In this document: in pieces, positions 1 through 42,865 of the stretch | How positions within the stretch are numbered: the stretch's first letter is position 1 | Layout: each line of letters begins with the position of its first letter | DNA from: Chloroflexota bacterium | GTDB taxonomy: Bacteria; Chloroflexota; Anaerolineae; JAYEMR01 | Direction of reading: 5' to 3' | DNA length: 42,865 nt | Assembly (NCBI GenBank): GCA_034718215.1 | Contig: JAYEMR010000111.1 | Coordinates: 1 to 42,865, forward strand | Translations under genes and position numbers: made by a program | Notes under the pieces: generated by a model | Databases searched by the model: none | Seen by the model: the letters and a program-made list of their open reading frames with translations, nothing else | Told to the model about the DNA's origin: nothing

Positions 1-320
1 TCATCCACCAACTGCCAATGCTCCTGCAGCAACTTCTCGTCCTGCCATCGGCCTTGGCCGACAAACTGCTGCATAGCCTGAATGTTGCCGCCTTCCAAGG
101 CCATTGCCATCGGCTGAATCGCCTTACCTTCAATGGGCAACATCAGACCTTGCGGATACTTGTGCCCCCAGTGGGCCTGCTCAGTCCGATAGTAGAGATC
201 GGCAAACTCAGCATGGTAGTCTACCAGTTCGTCTGCCAATGCCTCGATCTCCTCCGGCGTCAGGTCCAGCTGTGGTGGCGCTTCATCAATCTCGTCGATC
301 TTAAGTTCGTTGATATCCAT
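1..320 (-). CDS. IS701-family DDE transposase, N-terminal part (runs off the window)
   Basis: Not in the ORF track. Manual translation from ATG at 320: MDINELKIDEIDEAPPQLDLTPEEIEALADELVDYHAEFADLYYRTEQAHWGHKYPQGLMLPIEGKAIQPMAMALEGGNIQAMQQFVGQGRWQDEKLL... This fits the IS701 N-terminal pattern F..R.E....Y..GL....K.I.PMA....QQF...W. Confidence 0.8.
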   Translation of the reverse strand, partial: MDINELKIDEIDEAPPQLDLTPEEIEALADELVDYHAEFADLYYRTEQAHWGHKYPQGLMLPIEGKAIQPMAMALEGGNIQAMQQFVGQGRWQDEKLLQEHWQLVD

Positions 321-376
321 TGTTCCCCTGCCTTTCGCAGGGTATTATACCACAAAAAGTCATGTTGTAGTACTAG
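1..376 (-). mobile_element. IS701-family insertion sequence, left end (CTAG at 373-376 is the putative target duplication)
   Basis: Minus strand reads CTAG-TACTACAAC... just upstream of the transposase, with an extended -10 (TGG-TATAAT, 344-352). The other end is outside the window, so the IR is unverified. Confidence 0.6.
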
Positions 377-402
377 TGTCTTTGCTCCAGTCAGTGTATT
401 GT

Positions 403-1530
403 TCAAAGCTGCAAAGGGTATTGACCATATCTGTGAGCCGCCTTGTATAGGGCTACGATGTTATGGGCCGGGATATCCGGTTGGAGGTGGTTGGCTGGTG
501 CTAGGACATACCCACCTCCCGGGGCGAGGGCCCGTATTCGCTCTCGTACCTCCGCCTCGACGCGAGCTTCATCGCCCTGGAGTGCCTGCTTGATGTCTAT
601 CGCGCCCCAGAAGGTCAACTGGTCTCCGTACTTCTCCTTGATCTGAGCCATATCCACCCCGGGCAGCGGTTCCAGGCAGTGAAAGATATCCACCCCTGCC
701 TCGATTAGGCTGGTGAGAAAAGGCTCCATGCGACCGTCTGAATGGAAGAGGATGTGGCAGTGTGGCGCGGCGGCGTTGACAAGGTCAATGAGCCTCTGCC
801 ACCTGGCCGTGAATACCCTGTCGAACAGGGATGGTGAGATGAGAGGGTCCTGGGCAGCGTAGTCGTCGCCAGGCAGTTCCATAATGTCCAGATACTCGCC
901 GGCTGTGTCCAGATATATCTCTAACAGCCGCTCCAGCACCTTTCCTATCTTGTTGAGCAGCAGAGCTACGAATGCCTCGTCGGTCAGCAGGTCTATCATA
1001 AACTGGGTCGTCCCTCGCATCTGGCAGGCGCGCTCAAAGAGGCCGTAAGAGTCAACAGCACGCCCTACTACAGCATAGTCTGTCTCCGTGTGGAGGGTGC
1101 GAGCCTGTTCGCGCAGCTCGTCGCGCCTTATGAGTCTTTCGACATCAGGCCAGGCATATTCCTCCAGGTCTTCAACTGTTGCCTGGGCAAGAGGATGTCC
1201 TGTCGCCGTTAGGTAGATATCAGCCTGCTCCCAACCCACTCCCCAGGCGTCAAGGCCACCATGAGCCGGCGGCCCACCCAGGTCGGTGAAGCCCAGCCAG
1301 ACGTAGCGCACATCAGTGTCCAGAGCCTCGAGGACGCGGTCATCGTAGTGGTTGACGCTGTGTCCGCGCCGCGATCGGAAGGGTGAGACCGGGGTGCCCA
1401 ATCCCAGGTGGTCAAGGAGCCCATAGTAGAGCGGATCCGTAATCCCATAGGCGCTTCCCCACAGAGCTGTGGGAACTCGATCTGGCTCTTGGTGGCGAAT
1501 GGCCGTCAGCACACGCTCCCGGTGATTCAC
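403..1530 (-). CDS. Uroporphyrinogen decarboxylase / MtaA-CmuA methyltransferase family protein
   Basis: N-terminal RERVLTAIRHQEPDRVP, metal-ligand-like FHSDG, C-terminal GGGYVLAPANHLQPD. Confidence 0.85.
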   Translation of the reverse strand: MNHRERVLTAIRHQEPDRVPTALWGSAYGITDPLYYGLLDHLGLGTPVSPFRSRRGHSVNHYDDRVLEALDTDVRYVWLGFTDLGGPPAHGGLDAWGVGWEQADIYLTATGHPLAQATVEDLEEYAWPDVERLIRRDELREQARTLHTETDYAVVGRAVDSYGLFERACQMRGTTQFMIDLLTDEAFVALLLNKIGKVLERLLEIYLDTAGEYLDIMELPGDDYAAQDPLISPSLFDRVFTARWQRLIDLVNAAAPHCHILFHSDGRMEPFLTSLIEAGVDIFHCLEPLPGVDMAQIKEKYGDQLTFWGAIDIKQALQGDEARVEAEVRERIRALAPGGGYVLAPANHLQPDIPAHNIVALYKAAHRYGQYPLQL

Positions 1531-1536
1531 TGAAGC

Positions 1537-2526
1537 TTATCTCCTCTCTGCCTTGGCTATTTGCTCATCGGCCCAGAGGGCAGCCCCCACCAGGCCAGCG
1601 TCCGTGCCGAGCTGGGCCGGCACGATCTGCACTTGATCTAGGGGTGTCACATGGACGCGCTCGCGCACCGTGCGGCGGATGGGCTCAAAAAGAAGCTCGC
1701 CAGCCTGGGCCACCCCACCCCCAATGATCACCATCTGGGGGCTGAGGATGGTAATCAGATTTGCCACCCCAATGCCAAGGTAGAAGCCAGTTCGCTCGTA
1801 GATGTCCCGTGCGACCGGATCGCCCTCCTTGGCTGCGCGGGCGATGAGCTCGGGGTTCACCTGGTTCAGATCATACTCCACCATCTCGGCGATGCGGGTG
1901 GTGACTCCCTGAGCGATGGCCTTGAGAGCCATGGCAGTGATGGCCGGCCCGCTGGCGAAGGCCTCCAGACAGCCCCGGCTACCACAGCCACAGGGCGGCC
2001 CATAGGGATCGATGATCTGGTGCCCCACCTCACCGGCTGTCCCCCCGATCCCCAGGTGTAGTTGTCCATCGATCACTATCCCCCCACCGATGCCGGTGCC
2101 GACGGCCAGACAGACGATATCGTCCAGATCACGGCCTGCACCGAAGGTCTTCTCGCCCAGGGTGAAGGCCCGCACGTCATTGAGGAGAGAGGTTGGCAGT
2201 CCCACCTTGGCCTCGATGGCCGCTTTGAGGGGCACCTGAGGCCAGGTGCCGGGCAGATTAGGGAGGAAAAGAGTGAGCCCTCGCTCCATGTCCAGCACAC
2301 CGGGTACGCCTATGCCCACCCCGCCGATCTGCTCCCTGGCCAAACCGGCTGCAGCCATGACGGTTTCGATGAGCTCAGCCATACGGGCGATCACCGCCTC
2401 AGGCCCCTCTTTAGCCAGAGTTGAAACCTCATGTCGGCCAAGAACCCGCCCCGACGCTGTGTCCACAGCGGCAGCCGCCAAAGTTTTCCCACCCAGATCA
2501 ACGCCAATGTGGTGGATCAAATCCAT
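1537..2526 (-). CDS. ROK family sugar kinase (glucokinase-like)
   Basis: IGVDLGG, NDV, GTGIGGG, AGEVGH and the CGCGSRGCLE zinc motif; no HTH domain. Confidence 0.9.
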   Translation of the reverse strand: MDLIHHIGVDLGGKTLAAAAVDTASGRVLGRHEVSTLAKEGPEAVIARMAELIETVMAAAGLAREQIGGVGIGVPGVLDMERGLTLFLPNLPGTWPQVPLKAAIEAKVGLPTSLLNDVRAFTLGEKTFGAGRDLDDIVCLAVGTGIGGGIVIDGQLHLGIGGTAGEVGHQIIDPYGPPCGCGSRGCLEAFASGPAITAMALKAIAQGVTTRIAEMVEYDLNQVNPELIARAAKEGDPVARDIYERTGFYLGIGVANLITILSPQMVIIGGGVAQAGELLFEPIRRTVRERVHVTPLDQVQIVPAQLGTDAGLVGAALWADEQIAKAERR

Positions 2527-2624
2527 GGTTTATCCTACGACAGTCTTGGCCGTCCTTCCTCCCCCGGCCGGGACAGGCATCTGCAGACCCTGCACGTAGA
2601 CGTTCACCGCCCTCGCCTTATGTC

Positions 2625-2885
2625 CTAGCCCTGGCCTCGGGGGTGAGGGCAGGCGTTGGAGAGGGTGATCACCATCACCACCTCCCCTTCCCTGCCGGCC
2701 CAATCGAAGGCCTCCCTCAGCGCTCCCATCACCGCCTCCTCCTCGCCCCAGACCACGGTGCTCATCGCCCCGCGCTCCACCTCCAACCCATGCTCATCAA
2801 AGATGCGCCAGGCGGCCCGGATGGCCGGTCCCAGTTCTAGCTGGCGCAGCGGATATAGGCTTACCTGGGCTGAGATCTCAGCCAT
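2625..2885 (-). CDS. YkoF/UPF0045 thiamine-binding-like protein
   Basis: ISAQVSLYPL...GAMSTVVWG...TLSNACP. Confidence 0.8.
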   Translation of the reverse strand: MAEISAQVSLYPLRQLELGPAIRAAWRIFDEHGLEVERGAMSTVVWGEEEAVMGALREAFDWAGREGEVVMVITLSNACPHPRGQG

Positions 2886-3543
2886 TCTCCTCTCCTTTCA
2901 GTTCCAGCAGCATCCCCACGAATCCACCCCAGAGCAGGCGGGCGTCGGCGTTAGGCCAGGGATGATGAAGGAGGGTCGTGCGCCAGACGAGCCCCTGTAG
3001 GCGCACGCCCAGCGCCCTCCGTGCCAGTTGTCTCAGCTCTCCCACGGTGAAGAAATGGGCTTGGTCGTAGATGGTCGGCTCCCGAAGTGACCGCCAGCGC
3101 CGCCTCAGGGCCAGGAGGCTGTAGCGGTTGAGCACCCCCAAAAGCACCCCACGGCGGGCCACTCGGCCCGCCTCAGCCAATAATCGTTCCGGTTGAGCGA
3201 CGAACTCCAAGGTGGTGATGAGAGCCACCACATCAAAAGCGAGGTCGGGGAAGGGCAGCGTCAGGCCATCGCCCACAAGATAGGGACACCGACCTGGGGC
3301 ATTCAGCCGTTGGGCTTGGACCAGCATAGCCGAGGAGAGATCCACCCCCACAGCCCACGAGCCCTCCCCCGCCAGCCAGCGGGTGAAGTGACCAGTGCCG
3401 CATCCCACCTCCAGCGCCGACCTGACCTCGGGCAGCCTCTCAAGAAGTTTGTCCAGGAGCGCCTTCTCCAACCTGTCGGCCCGCCGCCCCTTCGGGGTCT
3501 CGTACCAGGACTCGTATCCCTCGGCGATGGTCTCGAAGTCCAT
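2878..3543 (-). CDS. Class I SAM-dependent methyltransferase
   Basis: LEVGCGTG motif I, GVDLS, LPFPDLAFD. Confidence 0.88.
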   Translation of the reverse strand: MDFETIAEGYESWYETPKGRRADRLEKALLDKLLERLPEVRSALEVGCGTGHFTRWLAGEGSWAVGVDLSSAMLVQAQRLNAPGRCPYLVGDGLTLPFPDLAFDVVALITTLEFVAQPERLLAEAGRVARRGVLLGVLNRYSLLALRRRWRSLREPTIYDQAHFFTVGELRQLARRALGVRLQGLVWRTTLLHHPWPNADARLLWGGFVGMLLELKGEENG

Positions 3544-4254
3544 CTAAGCTTGGAGAGCGCGCTCGCCTAACGCTGCTTCGAGCGCCGCCTGAGCGTGCAG
3601 CCGCGCGGTGTCGAAGAGGGGCAGCTCGCAGTCCTCCTGCTGGATCAGGATTGGAATCTCCGTGCAGCCTAAGATCACCCCCTGGGCACCACGATCCTCT
3701 AACTCGTCTATGATCTCCAGGTATGCCTCTTTCGACTCCCGCTGAATTCGACCGCGGGTCAGCTCCTCGTAGATGATGCGGTTGACCTCCTCCTGCGACT
3801 CCGGCGAGGGCACCAACGCGGTCAGCCCCTGGGCCGCCAGCCGCTGGCGGTAAAATGGATGCTGCATGGTGACCCGAGTGCCCAGCAGGCCCACCTTGGT
3901 CAGCTTCCGGTCCAGGATGGCCTCGGCGGTCACGTCAATGATGTGCAAAAGGGGGGTGGGCGATCCCACCTGGGCGGCCTCAAAGGCGATGTGCATGGTG
4001 TTGGTAGCGATCAGGGCGAAATCAGCTCCAGCATCGTGCAGCCGCCGGGCGGCCTCGCCCAGTGCGGCCCCCGCCTCGTACCAGGCCTCCCTCTCCGTCC
4101 AACTTTGGCAGTCGCCGAAGGGGACGCTATAGATGAGGATGGGCGGATAGTCCAGGTCATCGTAGCGGGCCTGGTAGGCTCGGTGGATGTGCTCGTAATA
4201 GACGATGGTGCTCTCGTGGCTCATTCCGCCGATGATGCCAATCGTCTTACGCAT
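3544..4254 (-). CDS. Aspartate/glutamate racemase family protein (YgeA/RacX-like)
   Basis: KTIGIIGGMS, ATNTMH, ILGCTEI. Start moved to ATG 4254, which follows AGGAGG. Confidence 0.88.
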   Translation of the reverse strand: MRKTIGIIGGMSHESTIVYYEHIHRAYQARYDDLDYPPILIYSVPFGDCQSWTEREAWYEAGAALGEAARRLHDAGADFALIATNTMHIAFEAAQVGSPTPLLHIIDVTAEAILDRKLTKVGLLGTRVTMQHPFYRQRLAAQGLTALVPSPESQEEVNRIIYEELTRGRIQRESKEAYLEIIDELEDRGAQGVILGCTEIPILIQQEDCELPLFDTARLHAQAALEAALGERALQA

Positions 4255-4288
4255 AGAAATCCTCCTTGGCTCCTTCCCGGCTGATCTG

Positions 4289-5026
4289 CTATGCAAGTTT
4301 TGTAAATACGATAAACAAGGCAAGCCCAACACCAGCTAGGAAGGCGAGAGTGGAATGTACTTTTTCGTACCCTCTTGCTTCAGGTAGGAGGTGGGAAGCG
4401 GAAACGTAGAGTAGTACACCAGCAACGAATCCCAGCATCAACCCAAGTTCTGAGCCCTTGATTCCCCTGACAAAAGGATAAACTATAAATGCTCCTATAG
4501 GGGTGGTAAGACCTGCTATTATGAAAGCATATAGTCCGCAGATTCTTTCGTTTATACCCCCTTCCATCAGAACAAGATAAGTTATAACACCTTCAGCGAA
4601 TTCGTGCACCACTAGTCCGGTACCTGCGAGAATACCAGTCAAAACTGAAGCCTGGAAGGTTACTGCATAGACAATCCCATCAACAAAAGAATGAATTCCT
4701 ATCCCTTCTGCTGCTGTAATACCAAACGCTGCCTCCTTTTTACTTGTATAGTGCTTTACCAATCTATTAGAGAAAAACATAAATAAAAAACCAATCAAAG
4801 CAACAAACCCTGCATAAAAGTTTTTCTGTATTGCCTTGGGCAAGGCCAGCATTAAGGGAGTTGAGACCAATATCCCGGCAGCAAAACACATGAAGTAGGT
4901 TTTTGATTTTTCAGCCCACTCTCTATACCTGATAATAGCCCAAATCCCTAAGCTATTTACCAAAGCTGAGGAGATGGCAAACCCCGCTATCCACATAAAA
5001 GTGCTGGAAAATCCAAACATATTCAC
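4289..5026 (-). CDS. ZIP family divalent metal transporter
   Basis: IHSFVDG and VHEFAEG TM4/TM5 motifs, HLLPE, many TM segments. Start is GTG 5026 or ATG 5020 after GGAGGG. Markedly AT-rich. Confidence 0.88.
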   Translation of the reverse strand: MNMFGFSSTFMWIAGFAISSALVNSLGIWAIIRYREWAEKSKTYFMCFAAGILVSTPLMLALPKAIQKNFYAGFVALIGFLFMFFSNRLVKHYTSKKEAAFGITAAEGIGIHSFVDGIVYAVTFQASVLTGILAGTGLVVHEFAEGVITYLVLMEGGINERICGLYAFIIAGLTTPIGAFIVYPFVRGIKGSELGLMLGFVAGVLLYVSASHLLPEARGYEKVHSTLAFLAGVGLALFIVFTKLA

Positions 5027-5082
5027 GATTCCCTCCTTGGCTCTCCTAGCTATCGGGAGAGCGACCACCCATCTTACTCCTA

Positions 5083-5111
5083 TGTATACCACAGCCCGCT
5101 GATATTGTCAA
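5083..5111 (-). promoter_or_regulatory. Sigma70-type promoter for the ZIP-racemase run
   Basis: TTGACA-17 bp-TATACA, with TG of an extended -10. Confidence 0.55.
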
Positions 5112-5216
5112 GCCCCGGAGCACCCGTAGGTCCTCAAGTTCCTAACACCCAAAAGCGTCGAAGCTTTTCGCATTCTCTATCGCCCCCGTTATCTCACAGA
5201 GGGTACCTGCTTGAGC

Positions 5217-6065
5217 CTATGCCCTGCCCGAGGCACCAAAGACATCCAGATAATGCATGCAACGCTCCTGAAAAGCCTCTCTCACCTTGTTGATGATGCT
5301 GAAGTAGGATGCATCCTCAGCTTTGGCCGCCTCGATCATGCGGGCGCCAGCGGTCACGGCCAAGTCAGTGAAGATGTTGACCTTGCAGATGCCCTCAGAG
5401 ATCGCCGCGCGAAATTGCTCATCGGAGAGCCCCGAGCCACCATGCAATACCAGGGGTATATCAACGCGATCTCTGATCTCTTGAAGCAGGTCCAGATCCA
5501 GATTTGGCTCGCCCTCGTATAGGCCGTGGGCCGTGCCGATGGCAACGGCCAGGAAATCCACGCCGGTCTCGGCGACAAAATGCTCCACCGCATCGGGATC
5601 TGTGAATCCCTTGCGCTGTGCGCCAAAGCGCTGATATTCAGTGCCCCGGCCCACGTGGCCCAGCTCCGCCTCAACAGAAGCCCCCATCGCATGCGCGGCC
5701 CGCACGACAAAACGGGTGTTGGCGATATTCTCCTCCAACGGCAACTCGGAACCATCGTACATGACATCCGAGAAGCCGAAAGAGAGCGCTTTCATGCAGT
5801 ATTCAACACTGTGCCCATGGTCCAGCATCAGCGAAACAGGTACTCTCGCCTCCGCGGCCCTGGAGAGGATGTAGCCTACAAATGGTTGGCCATTCGGCCT
5901 ATCCAACGTCCTGGAGCCGACCCCTACTATGCCCGGAGCCTGTTTCTCCTCCAGGGCCGTAAAGATCCCGTCGGTGCCCAACATCTCGAAGGTATCAAAA
6001 AGGGGTAAAGCGTAATGTCCCTGCTGTGCTCTCTTGAGCTCATCCAGAATCGACACTAAAGGCAT
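5217..6065 (-). CDS. Class II fructose/tagatose-bisphosphate aldolase
   Basis: LDHG, VMYDGS, VEAELG, GTAHG, LVLHGGSG. Confidence 0.9.
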   Translation of the reverse strand: MPLVSILDELKRAQQGHYALPLFDTFEMLGTDGIFTALEEKQAPGIVGVGSRTLDRPNGQPFVGYILSRAAEARVPVSLMLDHGHSVEYCMKALSFGFSDVMYDGSELPLEENIANTRFVVRAAHAMGASVEAELGHVGRGTEYQRFGAQRKGFTDPDAVEHFVAETGVDFLAVAIGTAHGLYEGEPNLDLDLLQEIRDRVDIPLVLHGGSGLSDEQFRAAISEGICKVNIFTDLAVTAGARMIEAAKAEDASYFSIINKVREAFQERCMHYLDVFGASGRA

Positions 6066-6156
6066 GTTCAATGACTCCTATTCAAGTTTGGCTCCCCGAA
6101 CAAAGGAGAGCGCTGAGAACGAGTGGACCCAAGTTTTACGCCGCGCCCTCGAAGGT

Positions 6157-7611
6157 TCAGGCGACGATAACCGGCTCGATGTCCAGGAACTTGCAGGCTT
6201 GAGCGAGCGCTTTCGTCTGGTCACCGTGTATCATGCTGGCATGGTGAACGAAGCCCTCCTCGATCAGGGTGCGGTACAGCTTCTCGTGATCCTCGACCTC
6301 GACCCATGACCATGTGCCTGCCAGTTCCTCGTCGGAGGGGATGATCTCCCCCGTGGCGATCAGCATCTTCCACTGGTCGTCGTACTCGACCAAGCGACAG
6401 AAGGTGACCGTGCCCGGCTTGATCTGGAACTGAGCCAGTCCTGCCATGGGGTCATGTTCTTCGATGGGCAGCTCGCCCTTCATATCACGCCGCGAGCGAA
6501 GGGCCGTCTTCTCACGGTCCTGGGCCAGACACAGCGGCGCGTTGCCGCAGTGCCACGCCAGCAGCCAATCGGGGTTCTCTCGGTGCTGGATCGTCCAGTC
6601 GATGAAGTGGGGCACCTTCTCGCCCAACGCAGCCTGGTAGTTGACCAGCATGGCGAGCGCGCCAAGTACGTCGGCCTCACACGCGGTAGGCAGCCCCTTC
6701 TCCGTCAACCGGCCATACACGCTGCACACGGAGATCCCCATGACACGTTGTATCGACGGCCAGCATTGCATCGCCATCGCCGAAAGGTGGTTGGCCTCCC
6801 CGAACTTGGCCAGCGCCAGCTCGAGCTTGGCAGCCTTGAGCAGGTACGCGTCGCTTACAGTGATCTCAGCAAACCCCTCCCTGACCTCGGCGATGATGTC
6901 CTGCACGCGTGTGTCATCGTCCGCGTAGCTCTGTGCTTGATCTGTGATGTCGACCAGGTTACTGTAGATCACATTCTGCCCGAACTTGCGGATCAACGCC
7001 GCCTCGTCATAGCCCACCGTCTCGAACGTCTGCGGGCGCACGCCCACTTGACCGAGCCTTGCTCCCCTGAGCCCCTTCACCACTGCTACCGCGCGCACGA
7101 AGTCCTGCACCTCGTCCTGAAGCTCTGGCTCGTCCGGGAAGAAGAGGCCAGCGTAGTGGAAGGGGATCTTGCGGCGATAGAGACCCGACGCCATGGAAAG
7201 GTTGCCGCAGTAGGAATCCGATACCCGGGCTAGACTGGCATCATCCTGGGCGGGGGGTTCCTTGGTGGCGTACAAAAGCACGGGCACCCCCAGCTTTTCG
7301 GCGATCTTGGACGCTGAGCGCTCGTCGCCAAAGTCCAGAGGACAGAGGATCAAGCCGTCAACTTTCTGGTCTAGAAAGTATTCGGCTACCGCCTCGGCCT
7401 CGTCCAGACCTGAGACCATGCCGTGCGGCGTGAGGCCCCTGTCAGGGTCGACCGTCTCGCCGTCAGGCGCAGGCTGAGGCACGACGACCTTCAACCCCTC
7501 CACCTGGGCGAATGTGGCCAGGCTGTCGTCGCGCATCTTCTGGCACCACGGCGTGTATCGGAAGCGATAGGAGGGCACAAAGCCAATCTTCACCGTTACC
7601 TTATCTGTCAT
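6157..7611 (-). CDS. L-fucose/L-arabinose isomerase family protein
   Basis: DFGDE, DSYCG, QCWP, ACEADVLG, WHCG, GFVHH. Start re-assigned to ATG 7611 after GAGGAG. Confidence 0.85.
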   Translation of the reverse strand: MTDKVTVKIGFVPSYRFRYTPWCQKMRDDSLATFAQVEGLKVVVPQPAPDGETVDPDRGLTPHGMVSGLDEAEAVAEYFLDQKVDGLILCPLDFGDERSASKIAEKLGVPVLLYATKEPPAQDDASLARVSDSYCGNLSMASGLYRRKIPFHYAGLFFPDEPELQDEVQDFVRAVAVVKGLRGARLGQVGVRPQTFETVGYDEAALIRKFGQNVIYSNLVDITDQAQSYADDDTRVQDIIAEVREGFAEITVSDAYLLKAAKLELALAKFGEANHLSAMAMQCWPSIQRVMGISVCSVYGRLTEKGLPTACEADVLGALAMLVNYQAALGEKVPHFIDWTIQHRENPDWLLAWHCGNAPLCLAQDREKTALRSRRDMKGELPIEEHDPMAGLAQFQIKPGTVTFCRLVEYDDQWKMLIATGEIIPSDEELAGTWSWVEVEDHEKLYRTLIEEGFVHHASMIHGDQTKALAQACKFLDIEPVIVA

Positions 7612-7659
7612 GTCACTCTCCTCGTAGATTATGGGCGAATTGCGGCCAATGGTCAACCG

Positions 7660-8505
7660 TCATCCGCCGGCTTCGACAACCTGCTTCATCTTCTCCAGCC
7701 CTGTCTGCGCGACTTCGAGGGCGCCAGCCCTTTGATACGCCTCGTTGAACAGCTCCAGCGACAGCGTGCCGGCGTACTCGATCTCGCGCAGTGCCTCCAT
7801 GATCATGCGATAAGGAGCGAGGCCATCACCGGGATAGACCCGTTCCCTGTCTGTGAGCCGCGTTACATCTTGGGACTCAGGATAGTCATTCAGGTGGATC
7901 AGTCCCAGCTGAGCCCCATCGAGCTTGCGAAGGAGCTCGAAGTTGCTGCCGCCCTTGGCCATGTGAAACACATCTGCCAAAATAGCGGTATCTGGATCAT
8001 CCACCAGGCTCAGGACCTCCATCGCGTCGTCCAGCGAATGCAGGACCTTGGAGTGGCCCCAGAACTCCAGCAGGGGCTTCACCCCGACCTGCTGGGCGAT
8101 CTGCAGCAGATCCCCGTAGCAATCAGCGATGTGGTTCAGCGAGATATCCTCCCGATCCGTGATCCCCATGGGCGGCGCAGCCACGCATGGACAAGCAAGC
8201 TCGCGTGCCATGCGCAGCACCCTTCGAGCCTCCTCAAGCGCTTCCTCGCGCGCATCATCATCCGGATGGGCCCAAGAGAAGAAGGCGATGAGGTTCGGAA
8301 CCTCGAGGCCGTTCTGCTCCAAGGAATTCCTCAGTTCGGCGAGCGTCCCTCCCCCTTCCAGATAGGCTTCAATCTCGGAAACCCACAGCTCGATGCCTTG
8401 ATAGCCAGCTTGGGTCACTACATCGATCTCCCGCAGCACATCAAGTCCACACTCATGAATAGTGCTGGTATTAAGGCAGTATGTGAATCCACCGGGCTTA
8501 CTCAC
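7660..8505 (-). CDS. Sugar phosphate isomerase/epimerase (xylose isomerase-like TIM barrel)
   Basis: LNTSTI, LEFWG, DVFH, HLND, DRERVYPGDG, SLELFN. GTG start after GGAGGA. Confidence 0.85.
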   Translation of the reverse strand: MSKPGGFTYCLNTSTIHECGLDVLREIDVVTQAGYQGIELWVSEIEAYLEGGGTLAELRNSLEQNGLEVPNLIAFFSWAHPDDDAREEALEEARRVLRMARELACPCVAAPPMGITDREDISLNHIADCYGDLLQIAQQVGVKPLLEFWGHSKVLHSLDDAMEVLSLVDDPDTAILADVFHMAKGGSNFELLRKLDGAQLGLIHLNDYPESQDVTRLTDRERVYPGDGLAPYRMIMEALREIEYAGTLSLELFNEAYQRAGALEVAQTGLEKMKQVVEAGG

Positions 8506-8531
8506 TGATCCTCCTCTCCAGGTCATTCGGT

Positions 8532-9581
8532 TCAAATCCTGCAGCTGATCACTTGATCCTCATCCGCTGACTCTGCGGCGGTTTCGATGATCGCCACAGC
8601 CCGCCGCGCCTGCTCTGGTTTGACCACCAGTTCAGCATCTCTCAGCAGGTGATCGGCGATATTCTGATAATAGGCCGGCCAGTTTCCAGGGATGGTCTCA
8701 AAGACCCTGGTTTCCATGCCGGCTTCGGTCTCGATTCTGACCTCCGCCCGTTCGTCGGGCGGCAGAGGCAGGCCCGAATTGACCTGACCTTGATTGAGAG
8801 CTCTCTCCTGTGGATCCAGTCCCAGCTTCCGAAAAGCGCCCCTGGTGCCTCTGACGTACCATCTTGGCCGGGGAAGGGCCGAGATGAAGCCCGTCTCGAC
8901 AAGGTAACGAACGCCGTTGTCGAAAGTCATACAGCAACGCGCTGACGTCTCCACATCAATCTTGGGCTCCGTGTACAGCATGTCGCAGTACACAGACACA
9001 ACTGGTGAGTCGATCAGCTGCAGCGCCTGGTCTATAAGGTGCGCACCCCAGTCGCGGAGGCTGCCGCCCCCATGTCTGCGCTGACTGCGCCAGCGATCAG
9101 GTCGTGGGTGCCTCCAGCCAACCACCCTCGATTCCACCACCAATAGGTCGCCCAGCAGTCCGTCGGCCACTGCCCGTTTAAGCGTCAGGTACCCACAATC
9201 CCAGCGTCGATTGTGGAAGACGCTCAGCATACGCCCATTGCGGCGAGAAGCTTCTATCATGCTGTCCGCTTCCGACGTGTCCAGACACATGATCTTCTCG
9301 CTCACGACGTGCTTGCCGGCGTCGAGGCAGTGGATCGCCAGCTCCTTGTGGGTATCGTGAGGCGTTGCTAGGACGACGAGTTGGACCTCGTCGTCCTTCA
9401 GGAGTTCGTCGAGTGACGGATAGGTCTTGACATCCAGGTCCTGCGCCGCCTGTTGACGACGCTGAGGATCCCGCGTCGAAACCGCATAGAGTTCCAATCC
9501 CTCAGTAGCCCCAATCAGCTGGGCATGGAACACACGCCCAGCGTAGCCGTATCCAACTATTGCCGTCTTGATGCTCTGCAT
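8532..9581 (-). CDS. Gfo/Idh/MocA oxidoreductase (IolW/YdgJ-like)
   Basis: GYGYAGRVFH, EK motif, FHNRRWD, DWGAHLID. Confidence 0.88.
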   Translation of the reverse strand: MQSIKTAIVGYGYAGRVFHAQLIGATEGLELYAVSTRDPQRRQQAAQDLDVKTYPSLDELLKDDEVQLVVLATPHDTHKELAIHCLDAGKHVVSEKIMCLDTSEADSMIEASRRNGRMLSVFHNRRWDCGYLTLKRAVADGLLGDLLVVESRVVGWRHPRPDRWRSQRRHGGGSLRDWGAHLIDQALQLIDSPVVSVYCDMLYTEPKIDVETSARCCMTFDNGVRYLVETGFISALPRPRWYVRGTRGAFRKLGLDPQERALNQGQVNSGLPLPPDERAEVRIETEAGMETRVFETIPGNWPAYYQNIADHLLRDAELVVKPEQARRAVAIIETAAESADEDQVISCRI

Positions 9582-9662
9582 TATTCACCTCCTCACATAA
9601 CCCAGGAGAGCCGAGCCCACCGCCGAGTACGGCGAAAACGCTCAACTCTATCAGAGGTTCAG

Positions 9663-10616
9663 TCAGCCCTCCAAGGTGAGCCAGCTCCTGTCTGCCGAAC
9701 AGGCAGGTAAGTCCCCCTCGGACATCCGCCCCTCCAAGAACCGTCGAGTCTGGGCCAGATTGGGGATCCCCGTTCGACCGCCCAGCTTCGTGCACTTGAG
9801 GGCTGCCACTGCCGAGGAGAAGAGCATCAATCGGCGGGGCGTCCACCCTCGCGCGACGCCGTAGGCGAAAGCGCCGTGGAAGACATCCCCTGCCCCGGTT
9901 GTGTCAACTGCTTCCACCTCAAAAGCTGGTATTTCCTCAATCTTCCCGTTGGCCAGGTAGATAGCTCCCTGCGGGCCCATGGTGATGGCAACCATCCGCG
10001 CTCCGAATCCACTAAGCGCCTTCAACGCCTCTGGCCCGGCCGAGCCAGCGATCTCCTCGGCAGCATGTCGGGGCACCACCAGGTAATCGATGAGCTCCAG
10101 GAGCTCCTCGTTGCCAGCGATATGGCCGATGTCACCGCAGGTGGGCACGCCCTTCTCGCGGGCTCGTGAGAGCCCCTTGAGCGCCCAAGGCTTCCAGAAC
10201 CCATCCACCAGCAGCGAGTCAGCCGAGTCAATGCGTGACCAGTCGCGCTCAACCTCCAGCCAGCTCGGCTGCCAGTCTGAGCCTGGTGACAGAAAGACTC
10301 GCTCTCCGGTGCGCCCATCCACCAGCACGAAGTTGAAGGGGCTGGCATGACCGGCAAGACGAACTATCTGGCTCAGATCAACGCCCTCTTGTAGCAGTTC
10401 CTCCTCGATGAGCCGGCCATGGTGATCCTCTCCGACCACGTTCCACAGCTCCGCGCGCCCGCCCAGCCGGGCTACGGCGACCATGGCTGTGGCTACTAAC
10501 CCACCGCCCTGCATCTTGAAGTCCTCCAGCCGACAGCCGCGGTGCACTGTGCGAAGATCGGGCACCCGCAGCAGGTAATCCAAACAAGCCAGACCAATAC
10601 CGATCACTTTGACCAT
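9663..10616 (-). CDS. PfkB family carbohydrate kinase
   Basis: GGGLVATAMVAVARLG and the DTTGAGDVFHG signature. Confidence 0.88.
   Translation of the reverse strand: MVKVIGIGLACLDYLLRVPDLRTVHRGCRLEDFKMQGGGLVATAMVAVARLGGRAELWNVVGEDHHGRLIEEELLQEGVDLSQIVRLAGHASPFNFVLVDGRTGERVFLSPGSDWQPSWLEVERDWSRIDSADSLLVDGFWKPWALKGLSRAREKGVPTCGDIGHIAGNEELLELIDYLVVPRHAAEEIAGSAGPEALKALSGFGARMVAITMGPQGAIYLANGKIEEIPAFEVEAVDTTGAGDVFHGAFAYGVARGWTPRRLMLFSSAVAALKCTKLGGRTGIPNLAQTRRFLEGRMSEGDLPACSADRSWLTLEG
9687..9707. repeat. 21-bp CCTG...CAGG palindromic element, in frame in the pfkB 3' end
   Basis: CCTGTCTG-CCGAA-CAGGCAGG. Its arms are identical to the termini of the 66-bp element; it encodes PACSADR. Confidence 0.75.
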
Positions 10617-10811
10617 GATACCAGTCCCCTGTTCTTCTTCACCCAAGGCTTGAGTCGGTTCTCTGCTAACTTCTGGCGCACGGCCTCACGTTACAACCCG
10701 CAGTTCGACCAGTTTGTCGCCCAAGAGTTGTAGCGTCCAGCATTTCCGGCCCGCTCACTACGTACCAGCGCCATCAGAACCGCTTCTCCCCTCTGGTCCA
10801 GTTTCCCTTGA

Positions 10812-10961
10812 TCAGCTCAGCCAGGGGCGCGACAGGGCGAAAAGCAGTGTCAGCGCCCCGCCCAGCGCGAGGGCCAGGTCCACCAACAGCAAGCTTCGGC
10901 GAATGTGGGCGTATTCCCTCGCCTCGCGTTGACGCTGAGGATCAAGCTGGGAACTGCTCAT
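10812..10961 (-). pseudogene. N-terminal fragment of an M48/Ste24-type membrane peptidase
   Basis: MSSSQLDPQRQREAREYAHIRRSLLLVDLALALGGALTLLFALSRPWLS*, starting 8 bp after the RHH gene stop. Resembles Ste24-like N-termini (from memory); no HExxH follows. Confidence 0.55.
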
Positions 10962-10968
10962 CTCGTCG

Positions 10969-11457
10969 TCAAGGGGCACGCGAGCGTTGGCTCTGCCCGC
11001 CGACGAAGAAAAAGGCGGCAGCGATTATGCTCAAAAGGATGCCGGGAACTATGTAATTGATCACCACCTCCAATGGCTGTCCATGACCTGTGATCTGGCC
11101 GGCAGCCCGTACGAACTCAAACAGGGCGAAGAGCGCGCTCAATCCCCCCAAGATAAAGGGGATCAAAGTCAGCCCCGAAAACCCCCTCGTGCTCTCAGCA
11201 GGGGAGACGGGTTCCGTCGCCTCCTCAACCGGTCGGGCGGACTCAACTGGTGACTCCGGAGACTCATCGGGCTGCAATCTCTCGATCACCCCTATTTTGG
11301 TCTCTTCATAAGGTTCTGGATGGCTCGCGCTCTGATCCTCTACATAGTCAGCTACTGCCCTCTGGATAACCTGAGAGGTGGTGATCCGCTGCTCCTTAGC
11401 CAACTGCTGAATCTCAAGGAGCAGATCTTCCTCTAGCAAAACTGTTGTGCGTTTCAT
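10969..11457 (-). CDS. Ribbon-helix-helix (CopG-like) protein with acidic linker and two C-terminal TM helices
   Basis: MKRTTVLLEEDLL...SQVIQRAVADYV, followed by two hydrophobic stretches. Confidence 0.7.
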   Translation of the reverse strand: MKRTTVLLEEDLLLEIQQLAKEQRITTSQVIQRAVADYVEDQSASHPEPYEETKIGVIERLQPDESPESPVESARPVEEATEPVSPAESTRGFSGLTLIPFILGGLSALFALFEFVRAAGQITGHGQPLEVVINYIVPGILLSIIAAAFFFVGGQSQRSRAP

Positions 11458-11458
11458 A

Positions 11459-12682
11459 CTACCCCCTTAGATCTTCTCTCTGCATTACCTTAGCGTGATT
11501 TCTACCCCAAAATACGGCACACACCGCCAAATACACCGCTCCAGCGAAGATCAATCCGGCAGCGCTGAGGATCATGGGTACGAAACCCAAGGTCTGAGCC
11601 AGCGTGCCCCCCGCTGTCGAGCCCAAGATCATGCCCAGCCCTCCCGCGGAGTTGAACAAACCCGACGCTCGCCCCCGCTTCGCCTTCGAGCGCACCTCAG
11701 TGGCGTAGGTCATAGCCGTAGCCGTGTAGGCAGAGTAGGCAAAACCTCGAGTGAGCTGAACCATCACTATCCAGGGCATCATCGGCCCAAGCACATACCC
11801 CAAAAAGACCGCCGTCCAGGCCAGGAAACCCAGGCTGAGCATCGGCAGCCGCCCGAGGCGGTCCGACATCCACCCCGCCACGATCATGAGCGGGAACTCT
11901 GAGGTGGAGGCGGTGGCCCACAGGCGGCTCATCACCGTCCGGCTGTAGCCCAGCTCCTCCACCATGTAGTTGGCCCACACGGCATAGACGGCGCTGGTGA
12001 CCAGAGACCACAGAAAAGCCGAGACCAACAGAGGCATCATCGGCAAGCGCCTGTTCAACCCCTCCTCCGTGGCTGGATCGGCCTGTGCCACCTCCGATTG
12101 GGCCGCGGGTTGGGCCTCAGCCTCGCGCCGGGAGGAGGCGGCCTCCTGGATGGTGAAGGAGAGGAAAAAGGCGAGAGCGGCCAGCCCCCCCGCCAGTCCA
12201 AAGGGCACACGCAGGCCCACATGGTCGGCGATGGAGCCGGAGACGAAGGCCATCAGTCCAAAGCCCAGCGAGGCCAAACCTCGGTAGGTGCCCATGCTCT
12301 TGCCGCGCCCACGCCGGCGCTCCAGAAGATCCCCCATCAGGGCCAAGCTGGTGGTGCCATAAGCCGACTGAGCGATGGCTCCCGTGATGCGCAGGGGGAA
12401 GAGGTAGAGGTAGTTGGGCACAAGGGCCGTTAACCCCAACGAGATGGCGATGCCAATCAAGCCGATCATCATGAAGCGCTTCCGCTGAGCCATCCGATCT
12501 GATATGTGCCCCCACAGGTAGCTGAAGGCGAGGCTGGTCATTGAGCCCACCGTGCCCAGCACCCCGATCACGGCATAGCTGGCCCCCAGTGACCTCACGT
12601 ACAGGGAGTTCACGGGGCCTGTGACACCACGCGACATGAAGAGCAGGAACACGATGATGGTCAATAGAATCACGCTGTTCAT
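11459..12682 (-). CDS. MFS transporter
   Basis: WGHISDRMAQRK and GWMSDRLGR motif A in both halves; about 12 TM segments. Confidence 0.9.
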   Translation of the reverse strand: MNSVILLTIIVFLLFMSRGVTGPVNSLYVRSLGASYAVIGVLGTVGSMTSLAFSYLWGHISDRMAQRKRFMMIGLIGIAISLGLTALVPNYLYLFPLRITGAIAQSAYGTTSLALMGDLLERRRGRGKSMGTYRGLASLGFGLMAFVSGSIADHVGLRVPFGLAGGLAALAFFLSFTIQEAASSRREAEAQPAAQSEVAQADPATEEGLNRRLPMMPLLVSAFLWSLVTSAVYAVWANYMVEELGYSRTVMSRLWATASTSEFPLMIVAGWMSDRLGRLPMLSLGFLAWTAVFLGYVLGPMMPWIVMVQLTRGFAYSAYTATAMTYATEVRSKAKRGRASGLFNSAGGLGMILGSTAGGTLAQTLGFVPMILSAAGLIFAGAVYLAVCAVFWGRNHAKVMQREDLRG

Positions 12683-12701
12683 CCCCCTGCCTCCCTTCTC
12701 C

Positions 12702-12722
12702 CACCTGTACCAGGTACTGGCA
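12702..12722. repeat. Partial copy of repeat B
   Basis: CACCTGTACCAGGTACTGGCA, identical at 16401-16421 and 42544-42564. Confidence 0.75.
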
Positions 12723-12738
12723 ATCCTGGGAGCATATC

Positions 12739-14415
12739 TCATACCAAGGCCTGAGCTTTGATGCGCTTGAGCATCCTCATAACATCGTTGGTTCCTCGGC
12801 CGAAGTAGTCGTGGAGCTTGAGGTACTCGGCGAAGAGCTGGTCGTAGGTGGCTTCGTGGGCCGGGATAGGGCGGTAGACTACCTCCTGCAGGCCAGCCAT
12901 GTGTTTCGCTGCCTCGAAGATGGTCTCGTAGCCGCCTGCTTCGGATCCGGCGGCTACGGCGGCGAACATGGCCGATCCGACGGAGCCGGCTTGCGCGGTG
13001 CGGGCAACTTTTATCTCCCGTCCCGCCACGTCGGCGTAGATCTGCATGAGCAGCTTATTCCGATCCGGCAGCCCACCGCAGGCCACGATCTCATCCACCG
13101 CCACGCCGGCCTCCTCAAGGGCCTCGATGATGACCCGCGTGCCGTAGGCCGTGGCCTCAATGAGCGCTCGATAGATATCCTCCGGCTTGGTGGCCAGCGT
13201 GGCCCCCACCAGCAGCCCCGTCAGGTCCGCATCCACCAGCACCGAGCGGTTGCCATTCCACCAATCTAAGGCCAGCAGCCCATGCTCCCCCGGCTGCTGC
13301 TGAGCGGCCTTCTCCTCCAACAGTTGGTGGAAGTTCATTTCCCGGGCCTCGGCCTCCCGCTGATACCTAGCGGGGACGCAGTTGTCCACGAACCAGGCGA
13401 AGTGGTCGCCCACGCAGGACTGCCCGGCCTCGAAGCCGAAGAATCCGGGGATGATGCCATCCTCCACCACGCCGCACATCCCCTCCACCCGCTGCTCCTC
13501 CTCGCCCAGGACCATGTGGCAGTTGGAGGTGCCCATGATGATCACCATCCGTCCCGGCTCGGTGACCGTGGCGGCGGGGACTGAGACGTGGGCGTCCACA
13601 TTGCCCACCGGCACCGCCGTGCCGGCCCGGAGCCCAGTGAGGGCCGCCATATCCTCGGTAAGGCCCCCTGCCCGCTGGCCCAGAGGGTAGACATCGCGGG
13701 ACAGCTTCTCGTCCACCACGTCTCGTAGCCGAGGGTCGAGGGCGGCAAAAAACTCATCGTCTGGGTAGCCCTCCCGCTTGCTCCAGATGGCTTTGTAGCC
13801 CGCGGTGCAGGAGTTGCGTCGCTCATGGCCCGTTAGCTGCAGCACGATCCAATCGGCCCCTTCGATGAAGCGGTCGGTGGCCTGGTAGACCTCAGGGGCC
13901 TGGTTCAGTGTCTCCCAGATCTTGGGGAAGAGCCACTCGGAGGAGATCTTCCCCCCATAGCGACTTAGCCACGTCTCGCCTCGCTGTCGGGCGATCTCGT
14001 TGAGTCGATTGGCCTCCGGCTGGGCGGCGTGGTGCTTCCATATCTTGACCCAGGCGTGAGGGCTCTCCCGCCACTTCTCCTTCGTGCAAAGCGGGGTGCC
14101 CTCTTGGTCAATGGGCATCATAGTACAGGCGGTGAAGTCAGTGCCCACGCCGATCACATCAGCTGGATCCACCCCACTCTCCCTCAGCACGGCGGGGATG
14201 GTAGTGCCCAGCACCTCTATGTAGTCAGCCGGATTCTGCAGGGCGAAATCAGGAGGCAGTTGGATGTCGGTGCCTGGCAGCGCTGCATCTATCACCCCAT
14301 CTGGGTAGGGATGCACCGAGGTAGCGATCTCCGCCCCATCGTCCACGCGCACCAGCACCGCGCGCCCCGACTCCGTGCCAAAATCAACGCCGATAGTGTA
14401 TTTTGTCTCACTCAT
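12739..14415 (-). CDS. araB: Ribulokinase
   Basis: [47 protein letters not shown]. Confidence 0.92.
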
Positions 14416-16370
14416 GAGTGTCCCTCCCTTGGGAGCGACTCAAGTATCGGTTCCATTGTCGCCCCCCAGCGCTCAATGACCTCGACTTTCCCATTGAGCG
14501 CGCGGATGCAATCCGGCAGATCGCAGACCTGCAGGATGCCTCGGATGAAATTGGCGGCCGGCCATGCGACCAGCGGCGTCTGCGTCCATTCCAAGAAGGA
14601 GTTCGGCACGCCCTGGAGCGTGACCGACGCCACCTGATCGTGGAACAGTGCCGCAAGCAGGGCCAAGATCGCTCCCTGACCGCGCCCGTACAGATGGATC
14701 TGTTCAGCCCCCTCGTGGGCCAGCAGATCAATCACCGAGAGCACGTCATGCACCCGGCGGCCCAGGTAGCTCCGCCCCAGCATCAGCCCGTAGGCGTGGA
14801 ACATATAGTCCATGCCATAAGGCTGGAAAAAGCCATCTCGCTCCTCCTCCGGCAGCGACTCGCCCAGGCCGCGCACATCCAGCGCGTACAATGGCAGATC
14901 TTCCTTGAGCGACCCCGCCCATTCGTCCTCGGCCAGATCTGCCTCAGCGGAGACGTGCGGCAGGTACAATCGTATCTCCGAGTCCACATCAAGGGTGAAG
15001 GGATGCACAGGGGCGGCGAGCACCTTACGCAGGATAGCGCGGATAGGCCCCTCGGTCTCCACCGCAAAGCGGGCGATCACCTCCTCCCCACGAACCGGGC
15101 GCAGCACGCGATAGTGAGGGATGAGACGCTGGTCGGACAGCGACAGCAGCTGCCGCAGCCTCCCCCTCAGCGCCTCTCCATCGAGCGGCTCGCGCTGGGA
15201 TTCCAGCTCGCGGGCTTGGGAAGCGATCATCTCATAGATCGGCATCGCCCCTGCATCCACGACCTGTCCGTTGGGCGTGGCGAAAAGCTCCTCCTCAGGC
15301 AGCTCCTCCACCTCATCCACCTGGACCACAGGGACCTCCGCGTGCTTGCAGAAGAACTCGACCATCGCCTGCTGGTTGTGGATCGAGTAGCCGTGGCCCT
15401 GAGGGCCGATGAAGAGATCGGCTGCGTCAGAGGCGTTCAGCAACTCGTAGAAGGCCCGCACGTCCTCGTACGCCTCCCGCAGGCCGCGCCGGTCGAAGTA
15501 GTCGTAGGTCTGGCCCAGCAGCAGGACCGGCTTGGGAGCGCTGGCGATCAGGAAATCGGCCATCTCCAGCCCGGCGCCGATCACGCCCGGAGGGCACTGC
15601 TCGGCGTCGGCGGGGAGCTCGTTCTCCAGATTGTGCAGGAAGGTGGTGACGAAGCAGCTTGGCGCCGCCATCGTGAAGCGGTCCTCCACGGCCCACAGCC
15701 AGGTCGTCATCGTGCCGCCGCCCGAGTTGCCCGTCAGGCCGACGCGCGTTGGATCCACCTCCGGGCGGCCCAGCAGGTAGTCGAGGGCCCGAATGCCATC
15801 CCATGCTCGCCAGAAGCCGAAGAACTCGCCCAACAGCTCAAGCTGCTTGCCCATCATGTTGTGAGCGCGGGTGCCCCAGCCCACCTGCTCACGGACGCCT
15901 GAGTTGCGGTATTGATCGCGCTCACCCTGGCTAAAGGGGTCGTAGATGAGCACGACGAACCCGGCGTGGGCCAACCGTTGGCAGAAGCCCTGATACAGAT
16001 CGCACGCCTTGCCCGGCTCGCTGTGTCCACAGGTGCCGAGCACGCAGGGCGCTGGCTCCTGAAGGTTCCGGGGAAGGTACAGATTAGCCGTCACCAGGCA
16101 ACCGGGACGGCTCTCGAAGGTGATCTTTTCGATGCGAAACGCGGAACGCCCGATCACGCCGGTCACGCGGGCGTTGAGCGGGGTCTTGGATGGCCGCGGC
16201 AAGAAGGCACGGTTGATCGCATCGCTCACCCGCTGCCGATAGGCCGACGCCTGCTCAGGCGTCTCGATGGCCTCCAACCTCGCCCTGCGTTGGCGTCGTA
16301 TCCGTCGGACCCTGTCCACGTAATCGTCCAACACCATGTGTTGATAGCCATTTCGAGTCATGTCCATCAC
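14412..16370 (-). CDS. Two-domain alpha/beta hydrolase (acetylxylan esterase-like)
   Basis: FESRPG, GNSGGG nucleophile elbow, DAEQ, HGYS; degenerate second hydrolase domain. Confidence 0.8.
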
Positions 16371-16378
16371 CCCTTATC

Positions 16379-16503
16379 CAGCTGGTAATTACCCCCATCT
16401 CACCTGTACCAGGTACTGGCAGATTTGAGGGCTGAGGCGTCCTCGCCGAAGCCCTTCCATGGCCAGCATACCCCTCGGCGGGGACGCCTTGGTCCTCTCG
16501 TTG
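16379..16503. repeat. Repeat B, about 125-bp REPIN-like hairpin element (empty copy)
   Basis: Near-identical to 42522-42732 apart from an 87-bp insertion there; long stem at 16427-16449 / 16475-16497. Confidence 0.85.
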
Positions 16504-16515
16504 CTCACCGGCCAT

Positions 16516-17205
16516 TCACCGCGGATGGCCCACCGGGACCAGGTACAGCGGCTCCTGGTCGGCGGGCAGCCCCAGGGCAGCTTGAACTTGGTCGTCGTAG
16601 AAGGCCCCCACCGGCACACCGCCCAGATTCAAGGCCACGGCCTGCAGGAGCAGGTTCTCACAGGCATGGCCCGCCTCCAGCTTGACGTACCGCTCGGCGC
16701 GGGAGCCGTACTTGCGCTCTGTGCGCTCGTAGAGGGCGGCGATGACGAAGACCGCCGGCGCCTCGCGCACCCAATCCTGCTCAAGGGCAGCCCTCCACAG
16801 CGCCTGCCGCACGTCCGATGAGGACATTTTCTCAACACGGTGTCCCTGGAGCAGGTAGTGGTACACTCCCTCTGCGGTGGCCACGTACAACTCCAGCGGG
16901 TACAGCGCCCCCGCCGAGGGCGCCGTCCGCCCGCCCCAGTCAGCGGTGATTCCCTGGGCCGCCCACAGGAGCTGGCCGATCTCCTCCCAGCCCAGGGGCT
17001 CCTCGGTGTACTCCCTCACCGAGCGACGGCGGCTCAACGCCTCCTCCAGTGAGATGTCGCTTTTCAGGCGCGGCGCGGGAAGTCGCATCTTCTCCCCCAA
17101 TGGCTCCACTTGAGGGCTGAGGGACACTCGGCAGCAGCCAGCTGCCAGAGCCACAATCCCTGAGATGCACAGGAGATCCCGGCGGGATAGCCTCCGTTTC
17201 CTCAT
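16516..17205 (-). CDS. SagB/ThcOx-family nitroreductase-fold flavoprotein with Tat/lipoprotein-like signal
   Basis: RRRSVR, RTAPSAGALYPLELY, EAGH, VGAFYD; N-terminus SRRDLL...LAAGC. Confidence 0.85.
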   Translation of the reverse strand: MRKRRLSRRDLLCISGIVALAAGCCRVSLSPQVEPLGEKMRLPAPRLKSDISLEEALSRRRSVREYTEEPLGWEEIGQLLWAAQGITADWGGRTAPSAGALYPLELYVATAEGVYHYLLQGHRVEKMSSSDVRQALWRAALEQDWVREAPAVFVIAALYERTERKYGSRAERYVKLEAGHACENLLLQAVALNLGGVPVGAFYDDQVQAALGLPADQEPLYLVPVGHPR

Positions 17206-17228
17206 CCTCAGCTAACAGCTCCAGCCTG

Positions 17229-17999
17229 TCACCACGCCACGAGGGACTTGAGGTAGCCGGCAAAGCGGGGGACGGCCAGCAGAGGCTCCTCCTCCGCCTC
17301 GTACTCGATGGACAGGTACCCCTTGTAGCCCTTTTCCCGAAGGATACGGAGGATGCGTGGGTAATCGAGCAGGAAGCGCTGGCCCGAGGGATCGCGCCCC
17401 TGGGTCTTGGCGTGGCTGGTCACAGCGTAGGGAAGGGTCTCGGCGATCTCGCGGTATGGGTCCGCGCGGTAGTTGCCCAGGTCGAGGTTCACCTGCAGCC
17501 AGTCGCTTCCCACCTCCTCTACAATATGCTTGACCCGCTCAGAGGTGGAGGTGATCCCCCCATGGTTCTCCAGGGCCAGGACTACCCCCTTCTCCTCGGC
17601 GTATTCCGCCGCCTCCTTCAGTCCCTCGATGCACCAGGAGGAGGCCTCCTCCTCGGTGTGCCCCTCAGGCACTCGCCCGCCGAAGACGCGCAGGCAGGGC
17701 GCGCCCAGAGTTACCGAGATATCGACCCATTCCCTGGCCAGCGCAACCTGCTCCGCGCGCTCCTGATCAGGCAGGGCGAAGGAGCCGCCGATGGCTGTGC
17801 CGGAGATGTCCAGCCCATAGGATAGGGCCAGCCGCTTGAGCTGTTTGAGGTACCCCACCTCGGTGGTGGGGAAGTAGTAGGAGGTGAGCTCCACCCCATC
17901 CAGTCCCATCTCGTACCCTTTGCGGATGAAATCCTCCAGGGACATCTCCCCATCTTGTAGATATTGTCGAAACGAATAGGCCGCACAACTGATCTTCAT
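17229..17999 (-). CDS. Sugar phosphate isomerase/epimerase (TIM barrel)
   Basis: AAYSFR, VELTSYYF, LENHGG, DLGN, SIEYE. Start overlaps the NTPase stop. Confidence 0.85.
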   Translation of the reverse strand: MKISCAAYSFRQYLQDGEMSLEDFIRKGYEMGLDGVELTSYYFPTTEVGYLKQLKRLALSYGLDISGTAIGGSFALPDQERAEQVALAREWVDISVTLGAPCLRVFGGRVPEGHTEEEASSWCIEGLKEAAEYAEEKGVVLALENHGGITSTSERVKHIVEEVGSDWLQVNLDLGNYRADPYREIAETLPYAVTSHAKTQGRDPSGQRFLLDYPRILRILREKGYKGYLSIEYEAEEEPLLAVPRFAGYLKSLVAW

Positions 18000-18526
18000 G
18001 TCTTCTCTCCTCTCAACTCTATCAGCATCTGCGCCAACCGAGTGGGCAGTTCCATCCGATTGGCCCGCGTCACCTCGATGAGCCGGACATCCTCTCGCTG
18101 GCGGATCGATTTCATGAAGGGAGGGCCACCCCGGCCGATGGTGCCCAGCACCGGAGCCGGGCCCTCCAGCGCCCGCTGCACCGCCTCTCGAAAGGCACGG
18201 GAGAAGCACTCCATCTTGCCGATCTCGTCCACGACGATCAGGTCGGCCTGGGGCGCAGCCAGGGTGGGCAGGGCCACCCGCTCGAAGCTCTCCACATCCA
18301 CCCCATAGCGGCTGACTCGATAGGGGCTGGTGAAGCCCACCTCGGCCAGCCTGCCCCTCTGCCCATCGAGTGTCACCACTTGGAAACCCACCCGTCGTCT
18401 GCCCTCTCTCATCTCCTGGCTGTAGAATCCGTGGACTTTCCAGCCCTCCAGTTGCTCCACCACCCGGCGGATGACCGTCGTTTTGCCCACGCCAGGCCGC
18501 CCCGTCAGCAGAATGTTCTCTCTCAT
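17996..18526 (-). CDS. THEP1-type nucleoside triphosphatase (COG1618-like)
   Basis: TGRPGVGKTT Walker A, GF...E.R...RVGF, VDEIGKME. Confidence 0.88.
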   Translation of the reverse strand: MRENILLTGRPGVGKTTVIRRVVEQLEGWKVHGFYSQEMREGRRRVGFQVVTLDGQRGRLAEVGFTSPYRVSRYGVDVESFERVALPTLAAPQADLIVVDEIGKMECFSRAFREAVQRALEGPAPVLGTIGRGGPPFMKSIRQREDVRLIEVTRANRMELPTRLAQMLIELRGEKT

Positions 18527-19563
18527 CAGCTCACCAACCTCGCCCCCGGCAGCACATCTAGGTCCCAACCTGAGCGCTCACCGGCCCGGAAGCGAACCGT
18601 GCCGGCGGCAGCGATCATAGCCGCGTTGTCGGTACAGAGGATGGGAGGGGGGTAAAGCACCGGCGTCCCCGCGCGCTCGCGCACTACCTGCCGCAGCATC
18701 TGATTGGCCGAGACCCCACCCGCCAGCAGGACCTGTCGGGCTCCGAATTCCCGCGCCGCAGCGACTGACTTCTCAGCCAGGACATCCACCACCGCCAACT
18801 GGAAACTGGCAGCGAGATCGGCCACCGGCAGTTCCTCGCCCTCCCGCTCCAGCTTCCGCACCAGCCGCAGTACAGCCGTCTTCAATCCACTGAAGGAGAA
18901 ATCCCAGGACTCCTGGAGCCAGGCTCGAGGCAGGTCGAAGGCCATCGAATCTCCTCTTCGCGCCTCGCGCTCGATAGCCGGCCCGCCGGGATACTCCAGC
19001 CCCAGCAGCCGCCCCACCTTGTCGAAGGCCTCACCTGCCGCGTCGTCCAGCGTGCCGCCCAGCCGATGGTAGTCGTGGTGGCCATTCACCAGCACCAGCT
19101 CGGTGTGCCCGCCGGAGACGATCAGGCACACGAAGGGAAAGCGAACGTCGGGCGGCTCCCCATCCACAGCCAGCCAGTTGGAGTAAATGTGTCCCTCCAG
19201 ATGGTTCACGCCCAAAAGAGGCAATCCCAGACCCAAAGCCAGCCCCTTGGCGGTGTTCATCCCCACCAGCAGCGATCCTGCCAGCCCCGGCCCATGGGTC
19301 ACGGCGATGCCATCCAGATCCTCCCAGCCGACCTCCGCCTCAGTCATCGCCCTCTGGATCACGGGTAGGATGGCGCGGATGTGTTCCCGGGAGGCCATCT
19401 CGGGGAACACACCGCCGTATTTGCGGTGGATCTCAATCTGGGAAGCGATCACGTTGGAGCGGATGAAACATCCCTCCTCCACCACCGCCGCTGCGGTTTC
19501 ATCGCACGAGGTCTCAATGCCTAGGATGAGAATGGAACACTCCTCACATGAACGATCTTTCAC
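18526..19563 (-). CDS. tsaD: tRNA N6-threonylcarbamoyltransferase TsaD
   Basis: LGIETSCDET, GPGL, HLEGH, SGGHT, DDAAGEAFDK, FSFSGLKT, CTDNAAMI. Start approximate. Confidence 0.95.
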   Translation of the reverse strand: MKDRSCEECSILILGIETSCDETAAAVVEEGCFIRSNVIASQIEIHRKYGGVFPEMASREHIRAILPVIQRAMTEAEVGWEDLDGIAVTHGPGLAGSLLVGMNTAKGLALGLGLPLLGVNHLEGHIYSNWLAVDGEPPDVRFPFVCLIVSGGHTELVLVNGHHDYHRLGGTLDDAAGEAFDKVGRLLGLEYPGGPAIEREARRGDSMAFDLPRAWLQESWDFSFSGLKTAVLRLVRKLEREGEELPVADLAASFQLAVVDVLAEKSVAAAREFGARQVLLAGGVSANQMLRQVVRERAGTPVLYPPPILCTDNAAMIAAAGTVRFRAGERSGWDLDVLPGARLVS

Positions 19564-19585
19564 CAGCCACCCTCGCTCGCCTGCT

Positions 19586-19614
19586 ATTATATCAACACCC
19601 TTTTCATCTTCCAA
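19586..19614 (-). promoter_or_regulatory. Proximal tsaD promoter
   Basis: TTGGAA-17-TATAAT with an extended TG. Confidence 0.55.
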
Positions 19615-19701
19615 AAGAGTCTGTTTGACGCTTTGCAAACCCTACAGAACAGTAGGCAGACGATTTGAGAGTGGTCTTTCTCGGTGCTTCGGGGGCAGCA
19701 A

Positions 19702-19722
19702 GCCCAGTTTATCGGGTGCTGC
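19702..19722 (-). repeat. Small REP-like hairpin (GCAGCRCCCGA...GGG family)
   Basis: GCAGCACCCGATAAACTGGGC; related copies at 24051-24070 and 34965-35009. Confidence 0.55.
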
Positions 19723-19727
19723 TCCCT

Positions 19728-19814
19728 CCTGCCTGAGCACCCGTGCCTGCCCGCACCTGATCGAGTACAGGTGATCGGGTACAGGCAGACAGGACAGGCA
19801 GGCAGGGGACAGGC
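19728..19814 (-). repeat. 66-bp CCTG...CAGG element (19728-19793) plus adjacent CAGG-rich half elements
   Basis: Reverse complement differs from 42615-42680 at only 2 positions. Confidence 0.9.
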
Positions 19815-19831
19815 GAAACGTCTGAGCGCAT

Positions 19832-19860
19832 TTGACACCCTTTCTCAACCGTGGTATCAT
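19832..19860 (+). promoter_or_regulatory. Sigma70 promoter for the E2 / CMD / E3 operon
   Basis: TTGACA-17-TATCAT with an extended TG. Confidence 0.7.
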
Positions 19861-19883
19861 ACAGAGTAGCTCATCATACCCAA

Positions 19884-19912
19884 ATTATACTCCAGTCCGG
19901 GGCGACTGTCAA
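19884..19912 (-). promoter_or_regulatory. Perfect-consensus sigma70 promoter firing leftward
   Basis: TTGACA-17-TATAAT on the minus strand. Confidence 0.7.
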
Positions 19913-19958
19913 AGCAACGGCCGCACGTCTGGCTGGACGTTTTCTAGGAGAAACTGAT

Positions 19959-21284
19959 ATGGCTACTGAAGTGATCCTGCCCAAGATGGGGCAGACAATG
20001 GAGGAGGGAACCATACTGGAGTGGTACAAGGCAGAGGGCCAGGAGGTGGATGAAGGCGAGCCCCTCTTCCAGGTGGAATCTGACAAGGCAGTGTTCGACA
20101 TTGAGTCCCCCGCCAGCGGCACGCTGCGTCAAGTCTGGTTCCCCAGTGGGGCTACAGTTTCCGTGCTGGCCCCCGTTGCCATAATCGGCTCGCCTGAGGA
20201 GGATCTGAGCGGCTATAAGCCACCTGCGGCTGCTAAGGTGCCTGAAGCGCCGCTCCCCTTCGCTCTAGCGCCGGAAGAGCCTTCTGCTCCGCCTCCCAGC
20301 AGGGCCGGGGGACGGGTTCCTGCCTCCCCCCGCGCGCGACGACTGGCTCGCGAAAAGGGGATCGAATTGGCACGAGTGACCGGCACCGGCCCCCAGGGAA
20401 GCATCGTGGAACAGGATGTGCTGGACTATCTGAAGGCTCACCCCGAAGGTCGCGGGCAACCACGCACCACACCGACTGCGCGAAAATTGGCCGCCCAAGA
20501 GGGAGTAGAGTTGACTGAACTGACCGGCACCGGCCCCGGCGGTCGTGTGACACGGGCCGATGTGAGGGCCTCTCTGGCGGAAGGAGTAGCCGCAACCGTA
20601 GGCGAGGTGGTCCCACTGACAGGGACGCGTAAGCTCATCGCTCAGCGTATGGCTGAGAGCGCGCGAACCACAGCTCGGCTGACCCTCACCACCGAGGCGG
20701 ATGTCACGGAGCTCGTGGGGTTGGTGAAGCGATTTCGCGAGCTTCTGGAGGGCCAGGATGCGATCCCCGGCTACAATGACCTGTTCCTTAAGGCCGTAGC
20801 CCAGGCGCTTCAGGATCATCCTTACCTCAACGCCCGCTGGGGAGAGGAGGGGATAGAGCTGTTGAGCGAGATCAACATCGGGCTGGCGGTGGACACGGAG
20901 AGGGGGTTGGTGGTGCCTGTGATAGAGGATGTACCCAGCAAGGGGCTGCGCGAGATCGCCCGCGAGCGGCGTGATCTGACCGACCGCGCTTTGGCGGATG
21001 AGCTCCTGCCCGATGACCTGACGGGCGGCACCTTCACCATCACCAACCTGGGCATGTTCGAGATCGACGCCTTCGCTCCCCTAATCAACCTGCCCGAGTG
21101 CGCTATCCTGGGGGCGGGGCGCATCCGGGCCAAGCCCGCCCTCCACCGGGGGGAGATCTGCGCCCGGCAGATGATGGCCCTCAGCCTGACATTCGATCAC
21201 CGTGTCGTGGATGGCGCCCCGGCGGCCCGCTTCCTGCAGCAGGTGAAGCGTCTGATCGAACAGCCATCACTTTTACTCTTGTAG
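19959..21284 (+). CDS. Dihydrolipoamide acyltransferase (E2) with one lipoyl and two subunit-binding domains
   Basis: ESDKA lipoyl Lys, two GTGPxG PSBD repeats, GGTFTITNLG, FDHRVVDG. Confidence 0.93.
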   Translation: MATEVILPKMGQTMEEGTILEWYKAEGQEVDEGEPLFQVESDKAVFDIESPASGTLRQVWFPSGATVSVLAPVAIIGSPEEDLSGYKPPAAAKVPEAPLPFALAPEEPSAPPPSRAGGRVPASPRARRLAREKGIELARVTGTGPQGSIVEQDVLDYLKAHPEGRGQPRTTPTARKLAAQEGVELTELTGTGPGGRVTRADVRASLAEGVAATVGEVVPLTGTRKLIAQRMAESARTTARLTLTTEADVTELVGLVKRFRELLEGQDAIPGYNDLFLKAVAQALQDHPYLNARWGEEGIELLSEINIGLAVDTERGLVVPVIEDVPSKGLREIARERRDLTDRALADELLPDDLTGGTFTITNLGMFEIDAFAPLINLPECAILGAGRIRAKPALHRGEICARQMMALSLTFDHRVVDGAPAARFLQQVKRLIEQPSLLLL

Positions 21285-21318
21285 AGATAGAGAGCTAAAG
21301 TAAACAAGGAGGCATGAG

Positions 21319-21649
21319 ATGGAGAAGAGAGTCAACCCGGAAGAGAATATGGCAGCCCTGGGCATGCAGATTCCGAAGGTCATGGGCGCCTTTGTAGGAT
21401 TGGATGAGGAAGCCACCAAGGATGGTGCGATCAGCGCCAAGATGAAGGAGTTGATTGCATTGGCCCTCTCAGTGGCGCTGCGGTGCGAGTACTGCATTAA
21501 GTTTCATGTACCTGCGGCGGTGAAGCAGGGGCTAGCCGCCAGGAAATTCTGGAGGCAACGGGTTTGCGATCCTGATGGCAGGTGGCCCCGCCGTAGCTTA
21601 CGGGGCTATGGTTGTCCTTGAAGCCCTGGACGAGCTGGACAGCCACTGA
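21319..21649 (+). pseudogene. AhpD-like / carboxymuconolactone decarboxylase family gene with two apparent single-base frameshifts
   Basis: KELIALALSVALRCEYCIKFH (CxxC). Adding one base at G4 21528-21531 and one near 21560-21565 restores GASRQEILEATGFAILMAGGPAVAYGAMVVLEALDELDSH*. Confidence 0.75.
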
Positions 21650-21716
21650 AGATAAGAGCGAGGGGTGAACAAGCGCTTCTGCTACGGAAGAAGCCAGGCA
21701 AAATAGGAGGGAGGCC

Positions 21717-23111
21717 ATGGTGGATGTAGCTGTCATCGGCGCGGGGTCCGGGGGCTACGTGGCCGCCCTGCGCGCCGCCCAACTGGGCGCTCAGGTGGCG
21801 CTGATCGAGCGGGATCAGCTGGGCGGGGTGTGCCTCAACCAGGGGTGCATACCCTCCAAGGCGCTGCTGCGCAGCGTGGAGGTGTACCAACTGGCGCGTA
21901 AAGCGGCCAGGTTCGGCGTCAGGGCCTCCGGGATGACGCTAGACTGGGAGGCGGCTCAGGCCCGTAAGAGCAGGGTGGTCCAAGGTCTGAGGGGTGGTGT
22001 GGGTCGGCTGTTGGACCGGGCGGGGGTGGAGGTCATCCGAGGCGAGGCGCGCTTCGTCTCGCCCGACACGGTTGTGGTGGGCAGGGATCGGATCGAGGCC
22101 CGGTATTTCATCATCGCCACCGGCTCCCATCCTGCACGCCCGCCCATCCCTGGCCTCGATCTTCCCGGCGTGCTCGATAGCCAGCAGGCCCTGGAGCTAG
22201 AGGAGCTCCCCCAGAGCATCTGCATCATCGGCGGAGGGGCCATCGGCGTTGAGTTCGCCACGCTCTTCGCCGGCGCGGGGTTGAAGGTCACGCTGGTGGA
22301 GATGCTGCCCCGATTGCTCCCCCTGCTGGATCACTCCCTGGGCCAGGGACTACAGAGGAGCCTGGAGTGGCGGCGAGTGGAGGTGCTGACCGGGACGCGG
22401 GTGACGGGCATTGAGGCGGTGGATGGCCAGTTGCAGATCACGATGACCACGGAAAGCGACGAGAGGCAGGTCCGGGCCGAGAGGGCGCTGTGCGCCGTGG
22501 GGCGGCGGCCCAACGTGGAGGGCTTTGGCTTGGACGCGGCGGGGGTGCGCTATAATGGCTCGGGCATCGCGGTGGATGAGCGGATGCGCACCAACGTGCC
22601 CACCGTCTACGCCATCGGCGACGTGGCTCAGGGGAGGTGGCAGCTCGCCCACGTCGCCTCCCACGAGGGCATCGTCGCCGCGGAGAACGTCTGCGGCCAG
22701 GACGCTCGGATGCGCTACCACGCCGTCCCGGCCTGTGTGTTCTCCTCGCCTGAGGTGGCCAGCGTGGGGCTGAGCGAGGAGGAGGCGCGGGAACAGGGGT
22801 ACGATGTGCAGGTCGGCGCCTTCGACTTGAGCGGCAATGGTAAGGCGCTGGCCTACGGTCAGCCGGAGGGGTTTGTCAAGGTCGTGGCCGAGGGGGAGGT
22901 GGGCCAGGTGTTGGGCGTGCACGCCGTTGGCCCCCACGTCAGCGAGCTGATCTCGGAGGGGGCGATGGCCATTACCCTGGAGGCCACTCTGGAGGAGTTC
23001 GCCTCCACCATCCATCCCCACCCCACGGTCAGCGAGGCGCTGGCAGAGGCGGCGTTGGCGGTGGAGGGAAGGGCGATCCACTCATCCCGGCACCTACTAC
23101 TACACCGTTGA
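21717..23111 (+). CDS. lpdA: Dihydrolipoyl dehydrogenase (E3)
   Basis: GAGSGG, GGVCLNQGCIPSK redox disulfide, GGGAIGVE, HPHPTVSE. Confidence 0.93.
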   Translation: MVDVAVIGAGSGGYVAALRAAQLGAQVALIERDQLGGVCLNQGCIPSKALLRSVEVYQLARKAARFGVRASGMTLDWEAAQARKSRVVQGLRGGVGRLLDRAGVEVIRGEARFVSPDTVVVGRDRIEARYFIIATGSHPARPPIPGLDLPGVLDSQQALELEELPQSICIIGGGAIGVEFATLFAGAGLKVTLVEMLPRLLPLLDHSLGQGLQRSLEWRRVEVLTGTRVTGIEAVDGQLQITMTTESDERQVRAERALCAVGRRPNVEGFGLDAAGVRYNGSGIAVDERMRTNVPTVYAIGDVAQGRWQLAHVASHEGIVAAENVCGQDARMRYHAVPACVFSSPEVASVGLSEEEAREQGYDVQVGAFDLSGNGKALAYGQPEGFVKVVAEGEVGQVLGVHAVGPHVSELISEGAMAITLEATLEEFASTIHPHPTVSEALAEAALAVEGRAIHSSRHLLLHR

Positions 23112-23247
23112 TTACGTGGAGCGCAGCGATGGTGCATCGTCGGTGGCCCTGGGCCCGGTGTCCGACGAGGGGCGGCGCAGGACCTACGAGGAGTACGTCG
23201 AGAAGTTCGGGCGGGACAATGCCATCCGGCTGATGGTTGAAAGGTGA
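23083..23247 (+). pseudogene. Internal fragment of a DUF1638-like gene overlapping the lpdA 3' end
   Basis: Alternative frame reads HPGTYYYTVDYVERSDGASSVALGPVSDEGRRRTYEEYVEKFGRDNAIRLM; no suitable start; resembles the PGTY...YEEYVEKYG.DNA pattern (from memory). Confidence 0.6.
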
Positions 23248-23253
23248 TGTGTC

Positions 23254-24024
23254 ATGGGAAAAACAACAGAGACCCTGGAGCGCCCTTCTGCCTGTCCCCC
23301 GCCTGTGCGGACAGGTGCCTGCGCCCAGTGCCTCCTGCCTGCGCAGACAGGGGACAGGCGCCTACCTGCGGGGGCAGGAGACAGGACCCGATCCCTTACA
23401 GGACAGGCAGGCACGGGTGAGCAGATGGCTGTGCAAGAGCCTCGCTGGGCCACAGAGATAGCACAACTTTGGTCGCCCCAGGGCCAGTGGACGGAGGAGG
23501 AGTACTTCTCCCTGCCGGACACTAATCGGCTGGTCGAGCTTTCAGAAGGAGAGTTGATCATGCCACCTCATCCGACATATAGTCACCAAGTCGCTGTAGG
23601 TGAATTGTACACTGCCCTTCGGAGCTTTGTGCATCAGCATGGCCTGGGGACTGTCCTGCTTGCGCCCTTGCCAGTGCGACTGTGGCCTGGTAAGATCCGA
23701 GAGCCAGATATCTTTTTCATATCCCAGGAGCACAGCGATCGCATCGGCGAACAGGCATGTGGCCCACCGGACCTGGTCGTGGAAGTGCTCTCCCCGGCTA
23801 CCTGGCGCACGGACAGGCGGGAGAAGATGGTGGAATATGCTCAGGCTGGCATTCAAGAATGCTGGATTGTGGACCCGGACGAATGCACCGTCGAGGTCTT
23901 CGTCCTCCGTGAAGGGGCATATGTGTTTCTGGGCAAGTGGGGCGCTGATCAAACAGCTCGTTCCGAGAAGCTCCCTGGTTTCGAGATCTCTGTGGACGCG
24001 ATTTTCTTCCATAACGGTGATTAA
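23254..24024 (+). CDS. Uma2 family (PD-(D/E)xK) endonuclease with an in-frame repeat insertion near the N-terminus
   Basis: WTEEEYFSLP, ELSEGEL, REPDI, PDLVVEVLSP, DRREK..EY, WIVDP. ATG 23254 follows AGGTGA; alternative start at 23425. Confidence 0.88.
   Translation: MGKTTETLERPSACPPPVRTGACAQCLLPAQTGDRRLPAGAGDRTRSLTGQAGTGEQMAVQEPRWATEIAQLWSPQGQWTEEEYFSLPDTNRLVELSEGELIMPPHPTYSHQVAVGELYTALRSFVHQHGLGTVLLAPLPVRLWPGKIREPDIFFISQEHSDRIGEQACGPPDLVVEVLSPATWRTDRREKMVEYAQAGIQECWIVDPDECTVEVFVLREGAYVFLGKWGADQTARSEKLPGFEISVDAIFFHNGD
23284..23427 (+). repeat. About 144-bp multiply nested CCTG...CAGG composite
   Basis: Ends match the 66-bp element (cttctgcctgt | acccgatc...ggcaggcacgggtgagcag), with further CCTG/CAGG hairpins inserted at the T^A step. 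Confidence 0.8.
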
Positions 24025-24129
24025 GCGCCTGCGGGTCATAATCTGCGGGCGCAGCACCCGAGATCGGGTGTAGGACAAGTGGAAACTCTTTGAGCAAAAG
24101 CCTGTTTAGACAATGAAAGGAGCGAAACG

Positions 24130-25101
24130 ATGAAGGTTGGAGTTTTAGCTGTACTTTTCGGCGGAATGGAGTTCGAGGAGGCCCTGGACTACATCAAGTC
24201 CGTGGGCTGCGGGACGGTGGAGATCGGCTGCGGAGGCTACCCCGGCGACGCCCACTGCAAACCGGCGGAGCTCATCCAGGATGACGACGCGGTCAAAGCT
24301 TTCCAGGAGGCGGTGACCAGCCGAGGGCTGGAGATCAGCGCCTTGAGCTGCCATGGAAACCCCATCCACCCCAACCCCGAGATCGCTCAGGCGCATCACG
24401 AGGACTTCGAGAACACGGTGCTCCTGGCGGAGAAGCTGGGCCTGGACACGGTCATCACCTTCTCCGGCTGCCCAGGAGGAGGTCCAGAGGACAAGACCCC
24501 CAACTGGGTCACCTGCCCCTGGCCGCCCGACTACTCTCAGGTGGTGAAATGGCAGTGGGAGGAGAAACTGATCCCCTACTGGCAGGAGACGGCCTCCTGG
24601 GCCGCTGAGCATGGGGTGACCAAGATAGCTTTAGAGATGCACCCCGGCTTCTGCGTGTACAACCCGGAGACGCTGCTCAAGCTGCGGGAGGCGGTGGGAT
24701 CCTCCATCGGGGCCAATTTCGACCCCAGCCACCTCTTCTGGCAGGGGATAGACCCGGTGTACGCCATCCGGGAGATCGGAGAGGCGGGGGCGATGTTCCA
24801 CTTCCACGCCAAGGATACCAAGGTGGATCCAGTGAATACCAGAGTGCACGGCGTGCTGGACACCAAGCCCTACACCGAGGAGGTCAACCGGGCGTGGATC
24901 TTCCGCACCGTGGGATACGGCCACAGTGAGGAAGTGTGGCGAGATATGATCAGCAATCTGCGGCTCATAGGCTACGACGGAGCGCTTTCCATAGAGCATG
25001 AGGACAGCCTGATGTCGGCCCGAGAGGGATTCGAGAAGGCGGTTAAGTTCCTCAAGAGGCTGGTCATCGAGGAAGAGGCCGGCGTAGCCTATTGGGCCTA
25101 G
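24130..25101 (+). CDS. Sugar phosphate isomerase/epimerase (IolE/AP2-like TIM barrel)
   Basis: LSCHGNPIHP, FSGCPG, ALEMHPG, NFDPSHLFWQG, HAKD, SIEHED. Confidence 0.88.
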   Translation: MKVGVLAVLFGGMEFEEALDYIKSVGCGTVEIGCGGYPGDAHCKPAELIQDDDAVKAFQEAVTSRGLEISALSCHGNPIHPNPEIAQAHHEDFENTVLLAEKLGLDTVITFSGCPGGGPEDKTPNWVTCPWPPDYSQVVKWQWEEKLIPYWQETASWAAEHGVTKIALEMHPGFCVYNPETLLKLREAVGSSIGANFDPSHLFWQGIDPVYAIREIGEAGAMFHFHAKDTKVDPVNTRVHGVLDTKPYTEEVNRAWIFRTVGYGHSEEVWRDMISNLRLIGYDGALSIEHEDSLMSAREGFEKAVKFLKRLVIEEEAGVAYWA

Positions 25102-25119
25102 CTACTTTACCGGGAAAGG

Positions 25120-26166
25120 ATGAGAGCTGTGGCAGAGAAATTGAAAGTAGGAGTGGCAGCAGCAGGACAGATCGCCAAGGTGCTCCACATCCACGAGTGG
25201 GAGGAATCCCCCGACTGCGAGCTCATCTCCATCTACAACGGCGACCTGAGCTTCATCCCCGACGTCATCGAGGAATATGAGCCCAAGGGGGTCAAGTTCT
25301 ACGACGACTTCGACGAGTTCCTGGACAGCGGAGTGCAGGCCATCAGCGTGTGCGAGCGCAACTTCCTGCACGCGCCGCTGGCTATCAAGGCCCTCAGGAC
25401 AGGAGTGCACGTGCTGTGCGAGAAGCCCATGGCCACCAACCTAGAGGACGCTCAGGCGATGATTGATGCGGGCAAGGAGGGCGGTGCACTGCTCATGATT
25501 GACCAGTCGCAGCGCTACAGCCCAGTCCATCAAAAGGCCAAAGAGGTCATCGAGAGCGGCGTCCTGGGGGAGATCTATCACATCAAGACCACCTTCGGCC
25601 ACTCAGGGCCGGAGAACTGGAGCCCCACCGCCGATTGGTTCTTCAAGAAAGAGTACGCCGGTTTCGGTCCCCTGGCCGACCTGGGCGTGCACAAGGCTGA
25701 TCTTATCCGCTTCCTGACCGGCAAGGAGGTCAAACGGGTGTGCGGCCTCAAGGCCACCCTAGAGAAGCAGGACACCGATGTGGAGGACAATTCGGTGGCC
25801 ATCCTGGAGTTCACCGACGGCGCGATGGGCACGCTGTGCACCAGCTGGACCACCAAGGGCACGGAGGATAACTCCCTCACCGCCTTCTGCGAAAAGGGCA
25901 CGCTGCGCATCAGCGTCGAGCCAGATAATCCCCTGGTAGTCTACAGCGCTGAGCTGGGAGGCAAGATCACCTTCGATGTGCCGCCCATGCAGACCAACGT
26001 GGAGGGCCAGTGGTTCCTGGGCGTGGTGCAGGACTTCGTGGACGCCATCCTGGGTCGCAAGCCCTGCCCCATCCCCGGCGAGGAGGGCTACAAGGCACTG
26101 GAGATCATCGTGGCCCTGGACCGCTCCTGTGAGACGGGTCAGTGGGTGGAACTGCCCCTGCGGTAG
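25120..26166 (+). CDS. Gfo/Idh/MocA oxidoreductase
   Basis: HVLCEKPMA, FGHSGPENW, DLGVHKAD, VEDN. Confidence 0.88.
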   Translation: MRAVAEKLKVGVAAAGQIAKVLHIHEWEESPDCELISIYNGDLSFIPDVIEEYEPKGVKFYDDFDEFLDSGVQAISVCERNFLHAPLAIKALRTGVHVLCEKPMATNLEDAQAMIDAGKEGGALLMIDQSQRYSPVHQKAKEVIESGVLGEIYHIKTTFGHSGPENWSPTADWFFKKEYAGFGPLADLGVHKADLIRFLTGKEVKRVCGLKATLEKQDTDVEDNSVAILEFTDGAMGTLCTSWTTKGTEDNSLTAFCEKGTLRISVEPDNPLVVYSAELGGKITFDVPPMQTNVEGQWFLGVVQDFVDAILGRKPCPIPGEEGYKALEIIVALDRSCETGQWVELPLR

Positions 26167-26170
26167 AAAA

Positions 26171-26216
26171 CTGGGCCGGAGTTGCCTGTCCCAGCTTGAT
26201 GGGTAACCCGGCCCAG
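26171..26216. repeat. Long imperfect hairpin between the Gfo gene and the second Uma2 gene
   Basis: CTGGGCCGGAGTTGCCTGTC / GATGGGTAACCCGGCCCAG; no U-tract on the plus strand. Confidence 0.55.
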
Positions 26217-26241
26217 CCTCAAAGTGGCAGGGAGGCGAAAG

Positions 26242-26859
26242 ATGTCGAAGCCGGCTGTGGGTGCGGAATTGAAAATGAAACCTCAACTGGCGGTGGATGT
26301 GGCCCGGCTGTTCCCGCCTCAGGGAGAGTGGACCGAGGCGGCCTATCTTGCCCTGCCGGAGACCAATCACATCGTCGAGCTATCCGGGGGGGAGTTGATC
26401 ATGCCGCCACCGCCATCCGTCGCTCACCAGAGAATATCAGGCCGATTGCTCTTCGCGCTGTACTCCTTCGTGCGCGACAGGGACCTGGGCACAGTGCTCT
26501 ATGCCCCGACTGGGGTCAGGCTCTGGCCAGGCAAGATCCGTGAGCCGGACATCCTGTTTCTGGCTCACGAACACGCCGACCGCATCAAGGAGGACATGAT
26601 CTACGGCCCACCCGATCTGGTGATAGAGGTACTCTCTCCCGGTACCGAAGAGACCGACCGCCGGGAGAAGTTCGATGAGTATGAAGAGACCGGGGTGAGC
26701 GAGTACTGGCTCGTTGATCCGACGGCCTCAAATGTCACAGTTTGTGCTCTGACTGAGGGAGCGTACGAGCTTCAGGGGACATTTGACTCTGGGGAGGTAG
26801 CTCGCTCAGCACTTATGAAGGGATTCGATATCGCGGTGGATGAGATATTCAGACGCTAA
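26242..26859 (+). CDS. Uma2 family endonuclease (paralog of 23254-24024)
   Basis: WTEAAYLALP, VRLWPGKIREPDI, PDLVIEVLSP, EYWLVDP; GGAGG RBS. Confidence 0.88.
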   Translation: MSKPAVGAELKMKPQLAVDVARLFPPQGEWTEAAYLALPETNHIVELSGGELIMPPPPSVAHQRISGRLLFALYSFVRDRDLGTVLYAPTGVRLWPGKIREPDILFLAHEHADRIKEDMIYGPPDLVIEVLSPGTEETDRREKFDEYEETGVSEYWLVDPTASNVTVCALTEGAYELQGTFDSGEVARSALMKGFDIAVDEIFRR

Positions 26860-26905
26860 TTTATAGGGGCGTAGCAGAGCCCATCATGAAATGAATGGAG
26901 AAGCC

Positions 26906-27553
26906 ATGAAAAGAGCATTGATCGTACAGGGCGGCTGGGAGGGACACAAGCCGAGGGAGGTTGCCAATCTCCTGGCCCAGACGCTCCGAGAGAACGTGTT
27001 CCAGGTGGAGGTCTCCGACACCCTCGACGCTTTCAAGGATAAGGACTTGGAGGAAGTGGATCTGATCGTTCCCATCTGGACCATGGGGCACATTGAGCTC
27101 GATCAGCTGAGCCCATTTCTGGAGGCGGTGAGGGGGGGCACGGGGATTGCTGGGGTGCACGGAGGCATGGCCGATGCTTTCCGCGATCAGCCGGGATACC
27201 AGTACATGGTCGGCGGCCAGTGGGTGGCTCATCCGGGCGGCGACGGGGTCACCTACGAGGTGAACATCACCGATGTCCCCAGTCCCATCACCGAGGGCAT
27301 CGAGGACTTCACCGTGACCTCGGAGCAATACTACATGCACGTGGACCCAGGCAACACCGTCCTGGCCACCACCCGCTTCGCCTGCACAGGCGGCGATGTG
27401 GTGATGCCGGTGGTTTGGACGAAGACCTACGGTCAAGGGCGGGTTTTCTACTGCTCGCTCGGCCACTCGGCAGAAATCGTCCGGCAGCCGGAGGTCCTCA
27501 CCATGGTGACCCGAGGGATGATCTGGGCGGCGAAAGGAAGGGTTGAAAGTTAG
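26906..27553 (+). CDS. ThuA domain-containing protein
   Basis: GGWEGH, GGQWVAHPG, SEQYYMH, GRVFYCSLGH. Confidence 0.85.
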   Translation: MKRALIVQGGWEGHKPREVANLLAQTLRENVFQVEVSDTLDAFKDKDLEEVDLIVPIWTMGHIELDQLSPFLEAVRGGTGIAGVHGGMADAFRDQPGYQYMVGGQWVAHPGGDGVTYEVNITDVPSPITEGIEDFTVTSEQYYMHVDPGNTVLATTRFACTGGDVVMPVVWTKTYGQGRVFYCSLGHSAEIVRQPEVLTMVTRGMIWAAKGRVES

Positions 27554-27588
27554 AACTTGCAACTTTCAACTTGTAACCTGCAACTTCT
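27541..27588. repeat. 7-bp tandem repeats (AACTTGC-like x5) with an inverted partner
   Basis: aacttgc aactttc aacttgt aacctgc aacttct; GTTGAAAGTT / AACTTTCAAC hairpin. Confidence 0.7.
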
Positions 27589-27607
27589 CATTGGAGGTCA
27601 TCAAAGC

Positions 27608-28651
27608 ATGGATAAGCTGCGCGCTGGCATCATTGGCTGCGGCCGCATCGTGGAGGAAGGGCACGCGCGGGCCTTTCAGGAGAACAGCGATCGCGTGGAA
27701 GTCGTGGCCTTGGCCGACCCCTCCCCGGAGCGGCTGAGGGTCATCGGCAAGCTGCTGGATGTGCCCGAGAAGAATCGCTTCGCCGACTACAAAGAGATGC
27801 TGGCTCGAACGGAGCTCGATTTGGTGGACCTGGCGCTTCCTCACTTCCTACACGAGGAGGTGACGGTCTACTGTGCTCACCAAAGGGTGGACATCCTCTC
27901 AGAAAAACCCCTGTCCACCTCGCTGGAAAGTGTGGACCGCATCCTTCAGGCGGTCGAGGAGAAGGGCATGCGTCTGGGCGTTTACCACAATTACAAATGG
28001 ATACCCGCCTTTGCCAAGGCCAGGGAGCTGATCGAGGGAGGTAAAATCGGCCAGCCCTTTCTCATCCGCTTCGAGCACCTGGGAGGTGGCCACTACCCCG
28101 GCGCTCAAGCGTATGACCCCAACTGGCGCACCAAAGCTTCTCGCGCCGGAGGCGGCTGCCTGCTCGACAACGGCTACCACTTCTGCTACCTAGCCGAGTG
28201 GCTGATGGGAGCGCCGGTGGAATCGGTCTACGGCCGGGTGGGGACCTTCGTCCAGCAGCAGGATGTGGATGACCTAGCCCTGTTGCTCCTCAACCACGCC
28301 AACGGCGCCGTCAGCAGCGTCCAGTTCAGCTGGGCGGTGAAGTCCGGTGGGGAGCGAGCCAGCGAGGTGTGCGGCACAGAGGGGACGCTGCGCTTCCGAT
28401 GGGACGAGCAGCCCCTGGCCCTGTACGAGAACCAATTTGGGGAATGGACCCATCCAGAGCTGGACCCCAATGTGCACAGCTTCAGCGCCCTGTTGAGCGA
28501 GTTCTTGACCGCCTTTCAGACCGGGGGGCCGCTTCCGGTAAGCGGCGAGGAGGCCCGCCACAATCTGGCCATCGTCATGGCGGGGTATGAATCCAGCCGA
28601 CGGGAGATGCCCGTCCACATATCGGATCCGCCACAGCTTTCGGGGCAGTAG
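27608..28651 (+). CDS. Gfo/Idh/MocA oxidoreductase
   Basis: GIIGCG, SEKP, GGGCLLDNGYH; GGAGG RBS. Confidence 0.88.
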   Translation: MDKLRAGIIGCGRIVEEGHARAFQENSDRVEVVALADPSPERLRVIGKLLDVPEKNRFADYKEMLARTELDLVDLALPHFLHEEVTVYCAHQRVDILSEKPLSTSLESVDRILQAVEEKGMRLGVYHNYKWIPAFAKARELIEGGKIGQPFLIRFEHLGGGHYPGAQAYDPNWRTKASRAGGGCLLDNGYHFCYLAEWLMGAPVESVYGRVGTFVQQQDVDDLALLLLNHANGAVSSVQFSWAVKSGGERASEVCGTEGTLRFRWDEQPLALYENQFGEWTHPELDPNVHSFSALLSEFLTAFQTGGPLPVSGEEARHNLAIVMAGYESSRREMPVHISDPPQLSGQ

Positions 28652-28687
28652 CGGGAGCCATCTTTTCAGCAAGATAGCCATCATTGC

Positions 28688-28716
28688 AGGGGCACCTGGA
28701 CGGGTGTCCCTTTTTC
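28688..28716 (+). terminator. Intrinsic terminator
   Basis: GGGGCACCT-GGAC-GGGTGTCCC followed by TTTTT. Confidence 0.65.
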
Positions 28717-28825
28717 TATCGAGGTCATACCCCAATGGGCTCGTCTAAGGCTCCCTATTTGCCCTATAAGCGGATTTAGCTATCATAAGCGCAGGCGAAG
28801 CCAGTTCAGAGAGGGAGGAGAGATC

Positions 28826-29221
28826 ATGGCGCTACAAGCACTCCCCAGAGTCCGTGAGGCACTGGGCGATGAGGGAACTGAAGAGCTCTTGCACTGGCTG
28901 GATCGACGGATTGAGGAACGAGCGGTGCCGCGAGACGAATATCGCCTGTGGGCGACAGGCCGAGAGGTCCTTTCCCGGCTTGATCTTCTGGAGGAGGATG
29001 TCTCACTGTTGCGAGATGAGCTTACCCAAACGCGGATGGAGTTCCGAGAGGATATGGGCCAACTTCGGCTGGAGATGAACGAGCGTTTCGACCGGATGAA
29101 TGAGCGCTTCGATCAGATGTATGACCGGATGCTGCTACAGACGCGCTGGCTGATCGGCTCTCTGGCCCTCATTGGCACTGTAATCAGCGCCTTATTGGCC
29201 ATTGGTCAATTCGTAAGGTAG
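28826..29221 (+). CDS. DUF1640/CCDC90-like coiled-coil protein with C-terminal membrane anchor
   Basis: EALGDEGTEEL head, MNERFDRMNERFD heptads, C-terminal TM (RWLIGSLALIGTVISALL). Confidence 0.7.
   Translation: MALQALPRVREALGDEGTEELLHWLDRRIEERAVPRDEYRLWATGREVLSRLDLLEEDVSLLRDELTQTRMEFREDMGQLRLEMNERFDRMNERFDQMYDRMLLQTRWLIGSLALIGTVISALLAIGQFVR
28943..28960. repeat. 18-bp in-frame palindromic insert
   Basis: C-GCCTGT-GGGCG-ACAGGC hairpin encoding RLWATG, between DEY and REVLSRL. Confidence 0.6.
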
Positions 29222-29223
29222 AT

Positions 29224-30627
29224 ATGATAGTCATGAAATTCGGTGGCACCTCGATGGGAAACTCTGAGGTGATCAACCGAGCGGGGAAGATCATCCAGCA
29301 GAGGTTGGAGGAGGGCCAAGAGACAGTAGTCGTGGTCTCAGCTATGAGTGGGGTGACCGATTCCCTCACCCATGCCGCTCGCTCGGCCGCCTCGGGTGAC
29401 GATCTGACCTTCCGTCAGATCAAACATCGCCTGCTCTCCCAACATCACCAGGCGGTAACTGAGTGCATTCAGGATAAACACCGCCAACGGGAGCTGCTCG
29501 ACCAGATCGAGACTCGGCTGAGTGAGCTCGAGGCGCTCTGTCAGTCCATCTATATCCTGGGGGAGCTGACGGCGCGGGGCATGGATGCTGTGTCCTCGCT
29601 GGGCGAACGGCTCACAGCGCGCATCCTGGCCGCGCTGCTGACCGATCAGGGCTTCCCTGCGCAGGCGGTGGATGCCACGGAGCTGATCATTACCAACGAC
29701 GAATTTGGAGCCGCCATCCCGCTGATGGAGAAGACACGGGACCGGGCGCGATCCCGCCTGCTGCCTCTGCTGGCCGAAGGGATCACGCCCGTTGTGACCG
29801 GCTTCATCGGAGCCACGCGCGATGGGATCACCACCACCTTAGGACGCGGCGGCAGCGATTACACCGCGGCCATCCTGGGCCAGGCCTTGAACGCGGACGA
29901 GGTGTGGATCTGGACCGATGTGGATGGCATAATGAGCGCCGATCCTCGCTTAGTGGAAGAGGCCCGCACGCTGCCCCAGATCTCCTACGCTGAGGCCGCG
30001 GAGCTGTCCTACTTTGGGGCCAAGGTCCTGCATTCCAAGACCATCATCCCCACCCAGGAAGCGGACATTCCCCTGCGCATCCTCAACACCCTCAATCCCT
30101 CTCATCCTGGCACATTAGTCTGCCGTGAGACGCTCCAAAATGAGCGAGCGGTCAAGGGGATCACCGCCATCACCGATATAGCTCTGACCACTGTGGAGGG
30201 ACGGGGGATGATCGGTGTGCCTGGCATCGCAGCCAAGGTCTTCACCACCGTGGCCCGCGAAGGGGTGAATGTCCTGATGATCACCCAGTCCTCCTCGGAG
30301 CAGAACATCTGTTTTGCCATCCCCCGGACAGATGTTGAGAGGACAGTGAAGGCACTGGAGGAGGCTTTCGCCCCGGAGCTGACCCGCCGTAACGTGGACC
30401 GCATCTGGGTGCAGGAGGCAGCCATCATAGCCGCAGTGGGTGCTGGTATCCAGAATACACCTGGCGTGGCCGCTCGGCTCTTTAACGCACTGGGTAAGCA
30501 CGGTATCAACTGCCTCTGCATCGCTCAAGGCTCCTCCAAGCATAACATCTCCATCGTGGTAAGTGAGTCGAAGTATGAGGCAGCAGTGCGCCACATCCAT
30601 AAGGAACTCGGCTTGGACGAGGAGTGA
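29224..30627 (+). CDS. lysC: Aspartate kinase with two ACT domains
   Basis: VMKFGGTS, VVSAMSGVTD, TTLGRGGSD, WTDVDG, QSSSE. Confidence 0.92.
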   Translation: MIVMKFGGTSMGNSEVINRAGKIIQQRLEEGQETVVVVSAMSGVTDSLTHAARSAASGDDLTFRQIKHRLLSQHHQAVTECIQDKHRQRELLDQIETRLSELEALCQSIYILGELTARGMDAVSSLGERLTARILAALLTDQGFPAQAVDATELIITNDEFGAAIPLMEKTRDRARSRLLPLLAEGITPVVTGFIGATRDGITTTLGRGGSDYTAAILGQALNADEVWIWTDVDGIMSADPRLVEEARTLPQISYAEAAELSYFGAKVLHSKTIIPTQEADIPLRILNTLNPSHPGTLVCRETLQNERAVKGITAITDIALTTVEGRGMIGVPGIAAKVFTTVAREGVNVLMITQSSSEQNICFAIPRTDVERTVKALEEAFAPELTRRNVDRIWVQEAAIIAAVGAGIQNTPGVAARLFNALGKHGINCLCIAQGSSKHNISIVVSESKYEAAVRHIHKELGLDEE

Positions 30628-30692
30628 AGCTGCGCTATCTCATTCCCGCTGATTTTCGGGAGAGGAAACAACGCCATGGTTCGGCCGGGGGT

Positions 30693-30730
30693 AAACTACC
30701 ACGCTGCACTGCGGCGTGGTAGTTTGTTTT
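30693..30730 (+). terminator. Intrinsic terminator after lysC
   Basis: AAACTACCACGCTGC-ACT-GCGGCGTGGTAGTTT followed by GTTTT. Confidence 0.75.
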
Positions 30731-30752
30731 GGGCCAACGCCTGCGCTAGAGG

Positions 30753-30781
30753 TAGACAAGGGGTATGAAACACGCTATAAT
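30753..30781 (+). promoter_or_regulatory. hisS promoter
   Basis: TAGACA-17-TATAAT, then an AAGGAGG RBS. Confidence 0.65.
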
Positions 30782-30798
30782 CCTCATAAGGAGGATAT

Positions 30799-32070
30799 AT
30801 GACTCTGTACAAAGCACCTCGTGGCACCCAGGACATCCTGCCCGATGAGCAGCCCTACTGGCAGTATGTCAGACAGCGCATCCAGGCCATCGCTCAGCTC
30901 TACGGCTATCAGCCCATGGATGTGCCCCTCTTTGAGCAGACTTCCATCTTCGTCCGAGGTGTGGGCGAGGGGACGGACATGGTGGATAAAGAGATGTACT
31001 CCTTCCGAGATCGGGGGGGAGATGAGCTGACTCTTCGTCCTGAGCTCACCGCCGGCATTGTCCGCGCCTATCTCGAGCATGGCATGCATGTGTGGCCTCA
31101 GCCGGTGAAGGTCTATTCCATCGGCCCAGCTTTCCGCTACGAGAGGCCACAGGCCGGGCGCTACAGACAGCACTACCAGCTCAGCGTGGAGGCCATCGGC
31201 GAGCAGGATCCGGCGCTCGATGCGGAAGTGATGTCTATGGCCTGGCATCTCTACGACCACCTGGGGTTTCAGGGCCTTTCCCTTCAACTCAACTCCATCG
31301 GCTGTCCCAAGTGTCGGCCGGGCTACATCCGGGCCTTGAGGGCCTACTACAACCATCACCTGGAGGAGATATGCGAGGACTGCCACCGCCGCCTGGAAGT
31401 CAATCCCCTGCGCGTGCTGGACTGCAAGGCTGAGAGCTGCCAGCCTATCATCGCTGAGGCCCCTCACAGCACCGATTTCCTCTGCCAGGAATGCCGAGAG
31501 CACTTCTCTACCCTCCTCGGTTACCTGGACCGCCTGGGCCTTCCCTACACCATCAACCACCGGTTGGTGCGGGGCCTGGACTACTACACCAAGACCGTCT
31601 TCGAGGTCTGGGCCAAGGGGATTGGGGCTCAGAACGCCGTCTGCGGTGGGGGACGGTATGATGTGCTGGCCGAATCCCTGGGAGGGGATCACGCGCCCGG
31701 TGTGGGATTCGGCTCGGGTTTGGAGCGGATCATTCTGACCATGAAGCAGCAGGATATGAAGGTGCCAGAGCTGCCCCAGCCCCAGGTCATGATCCTCTAT
31801 CTAGGCCAGGAGGCCAAGGAGGCTGCGCTGCAATTGGCGAATGAGCTGCGTTTGGCTGGCATCCGAACTGAGACCTCCTTCGGTGACCGCAGCCTGCGAG
31901 CCCAGCTCCGTAACGCTGATCGCGCAGAAGTGGCCTACACTTGCATTCTGGGGGAGAGGGAGCTGCGGTCCCAACAGGTGGCGGTGAAGGACATGGCCGC
32001 TGGGGGCCAACAGGCGGTGGCCAGGGACTCCGTGGTCGACTGGCTGAAGACACATCTGGGAATGGCGTAG
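30799..32070 (+). CDS. hisS: Histidine--tRNA ligase
   Basis: PRGTQD, LRPELTA, FRYERPQAGRYR, LVRGLDYY, GGGRYD, GLER. Confidence 0.97.
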   Translation: MTLYKAPRGTQDILPDEQPYWQYVRQRIQAIAQLYGYQPMDVPLFEQTSIFVRGVGEGTDMVDKEMYSFRDRGGDELTLRPELTAGIVRAYLEHGMHVWPQPVKVYSIGPAFRYERPQAGRYRQHYQLSVEAIGEQDPALDAEVMSMAWHLYDHLGFQGLSLQLNSIGCPKCRPGYIRALRAYYNHHLEEICEDCHRRLEVNPLRVLDCKAESCQPIIAEAPHSTDFLCQECREHFSTLLGYLDRLGLPYTINHRLVRGLDYYTKTVFEVWAKGIGAQNAVCGGGRYDVLAESLGGDHAPGVGFGSGLERIILTMKQQDMKVPELPQPQVMILYLGQEAKEAALQLANELRLAGIRTETSFGDRSLRAQLRNADRAEVAYTCILGERELRSQQVAVKDMAAGGQQAVARDSVVDWLKTHLGMA

Positions 32071-32098
32071 AGCGTGGAGGGTGGAGCGTGAAGCGCAA
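32064..32098 (+). repeat. 7-bp tandem repeats (AGCGTGG-like x5) at the hisS/nadK junction
   Basis: ggcgtag agcgtgg agggtgg agcgtga agcgcaa. Confidence 0.65.
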
Positions 32099-32978
32099 AT
32101 ACGCAATCGAAAAGGGCATCGGCGTTCTCCATCATCCCCAGATCCCAGCCTCCCGAGTCTTGGGCGCTGAGATCGCCCGCTGGCTGGAGGCGCGAGGTTA
32201 TCGCGCTTGGCAGGGCTCCGGGTGGGACGAGGAGACTGTGCGAGCTCACATCGCCCGGCTCGACCTCCTGATCGTCTTGGGAGGCGATGGCACCATAATC
32301 CGCTCGGCGCGGATGGGAACCCATCACCAGGTGCCCATCCTGGGGGTCAAAATGGGACAGCTGGGGTTCCTGGCCGAGGCCCAGCCTGAGGAATGGGAGG
32401 AGAAGCTGGCGCAGGTGATGAGGGGTGAGTACTGGGTGGAGGAGAGAATGATGCTCTCCGCCAAGTTGGGGCGGGATGGCGAGCACCTGCAGAGCTTCGA
32501 GGCGTTGAATGATGTGGTGGTCAGCAGGGGCGGCCTGGCCCGCGTCATCAGCCTGGCGGCTGAGGTTAATGGAGCCCCCCTGACTACCTATCTGGGTGAT
32601 GGTTTGATCGTCTCCACCGCCACTGGCTGCACGGCCTATTCCCTAGCCTGCGGCGGCCCCATACTGCCCCCTGAGCTGCGCAACATCCTGCTGGTACCCA
32701 TCGCCCCTCACCTCAGCCTCGATCGGGCCATAGTCCTGGCCGACGGGGCGACGATATCCATTAATGTGTCCACTGATCACGCTGCCATTCTCACTGTGGA
32801 TGGTCAATCTGCCGTGGATCTAGCTGACGGCGATCGGGTCCTGGTTCAAGCCAGCTCCCACACCGGTCTCTTCGTAAGAACTCAGGAGAGAGGTTACTTC
32901 TACCGGACTTTGATGAAGCGGCTGAGCGGTTCCTATGCTCTGAGAAACGCGGACGAGGAGGGGCAGAAGGAGGGATGA
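32088..32978 (+). CDS. nadK: NAD(+) kinase
   Basis: LGGDGT, GQLGFL, ALNDVV, DGLIVSTATGCTAYSL, VDG. Confidence 0.93.
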   Translation: MKRKYAIEKGIGVLHHPQIPASRVLGAEIARWLEARGYRAWQGSGWDEETVRAHIARLDLLIVLGGDGTIIRSARMGTHHQVPILGVKMGQLGFLAEAQPEEWEEKLAQVMRGEYWVEERMMLSAKLGRDGEHLQSFEALNDVVVSRGGLARVISLAAEVNGAPLTTYLGDGLIVSTATGCTAYSLACGGPILPPELRNILLVPIAPHLSLDRAIVLADGATISINVSTDHAAILTVDGQSAVDLADGDRVLVQASSHTGLFVRTQERGYFYRTLMKRLSGSYALRNADEEGQKEG

Positions 32979-32984
32979 GCAGTA

Positions 32985-34775
32985 ATGCTGGCCGAACTGA
33001 CCATCCGTGACTTCGCGATCATAGATGAGCTTCACCTCACCTTAGGCCCAGCTTTCAACGTCTTGACCGGTGAGACTGGCGCCGGCAAATCCATTATCGT
33101 CGATGCGGTGAGCTTGCTCATGGGTGGATGGGCCACTAGGGAGGTCATCCGCAGCGGCGCAGACCGCGCTCTCATCGAGGGGATATTCTACTTGGAGCCA
33201 AAGCTGCAAGCTGAGGTCAATCCCCTCTTGGCCAGCGATGGACTGGAGGGCGATGACCCCTCCACCCTCAGCCTGGCCCGCGAGATCCAGCGAAAAAAAC
33301 GGAATATCTGCCGGATCAACGGGCGGGCGGTGACATTGTCGGCGCTGGAGGCCGTCGGCCGGCGGCTTGTTGACATCCACGGCCAGAGCGGCCATCTCTC
33401 GCTGCTGCGGGCGCGGGAGCACATTGATTTCCTGGATCGCTACGGAGGGCTGTGGCCCCAGCGGAGGAAGCTGGCGGCCAAAGTCGAGGCGCTGCGGCAG
33501 GTGCGGGAGGAGCTGACTAATCTGAGGCGTGACGAGCGGGAGCTGGCCCGCCGAGTGGACCTTTTGGAATACCAAGTGCAGGAGATCAACGCCGCCGGGC
33601 TGGTTATGGGAGAAGAGGAGGAGCTGCGGGCGGAGCGCACCAGGCTAGCCAACGCCGAGCGACTGCTCACCCTGGCGGAGACGGCCTATCAGTCCCTCTC
33701 CTCCTCTACGGTCAGACAGGACACCGCTGAGGAGGGTCGCCCCGGCGCCTATGACCTTCTGGGGGAGACAATAAAGTCTCTCTCTCAGTTGGTGGAGATT
33801 GACCCCAGCTTGAACGAGGTGTTGCAGGCAGCGGAGGAGCTGAGCTACCGGCTGGAGGATATAATTACCACCGTGCGGGACTACAGAGAGAGTGTGGAAT
33901 ACAATCCCCGTCGTTTGACGCAGGTTGAGGAGCGGTTGAGCCTCGTTCAGGGCCTGAAGCGTAAGTATGGCGATTCAATTGAGGAGATCCTGGCCTTTGG
34001 GCAGCGGGCGGAGGAGGAGCTGGACTCCATCGCCCACAGCGAGGAGCGGATCGAGGAGCTGCGAGCTCAAGAAGAAAAGCTGCTGCGGGAGATAGGGGAG
34101 CTGGGAGCGGTCTTATCTGAGGCGCGTCGCCAAGCCGCCGATGGGTTGAAGGCCAAAGTGGAGAGGGAGCTGGCGGGCCTCTCGATGGGGGACGCTAGAT
34201 TCGACGTTTCCATCGAGCAGCGGGAGGACGCCGAGGGTGCCTGGGCGCCGGCGCCTTTTAGGGCGACGGGCCAGCGTCTGGCCTTCGATCGCACGGGGAT
34301 TGACCACGTGGAGTTCCTCATCTCACCCAACGTGGGCGAGCCGCTCAAGCCGCTGGCGAGCGTGGCCTCCGGCGGCGAGACCTCGCGGCTCATGCTGGCT
34401 CTCAAGACTGTCCTCTCCATGGCCGATGAGACTCCCACCCTCATCTTCGACGAGATTGACGCCGGCATTGGAGGGCGGGTGGGAGAGGTGGTGGGCTACA
34501 AGCTGTGGAGCCTGACCCCTGAGCATCAGGTGCTTTGCGTCACCCACCTGCCGCAGCTGGCAGCCTATGGAGACGCCCACTTCCGTGTGGCCAAGTCAGT
34601 AGTGGGCCGGCGCACCGTGGCCGGCGTCGAGCCGCTCGATGCCGAAGAGCGCATCACAGAGCTAGCGGTCATGCTCGGCGCTGACCGACCTGAGACGCGC
34701 CACAGCGCGGAGGCGATGTTGGCAGAGATAGAGCGGGAGAAGGGCGAGCGGGGCGAGAAAGCCACCCGACGATGA
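32985..34775 (+). CDS. recN: DNA repair protein RecN
   Basis: TGETGAGKS, DIHGQ, ASGGETSR, FDEIDAGIGG, VTHLPQ. Confidence 0.96.
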   Translation: MLAELTIRDFAIIDELHLTLGPAFNVLTGETGAGKSIIVDAVSLLMGGWATREVIRSGADRALIEGIFYLEPKLQAEVNPLLASDGLEGDDPSTLSLAREIQRKKRNICRINGRAVTLSALEAVGRRLVDIHGQSGHLSLLRAREHIDFLDRYGGLWPQRRKLAAKVEALRQVREELTNLRRDERELARRVDLLEYQVQEINAAGLVMGEEEELRAERTRLANAERLLTLAETAYQSLSSSTVRQDTAEEGRPGAYDLLGETIKSLSQLVEIDPSLNEVLQAAEELSYRLEDIITTVRDYRESVEYNPRRLTQVEERLSLVQGLKRKYGDSIEEILAFGQRAEEELDSIAHSEERIEELRAQEEKLLREIGELGAVLSEARRQAADGLKAKVERELAGLSMGDARFDVSIEQREDAEGAWAPAPFRATGQRLAFDRTGIDHVEFLISPNVGEPLKPLASVASGGETSRLMLALKTVLSMADETPTLIFDEIDAGIGGRVGEVVGYKLWSLTPEHQVLCVTHLPQLAAYGDAHFRVAKSVVGRRTVAGVEPLDAEERITELAVMLGADRPETRHSAEAMLAEIEREKGERGEKATRR

Positions 34776-34812
34776 AGTCGTCGGGCTACGAAGCAGCGGG
34801 TGATAAATCACT

Positions 34813-34932
34813 CTCACCCGCACCTGCTCGGGTCCTGTCTGCCTGTACCCGCCCGCGACTGCCCGTGCGCAGGCGATCACCTGTGCCCAATCAGGTGCGG
34901 GCAGGCACGGGTGCGCAGGAAGGACAGGTGAG
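34813..34932 (+). repeat. Nested composite: 66-bp element (34834-34923) carrying an extra 24 bp, inside a CACCTG...CAGGTG hairpin
   Basis: 18 bp + 24-bp insert (34852-34875) + 48 bp align to 42615-42680. Confidence 0.85.
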
Positions 34933-34964
34933 CCCTGGTTGCGCAGGTATTCAGCGGCAGAAAA

Positions 34965-35009
34965 GCCCGATTCACCTGTGCCTGATCAGGTGCAGGCATC
35001 GGGCGCTGC
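34965..35009. repeat. REP-like hairpin GCCCGATTCATCGGGC interrupted by a 22-bp CCTG...CAGG unit with CA duplication
   Basis: gcccgatt-CA-[cctgtgcctgatcaggtgcagg, 34975-34996]-CA-tcgggc. Confidence 0.75.
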
Positions 35010-35026
35010 TCAGTAGCTGGGCGATT

Positions 35027-38000
35027 TCATCGCCCAGTGGTTGCTCTGCGCACACCCAGGGTAATGCGATCCCCCTCCAGCTCGAAGCTTTGGACATAGG
35101 CCCTCGGCGGCGATGGTCCCTCCACCAGGTCGAGTGAGAGTGTCTCGGCCTGGATGTAGGCCGCCTGTTCCGGGTCCTCCATGACCTCAGCCAGTTGCCC
35201 CTCCGCCTGATAGTAGGTGGTGATGCGGTCCTCGATATTGAAGTCGGCCCTCTTGCGCATGTTTTGGATGCGGCGCACCAGATCTCGGGCCAGCCCCTCC
35301 CGCTCCAGCTCCGGCGTCAGGCGAGTGTCCACAGCCACGATGATGCCTCGCTCCTCGGCCACAGCATAGCCCTCACGAGCATGGGTGCGCACCTCCACCT
35401 CCTCCGGCAGCAGCTCAATGGATTGATCCTCCACCTGGATGGCTATCGGCACCCCAGCCTCAACCCGCTGGGCCAACTGCTCAGCGTCCATGCCCGCTAC
35501 TGCCTTCTGCATTTTGGGGAACAATGAGCCATACTTGGGCCCCAGCAGCTGAGGGAGCAGATGGGTCTCGTAGCTCACCAACTCTCCCGCCCGCTCCACA
35601 AAATCCAACCTTTTGACATTCAACTCATCCATTATGATCGCCGACAGCCGATCCAGGCGCTGTCGCTCGCTCTCACTGGCCAGCACCCGCGCTCGGGCCA
35701 AGGGCTGACGCAGTTTCAGGCCCGCTTGAGAGCGCGCCGAACGGCCCAGGCTGGCCGCTCGGATAGCCAGCTCCACGTCCCTCGCTAACTCCTCATCAAT
35801 GAGCGATTCATCGGCCACTGGCCAGTCGTTGTGGTGCACACTCTCCGGAGCCTTCTCATCCGTGGAGCGCACCAGATTCTGATACATCGCCTCTACGAAG
35901 AAGGGTGTGAAGGGAGCCAGAACCTTGCACAGTGTGGTCAGCACCCTGTAGAGCGTGCGATAGGCGGCGTCTTTGTCCGCGTCCTGTTCGCTCTTCCAGA
36001 ATCGGCGGCGGGAACGGCGCACGTACCAGTTGCTCAATTCGTCAATGAAGGCCTCGATGGGAGCGGTGGCTCCATAGACATCGTAGTCGTCAAGGTGCTC
36101 AGTGACCTTCTGTACCAGCACTTGAAGCTCGGAGAGGATCCATCTATCGAGTAATGAGTAACGCCTGCACCCGTGGCGCAGGCACAGGTGAGTCAATGGG
36201 TCAGCCTTCGTTACCCCACCCGGCTCCCAGCCGTCAATGTTGGCGTAGGTCACGAAGAAGGAGTAGACATTCCAAAGGGGGATCAGGAAGCGCCGTCGCG
36301 TCTCATCGGCCAGGGCGTAGCCGAAGCGGAGGTCTTTCTCGGGCCGGTGGGAGCAGAACATCCAGCGCATCACATCCACTCCCATGTTCTCAGCCGCCTC
36401 ATCGAACCAGATGGCGTTGCCCCAGCTTTTGTGCATCTGCCGGCCATCCTCCGCCAGGAGCAGGGCGTAGGAGAAGACATTGCGGAAGGGAGCCTTACGC
36501 TCCATGATAGTGCTCATAGCCAGGAGGGAGTAGAACCAGTTTCGGAATTGAAGCAGGAAGGTCTCGCTGATTAGATCAGCGGGGAACCATTTCTCCCAGT
36601 ACTGGCGGTCGCGGTGGTAATTCAAGGTGGAAAAAGCCACGATTCCCGCGTCCAGCCAGGGATTTCCCACGTCGGGAACGCGGGAGGCGGGAGTTCCGCA
36701 CTTCGGGCAGCGGATCTTCACCGCATCTATCCAAGGGCGGTGAGGAGAATGCCCCTCGAACTCCTCCCAGCCCTCGACGGCCCGCTCTTTAAGTTCCTCC
36801 TTGCTGCCGATGACGGTGAAATGGCCGCACTTTGGGCACTCCCAGATGGGCAGGGCTAAGCCCCAGTAACGTTTCTTGGAGATCATCCAGTCCTGCATGT
36901 TGCGCAGCCAGTCCATCTCCCGGTCGAAGCCGAAGCTCGGAATCCAGCGGGTATTCTGCATCACCTCCATGATCTGATAGCGGAGGTTGCGCTTTTTCTC
37001 CTCCTCGGTCACCTCCTCGTAGCCCTTGTCCAGCTGATCGCCCATGTCAATGAACCACTCATCCACCAGACGAAATACCAGCTCCGTGCCGCAGCGCCAG
37101 CAGACGGGATAGCGGTGGGTGTAATCCTCCACTTTGTACAGCAGCCCCTTGCGTTCCAAGTCCTCGAAGATAGGCTCTGCGACCTCGGCCACATTTAGGC
37201 CCGTGAGCCAGTCGAACCCATTGATGAAGACTCCGGACTCGTCCAACGGCGCGAGCACAGGCAGGTCGTGTTCCTTGCTGAGCTCAAAGTCCTCAGCGCC
37301 GCAGCCAGGCGCGATGTGGACCACGCCCGTGCCCTCCTCCTCGCTCACCTCGTCCCATAGGATCACGCGATGGGGATAGGGACGCTCCTGCTCCTGGGCA
37401 ACCGCCAGGGTTGCCCCTACGGCGGGTAACTCATCGAAGGGCCCATCGTAGGCCCAGTCCTCCAGCGCCCTCCCCGGCATCTCCGCCAGCACCTCGTAGT
37501 CGCCGTCCAGGATGTGTAACGTGCCCTTGCAGAGGTAGAGGATCTCATCGTTATGGCGGACCTTGACGTAGGTCAGGTCGGGGCCGACGGCGGCAGCGAC
37601 GTTGGAGGTGAGGGTCCAGGGGGTGGTGGTCCACACCAGAAGCGATTCGTTTTGACGAGCTCGGAGGGGGAATCGCAAGGTGATGCTGGGGTGAGTCAGC
37701 TCCTGGTAGCCCTCGGTGACAATTTCGTGCTGGCTGATCCCAGTGCCGCAGCGGGGGCACCAGGGCATTACATCGTGGCCTTTGTAGATCCAGCCCTGTT
37801 CATGGCACTTCTTGAGGGCCTCCCAGATGTGGTAGTTGTTATCATCAGAGAAGGTGAAGTAGGATCCTCCAAGCTCGGGGGTGCCCAGCCGCCCGACGAT
37901 CTGCTCCACCGTGCCGGCCACCTTGCCTCGGGTCCCCTGGACGCTGATAACCTGCTCCGGGTCTTCCTCCATCTTATCCCGTAGCCAGCGCAGGAAATCG

Positions 38001-38440
38001 GGGTCATTCCAGTCCATCCAATATCCCAGCCGCTGAGATTGCTCGGTCTGCACGGCAGCATATTTGAGCGCCCGCTGTTTGCAGAGGTTGACGAAGGGGC
38101 CGATGCCGTAGGCTTCGATATCGCGCTTGGACTCGAAACCCAACTCCTTTTCCACCTCCACCTCGACCCACAGCCCTTGGCAGTCGAAGCCATTCTGGTA
38201 GCGGGTGTCGTAGCCTTTCATGGCCCAGTAGCGGTGGAAGAGATCCTTGTAGGTGCGGCCCCAGGCGTGATGCGTGCCCATGGGATTGTTGGCTGTAATG
38301 GGGCCATCAATGAAGGACCAGCGCTCGTTGCCTTGGTTCAACTCCCGGCGCTTCTCAAAAGCCTCGCTTTCCTCCCACCACTTTAAGATTTCTCTTTCCT
38401 GAGCCACGAAATCAACGTGAGTTGGCACCTCTTTGAACAT
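35027..38440 (-). CDS. ileS: Isoleucine--tRNA ligase, type 2 (GxHH signature)
   Basis: DGPITAN..GTHH, GFDCQGL, WTTTPWTL editing motif, GTGVVHIAPG, DWMISKKRYWG, QMHKS, LSNWYVRRSRRRFW, EGLARDLVRRIQ. Confidence 0.96.
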   Translation of the reverse strand: MFKEVPTHVDFVAQEREILKWWEESEAFEKRRELNQGNERWSFIDGPITANNPMGTHHAWGRTYKDLFHRYWAMKGYDTRYQNGFDCQGLWVEVEVEKELGFESKRDIEAYGIGPFVNLCKQRALKYAAVQTEQSQRLGYWMDWNDPDFLRWLRDKMEEDPEQVISVQGTRGKVAGTVEQIVGRLGTPELGGSYFTFSDDNNYHIWEALKKCHEQGWIYKGHDVMPWCPRCGTGISQHEIVTEGYQELTHPSITLRFPLRARQNESLLVWTTTPWTLTSNVAAAVGPDLTYVKVRHNDEILYLCKGTLHILDGDYEVLAEMPGRALEDWAYDGPFDELPAVGATLAVAQEQERPYPHRVILWDEVSEEEGTGVVHIAPGCGAEDFELSKEHDLPVLAPLDESGVFINGFDWLTGLNVAEVAEPIFEDLERKGLLYKVEDYTHRYPVCWRCGTELVFRLVDEWFIDMGDQLDKGYEEVTEEEKKRNLRYQIMEVMQNTRWIPSFGFDREMDWLRNMQDWMISKKRYWGLALPIWECPKCGHFTVIGSKEELKERAVEGWEEFEGHSPHRPWIDAVKIRCPKCGTPASRVPDVGNPWLDAGIVAFSTLNYHRDRQYWEKWFPADLISETFLLQFRNWFYSLLAMSTIMERKAPFRNVFSYALLLAEDGRQMHKSWGNAIWFDEAAENMGVDVMRWMFCSHRPEKDLRFGYALADETRRRFLIPLWNVYSFFVTYANIDGWEPGGVTKADPLTHLCLRHGCRRYSLLDRWILSELQVLVQKVTEHLDDYDVYGATAPIEAFIDELSNWYVRRSRRRFWKSEQDADKDAAYRTLYRVLTTLCKVLAPFTPFFVEAMYQNLVRSTDEKAPESVHHNDWPVADESLIDEELARDVELAIRAASLGRSARSQAGLKLRQPLARARVLASESERQRLDRLSAIIMDELNVKRLDFVERAGELVSYETHLLPQLLGPKYGSLFPKMQKAVAGMDAEQLAQRVEAGVPIAIQVEDQSIELLPEEVEVRTHAREGYAVAEERGIIVAVDTRLTPELEREGLARDLVRRIQNMRKRADFNIEDRITTYYQAEGQLAEVMEDPEQAAYIQAETLSLDLVEGPSPPRAYVQSFELEGDRITLGVRRATTGR
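36162..36190. repeat. In-frame CCTG...CAGG element inside ileS
   Basis: Minus strand CA-[cctgtgcctgcgccacgggtgcagg]-CG, 25+2 = 27 bp, encoding HLCLRHGCR(R); shares CACGGGTGC with the 66-bp element. Confidence 0.75.
37396..37420 (-). repeat. GTAG-type REP in frame inside ileS
   Basis: GTAG-GGGCAACC-CTGGC-GGTTGCCC: GTAG tetranucleotide plus a perfect 8-bp stem. Confidence 0.7.
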
Positions 38441-38542
38441 GCTTCTCCTCCTATTAACAACGAGCTCACAACGGACTGGAGAATCAAACAGACGAAGCCT
38501 ATCCGTGCAGATGGGCTTGCCCATGCGGACGGAAAAGCCCGT

Positions 38543-38570
38543 TTGACAAAACGCTCATAAAGACTACAAT
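38543..38570 (+). promoter_or_regulatory. Toxin-antitoxin module promoter
   Basis: TTGACA-16-TACAAT. Confidence 0.6.
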
Positions 38571-38603
38571 ATACACAGTATGCACAAGGGAAAGGGGAAT
38601 CAA

Positions 38604-38888
38604 ATGGCGATCTTAGCGCGTGCGATCTACAAAAAAGGGGTTCTGCATCCCAAAGAGCCGCTTGACATAGGTGAGCAAGCGGAAGTTGAGCTCCTTATCT
38701 TCCCCATCAGACAAGACACGCTGGCTGATGTGCTGGGTTTTGATCCAAGCGATACAAAAGCCCTAGCAGCCTCGGCTGAGCGCCATCGTCGGGCGATTCT
38801 ACGCATGGCTGGTACTGCCAGCAGTGATGAGCCCCACGACGGCTCGGTTCATCACGATAGATACATCTACACGGCAAGCTGGCGATGA
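38604..38888 (+). CDS. DUF104/AF2212-like antitoxin
   Basis: AIYKKGVLHPKEPLDIGEQAEV N-terminus; S..HDRYIY C-terminus typical of VapB-type partners. Confidence 0.78.
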   Translation: MAILARAIYKKGVLHPKEPLDIGEQAEVELLIFPIRQDTLADVLGFDPSDTKALAASAERHRRAILRMAGTASSDEPHDGSVHHDRYIYTASWR

Positions 38889-39304
38889 CCAAAGAACTAG
38901 CCTTCGTTGATACCAGCGCATGGTTTGCCATAAAGGATGCCCAGGATCAATATCACGCAGCGGCTATAGGTTTTCTGGCCGATTTCCAGGGCGACTTTGT
39001 GACCAGCAACTTTGTGATTGATGAAACCATTACTCTGGTACTCGTGCGATTGGGGTATTGGGCTGCCTTGGGGGTAGGTGAACAGCTTTGGAAAGGCAAA
39101 TTAGCACACAACGTGCGGATCACTGAAGACGACGAACGAGCTGCCTGGGAGCTCTTCAAGCGATACTCGGATAAAGGATTCTCCTTCACCGACTGCCCCA
39201 GCTTTGCGGTCATGGAGCGATTAGAGCTCCGCCGAGCCTTTGCTTTTGATGAAAATTTCTCGCAGACTGGCCAATTCTTACGCGTTCCCCGGTTGCAGGA
39301 ATAA
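38885..39304 (+). CDS. vapC: PIN-domain VapC toxin
   Basis: FVDTSAW, VIDET, FSFTD, AFDENF; ATGA overlap with the antitoxin. Confidence 0.88.
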   Translation: MTKELAFVDTSAWFAIKDAQDQYHAAAIGFLADFQGDFVTSNFVIDETITLVLVRLGYWAALGVGEQLWKGKLAHNVRITEDDERAAWELFKRYSDKGFSFTDCPSFAVMERLELRRAFAFDENFSQTGQFLRVPRLQE

Positions 39305-39387
39305 CAGCGGACTACAGAACTAGATAGACTAGAATTCAACGAACTTTCAGTCAGTTAAATTCCTCGGTCCGTTGTTGGCATCCTCTG

Positions 39388-39924
39388 CTAGTGCCCCAGT
39401 ACCTCCTCGATCTCCCCTCGTTCCTTCTCCTCAAAGGAAACGCTCCCGAAGCTGCGAACTATTTTCCGCACGCGATCCCGGCGCTGGAGCATCCGTGGCT
39501 CTCTGGCCTTCCACACCCCGGTTACCTGGTTGATCACCAGCCGGCTGTCGCCCTGCACTGTGACCTCGCATTGTTGAGGATCGGCACCCAGGGCGGTGAG
39601 CCGGCCGCGTAAGTCCTCCAAGGCATGGATCAGGGCCTCGTACTCCGCCTCGTTGTTGGTCATCCTCCCCCCGAACTCTAGGTGCACCACCTGAGGCAGC
39701 TCATCACTAAATTGGAGAGCGTAGCTTCCATAGCCGGGGCCGGGATTTACCCGGCTGCCGCCGTCAAAGAGGACCTTCGGCTGCCAAGCCTTGCCAGCAC
39801 CCCCATCGCGGGAGGACAGAAGGCGCTGAAAAGGAGGCCAATCGGCTAGTTGAGCGAAGAGCCAGCGCCGGTCGTTATCAGAGAGGGCGCGGATGGATTT
39901 CCATATCTCACGGACGTCTTCCAC
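39388..39924 (-). CDS. Ribonuclease HI family protein with N-terminal extension
   Basis: FDGGSRVNPG, TNNEAEYEAL, GDSRLVINQVTGVWK. Confidence 0.85.
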   Translation of the reverse strand: MEDVREIWKSIRALSDNDRRWLFAQLADWPPFQRLLSSRDGGAGKAWQPKVLFDGGSRVNPGPGYGSYALQFSDELPQVVHLEFGGRMTNNEAEYEALIHALEDLRGRLTALGADPQQCEVTVQGDSRLVINQVTGVWKAREPRMLQRRDRVRKIVRSFGSVSFEEKERGEIEEVLGH

Positions 39925-39938
39925 TTATCTCCTCCACT

Positions 39939-40256
39939 AAAAAGCCCTCGCCCCTTAAGGGATAAGGGACGAGGGCTCTCATACTTCTACCCCCGCGGTA
40001 CCACCCTCCTACCTGACGACAGACAGGATTGCCCCGTCTAGCAGGGCCACTCTGTGGGGTACGCATCCATACCCCCGTCTGGATAACGGTGGACGAGGCC
40101 GGCTGAGCTTACTTGCTGGCTGGCCGTGCTATCTGCCATTCGTCAGCGTTCAGTCAGCAGCTCTGGGAGGATTTTCGACAACAACTCGTCACCTGGCTTT
40201 CACCATCCCAGGCTCGCTGTCACGAGGTGATGTTGCTTACTCATTCCCATCATCGC
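39939..40256 (-). promoter_or_regulatory. T-box riboswitch, Ile specifier (AUC at 40172-40170), with intrinsic terminator
   Basis: GA motif, AGUA, AGCGAG / GGUGAAA, GAAA-AUC specifier loop, CCGUUA, T-box AGGGUGGUACCGCG, terminator stem 39943-39977 followed by a U-tract. Confidence 0.92.
40008..40027. repeat. 20-bp CCTG...CAGG-family element inside the T-box leader
   Basis: CCTACCTG-ACGA-CAGACAGG at a T^A step, directly 5' of the T-box sequence on the minus strand. Confidence 0.65.
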
Positions 40257-40290
40257 TTGTATAAAAGATGATAGCGCAGTGAGAAAACCG

Positions 40291-41145
40291 TCAAATTCCG
40301 GTTGCATCCCCTGACTCTCGGGAAAGCTGAGCATATAAAGCCAAAAGGTTCGCCTGATGTAGCTGGGGAGCCAATCCGCCCAGGGATAAGCGTGAGAGGC
40401 CAAAGTCCTCTATCCCCCAGCTCTTCAGTTGCTCTCGCTCTCCACCATCTGCCACATGTGCGGCCACGCGATCGTGGATCTCGTGCAAGTAGGCAATCCG
40501 TTCTTCTATAATGCTGGGTATCTCACCTCGGAGTAGGACCTCGCCGTGGCCCTGGACAAGGTGATCCAGTTTCATCTCCTTCAGCCAACCAAGCGTGTCT
40601 ATCATATCTTGCCAGTCACCCCATACTATGTAGGGAACTGGCATCATTATATCCCCCGCGAAGAGCAATTGATCTTCACGGATGTGGACCACGATAGAAT
40701 CTGGGGTGGGACCAGGGGCATGGATTAACTCCAAAGTTCTGTCGCCTAGGTGCACGAACATGCGCCCCCTGTCAAATAGGACATTGGGCAGGCGTAGCTC
40801 CACCTCGGCCAGTTCTGGGGTCTCCTCTTTGGCCTGGCGCAGGCTCTCCTCTCCATGGCGCTCCAAATACAGCCTCGTTCCCTTCCAGGAGATGATATCC
40901 GCCTCCGAGTACAGATAGTTGCCGTACACATGATCGGCGTGATAGTGAGTATTGATGACATAAAGAACATCTTCGGAGGAGCGCTCACTTATGAAATCGC
41001 GCATAGCACGCGATTCCTGAGGAAAGGGTAGGGTATCAATTATGACCGTCCCCTCCGGAGAGAATATCGCCCCCGCAGTGACCTGAAGGTACATCTCGCT
41101 GGTGAATACGTAGATATCATTCACAACCTGCTCTCTGAACACCAT
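40291..41145 (-). CDS. MBL-fold metallo-hydrolase (cyclase-like)
   Basis: NTHYHADH, PGPT, FAGD, QGHG. Confidence 0.85.
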   Translation of the reverse strand: MVFREQVVNDIYVFTSEMYLQVTAGAIFSPEGTVIIDTLPFPQESRAMRDFISERSSEDVLYVINTHYHADHVYGNYLYSEADIISWKGTRLYLERHGEESLRQAKEETPELAEVELRLPNVLFDRGRMFVHLGDRTLELIHAPGPTPDSIVVHIREDQLLFAGDIMMPVPYIVWGDWQDMIDTLGWLKEMKLDHLVQGHGEVLLRGEIPSIIEERIAYLHEIHDRVAAHVADGGEREQLKSWGIEDFGLSRLSLGGLAPQLHQANLLALYAQLSRESGDATGI

Positions 41146-41172
41146 CTCCCTCCTGATCACAGAGCAAGGGTA

Positions 41173-41420
41173 TGGCTTAGCTCACTGTAAAGACAAACCA
41201 CCAGGCTTCAGATACCCGATAGAAAACCCCGCCATGCCGTGTGCCAAGAGGTTTTGACCCTGTTTATAAAGTGGGGTGCTGCCCCAAGCACATACCGCTG
41301 TACTCAGGAACTAACTCCCCGATCTCATAGGTGTTAGCTCAAACCATATGGGCATCACGAACATAGCAGGGCATTTGTAGTATACCACAAAATTCCAAAG
41401 CGCGCGAGTGAGCTAAGCCA
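41173..41420. repeat. Perfect 14-bp inverted repeat (41173-41186 / 41407-41420) bracketing the 6S RNA gene and its promoter
   Basis: TGGCTTAGCTCACT / AGTGAGCTAAGCCA. Confidence 0.85.
41226..41373 (-). ncRNA. ssrS: 6S RNA
   Basis: Closing stem CCCUGCUAUGUUCGUG ... CACGGCAUGGCGGGG, internal UUUGAGC, GGGAG, CACCCCAC and GGGUCAAA blocks with a central bubble; upstream TG-G-TATACT (41379-41387). Ends approximate. Confidence 0.8.
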
Positions 41421-41436
41421 CTTGAGAAAGGGTATG

Positions 41437-42429
41437 CTACTCGCCTGTCTGTTCTGTCTCCATCTGGCCCTGCAGTCCCTCCAGGTTGAGCATGAATGGG
41501 CTCCCCGAGGGAACCATCATCACCCGGATATTGGGTGACAGCTTCTCGATGTAGCGATAGGTGATAAGGTTCTCATTCTGAGCGATCTGTTCGTTGATGA
41601 GACGCAGTGCCTCCGCCTCGCCCTCCGCCTTGGTGATAGCCGCCTGCTTCACCCCTTCGGCCTCGATCTCCCTCCGCTCCGCCTCCCGCTCCTCCCGCTG
41701 GAGCACAAACTTCATCTGCTCCGCCTCCTGCTGGGCGACCTGCTTCTGCTCAATGGCTTTAGAGTACTCCTCGGTGAAGATGATGTTGCGGACATCGAAG
41801 GAGAGGAGTTCGAATCCCTCGCTCTCCAACTGCTCCCTCAATGCTTCGGTGATCTGCTCCTGGATCTCGGCCCGCTTTGGGCCATAGACATCGGTAACTG
41901 TGTTCTGAGAGATGTGGTGCCTCACGATGGAGCGTATGGTGGGGCGGATGAGGATCTCCATGTAGCCATTGCGAAAGTTGTTGTGGACGTAGGCTGCCTT
42001 TTCCGGATCAATGCGGTAGCGGGTTGTGGAGTCAATCCCCACCTTCAGCCCCTCTATCGTCGGCGACCAGAGGGTGTCGCTCTCCCCTCGAGATGGATTG
42101 CTGGTCATGGTGTAGGCCTGCTCCATGACCGGGTAGCGGAAGACCTGGTTGATGTAGGGGCTTACGAAATGCGTCCCTGGCCCAAGGCCCCCCGGCCGTG
42201 TGCCGGTGAAGATATTGAACACCACCCCCACCTCACCCGCATCAATGACCACCATGCTGACGCTCAGGGTGCTGACCACTGCCGCGGCGATGAGAAGAAG
42301 CACAGCCACAGGGACGGATATCTTGCTCCTCCGTCCTTGGCTCCGCTGCACCATTATGTAGCCAATGTAGGCCACCAGGCTCGCCCAAAGCAAAGCGGCG
42401 ACGACTCTTAGAAAACTGGCGAAAAACAT
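41437..42429 (-). CDS. SPFH/prohibitin family membrane protein
   Basis: Two N-terminal TM helices, AGEVGV, AIEQKQVAQQ, AEGEAEA coiled coil, YIEKL. Confidence 0.88.
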   Translation of the reverse strand: MFFASFLRVVAALLWASLVAYIGYIMVQRSQGRRSKISVPVAVLLLIAAAVVSTLSVSMVVIDAGEVGVVFNIFTGTRPGGLGPGTHFVSPYINQVFRYPVMEQAYTMTSNPSRGESDTLWSPTIEGLKVGIDSTTRYRIDPEKAAYVHNNFRNGYMEILIRPTIRSIVRHHISQNTVTDVYGPKRAEIQEQITEALREQLESEGFELLSFDVRNIIFTEEYSKAIEQKQVAQQEAEQMKFVLQREEREAERREIEAEGVKQAAITKAEGEAEALRLINEQIAQNENLITYRYIEKLSPNIRVMMVPSGSPFMLNLEGLQGQMETEQTGE

Positions 42430-42521
42430 TTTCTCCCCCTCTCGATTAGCTTCCAACACTCAACCTCAATGATACCATGATTCGAGCTAAAAGCAAGCAC
42501 CCTATCTCATGTGCCTTCAAA

Positions 42522-42732
42522 CAGCTGGTGATTACCCACATCTCACCTGTACCAGGTACTGGCAGATTCGAGGCTGAGGCGTCCTCGCCGAAACTGTTCC
42601 CCTGTCCGTCGGACCCTGTCTGCCTGTACCCGATCACCTGTACCCGATCAGGTGCGGGCAGGCACGGGTGCGCAGGCAGGAGACGGGATGGCCAGCATAC
42701 CCCTCGGCGGGGAAGCCTCGTTCCTCTTGTTG
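42522..42732. repeat. Repeat B, filled copy with an 87-bp nested insertion (42601-42687)
   Basis: Aligns to 16379-16503. The insert is a 21-bp palindrome split by the 66-bp element (42615-42680). Confidence 0.9.
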
Positions 42733-42748
42733 AAGATGTGACTTCCTA

Positions 42749-42801
42749 TGTCAAACAGCAACTTCTCGCTGTTTGACACTCTCCCCGACCCGTGGTATAT
42801 T
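42749..42801 (+). promoter_or_regulatory. Sigma70 promoter whose -35 lies in an 11-bp inverted repeat
   Basis: TTGACA (42773-42778)-17-TATATT with TG; TGTCAAACAGC-8-GCTGTTTGACA. Confidence 0.65.
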
Positions 42802-42865
42802 AACACTGCGGGGAGAGGGGAAAGCGGAAGGCTGTTGTCGCTGTTCAGCGGCTGCCACGCTTTCC

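Follow-up and report, generated by a model that had tools for sequence, protein, structure and literature searches.

The RAYT enzyme (TnpAREP), as described in the sections of PMC8266576 drawn on here, cuts single-stranded REP DNA at CT, or at CA in Marinomonas, both 5' and 3' of the hairpin, and a guide at the foot of the REP hairpin sets the cut site, an altered guide giving an altered site. The occurrence of REPs within genes is documented, as is their nesting in other palindromes in the Chloroflexi species T. roseum (PMC3733652, in excerpt), and REP singlets are considered immobile remnants of REPIN doublets (PMC3116915, in excerpt). Like the REP/BIME sequences that go with RAYT enzymes, which are imperfect palindromes of 20-40 nt present at high copy and in mosaics, with G-T pairs on one strand, the repeats described here, from the genome of an uncultured Anaerolineae bacterium, are short imperfect palindromes of high copy number (132 units of one class and 195 of another in 1.9 Mb). 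CA, one of the two dinucleotides cut on both sides of the hairpin in the RAYT system, brackets most copies of the first class and is a candidate cleavage site there. They differ from REPs in carrying no GTAG or CGTC tag and in flanking no RAYT gene. REPs are extragenic and lie mostly downstream of genes, whereas 39% of the copies here lie in called genes and show no 3'-end bias; the inserted piece is a single unit and not a REPIN doublet, and its pairing is interleaved instead of forming a plain hairpin.

Elements of the IS200/IS605 family insert strand-specifically as single-stranded DNA, 3' of a short target and without duplication, and pairing with a guide beside a hairpin picks their cleavage sites (PMC8266576, same sections). 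In these elements and their miniature derivatives (PATEs), the left and right ends each have a hairpin of their own and the targets are four or five nucleotides long, whereas in the repeats described here one 24-nt piece would need to serve as both ends. The smallest generally accepted mobile DNAs are REPIN doublets and MITEs of at least 70 bp, single REPs being regarded as unable to move. The 18- to 24-base units of this genome are among the smallest mobile-looking DNA elements known.

By size and behaviour, the closest analogue is the set of small dispersed repeats (SDR1-8) of Nostocaceae cyanobacteria (Elhai et al. 2008, Genome Res 18:1484), which we compare through secondary descriptions. 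SDR units are about 20-27 nt long, possibly mobile, and found both dispersed and in tandem (PMC2884548, in excerpt), and SDR5 has inserted base-precisely into another short palindrome, HIP1 (PMC4390886, in excerpt). Judged against a second-hand definition of SDRs as precisely inserted, nested units of 21-27 nt, the units here are alike in being 18-24 nt long, nested, arranged in tandem, non-coding and matched by precise empty sites, and they differ in belonging to another phylum and, apparently, in having an unrelated sequence. Nesting reportedly occurs among the Nostocaceae repeats as well, in work by Elhai and colleagues from 2008, and no mobilising gene is reported to be known for them. Rickettsia palindromic elements are palindromic repeats that have entered working protein genes without breaking the reading frame (cited in PMC3733652, in excerpt). 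The present units resemble them as in-frame palindromic inserts in genes, but measure 18-24 nt and are nested in each other. The Rickettsia elements are about 100-150 bp long.

The recN/ileS spacer and its units

The stretch of DNA analysed (the window) is the 42,865-nt contig C111 of the Anaerolineae assembly under study (G000), which comprises 1.9 Mb in 147 contigs, has a G+C content of 59.5% and is 87% complete. The best matches of the RecN-like protein encoded in the window come from uncultured Anaerolineae (Chloroflexota) genomes, at 79% and then approximately 62% identity. Region 34813-35009 is part of the 251-nt spacer between the convergent recN-like and ileS genes, and genome self-comparison revealed that the whole of this spacer is made of short dispersed repeats, a kind of sequence that, by the same comparison, occupies about 2.2% of the genome. 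The octamer CCTGYCTG has 20 occurrences in the window where 6.6 would be expected, a threefold excess, and 0 of 100 shuffles reach 20; in a search of the window with Rfam at gathering thresholds, 6S RNA was the sole match. Genes were called with a simple codon-usage ORF picker, a rough tool that gave 1607 genes and a coding fraction of 85%. Four public sequencing runs contain the stretch as assembled contigs, which end at repeats (34788/34995 and 42553); none of these contigs, which are silent on excision and polymorphism, spans any element.

The units belong to two classes. Class 1 consists of a 22-nt core of the form CCYG-YR-CCYG-AT-CRGG-YR-CRGG plus a 2-nt repeat, for a net gain of 24 nt, while class 2 comprises 195 copies of units of the form CCTGYCTG...CAGRCAGG, 18-22 nt long. 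We propose that the spacer is probably a mosaic of such tiny, non-coding, mobile, palindrome-like units of two classes, the first of which would move through an HUH single-strand reaction. The features of the window are listed below; G001 denotes a comparison genome of the same genus, with approximately 80% nucleotide identity to G000.

9687..9707, + strand: 21-nt class 2 unit with a T^T junction, in frame at the 3' end of a pfkB-family kinase gene (9663-10646, - strand)
19728..19793, - strand: 66-nt block (18 + 24 + 24) with a T^A junction, in the spacer between tsaD and an E2 acyltransferase gene
23298..23351, + strand: a pair of intact 18-nt units, CCCGCCTGTGCGGACAGG (23298-23315) and CCTGCCTGCGCAGACAGG (23334-23351)
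32985..34775, + strand: recN-like gene, with its last codons and stop inside a separate dispersed repeat at 34760-34833
34817..34833, - strand: left part of a host 22-nt unit (CCCGCACCTGCTCGGGT), in an inverted repeat; the 90-nt block interrupts the unit at T^A, and the rest, ACAGG, is at 34924-34928
34834..34923, + strand: 90-nt nested block, with an 18-nt shell at 34834-34841 and 34914-34923
34842-34851, 34876-34879 and 34904-34913, + strand: inner 24-nt unit of the 90-nt block, inside the 18-nt shell
34852-34875 (at CG) and 34880-34903 (at CA), + strand: two further 24-nt units of the 90-nt block, in the inner unit
34850-34875, + strand: class 1 unit in the 90-nt block, read as CG + 22 nt + CG
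34973..34998, + strand: solo class 1 unit, CA + CCTGTGCCTGATCAGGTGCAGG + CA, net gain 24 nt, with a 9-bp hairpin on this strand (-6 kcal/mol)
35027..38524, - strand: ileS, convergent with recN
36163..36189, + strand: 27-nt CCTG...CAGG element in ileS, with a 96% copy elsewhere in G001
39962-40262, - strand: T-box (RF00230), 87.2 bits, under the gathering score of 93
40008..40027, + strand: 20-nt class 2 unit CCTACCTGACGACAGACAGG, blunt at T^A, within the T-box leader
42601..42687, + strand: 87-nt block, blunt at C^A, with a 21-nt shell at 42601-42614 and 42681-42687 that encloses a 66-mer at 42615-42680

All blocks of the window decompose cleanly into units (66 = 18 + 24 + 24; 87 = 21 + 66; 90 = 18 + 3 x 24), the 90-nt block having been decomposed by hand and checked against a scripted peeling of units. 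An earlier note on this DNA had described blunt pyrimidine^A junctions with one T^T exception and, at other units, CA or CG brackets, and each of these is as it stated: the insertions at C^A measure 87 nt (42600/42688) and 66 nt (42614/42681), those at T^A measure 90 nt (34833/34924), 66 nt (19727/19794) and 20 nt (40007/40028), and the one at T^T is the 21-nt unit in the pfkB gene. The lengths it gave match the coordinates, but the 90 nt of the block at 34833/34924 are absent from its list, and its exception of 28 bp inside the 66-mer is unnecessary, since that block resolves into units of 18, 24 and 24 nt. As it observed, no stop interrupts any forward frame of the 66-mer; two of the three reverse frames contain one.

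Insertion, nesting and spread

Units of both classes are inserted elements, because the congener G001 has empty sites of exactly the predicted length. Relative to G000, its sequence lacks 24 nt at C72:6235, inside a gene of 1506 codons, 24 nt at C6:15832 and C6:17613, one of them within a gene and the other at the 3' end of another, 24 nt at C108:37534, 42 nt at C67:1707 and 18 nt at C147:28857. Within the window it lacks 20 nt at 40008, where the G001 site reads CCCT|ATTT, and 87 nt, between the same flanks, at 42601. At three of the 24-nt sites (C72:6235, C6:15832 and C6:17613), a single CA/TG stands in G001 at the entry point. The view of the earlier note that the elements are insertions is thus borne out at predicted lengths of 18, 20, 24, 42 and 87 nt.

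In an automated comparison with the congener, 9 of 43 blocks were alignable and 0 of the 9 were filled in G001; the other 34 have no alignable orthologous site, and two of the nine (C6:16464 and C108:36138) have too low a flank identity. The 27-nt element in ileS is likewise present in G000 and missing from G001, but only 16 nt away G001 has a 24-nt segment that G000 lacks, so that this event is not clean. The reverse comparison, for empty G000 sites matching the units in relatives' metagenome sequences, gave 0 clean 24-nt gaps in 13 comparisons, the sites being in poorly conserved spacers. A k-mer search for pairs of empty and filled sites returned 1083 events, of which 626 were multiples of three against 230 and 227, and was discarded as a test because coding tandem repeats, which are multiples of three by nature, and artefacts from the 14- and 10-nt arms of nested units contaminate the set.

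The two classes nest in the loop regions of each other and of themselves, giving rise to blocks of 42, 66, 87 and 90 nt. Their distribution is narrow. The exact 26-mer occurs 52 times in G000 and is absent from 300 further genomes of the same taxonomic class, the degenerate 22-mer is found at 112 sites in G000, 3 in G001, 2 in G013 and 0 in 28 other relatives, and the exact 18-mer has 54 sites in G000 and 0 in 30 relatives. Seventeen more class 1 units, each with CA/CA flanks and each at a site other than those in G000, are carried by 16 metagenome loci, 12 of which align to G000 at 78-88% identity. Class 2 units number 0 in the 86 kb of relatives' metagenome contigs, though class 1 is present there, and the two classes therefore have different histories. 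Taken as sequence counts, these distributions point to a recent, lineage-limited expansion of the units in this Anaerolineae lineage.

Length and location in genes

The earlier note had also reported lengths that are multiples of three even in intergenic copies, and had concluded that the elements were selected for harmless in-gene insertion. Lengths that are multiples of three were found for 99 of 155 intergenic blocks, 67 of 79 blocks well inside genes and 28 of 39 blocks at the edges of genes (273 top-level blocks in all), although such copies are not independent, composites having been amplified as wholes, so that p-values for length and junction tests overstate. By copy count, the excess between genes is genuine, and it comes from the lengths 24 and 18 and their sums. 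The reported rule holds to that extent and fails when types are counted: class 2 types with at least five copies are 18 nt long in three cases, 19 nt in two and 20 nt in four, so that 3 of 9 are multiples of three, as expected by chance.

Location in genes was considered for both classes. Class 2 units whose length is a multiple of three number 31 deep in genes versus 25 intergenic, against 11 versus 44 for other lengths. Class 1 units lie in called genes at 51 of 132 sites (39%), in both orientations and in all three frames, and their intergenic copies are found in 15 convergent, 19 divergent and 36 co-directional settings. The frame that reads TGA through CCTGATCA is occupied solely by variants with CGA or CAA at that position. 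No orientation bias relative to genes was detected, either in genes (30 vs 21) or between co-directional genes (17 vs 19), and a role at the RNA level, as terminator or stabiliser, is unsupported as the reason for the units' existence given this lack of orientation bias with respect to transcription.

Given that the genome is approximately 85% coding and that only stop-free units with a length divisible by three persist in genes, the multiple of three is a by-product and not a general rule: 24 and 18 are, by coincidence, the two lengths with the greatest success. The location in genes reflects a filter by purifying selection and is no evidence of design for harmlessness, and this filter may be the reason why types with lengths divisible by three are the most numerous.

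The combined reading of the earlier note, in which the elements are shaped by selection for in-gene harmlessness (lengths divisible by three, no stops) and the blunt class is moved by an HUH (Y1) enzyme and the CA/CG class by another chemistry, is in our judgement unlikely. It draws on the dominance of multiples of three by copy number (182 units of 24 nt; 101 of 195 class 2 copies at 18 nt) and on the presence of about 40% of copies in called genes, in every open frame and both orientations. The chance distribution of class 2 types speaks against it, however, as does the excess of 20-mers (29) over 18-mers (22) among intergenic single units, and what is seen is the purifying filter. Its assignment of the chemistries is probably the wrong way round: HUH insertion of the IS200/IS605 type does leave no duplication, but it is the CA...CA class that matches published RAYT cleavage, while the blunt class has no repeated end motif.

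Junctions, pairing and a proposed mobilising reaction

To describe the class 1 junctions, the 22-mer family was collected with a degenerate consensus at up to 2 mismatches, yielding 132 sites in the 1.9-Mb genome. An identical dinucleotide is found on both sides of 114 of the 132 copies, namely CA in 99, CG in 10, TG in 4 and TA in 1, so that the preference for CR (CA or CG) junctions seen by the earlier note in the window is confirmed genome-wide. The unit CCTGTGCCTGATCAGGTGCAGG has 23 exact genome copies, 22 with CA/CA and one with CG/CG flanks. Orientation was set from internal bases alone, by choosing the strand with G-T at mismatched stem positions. Class 1 insertion is strand-specific, with 99 CA/CA against 4 TG/TG copies, since a double-stranded duplication at CA/TG should yield CA and TG equally; a single unit type is found both ways round at one and the same CA (12 vs 2). 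The wider target, from solo copies in 64 unique contexts, is approximately TYCA|RR. A match to it, ATCA|GG, is present in the middle of the class 1 unit itself, which accounts for the nesting of class 1 within itself and for arm repeats of 14 nt and 10 nt. Class 1 units also form tandem arrays, as at C110:2715-2784.

The class 1 26-mer is not a plain palindrome. Over 45 distinct sequence types, the pairs of a plain hairpin are mostly T-G or C-A, whereas an interleaved a-b-a'-b' scheme pairs flank + CCYG with CRGG + YR, and YR + CCYG with CRGG + flank. The two interleaved 6-bp stems, flanks included, are Watson-Crick at 92% and 88%, compared with 66% for the simple palindrome, and the simple-palindrome model of the 22-mer was rejected on this basis. 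Two key pairs show compensatory changes across the 45 types (T-A 29, C-G 14, other 2; and C-G 21, T-A 18, other 6). Both interleaved stems cannot coexist in one 26-nt strand, and the folding of single units is weak and unremarkable (z -0.7 to -1.7). The flank follows the internal variant: units reading CCCG..TG..CAGG have CG/CG flanks in 9 of 10 copies (7 distinct contexts) and CG/CA in the tenth, and a variant one base away from it has CA/CA in 9 contexts and TG/TG in 2. A single rule, by which the flank equals a fixed internal dinucleotide, does not fit all variants and was rejected.

One could regard class 1 as a minimal MITE, a double-stranded element moved by a DDE transposase whose 2-bp staggered cut at CA produces a true 2-bp duplication. 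The identity of the flanking dinucleotides at 114 of 132 sites, with one copy at the empty sites, agrees with this, as do the two 11-nt halves, which are inverted repeats, and an IS701-like DDE gene at the end of contig C144. We nevertheless consider it improbable, since a symmetric element at the asymmetric CA/TG should enter both ways, against the 99 and 4 observed, and a flank dinucleotide that varies with the internal variant is unexpected of a target duplication. Moreover, 22 bp is too short for two transposase-bound ends, and IS701 duplications are 4-5 bp. The MITE combination of TIR, duplication and entry in either orientation was found in neither class, the orientation of class 1 being fixed and class 2 being without duplication.

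The class 2 units have a different junction. By copy, 101 are 18 nt long, 24 are 19 nt, 52 are 20 nt, 11 are 21 nt and 4 are 22 nt. The 18-mer CCTGTCTGCGCAGGCAGG occurs about 58 times after scripted removal of class 1 units, and counted as an intact 18-mer it has 54 sites; another 18-mer type, CCTGTCCGCACAGGCGGG, shares the a-b-a'-b' layout of class 1. Genome-wide, 90 of 195 copies lie at Y^A, as do 27 of the 83 that stand alone in unique contexts, where 9.4% would be expected, in agreement with the preference that the earlier note had seen for these units in the window. Target duplication is absent: solo copies share 0 flank bases in 56 of 83 cases and 1 base in 19 of 83, a flank identity no greater than chance, and no shared end motif was found in the blunt class. 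In a host 22-mer of known sequence, reading CCTGT|ACCCG, the 18-mer is placed exactly between T and A.

An explanation with no dedicated enzyme, in which replication switches template between hairpin-forming repeats and the CA is microhomology at the junction, is less probable again than the transposase reading. Although the 2-nt identity at class 1 junctions, the nesting in loop regions of other copies and the failure to find a cognate transposase are in its favour, the ends are base-exact at more than 100 unrelated sites and class 2 inserts without any microhomology, and neither the TYCA|RR preference nor the fixed orientation is expected of such a process. That the units are immobile binding or structural motifs (terminators, protein sites) retained in place by selection is very improbable, for while the region does sit between convergent genes, where terminators are expected, and some copies lie within terminator-like hairpins, the empty orthologous sites in the congener contradict it, as do copies inside essential genes in both orientations, the lack of a convergent-spacer bias (15 convergent, 19 divergent, 36 co-directional) and a burst limited to the species.

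We therefore return to the HUH reaction, which is favoured for class 1 because the CA on both sides, the single strand, the 24-nt piece and the CG-retargeted variant match RAYT cleavage. As far as sequence can tell, a dinucleotide of the cleavage type, CA, brackets the unit in 99 of 132 copies in a strand-specific manner. An HUH mechanism is the most likely one for class 1, with chances that we put at about even and with a hypothetical enzyme. Counting against it are the entry of one unit type into the same CA both ways, the weak folding of single units, in which the two interleaved stems exclude each other, and the lack of orientation bias relative to genes. Class 1 would move as single-stranded hairpin DNA, and a trans-acting HUH (Y1) nuclease of the RAYT or IS200/IS605 kind would cut after each of the two CAs that bracket the hairpin. 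The 24-nt piece would then be pasted after another CA, rarely CG, preferably at TYCA|RR and in one orientation, so that CA would end up on both sides. Class 2, which enters without duplication and preferably at pyrimidine^A, is a poor fit to a single-guide HUH enzyme because it has no shared end motif, and would require a second activity or a different cut geometry. The suggestion of the earlier note that two mobilising chemistries possibly act agrees with the two junction signatures and the differing distributions of the classes, which fit two activities but do not amount to proof of them.

Candidate enzymes were sought in the genome. Three RAYT-like HUH genes are present in G000 (contigs C32, C76 and C105). 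Their scores with the NCBIfam model NF047646 are, in descending order, 101.8, 88.2 and 47.2 bits, two of them above the cut-off of 80, and the nearest solved relative is TnpAREP 4er8. Against a link with the units, their flanks hold other hairpins, GTAG-tagged and of small families at C32 and C76 and TIR-like at C105. Neither class 1 nor class 2 units were found beside the three genes in this 87%-complete assembly, nor was a RAYT gene found in the 16 unit-bearing metagenome loci, and both GTAG and CGTC tags are absent from the 26-mer and the 18-mer on both strands. The RAYT proteins of G000 gave no match to the Y1 loci of G001 and G021. Close homologues of the C32 RAYT occur in G024 (77%) and G010 (64%), both of them genomes without the 22-mer, and its presence does not track the repeat family. 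No TnpB, IS110 or serine recombinase was detected in the 87%-complete assembly, nor was a TnpA or TnpB of the IS200/IS605 family beyond the three RAYT-like genes; the one IS701-like DDE gene, on C144, has its ends beyond the assembled sequence. For neither class was a cognate mobilising gene found in the assembly, which at this completeness may lack such a gene.

A more specific proposal, which we put forward as doubtful, is that a "peel and paste" reaction on single strands, directed by a guide, might find everything it needs as substrate in the 24-nt unit. Here the unit would leave as a single-stranded circle, in which one CA would close both interleaved stems (a-a' and b-b'). The element would thus carry its own guide for both cuts and for the choice of target, and a base change within it would retarget the reaction from CA to CG. 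The enzyme would be other than the classical GTAG-reading RAYTs, maybe of a new kind, and a separate second activity would move the blunt 18-22-nt units.

This analysis contributes statistics on the junctions across the genome, evidence that class 1 is strand-specific, a check of the length rule and the finding that the two classes differ in their spread. For annotation and metagenome assembly, the units call for caution, in that contigs end at the repeats and the T-box leader falls under the Rfam threshold. The in-frame units, which lengthen core genes such as ileS, pfkB and some large conserved ones by 6, 8, 14 or 22 residues, provide a ready set of tolerated loop insertions. The CA...CA signature, together with the CG-retargeted variant, is a natural counterpart of RAYT data so far obtained solely in vitro, and single units of 18-24 nt with clean empty sites in a congener offer natural evidence on the lower size limit of mobile DNA.

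Repeats at the recN and ileS ends

The final codons and stop of recN are enclosed by a further dispersed repeat (34760-34833), which contains a terminator-like hairpin (CCCGACGA..TCGTCGGG) and has other copies on contigs C139, C104, C132, C99 and C3 of the same genome. The solo class 1 unit (a 22-nt core plus CA) of the recN-ileS spacer is spanned, together with the final bases of ileS, by a 98-nt segment (34934-35031) that is duplicated, at 95% identity, at C3:17222-17319; the copy on C3 may be the relic of a gene end.

At the other end of ileS, the distance from its start to an RNase H-like gene (39388-39924) is ~860 nt, compared with ~160 nt in the same-genus genome G001, and the extra segment contains an ORF:
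38525-39390, whole interval from the start of ileS to the RNase H-like gene
38885-39304, + strand, ORF in the extra segment

RNA features and neighbouring hairpins

Two RNA features lie further along the window:
39962-40262, − strand, T-box leader (87.2 bits, slightly below the Rfam gathering score of 93)
41222-41375, − strand, 6S RNA (61.6 bits)

The T-box leader is missed under curated Rfam thresholds. The 20-nt class 2 unit (CCTGYCTG...CAGRCAGG, inserted without duplication) inside it adjoins the conserved AGGGUGGUACCGCG box of the leader. Across the genome, the base following a solo class 2 unit often opens a purine run (AAAG, AGAG, GGAG), and the ...CAGG end of the unit, read into such a run, produces AGGAG strings that resemble Shine-Dalgarno sites.

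An additional hairpin repeat (CACCTGTACCAGGTACTGG) occurs in tandem arrays in the window (42536-42560) and at C140:7210, C55:14030 and C132:8319; their period, 19 nt, is not divisible by three.

RAYT-like and transposase genes of the genome

Three genes encoding RAYT-like (TnpAREP-type) HUH nucleases and one putative transposase gene were located on other contigs:
C32:20297-21010, RAYT-like HUH gene
C76:3690-4500, RAYT-like HUH gene
C105:8100-8830, RAYT-like HUH gene, below cut-off
C144:30815-32122, − strand, IS701-like putative transposase gene (NF041680, 408 bits, cut-off of 440 not reached)

The IS701-like gene forms the extreme end of its contig. Two of the three RAYT-like genes carry their own GTAG-tagged hairpins on their flanks. 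The gene on C105 is flanked by AACCTGTCAGGT hairpins, found on that contig only, and appears to be located within a duplicated stretch of a neighbouring gene.

Follow-up and report, generated by a model that had tools for sequence, protein, structure and literature searches.

A very small, probably mobile palindromic element in frame in the ileS gene of an Anaerolineae genome

The palindrome that lies in frame in the ileS gene of this Chloroflexota genome very probably belongs to a group of non-autonomous mobile elements of very small size, which we designate family C. Sites occupied by such elements have gained precisely a core plus 2 nt at T-CR; the elements are nested in one another, they form several families with common termini, and they occur in both orientations and in several frames. 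At the level of sequence comparison, the orthologs demonstrate that a family C element entered ileS at T-CR after the split from the sister species. The window, i.e., the whole stretch of 42,865 nucleotides that was analysed, is an entire contig (C111) of a genome of 1.9 Mb that consists of 147 contigs, has 59.5% G+C and is estimated to be 87% complete.

The insert in ileS and its absence from orthologs

The host gene, ileS, occupies positions 35027..38524 on the minus strand as an intact open frame, and no second ileS was found in the genome at its 87% completeness. In a profile search the product matches TIGR00392 with E 8e-213, and the best stretch of this match covers the insertion site; the closest public ileS records have 80% identity. 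An earlier reading of this DNA, based on the sequence only, had proposed an in-frame palindrome at 36162..36190, and this was confirmed: the frame stays open on the minus strand, and the TIGR00392 match spans the site. In the coding sense, the site reads GAC CCA TTG ACT CAC CTG TGC CTG CGC CAC GGG TGC AGG CGT TAC TCA TTA CTC GAT AGA TGG, which translates as D P L T H L C L R H G C R R Y S L L D R W. The same reading had placed about nine additional codons between YANIDGW and LDRWILS; nine is correct, but neither motif adjoins the insert: 12 residues (EPGGVTKADPLT) precede it and 4 residues (RYSL) follow it.

The core of the insert has 25 nt, CCTGTGCCTGC-N9-GCAGG (36164..36188, minus strand); it matches the family pattern exactly, is recognised by the family covariance model with E 4.6e-7 and is missing from the same-genus ortholog. 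Comparison of filled and empty DNA assigns the neighbouring dinucleotides on the minus strand: in the coding sense, CA stands 5' of the core (36189..36190) and CG stands 3' of it (36162..36163), the latter being the target dinucleotide of the empty site, and the core together with one dinucleotide makes up the 27 inserted bases. The flanks of the ileS copy are unequal, CA on one side and CG on the other. This division into a 25-nt core and a repeated target dinucleotide goes beyond the sequence-only reading, as do the commoner sister families of 24 nt described below.

A hairpin with a 9-bp stem and a 3-nt loop is located at 36163..36183 on the minus strand (arms 36163-36171 and 36175-36183). 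The arms are 9 nt each and 89% complementary as DNA; since the sole mismatch becomes G-U on the mRNA strand, the stem there has 9 pairs. The hairpin of the mRNA strand has a folding energy of -17.6 kcal/mol, with z = -2.3 compared to shuffles. The ileS copy contains stop codons in no frame and is inserted in frame; thus, nine extra residues are predicted to be encoded.

We compared this site to its orthologs. The same-genus genome G001, with an IleRS segment that is 80% identical, reads GAC TCA TTG ACT CGT TAC TCG TTA CTC GAT AGG TGG, so that its flanking codons are those of the filled gene minus the 27 nt; relative to this ortholog, the insert is exactly 27 nt, or 9 codons, encoding HLCLRHGCR. 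A gap of about nine amino acids had been expected in orthologs, and it amounts to exactly 9 residues in all 28 aligned genome orthologs, in the same-genus one at the DNA level as well. The peptide is missing in 28/28 of these orthologs, and no ortholog with a homologous peptide but without the palindrome was encountered among them. A pattern search of 160 further ileS loci (80 metagenome and 80 genome loci) detected the family element in none of them; eight of these loci were aligned by eye, and the peptide is missing in 8/8. One match with three mismatches, in locus L140, is apparently due to chance. At this site, four metagenome contigs with 79-82% identity read ACT CGT or ACT CAT (ACT CGT in L110 and L111, ACT CAT in L113). 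A separate 5-residue tandem duplication was seen at the same spot in two of the four close metagenome relatives. Contigs from two runs of one study, one of which may be the source of the assembly, bridge the ileS site without an indel. No empty ileS allele or within-species polymorphism was seen in contigs from three runs of one study, the third run contributing short unrelated pieces only.

It had been anticipated that the insert would map to a loop of a predicted structure, and the AlphaFold2 model agrees, placing it in a loop of low confidence that links two confidently predicted helices. For the modelled 333-residue IleRS segment the mean pLDDT is 77.7; the insert corresponds to residues 171-179, within the loop 156-182 between the helices 128-155 and 183-204. 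Residues 163-169 and 171-176 have pLDDT values under 50, compared to values above 90 in both flanking helices. The alignment with Thermus IleRS (1ILE) has an 8-residue gap at the insert. Relatives have between 9 and 37 residues in this loop (measurable by pattern in 120 of 160 related loci). This length-variable loop probably joins the catalytic domain of IleRS to the anticodon-binding helical domain.

Element families and the rule at their junctions

The pattern GCCTGC-N9-GCAGGC occurs 13 times in the genome versus 0 times in the reversed genome, and spacings of 7, 8, 10 and 11 gave 0 matches. The more specific pattern CCTGTGCCTGC-N9-GCAGGC has 10 exact copies, and 16 when up to one mismatch is allowed, with 0 in the reversed control. 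Of these 16 matches, the two on contigs C42 and C140 are part of a different repeat; the other 14 coincide with the 14 strong copies, all with E <= 4e-6, that were recovered from the whole genome with a covariance model built from alignment A1. The termini of family C are conserved, 5' CCTGTGCC ... GGYGCAGG 3', around a 9-bp hairpin. All copies are single units, and 5/14 are in frame in genes. We considered the absence of stop codons in all six frames as a sign of design and rejected it: 13/14 family C copies have this property, yet so do 46% of unit shuffles.

Weak matches of the family C covariance model exposed two sister families, family A (CA-CCTGTGCCTGATCAGGTGCAGG-CA) and family B (CA-CCTGTACCCGCGCAGGTGCGGG-CA), each with a 22-nt core that adds 24 nt and with the termini of family C. 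Allowing up to two mismatches, there are 50 copies of family A and 34 copies of family B (0 in the control); both are commoner than family C. In total, about 150 element heads were found in the genome versus 9 in the reversed control. Nesting takes the form of reversed family B copies within family A copies, with flanks TG..TG. The window itself contains a family A element with the 22-nt core CCTGTGCCTGATCAGGTGCAGG and flanks CA..CA in the recN/ileS spacer (34975..34996, plus strand), and a family B-like element, CCTGTACCCGATCAGGTGCGGG, also with flanks CA..CA, that differs from the family B core by 2 mismatches (42637..42658, plus strand).

Open frames of at least 150 aa hold 32 of 100 genome copies. 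We scanned 20 element-bearing frames, of which 16 match NCBIfam families and 4 are without a family match. For 12 of the 20, one NCBIfam alignment spans the element: FchA, DnaX, GlyRS, DnaA, DnaN, NrdJ, an M20 peptidase, PyrF/E, two oxidoreductases and two transposases; ileS (TIGR00392) is the thirteenth gene with a family alignment across the element. Copies of the 24-nt families are in frame in dnaA, dnaN, dnaX, nrdJ, glyQS and other genes. The insertions of the three families, about a hundred in all, are predicted to add loops of 8-9 aa to many core proteins. The encoded peptides vary with frame and orientation, e.g., HLCLRHGCR, TCACAPCAG, ACTSAAGTG, RLRMGCRHR and SPVPAALAQA. The suggestion that a miniature element is adding peptide loops across this proteome is supported by the presence of a dispersed family in frame in other conserved genes.

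The spread of the elements over the class is patchy. Among 401 class genomes sampled, the pattern for families A and C was found 29 times in G000, 5 times in G175, 4 times each in G001 and G395 and twice in G306; the others have 0-1 copies, and the controls 0-1. G001 contains three clear family C copies, one of them orthologous in position to a G000 copy, and the single copy of G031 is in frame in an AAA ATPase gene.

Two other family C copies are clean 9-codon inserts with orthologous sites available for comparison. In a pyrF-pyrE fusion (contig C6) the protein reads QISHL[TCACAPCAG]KSQ, and the insert is absent in G001 and in 3/3 homologs; in a Gfo/Idh/MocA oxidoreductase (contig C115) it reads FLARF[ACTSAAGTG]ENG, and the insert is absent in G001 and in 6/6 homologs. 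Furthermore, two transposase frames of the NF041680 family carry copies, and the paralogs on contigs C128 and C122 differ by the insert exactly. The junctions can be written as follows: in ileS, ACT-CA[core]CG-TTAC when filled and ACT-CG-TTAC when empty; in the oxidoreductase, TT-CG[core]CG-AG and TT-CG-AG; in pyrFE, CT-CA[core]CA-AA and CT-CA-GA. In 3/3 empty sites the target is a single T-CR, and CR is present on both sides of the core once the site is filled.

Of the 18 copies in alignment A1, 11 have the flanks CG/CG, 4 have CA/CA, 2 have TG/CG and 1, the ileS copy, has CA/CG, so that the flanks agree in 15/18. With families A, B and C pooled (98 copies), we counted 68 CA/CA, 20 CG/CG, 2 mixed CA/CG and 8 other flanks. 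The dinucleotide depends on the subfamily: the ratio of CA/CA to CG/CG is 22:1 for exact family A cores, and the ratio of CG/CG to CA/CA is 10:1 for family C. This dependence is not accounted for by a staggered cut that is blind to sequence and simply duplicates its target; element and target dinucleotide seem to match, the latter not being blindly chosen.

Comparison with known small repeats

The analogy with Rickettsia palindromic elements (RPEs), which the sequence-only reading had drawn, appears to hold for behaviour and not for membership. As they are described, RPEs resemble the ileS element in being palindromic and in frame in unrelated conserved genes, where they encode peptide segments apparently compatible with function (PMC10969869, PMC3733652), and in-frame insertion that leaves a conserved gene intact is what we found in ileS and in other genes. 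RPEs had rightly been called much longer; the cited accounts give about 100-150 bp, roughly five times the size of the 27-nt insert, which thus falls outside their length range (PMC10969869, PMC3733652). Each RPE family is described as having one conserved peptide, whereas frame and orientation vary here, and the lineage that hosts RPEs is unrelated to the Anaerolineae host.

REPs and REPINs are similar in that they are imperfect palindromes of 20-40 nt with many copies, some of them intragenic, according to the cited descriptions (PMC3733652, PMC3116915). Intragenic REPs of 20-40 bp are reported as often located in replication/repair genes, presumably in loops or linkers that can accommodate them, and Chloroflexi are among the phyla listed there with GTAG repeats (Di Nocera et al. 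2013, PMC3733652). However, REPs as described carry a GTAG or CGTC tag, whereas family C is without a tag and has the invariant head CCTGT after CR in alignment A1. The motif CGTCG was observed upstream only in those copies that are embedded in a larger repeat. REP/REPIN sequences are characterised as inverted, extragenic doublets (Bertels and Rainey 2011, PMC3116915), in contrast to the single units of family C and its in-frame genic copies. Unlike REPs, the elements studied here have a direct dinucleotide repeat at both ends, and no flanking or co-occurring RAYT was found for them.

Small dispersed repeats (SDRs) reportedly insert into one another and show precise presence/absence at orthologous sites, as Elhai et al. 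are said to have found in 2008. The elements described here show both features: orthologous sites are either filled or empty, and copies lie within other repeats. Going by the published descriptions, SDRs are the known kind of repeat closest in size: SDR1-8 of Nostocaceae cyanobacteria share with our elements the size class (21-27 nt, compared to cores of 22 and 25 nt), hairpin potential, dispersal and apparent mobility without a known enzyme (PMC5861425, PMC3116915, PMC2884548). They belong to another phylum (cyanobacteria versus Anaerolineae) and apparently have no sequence likeness to the present elements. The latter are marked by CR on both sides, units of 24 or 27 nt and many in-frame copies in core genes. 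Among HIP1-enriched cyanobacterial genomes, SDR-like repeats were, in the cited account, not found outside Nostocaceae (PMC5861425).

MITEs, as described, resemble our elements in being non-coding and in having partly inverted termini (here CCTGYRCC at both ends); they also have a short insertion-site duplication (PMC10969869). A possible counterpart of this duplication in our data is the 2-nt CR on both sides, with a single CR in empty sites, although the dinucleotide depends on the subfamily. MITEs are given as 50-500 bp long with terminal repeats of 15-30 bp and usually a parent insertion sequence, whereas the whole element here has 22-25 nt and lies outside that range (PMC10969869). A limited literature search (Anaerolineae with miniature inverted-repeat; Chloroflexi with REP/RAYT) returned no description of such a family for Anaerolineae.

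Origin of the insert and its implications

The core and one dinucleotide sum to 27 nt, which preserves the reading frame at any site of insertion; with a unit length that is a multiple of three, the element would be tolerated by selection in surface loops. Purifying selection would leave the in-frame, stop-free copies that lie in tolerant loops. Since genes contain copies of the family in either orientation and in several frames, the nine-residue peptide is likely to be a by-product and not a designed module. Mobilisation would depend on an enzyme acting in trans that generates or requires an overlap of 2 nt at CR; such an overlap could arise through a staggered cut or through dinucleotide-matched strand exchange. 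As a rough, uncalculated judgement, we would give about one third each to a DDE-type staggered cut and to a dinucleotide-matched recombinase, and the rest to an HUH or other single-strand route.

Our search for a mobilising enzyme, in which the two PF01797 Y1 genes of the genome were checked, found no candidate. The Y1 (IS200-like) gene on contig C76 is flanked by a different hairpin repeat, apparently its own. The Y1 gene on contig C32 was considered as a RAYT and rejected; it was not found in the element-bearing genomes G001, G395 and G128 and is present (60-77% identity) in the element-free genomes G024, G010 and G039, and this lack of co-occurrence leaves the RAYT hypothesis unsupported. 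We looked for a parent insertion sequence by pairing 5' and 3' termini at distances of 400-4000 bp; the elements are so dense that 1224 pairs came out, and no parent could be recognised among them.

Several other explanations of the insert should be weighed against mobility. It is improbable, in our estimate, that the insert has been co-opted, either as a Cys/His/Arg-rich loop that serves IleRS (e.g., in a metal or RNA contact) or as an mRNA hairpin that tunes translation or decay of ileS. The peptide HLCLRHGCR does contain two Cys and two His, the ileS copy is kept in two samples, and pairing is perfect on the mRNA strand only, where the mismatch is G-U and the energy reaches -17.6 kcal/mol; however, the folding z-score is just -2.3, other genes that carry this core, in either orientation, encode unrelated peptides from it, the relatives all function without the insert, and the loop has low confidence in the predicted structure. 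Still less probable is a local expansion of the loop through slippage or quasi-palindrome template switching, with the look-alikes elsewhere resulting from a mutational or methylation-driven bias similar to HIP1. Such a process would fit the variable loop length among relatives (9 to 37 residues) and the 5-residue tandem duplication at the same spot in two close relatives, but near-identical 25-nt cores are found at 14 unrelated places, elements are nested in one another, and at three independent orthologous sites the difference is precisely one core plus 2 nt; these three empty sites already largely refute it.

We assign a very small likelihood to the possibility that the 27 nt are untranslated, being cut from the mRNA or bypassed by the ribosome. 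Bypassing has precedents in the mitochondrial byp elements and in gene 60 of phage T4, and a stable hairpin within a coding sequence would be consistent with it. In contrast, genic copies of the sister families occur only in stop-free frames, as plain translation predicts, and an insert that is itself in frame and stop-free has no need for bypass. An artefact of assembly or binning is just as hard to credit: a metagenome-assembled genome in 147 contigs, with repeats short enough to confuse assembly graphs, could in principle produce one, but independent contigs of two runs cross the site with 0 gaps, and the frame is conserved exactly. Insertion of a mobile element remains by far the preferred explanation.

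A bolder version of this explanation is that the elements are codon-phased and selfish, i.e., that units in multiples of three (24, 24 and 27 nt) evolved to colonise the coding sequence of a gene-dense genome, and that they may spread by a dinucleotide-matched integration chemistry, new to science, acting on a substrate of 22-25 nt. We consider this version less likely than not. If it is true, these elements would be among the smallest mobile DNAs known and would steadily supply essential proteins with new loops at their surface.

Recognition by a transposase is believed to require far more DNA than these elements offer, so that finding out what moves them might uncover a new chemistry of DNA handling. 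The question of the mover can be tested by comparative genomics, given the clean presence/absence sites and the few element-bearing genomes among the 401. The inserts are also a warning for annotation and for alignment-based phylogeny of metagenome-assembled genomes. These results suggest that an essential and highly conserved enzyme can absorb a parasitic nine-residue loop, and that, in this lineage, the same process has also hit dnaA, dnaN, dnaX, nrdJ, glyQS and pyrFE. The inserts therefore offer a natural map of insertion-tolerant positions in core proteins and a mechanism for the creation of loops.

Copies in the recN/ileS spacer and genes with several copies

Besides the family C element inside ileS, the spacer between recN and ileS contains a family A element (window positions 34975-34996, plus strand). 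This copy, which with its flanks spans positions 34961-35011, is nested within a longer repeat, aaaagcccgaTT...ggcgctgctc, and further occurrences of the longer repeat are found in the same genome on contigs C69 and C3. Some genes carry several elements each: a DNA methyltransferase open frame on contig C58 (C58:5914-7128, locus L087) contains three separate elements, of which two belong to family A and the third to family B, and several are also present in each of the genes for NrdJ (C147) and GlyRS (C132).

Y1 genes and other palindromic repeats

A shorter relative of the elements, of the form CG + 19 nt + CG (21 nt), is located at C32:21079-21103 (locus L060), and it appears to lie in frame within an OmpR-type response regulator, in the C-terminal domain (…LREKLARACGAGELD…); the second Y1-like gene of the genome is found 70 nt downstream. 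The other Y1 gene, an IS200-like transposase gene (C76:3732-4370, locus L059), has a different repeat with GGAGTACAACTCC / GGAGTTGCACTCC hairpins on either side, and together with this repeat it looks like a separate REP/RAYT-type system. The same hairpins also occur on the flanks of the family C copy on contig C102. The 12-mer palindrome GCCTGCGCAGGC was found 16 times in the whole genome versus none in the reversed sequence, and is probably a piece of further repeat variants, e.g., cctgtctgcgcaggcagg.

Host proteins: the pyrF-pyrE fusion and IleRS

A single open frame on contig C6 (C6:18751-20184, matching NF004034) is a pyrF-pyrE fusion, in which the decarboxylase precedes the phosphoribosyltransferase; three relatives (loci L069-L071) share the fusion with this genome.

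The IleRS encoded at window positions 35027-38524 belongs to a subtype with MHKSWGN where KMSKS is usual. In two close metagenome relatives (L112 and L113), the IleRS loop carries a 5-residue tandem duplication (…SLTRYPLTR…), located exactly at the site that the element occupies in the present genome. Many IleRS sequences from Bathyarchaeia and other archaeal MAGs (loci L191-L269) show 62-66% identity to the IleRS of this genome over 333 residues, and are no more distant than most Anaerolineae ones. This hints that the IleRS subtype was transferred between domains.

What the first reader, a model, noticed from the sequence alone, without database searches (positions are those of the whole stretch)
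42522..42732. Empty versus filled site shows a nested ('matryoshka') family of tiny mobile palindromes
Seen: repeat B occurs twice. At 16448-16464 its loop reads gaagcccttcc|atggcc; at 42590-42693 it reads gaaactgttcc|[87 bp]|atggcc, with no target duplication. The 87 bp are a 21-bp palindrome (cctgtccgtcggac|agacggg) split by a 66-bp element. That 66-bp element is itself a 38-bp unit carrying a 26-bp CCTG...CAGG unit flanked by a CA duplication. The same 66-mer recurs at 19728-19793 (2 mismatches) and 34834-34923. Inference: composites move as units and old copies act as targets for new ones. This points to an active non-autonomous micro-element system with no enzyme encoded in this window. 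I do not recognise it as a named family.
Basis: partly seen in the sequence, partly recalled or inferred. Interest (0 to 1): 0.85.

Follow-up and report, generated by a model that had tools for sequence, protein, structure and literature searches.

The report
Nested tiny mobile DNA palindromes
An uncultured Chloroflexota bacterium carries hundreds of 17- to 24-base hairpin repeats that have inserted into each other's loops like nested dolls; this is a very small kind of mobile DNA, closest to REP elements and cyanobacterial small dispersed repeats.

Summary
The window's two copies of repeat B differ by 87 bp in the loop. Those 87 bp are four nested palindromes: P1 (21 nt) > U3 (18) > U6 (22) > U2 (22).

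Genome-wide (1.9-Mb MAG, class Anaerolineae by best hits):
- The 22-nt consensus CCYGYRCCYGATCRGGYRCRGG occurs 91 times. The reversed control gives 0.
- 83 of 91 copies are bracketed by one repeated dinucleotide (CA/TG, or CG).
- Removing "unit + dinucleotide" step by step resolves 140 insertions over three levels.
- Insertions into another 22-nt unit always sit at the same C-R next to GAT in the loop.
- A second class (18-21 nt, for example U3 with 54 copies) inserts without duplication.

The family was not found in a same-genus genome or in 400 other Chloroflexota genomes. It does occur in a roughly 80-85% identical relative in metagenomes, at different sites. One of those sites lies in frame inside a gene, and this genome has a matching empty CA there.

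No enzyme lies in the window. The genome has two RAYT-type HUH transposase genes, neither flanked by these units. The most likely mechanism is trans-mobilised single-stranded hairpins cut and joined at CA, but this is inferred, not shown.

Verdict: a real, new variant of REP/SDR-like micro-elements.

The parts
42525..42600 (+). Repeat B, left arm of a long imperfect hairpin. B is about 125 nt when empty, and one search lists 25 full or partial copies in the genome.
   Evidence: All of B is absent from the orthologous intergenic region of same-genus genome G001. G001 has 1-2 B-like copies, with an empty loop and no U1.
42544..42564 (+). U1: a 17-nt palindrome (42546-42562) bracketed by CA (42544-45 and 42563-64), lying inside B's left arm.
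   Evidence: 53 of 62 genomic U1 copies have identical flanking dinucleotides (44 CA, 9 TG). U1 is doubled in tandem in four B copies.
42601..42614 (+). P1, left part (14 nt) of a 21-nt palindrome inserted in B's loop without duplication.
   Evidence: P1 occurs intact 5 times and its left half 28 times.
42615..42622 (+). U3, left 8 nt of the 18-nt palindrome CCTGTCTGCGCAGGCAGG. The last two bases (TG) are the left copy of the duplicated dinucleotide.
   Evidence: U3 has 54 copies in the genome, 0 for the reversed control and 0 in 60 relatives. It has no flanking duplication.
42623..42636 (+). U6, left 14 nt of a 22-nt unit. It is on the strand that reads TG at its flanks. It ends with the CA target.
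42637..42660 (+). U2: the innermost intact 22-nt unit (42637-42658) plus the duplicated CA (42659-60). This is one 24-nt insertion.
   Evidence: 24-nt insertion with a 2-nt ambiguity, 15 empty counterparts.
42661..42670 (+). U6 right 8 nt, plus the right copy of the duplicated TG (42669-70).
   Evidence: Removing the inner unit restores an intact U6.
42671..42680 (+). U3, right 10 nt.
42681..42687 (+). P1, right 7 nt.
42688..42732 (+). Repeat B, right arm.
   Evidence: Positions 42565-42720 fold as one extended DNA hairpin (-41.5 kcal/mol, z -3.8).
16379..16503 (+). Repeat B with an empty loop. It carries U1. This is the paralogous 'empty site'.
19726..19793 (-). Second copy of the U3>U6>U2 composite. 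It is inverted, has 2 mismatches, is not inside B, and lies about 30 nt upstream of a promoter-like motif.
34834..34923 (+). Third composite. U3 holds U6, and U6 holds two insertions: a different 22-nt unit with a CG duplication at U6 positions 9-10 (34850-34875), and a U2-like unit with a CA duplication at positions 13-14 (34878-34903).
34973..34998 (+). Solo 22-nt unit (U4 subtype) bracketed by CA, lying inside another short repeat.
   Evidence: (D7).
23287..23423 (.). A further cluster of family members (U3 and U3b-like units) upstream of the repeated gene segment at 23474.
   Evidence: Not dissected.

Best explanation
The 87 bp are four nested members of a lineage-specific family of non-coding micro-palindromes that spread by insertion.

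Class A:
- It comprises 22-nt quasi-palindromes (consensus CCYGYRCCYGATCRGGYRCRGG) and the 17-nt U1.
- Each insertion adds the unit plus 2 nt, so the unit is bracketed by the same dinucleotide. This is CA on the strand with T at unit positions 5 and 17, or CG for one subfamily.
- Targets are a C-R dinucleotide preceded by T or a pyrimidine and followed by purines.
- The loop of every unit re-creates that target (GAT-CA-GG). New copies therefore land in old ones at one fixed position, mostly in the opposite orientation. This builds L-L-R-R 'matryoshka' hairpins.

Class B:
- It comprises 18-21-nt CCTGTC...GRCAGG palindromes (U3, P1, U3b, P2').
- They insert without duplication between a pyrimidine and a purine, for example at GT^AC inside class A units or in the loop of repeat B.

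The units encode nothing, so they must be moved in trans.

My inferred mechanism is that the units move as single-stranded DNA hairpins handled by an HUH Y1 transposase of the RAYT/IS200 kind. The enzyme would cut and rejoin at the CA on both sides of the hairpin, as E. coli TnpA-REP does at CT. The genome has two RAYT-class genes.

Shown: nesting, the 2-nt duplication, the fixed target position, the subfamily-specific dinucleotide, restriction to this lineage, and different insertion sites in relatives.
Inferred: the enzyme, the single-stranded intermediate, and present-day activity.
For: Abundance: 91 exact matches against 0 for the reversed control.

Flanking dinucleotide:
- 83 of 91 units have identical flanking dinucleotides (CA 38, TG 35, CG 10). 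At shifted offsets the figure is 0-6 of 91.
- After orienting by T5/T17, 89 CA/CA, 10 CG/CG and 3 TG/TG are seen among 113 oriented units, out of 119 matches to a broadened pattern.
- The dinucleotide follows the subfamily. CG/CG brackets 7 of 8 distinct-context copies of one subtype, against 1 of 87 for the others (Fisher p = 6e-9).

Insertion lengths and nesting:
- An unbiased empty-versus-filled scan found 756 filled intervals. Length peaks are at 24 nt (73), 14 (52), 10 (42), 18 (28), 42 (26) and 48 (26). 14 + 10 = 24 fits arm-wise pieces bounded by CA.
- Peeling resolved 140 events on levels 1, 2 and 3 (104, 31 and 5). Of these, 38 lie in intact 22-nt hosts, all at positions 13-14 (9-10 on the other strand), and 30 of 38 are in the opposite orientation to the host.

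Target in unique DNA: at 25 solo sites, position -1 is T or C in 21 of 25 (background 61%) and position +1 is A or G in 21 of 25 (background 53%).

Lineage:
- 0 matches in same-genus G001, single matches in 2 of 59 same-class genomes, and 0 of 400 further Chloroflexota genomes.
- In metagenome contigs, 20 of 41 loci with a hit carry the unit with CA on both sides. 14 of these 41 loci also align to G000 at 79-85% nt identity.
- Sites there are not shared with this genome at the two loci where the alignment runs through the site, L124 and L125.
- At L140 the unit sits in frame in a roughly 600-aa ORF, and G000 has a single CA at the aligned position.
- B as a whole is absent at the orthologous G001 site.

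Enzyme candidates:
- 3 PF01797 matches in G000. Two exceed the NCBIfam cut-off for REP-associated tyrosine transposase (101.1 and 87.9 bits against 80).
- G001, which lacks the units, has only 26-35% identical homologues of these two.

Precedent: passages of Messing et al. [quoted passage not shown]
Against: - None of the three HUH genes is flanked by these units. Each has its own local, low-copy hairpins. The usual REPtron arrangement is therefore not met.
- There is no GTAG or CGTC tag.
- The HUH genes' presence in G000 and absence of orthologues in G001 is a single comparison.
- The orientation of units shows no relation to local GC skew, so there is no sign of a replication-strand bias. 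Skew may be uninformative here.
- DNA-fold energies of the two strands are similar, so strand asymmetry rests on sequence only. The CA/T5-T17 link could simply reflect the inverted repeats that include the flanks.
- A simple base-pairing 'guide' does not explain why one subtype prefers CG.
- Class B shows no duplication and may use another route.
- The identical-composite copies could come from recombination or gene conversion.
- The MAG is 86.8% complete, so the true enzyme may be unassembled or of another type.
Confidence: 0.5

Rival explanations
1. The units are miniature MITE-like elements moved by a DDE transposase. They have terminal inverted repeats (CCYG...CRGG), and a staggered 2-bp cut gives a true target-site duplication.
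For: The ends are palindromic and a fixed 2-nt duplication is seen in 83 of 91 units. There is a clear target preference.
Against: - 22 nt is far below the size of MITEs as I know them (recalled).
- Insertion orientation relative to the asymmetric CA target is 99 to 3 rather than random.
- The duplicated dinucleotide follows the unit subtype (p = 6e-9). A protein-determined target-site duplication does not predict that.
- Class B has no duplication.
- No parent insertion sequence with matching ends was seen. I searched only for PF01797 and PF07282, so DDE families were not screened.
Confidence: 0.15
2. The mechanism is not yet known and is the same as for cyanobacterial small dispersed repeats (SDRs). 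That would make it neither HUH nor DDE, for example an RNA- or repair-mediated insertion of short hairpins.
For: The size (22-24 nt), the nesting and the narrow lineage distribution match my recall of Elhai et al. 2008. A citing passage says SDR5 may insert at HIP1 (GCGATCGC) sites, and the units here centre on GATC. No cognate enzyme is adjacent to any unit.
Against: There is no positive evidence for any alternative enzyme. The SDR paper is not held, so its features could not be compared. The flanking-dinucleotide rule fits known HUH chemistry.
Confidence: 0.2
3. There is no transposition. The patterns arise from local processes on hairpins, such as replication slippage, template switching, unequal recombination and gene conversion, plus selection for structured intergenic DNA.
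For: - Arm-wise 10- and 14-nt length differences.
- Tandem arrays: a 19-nt period for U1 and tandem 24-mers on C110.
- Nested forms extend one continuous hairpin.
Against: - 25 solo units lie in unrelated unique DNA.
- Units sit at non-orthologous sites in relatives, and one in-frame copy lies in a conserved gene with a matching empty CA here.
- Identical units occur on many contigs.
Confidence: 0.08
4. This is an assembly artefact. De Bruijn graph paths through short repeats create chimeric nested structures.
For: The window copy's combination is unique. Logan contigs of four runs all break inside the element. The depth in the last bin is about 20 times the flanks.
Against: The same units with the same CA brackets occur in independently assembled metagenome contigs and at more than 100 places in this MAG. 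Contig ends are not enriched near the family (15 of 294 ends against 4.9% of random positions).
Confidence: 0.05

Closest known systems
REP elements / REPINs with RAYT (TnpA-REP) transposases
   Same: Both are short (20-40 bp) imperfect palindromes in high copy and mostly extragenic. In-gene, in-frame copies occur (Di Nocera et al. 2013, abstract and passages). TnpA-REP cuts at a fixed dinucleotide that may lie on either side of the hairpin (Messing et al. 2012, passages). RAYT-class genes are present in this genome.
   Different: These units have no GTAG or CGTC tag and no RAYT gene bracketed by them. They are nested inside each other's loops rather than arranged as inverted doublets or BIME-type alternating arrays. 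Every unit is bracketed by a duplicated CA or CG.
Small dispersed repeats (SDR) of Nostocaceae (Elhai et al. 2008, Genome Res 18:1484)
   Same: From recall only: 21-27-nt dispersed, apparently mobile repeats found inserted in one another and in other repeats, restricted to a narrow lineage, with an unknown enzyme. A citing passage confirms they are short mobile elements, that HIP1 may be an insertion site for SDR5, and that they were not found outside Nostocaceae.
   Different: The phylum differs (Chloroflexota) and presumably the sequences do too. The CA/CG duplication rule, the fixed loop target and the alternating orientation are not features I can attribute to SDRs. The paper is not held, so nothing could be compared directly.
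IS200/IS605 insertion sequences and their palindrome-associated derivatives
   Same: Both involve hairpin-dependent, strand-specific insertion next to a short T-rich target, with element-encoded (DNA-guided) choice of the cleavage site (passages). That would explain a subtype-specific dinucleotide.
   Different: Those elements have two different ends and are hundreds to thousands of bp long. They insert 3' of a tetra- or pentanucleotide without duplication (recalled). No TnpB was found here.
MITEs of the Tc1/mariner-IS630 type
   Same: Both have inverted termini and a 2-bp duplication of a fixed dinucleotide.
   Different: These units are an order of magnitude smaller. Their orientation is fixed relative to the target strand, and the target dinucleotide follows the subtype.

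Membership tests
REP / REPIN-RAYT system | Short (20-40 bp) imperfect palindromes, high copy number, mainly extragenic | tested here: met
   91 exact 22-nt units, 54 U3 and 62 U1. Only 34 of 119 units lie deep inside open frames of 200 aa or more, against 73% of the genome.
REP / REPIN-RAYT system | Unpaired GTAG or CGTC tag at one end of the hairpin (Di Nocera 2013 abstract) | tested here: not met
   Units begin with CCYG and end with CRGG, and the flanks are CA/CG. No GTAG or CGTC is present.
REP / REPIN-RAYT system | A RAYT gene flanked by its cognate REPs (REPtron) | tested here: not met
   The three PF01797 genes (C76, C32, C105) are flanked by other, local hairpins and no family unit lies within 4 kb. 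The genome is only 86.8% complete.
REP / REPIN-RAYT system | Cleavage and strand transfer by the RAYT at a fixed dinucleotide beside the hairpin | not testable with these tools
   Only an analogy is available: CA on both sides of 89 of 113 oriented units, against CT for E. coli TnpA-REP.
REP / REPIN-RAYT system | REPs arranged as inverted doublets (REPINs) or BIME arrays | not tested
   Nesting and tandem arrays were seen. Spaced inverted doublets were not counted.
Cyanobacterial SDR families | 21-27-nt dispersed repeats inserted in one another (recalled definition) | tested here: met
   22-nt units with 24-nt insertions on three nesting levels.
Cyanobacterial SDR families | Sequence and structure match to SDR1-8, and occurrence in Nostocaceae only (passage) | not testable with these tools
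   The paper and its sequences are not held. The host here is Chloroflexota, so it cannot be one of those families by descent as far as is known.
MITE (DDE-driven) | Terminal inverted repeats plus a fixed-length target-site duplication | tested here: met
   Palindromic ends and a 2-nt duplication in 83 of 91 units.
MITE (DDE-driven) | Derived from, and mobilised by, a full-length IS with the same ends; orientation independent of the target strand | tested here: inconclusive
   No parent element was seen, but DDE families were not screened. Orientation is strongly biased, 99 to 3, which argues against this family.
IS200/IS605-derived elements | TnpA (Y1) with or without TnpB; distinct left and right hairpin ends; no duplication | tested here: not met
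   There is no PF07282 match. The PF01797 matches are RAYT-class, not IS200-class (IS200 model 26.4 and 19.1 bits against a cut-off of 55). The units are single palindromes with a duplication.

The most novel reading that the evidence does not exclude
A 24-nt single-stranded DNA transposon, the smallest mobile DNA known. One hairpin would carry the recognition site, specify its own target dinucleotide (CA or CG by subtype) and regenerate that target in its loop, so that the family grows by self-insertion. It would be driven by 'orphan' RAYT-class HUH enzymes that are not flanked by their substrates. If so, the same logic may explain the unexplained cyanobacterial SDRs, and it shows how 8-codon in-frame peptide insertions are seeded in proteins.
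Probability: 0.3. Interest if true: 0.8.

Novelty: new variant of a known kind. Interest (0 to 1): 0.62.

Why it matters
How REP-like micro-repeats multiply is still unclear. In passages I read, Messing et al. 2012 say the mechanism through which REPs are propagated remains unclear.

This family leaves unusually readable footprints:
- a fixed 2-nt duplication;
- a single target position in the loop;
- a target dinucleotide that follows the subtype;
- alternating orientation between nesting levels;
- half-unit products.

These footprints give concrete, testable rules for an enzyme assay with 26-nt oligonucleotides.

The family also shows that units of 22-24 nt can be complete mobile modules. 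They can land in frame in genes and add 8 codons. A species-level burst can occur while a same-genus genome has none: hundreds of copies here, none found in the one same-genus genome held.

In practice, such repeats break short-read graphs, so copy-specific structures in MAGs need long-read confirmation.

Tried and rejected
- Reads. The look-up of sequencing runs gave 4 runs of one study, labelled brine metagenome. One may be the source of this DNA. All are kept only as Logan contigs. When laid on 22900-42865 they break at the repeats, and the longest contig stops at 42553. This gives no information on empty alleles, misassembly or activity.
- GC skew against unit orientation showed no association (Fisher p = 0.69 for all units, 1.0 for solo units, 0.34 for U1). 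This is uninformative.
- DNA-fold energies of the two strands differ by 1.5 kcal/mol or less and in both directions, so I dropped a claim that one strand forms the better hairpin.
- Contig ends are not enriched near the family (15 of 294 against 4.9%).
- The 'phasing' test for 10- and 14-nt pieces gave 34 of 42 and 33 of 52. Its controls at other lengths are too few and also high, so this is only weak support.
- The orthologous tsaD-E2 and recN-ileS intergenic regions of G001 could not serve as empty sites, because synteny or contigs break there.
- TnpB (PF07282): no match in G000.
- Rfam: only 6S RNA at gathering threshold, and chance-level hits (E = 0.57 and 0.79) on the element.
- Homologues of the two RAYTs. 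The C76 type has relatives at 91, 88 and 78% identity from JGI and ENA sources, and the C32 type has many at 79% or less. I could therefore not test whether they sit in the unit-bearing relative.
- Literature. Five searches found no description of such elements in Chloroflexota. Di Nocera 2013 mentions GTAG repeats in Chloroflexi without naming a species in the main text. Its supplementary tables, which are closed, may list them.
- Elhai 2008 is not held.

Full report
WHAT IS THERE

The window is contig C111 of a 1.9-Mb, 147-contig MAG (59.5% GC, 86.8% complete). Its TsaD protein is closest to Anaerolineae/Chloroflexota MAGs at 60-65% identity.

Repeat B occurs at 16379-16503 and at 42522-42732. 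The second copy has 87 extra bp exactly in the loop, with no shiftable junction. The 66/68-mer inside it recurs inverted at 19726-19793 (2 mismatches). It recurs again, with one more 24-nt insertion, at 34834-34923.

GENOME-WIDE CONTEXT

One search lists 25 full or partial B copies. Their loops show a graded series:
- empty: 4 copies;
- P1+U3: 2 copies;
- P1+P2': 2 copies;
- P1+U3 plus an 18-nt unit: 4 copies;
- P1+P2'+U6+U2: 7 copies;
- P1+U3+U6+U2: the window copy only.

An assumption-free scan looked for 'A directly followed by B' against 'A...B' pairs of 12-mers. It found 756 filled intervals, with sharp length peaks at 24 nt (73), 14 (52), 10 (42), 18 (28), 42 (26) and 48 (26). The dominant 24-nt events all have a 2-nt ambiguity.

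CLASS A

The 22-nt consensus CCYGYRCCYGATCRGGYRCRGG has 91 matches, against 0 for the reversed control. Of these, 83 of 91 are bracketed by the same dinucleotide (CA 38, TG 35, CG 10). At shifted offsets the figure is 0-6 of 91.

I oriented units by the internal asymmetry (T at positions 5 and 17). This gives CA/CA 89, CG/CG 10 and TG/TG 3 among 113 oriented units, out of 119 matches to a broadened pattern. The unit is therefore inserted in a fixed orientation relative to the strand on which the target reads CA.

The dinucleotide follows the subtype. CG/CG brackets 7 of 8 distinct-context copies of one subtype, against 1 of 87 for all others (p = 6e-9).

Iteratively removing 'unit + one dinucleotide copy' resolves 140 insertions (104, 31 and 5 on levels 1-3). 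Of these, 38 lie in an intact 22-nt host. All 38 sit at positions 13-14 on the CA strand, which is 9-10 on the other strand. In 30 of 38 the guest is inverted relative to the host.

U6-type units prefer the CA in the centre of U3. At 25 solo sites in unique DNA the target is T/Y-rich before the CA and purine-rich after it.

The 17-nt U1 follows the same rule: 53 of 62 copies have identical flanks, and it forms tandem arrays with a 19-nt period.

The intact-U6 junction occurs 28 times.

CLASS B

U3 has 54 copies, against 0 for the control and 0 in 60 relatives. It has no duplication. Its left neighbour is a pyrimidine in 50 of 54 copies and its right neighbour a purine in 46 of 54. Eleven copies split the GTAC of class A units and 8 lie in P1. 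P1 is intact 5 times, and its left half occurs 28 times.

STRUCTURE

Each nesting extends one hairpin. Positions 42565-42720 fold as single-stranded DNA into one long stem (-41.5 kcal/mol, z -3.8). With their CA flanks, the 26-mers offer two alternative hairpins with 6-bp stems and 8-nt loops that include the flanking CA. Both strands fold about equally well.

DISTRIBUTION AND MOBILITY

The 22-nt pattern was not found in the one same-genus genome (G001, 94% complete, genes 77-84% identical at nt level). It occurs once each in 2 of 59 same-class genomes and in 0 of 400 further Chloroflexota genomes.

At the orthologous intergenic region after the Band-7 gene, G001 has about 25 nt where the window has about 270 nt. 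All of B is missing there. G001's own B-like copy has an empty loop and lacks U1.

A scan of metagenome contigs gave 41 loci:
- 20 carry the unit with CA on both sides;
- 14 of the 41 align to G000 at 79-85% nt identity;
- the other hits lie mostly in higher-GC contigs with unrelated flanks and look like chance.

In that relative the units are at other places than here:
- At L124 and L125, the G000 orthologous spacers lack the unit.
- At L140 the unit lies in frame in a conserved ORF of about 600 aa and adds PVPDQVQA. G000 has a single CA at the aligned position, with a further 3-nt difference nearby.

The family has therefore inserted independently in two sister lineages.

Units are depleted from long open frames: 34 of 119 lie inside them, against 73% of the genome.

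ENZYME

Nothing in the window qualifies. The genome has three PF01797 matches and no TnpB. Two pass NCBIfam's REP-associated tyrosine transposase model (101.1 and 87.9 bits, cut-off 80).

None of the three is flanked by family units. Their own flanking hairpins are local and low-copy. G001 has only 26-35% identical homologues of the two RAYT-class proteins.

Passages of Messing et al. 2012 state that E. coli TnpA-REP cuts single-stranded DNA at a CT dinucleotide on either side of the hairpin. They also state that bases next to the hairpin foot choose this site, and that the enzyme can transfer strands. The footprints here fit that chemistry better than a DDE cut-and-paste:
- the same dinucleotide on both sides;
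- a fixed strand;
- a dinucleotide that follows the subtype;
- a target exposed in a loop;
- half-unit pieces bounded by CA.

This is inference. I put the mobile, self-targeting nature of the family at about 0.9 and the HUH/single-strand mechanism at about 0.5.

COMPARISON AND NOVELTY

The family works like REPs and, from recall, like the SDRs of Nostocaceae. It fails two REP membership tests, the GTAG/CGTC tag and the REPtron arrangement. It cannot be compared with the SDR sequences because the paper is not held.

In five literature searches I found no description of nested 22-nt units with a CA/CG bracket in Chloroflexota. The closed supplements of Di Nocera et al. 2013 might list Chloroflexi REPs.

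I rate it a new variant of a known kind.

CAVEATS

- This is a MAG built from short reads.
- The window copy's exact combination is unique and could not be verified with reads.
- Whether composites move as units, and whether the family is active now, remains open.

Noticed in passing
window 41222-41375 (-): 6S/SsrS RNA gene (Rfam RF00013, 61.6 bits, gathering score 46.4), between a metallo-beta-lactamase-fold gene and the Band-7 gene.
   Followed up: no
window about 19823-19852 and about 42770-42800 (+): Both composites lie just upstream of a near-identical promoter-like motif: TTTGACAC, about 17 nt, then TGGTAT(C/A)(A/T)T. The motif and its spacing are conserved at the orthologous places in same-genus genome G001. 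The insertions stop short of it.
   Followed up: partly
window 42733-42764 (+); also G000 C145:6965-6985: Another short repeat (gatgtgacttcctatgtcaaa) abuts B on the right here. It replaces B's left end, inverted, in the C145 copy. It is also absent from the G001 orthologous spacer.
   Followed up: no
window 34761-34811 and 35010-35042; G000 C123:8921, C3:17178, C40:14803: A different host repeat (...gggcGATGaagtcgcc...) carries 44-46-nt insertions bracketed by a 4-nt GATG repeat at three other loci. This may be a second, unrelated nested micro-element system.
   Followed up: no
G000, at least 16 loci, e.g. C108, C121:4944, C13:2576: A stem-loop repeat (ctgggcacccgc, 14-15 variable nt, caacccaaatga) whose 14-nt centre differs between copies.
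   Followed up: no
G000 C105:8135-10982: A RAYT-like HUH gene (176 aa, below the NCBIfam cut-off) sits amid perfect 32-34-nt palindromes (AGACCTGACAGGTTTT...). They occur only on this contig, next to sequence repeated on both sides of the gene.
   Followed up: partly
window 12704-12720: A U1 copy lies at the junction of two same-strand ORFs (11459-12742 and 12739-14415). It is possibly inside a coding start or end.
   Followed up: no
window 23474-23567 and 26315-26408: A 94-nt direct repeat at 76% identity inside two ORFs, pointing to paralogous genes (family D2). The family was not identified.
   Followed up: no
L140:2410-2431 (metagenome relative) against G000 C144:about 17500: A 22-nt unit plus CA is read in frame as PVPDQVQA inside a conserved dehydrogenase-like ORF of about 600 aa. 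G000 lacks it.
   Followed up: yes
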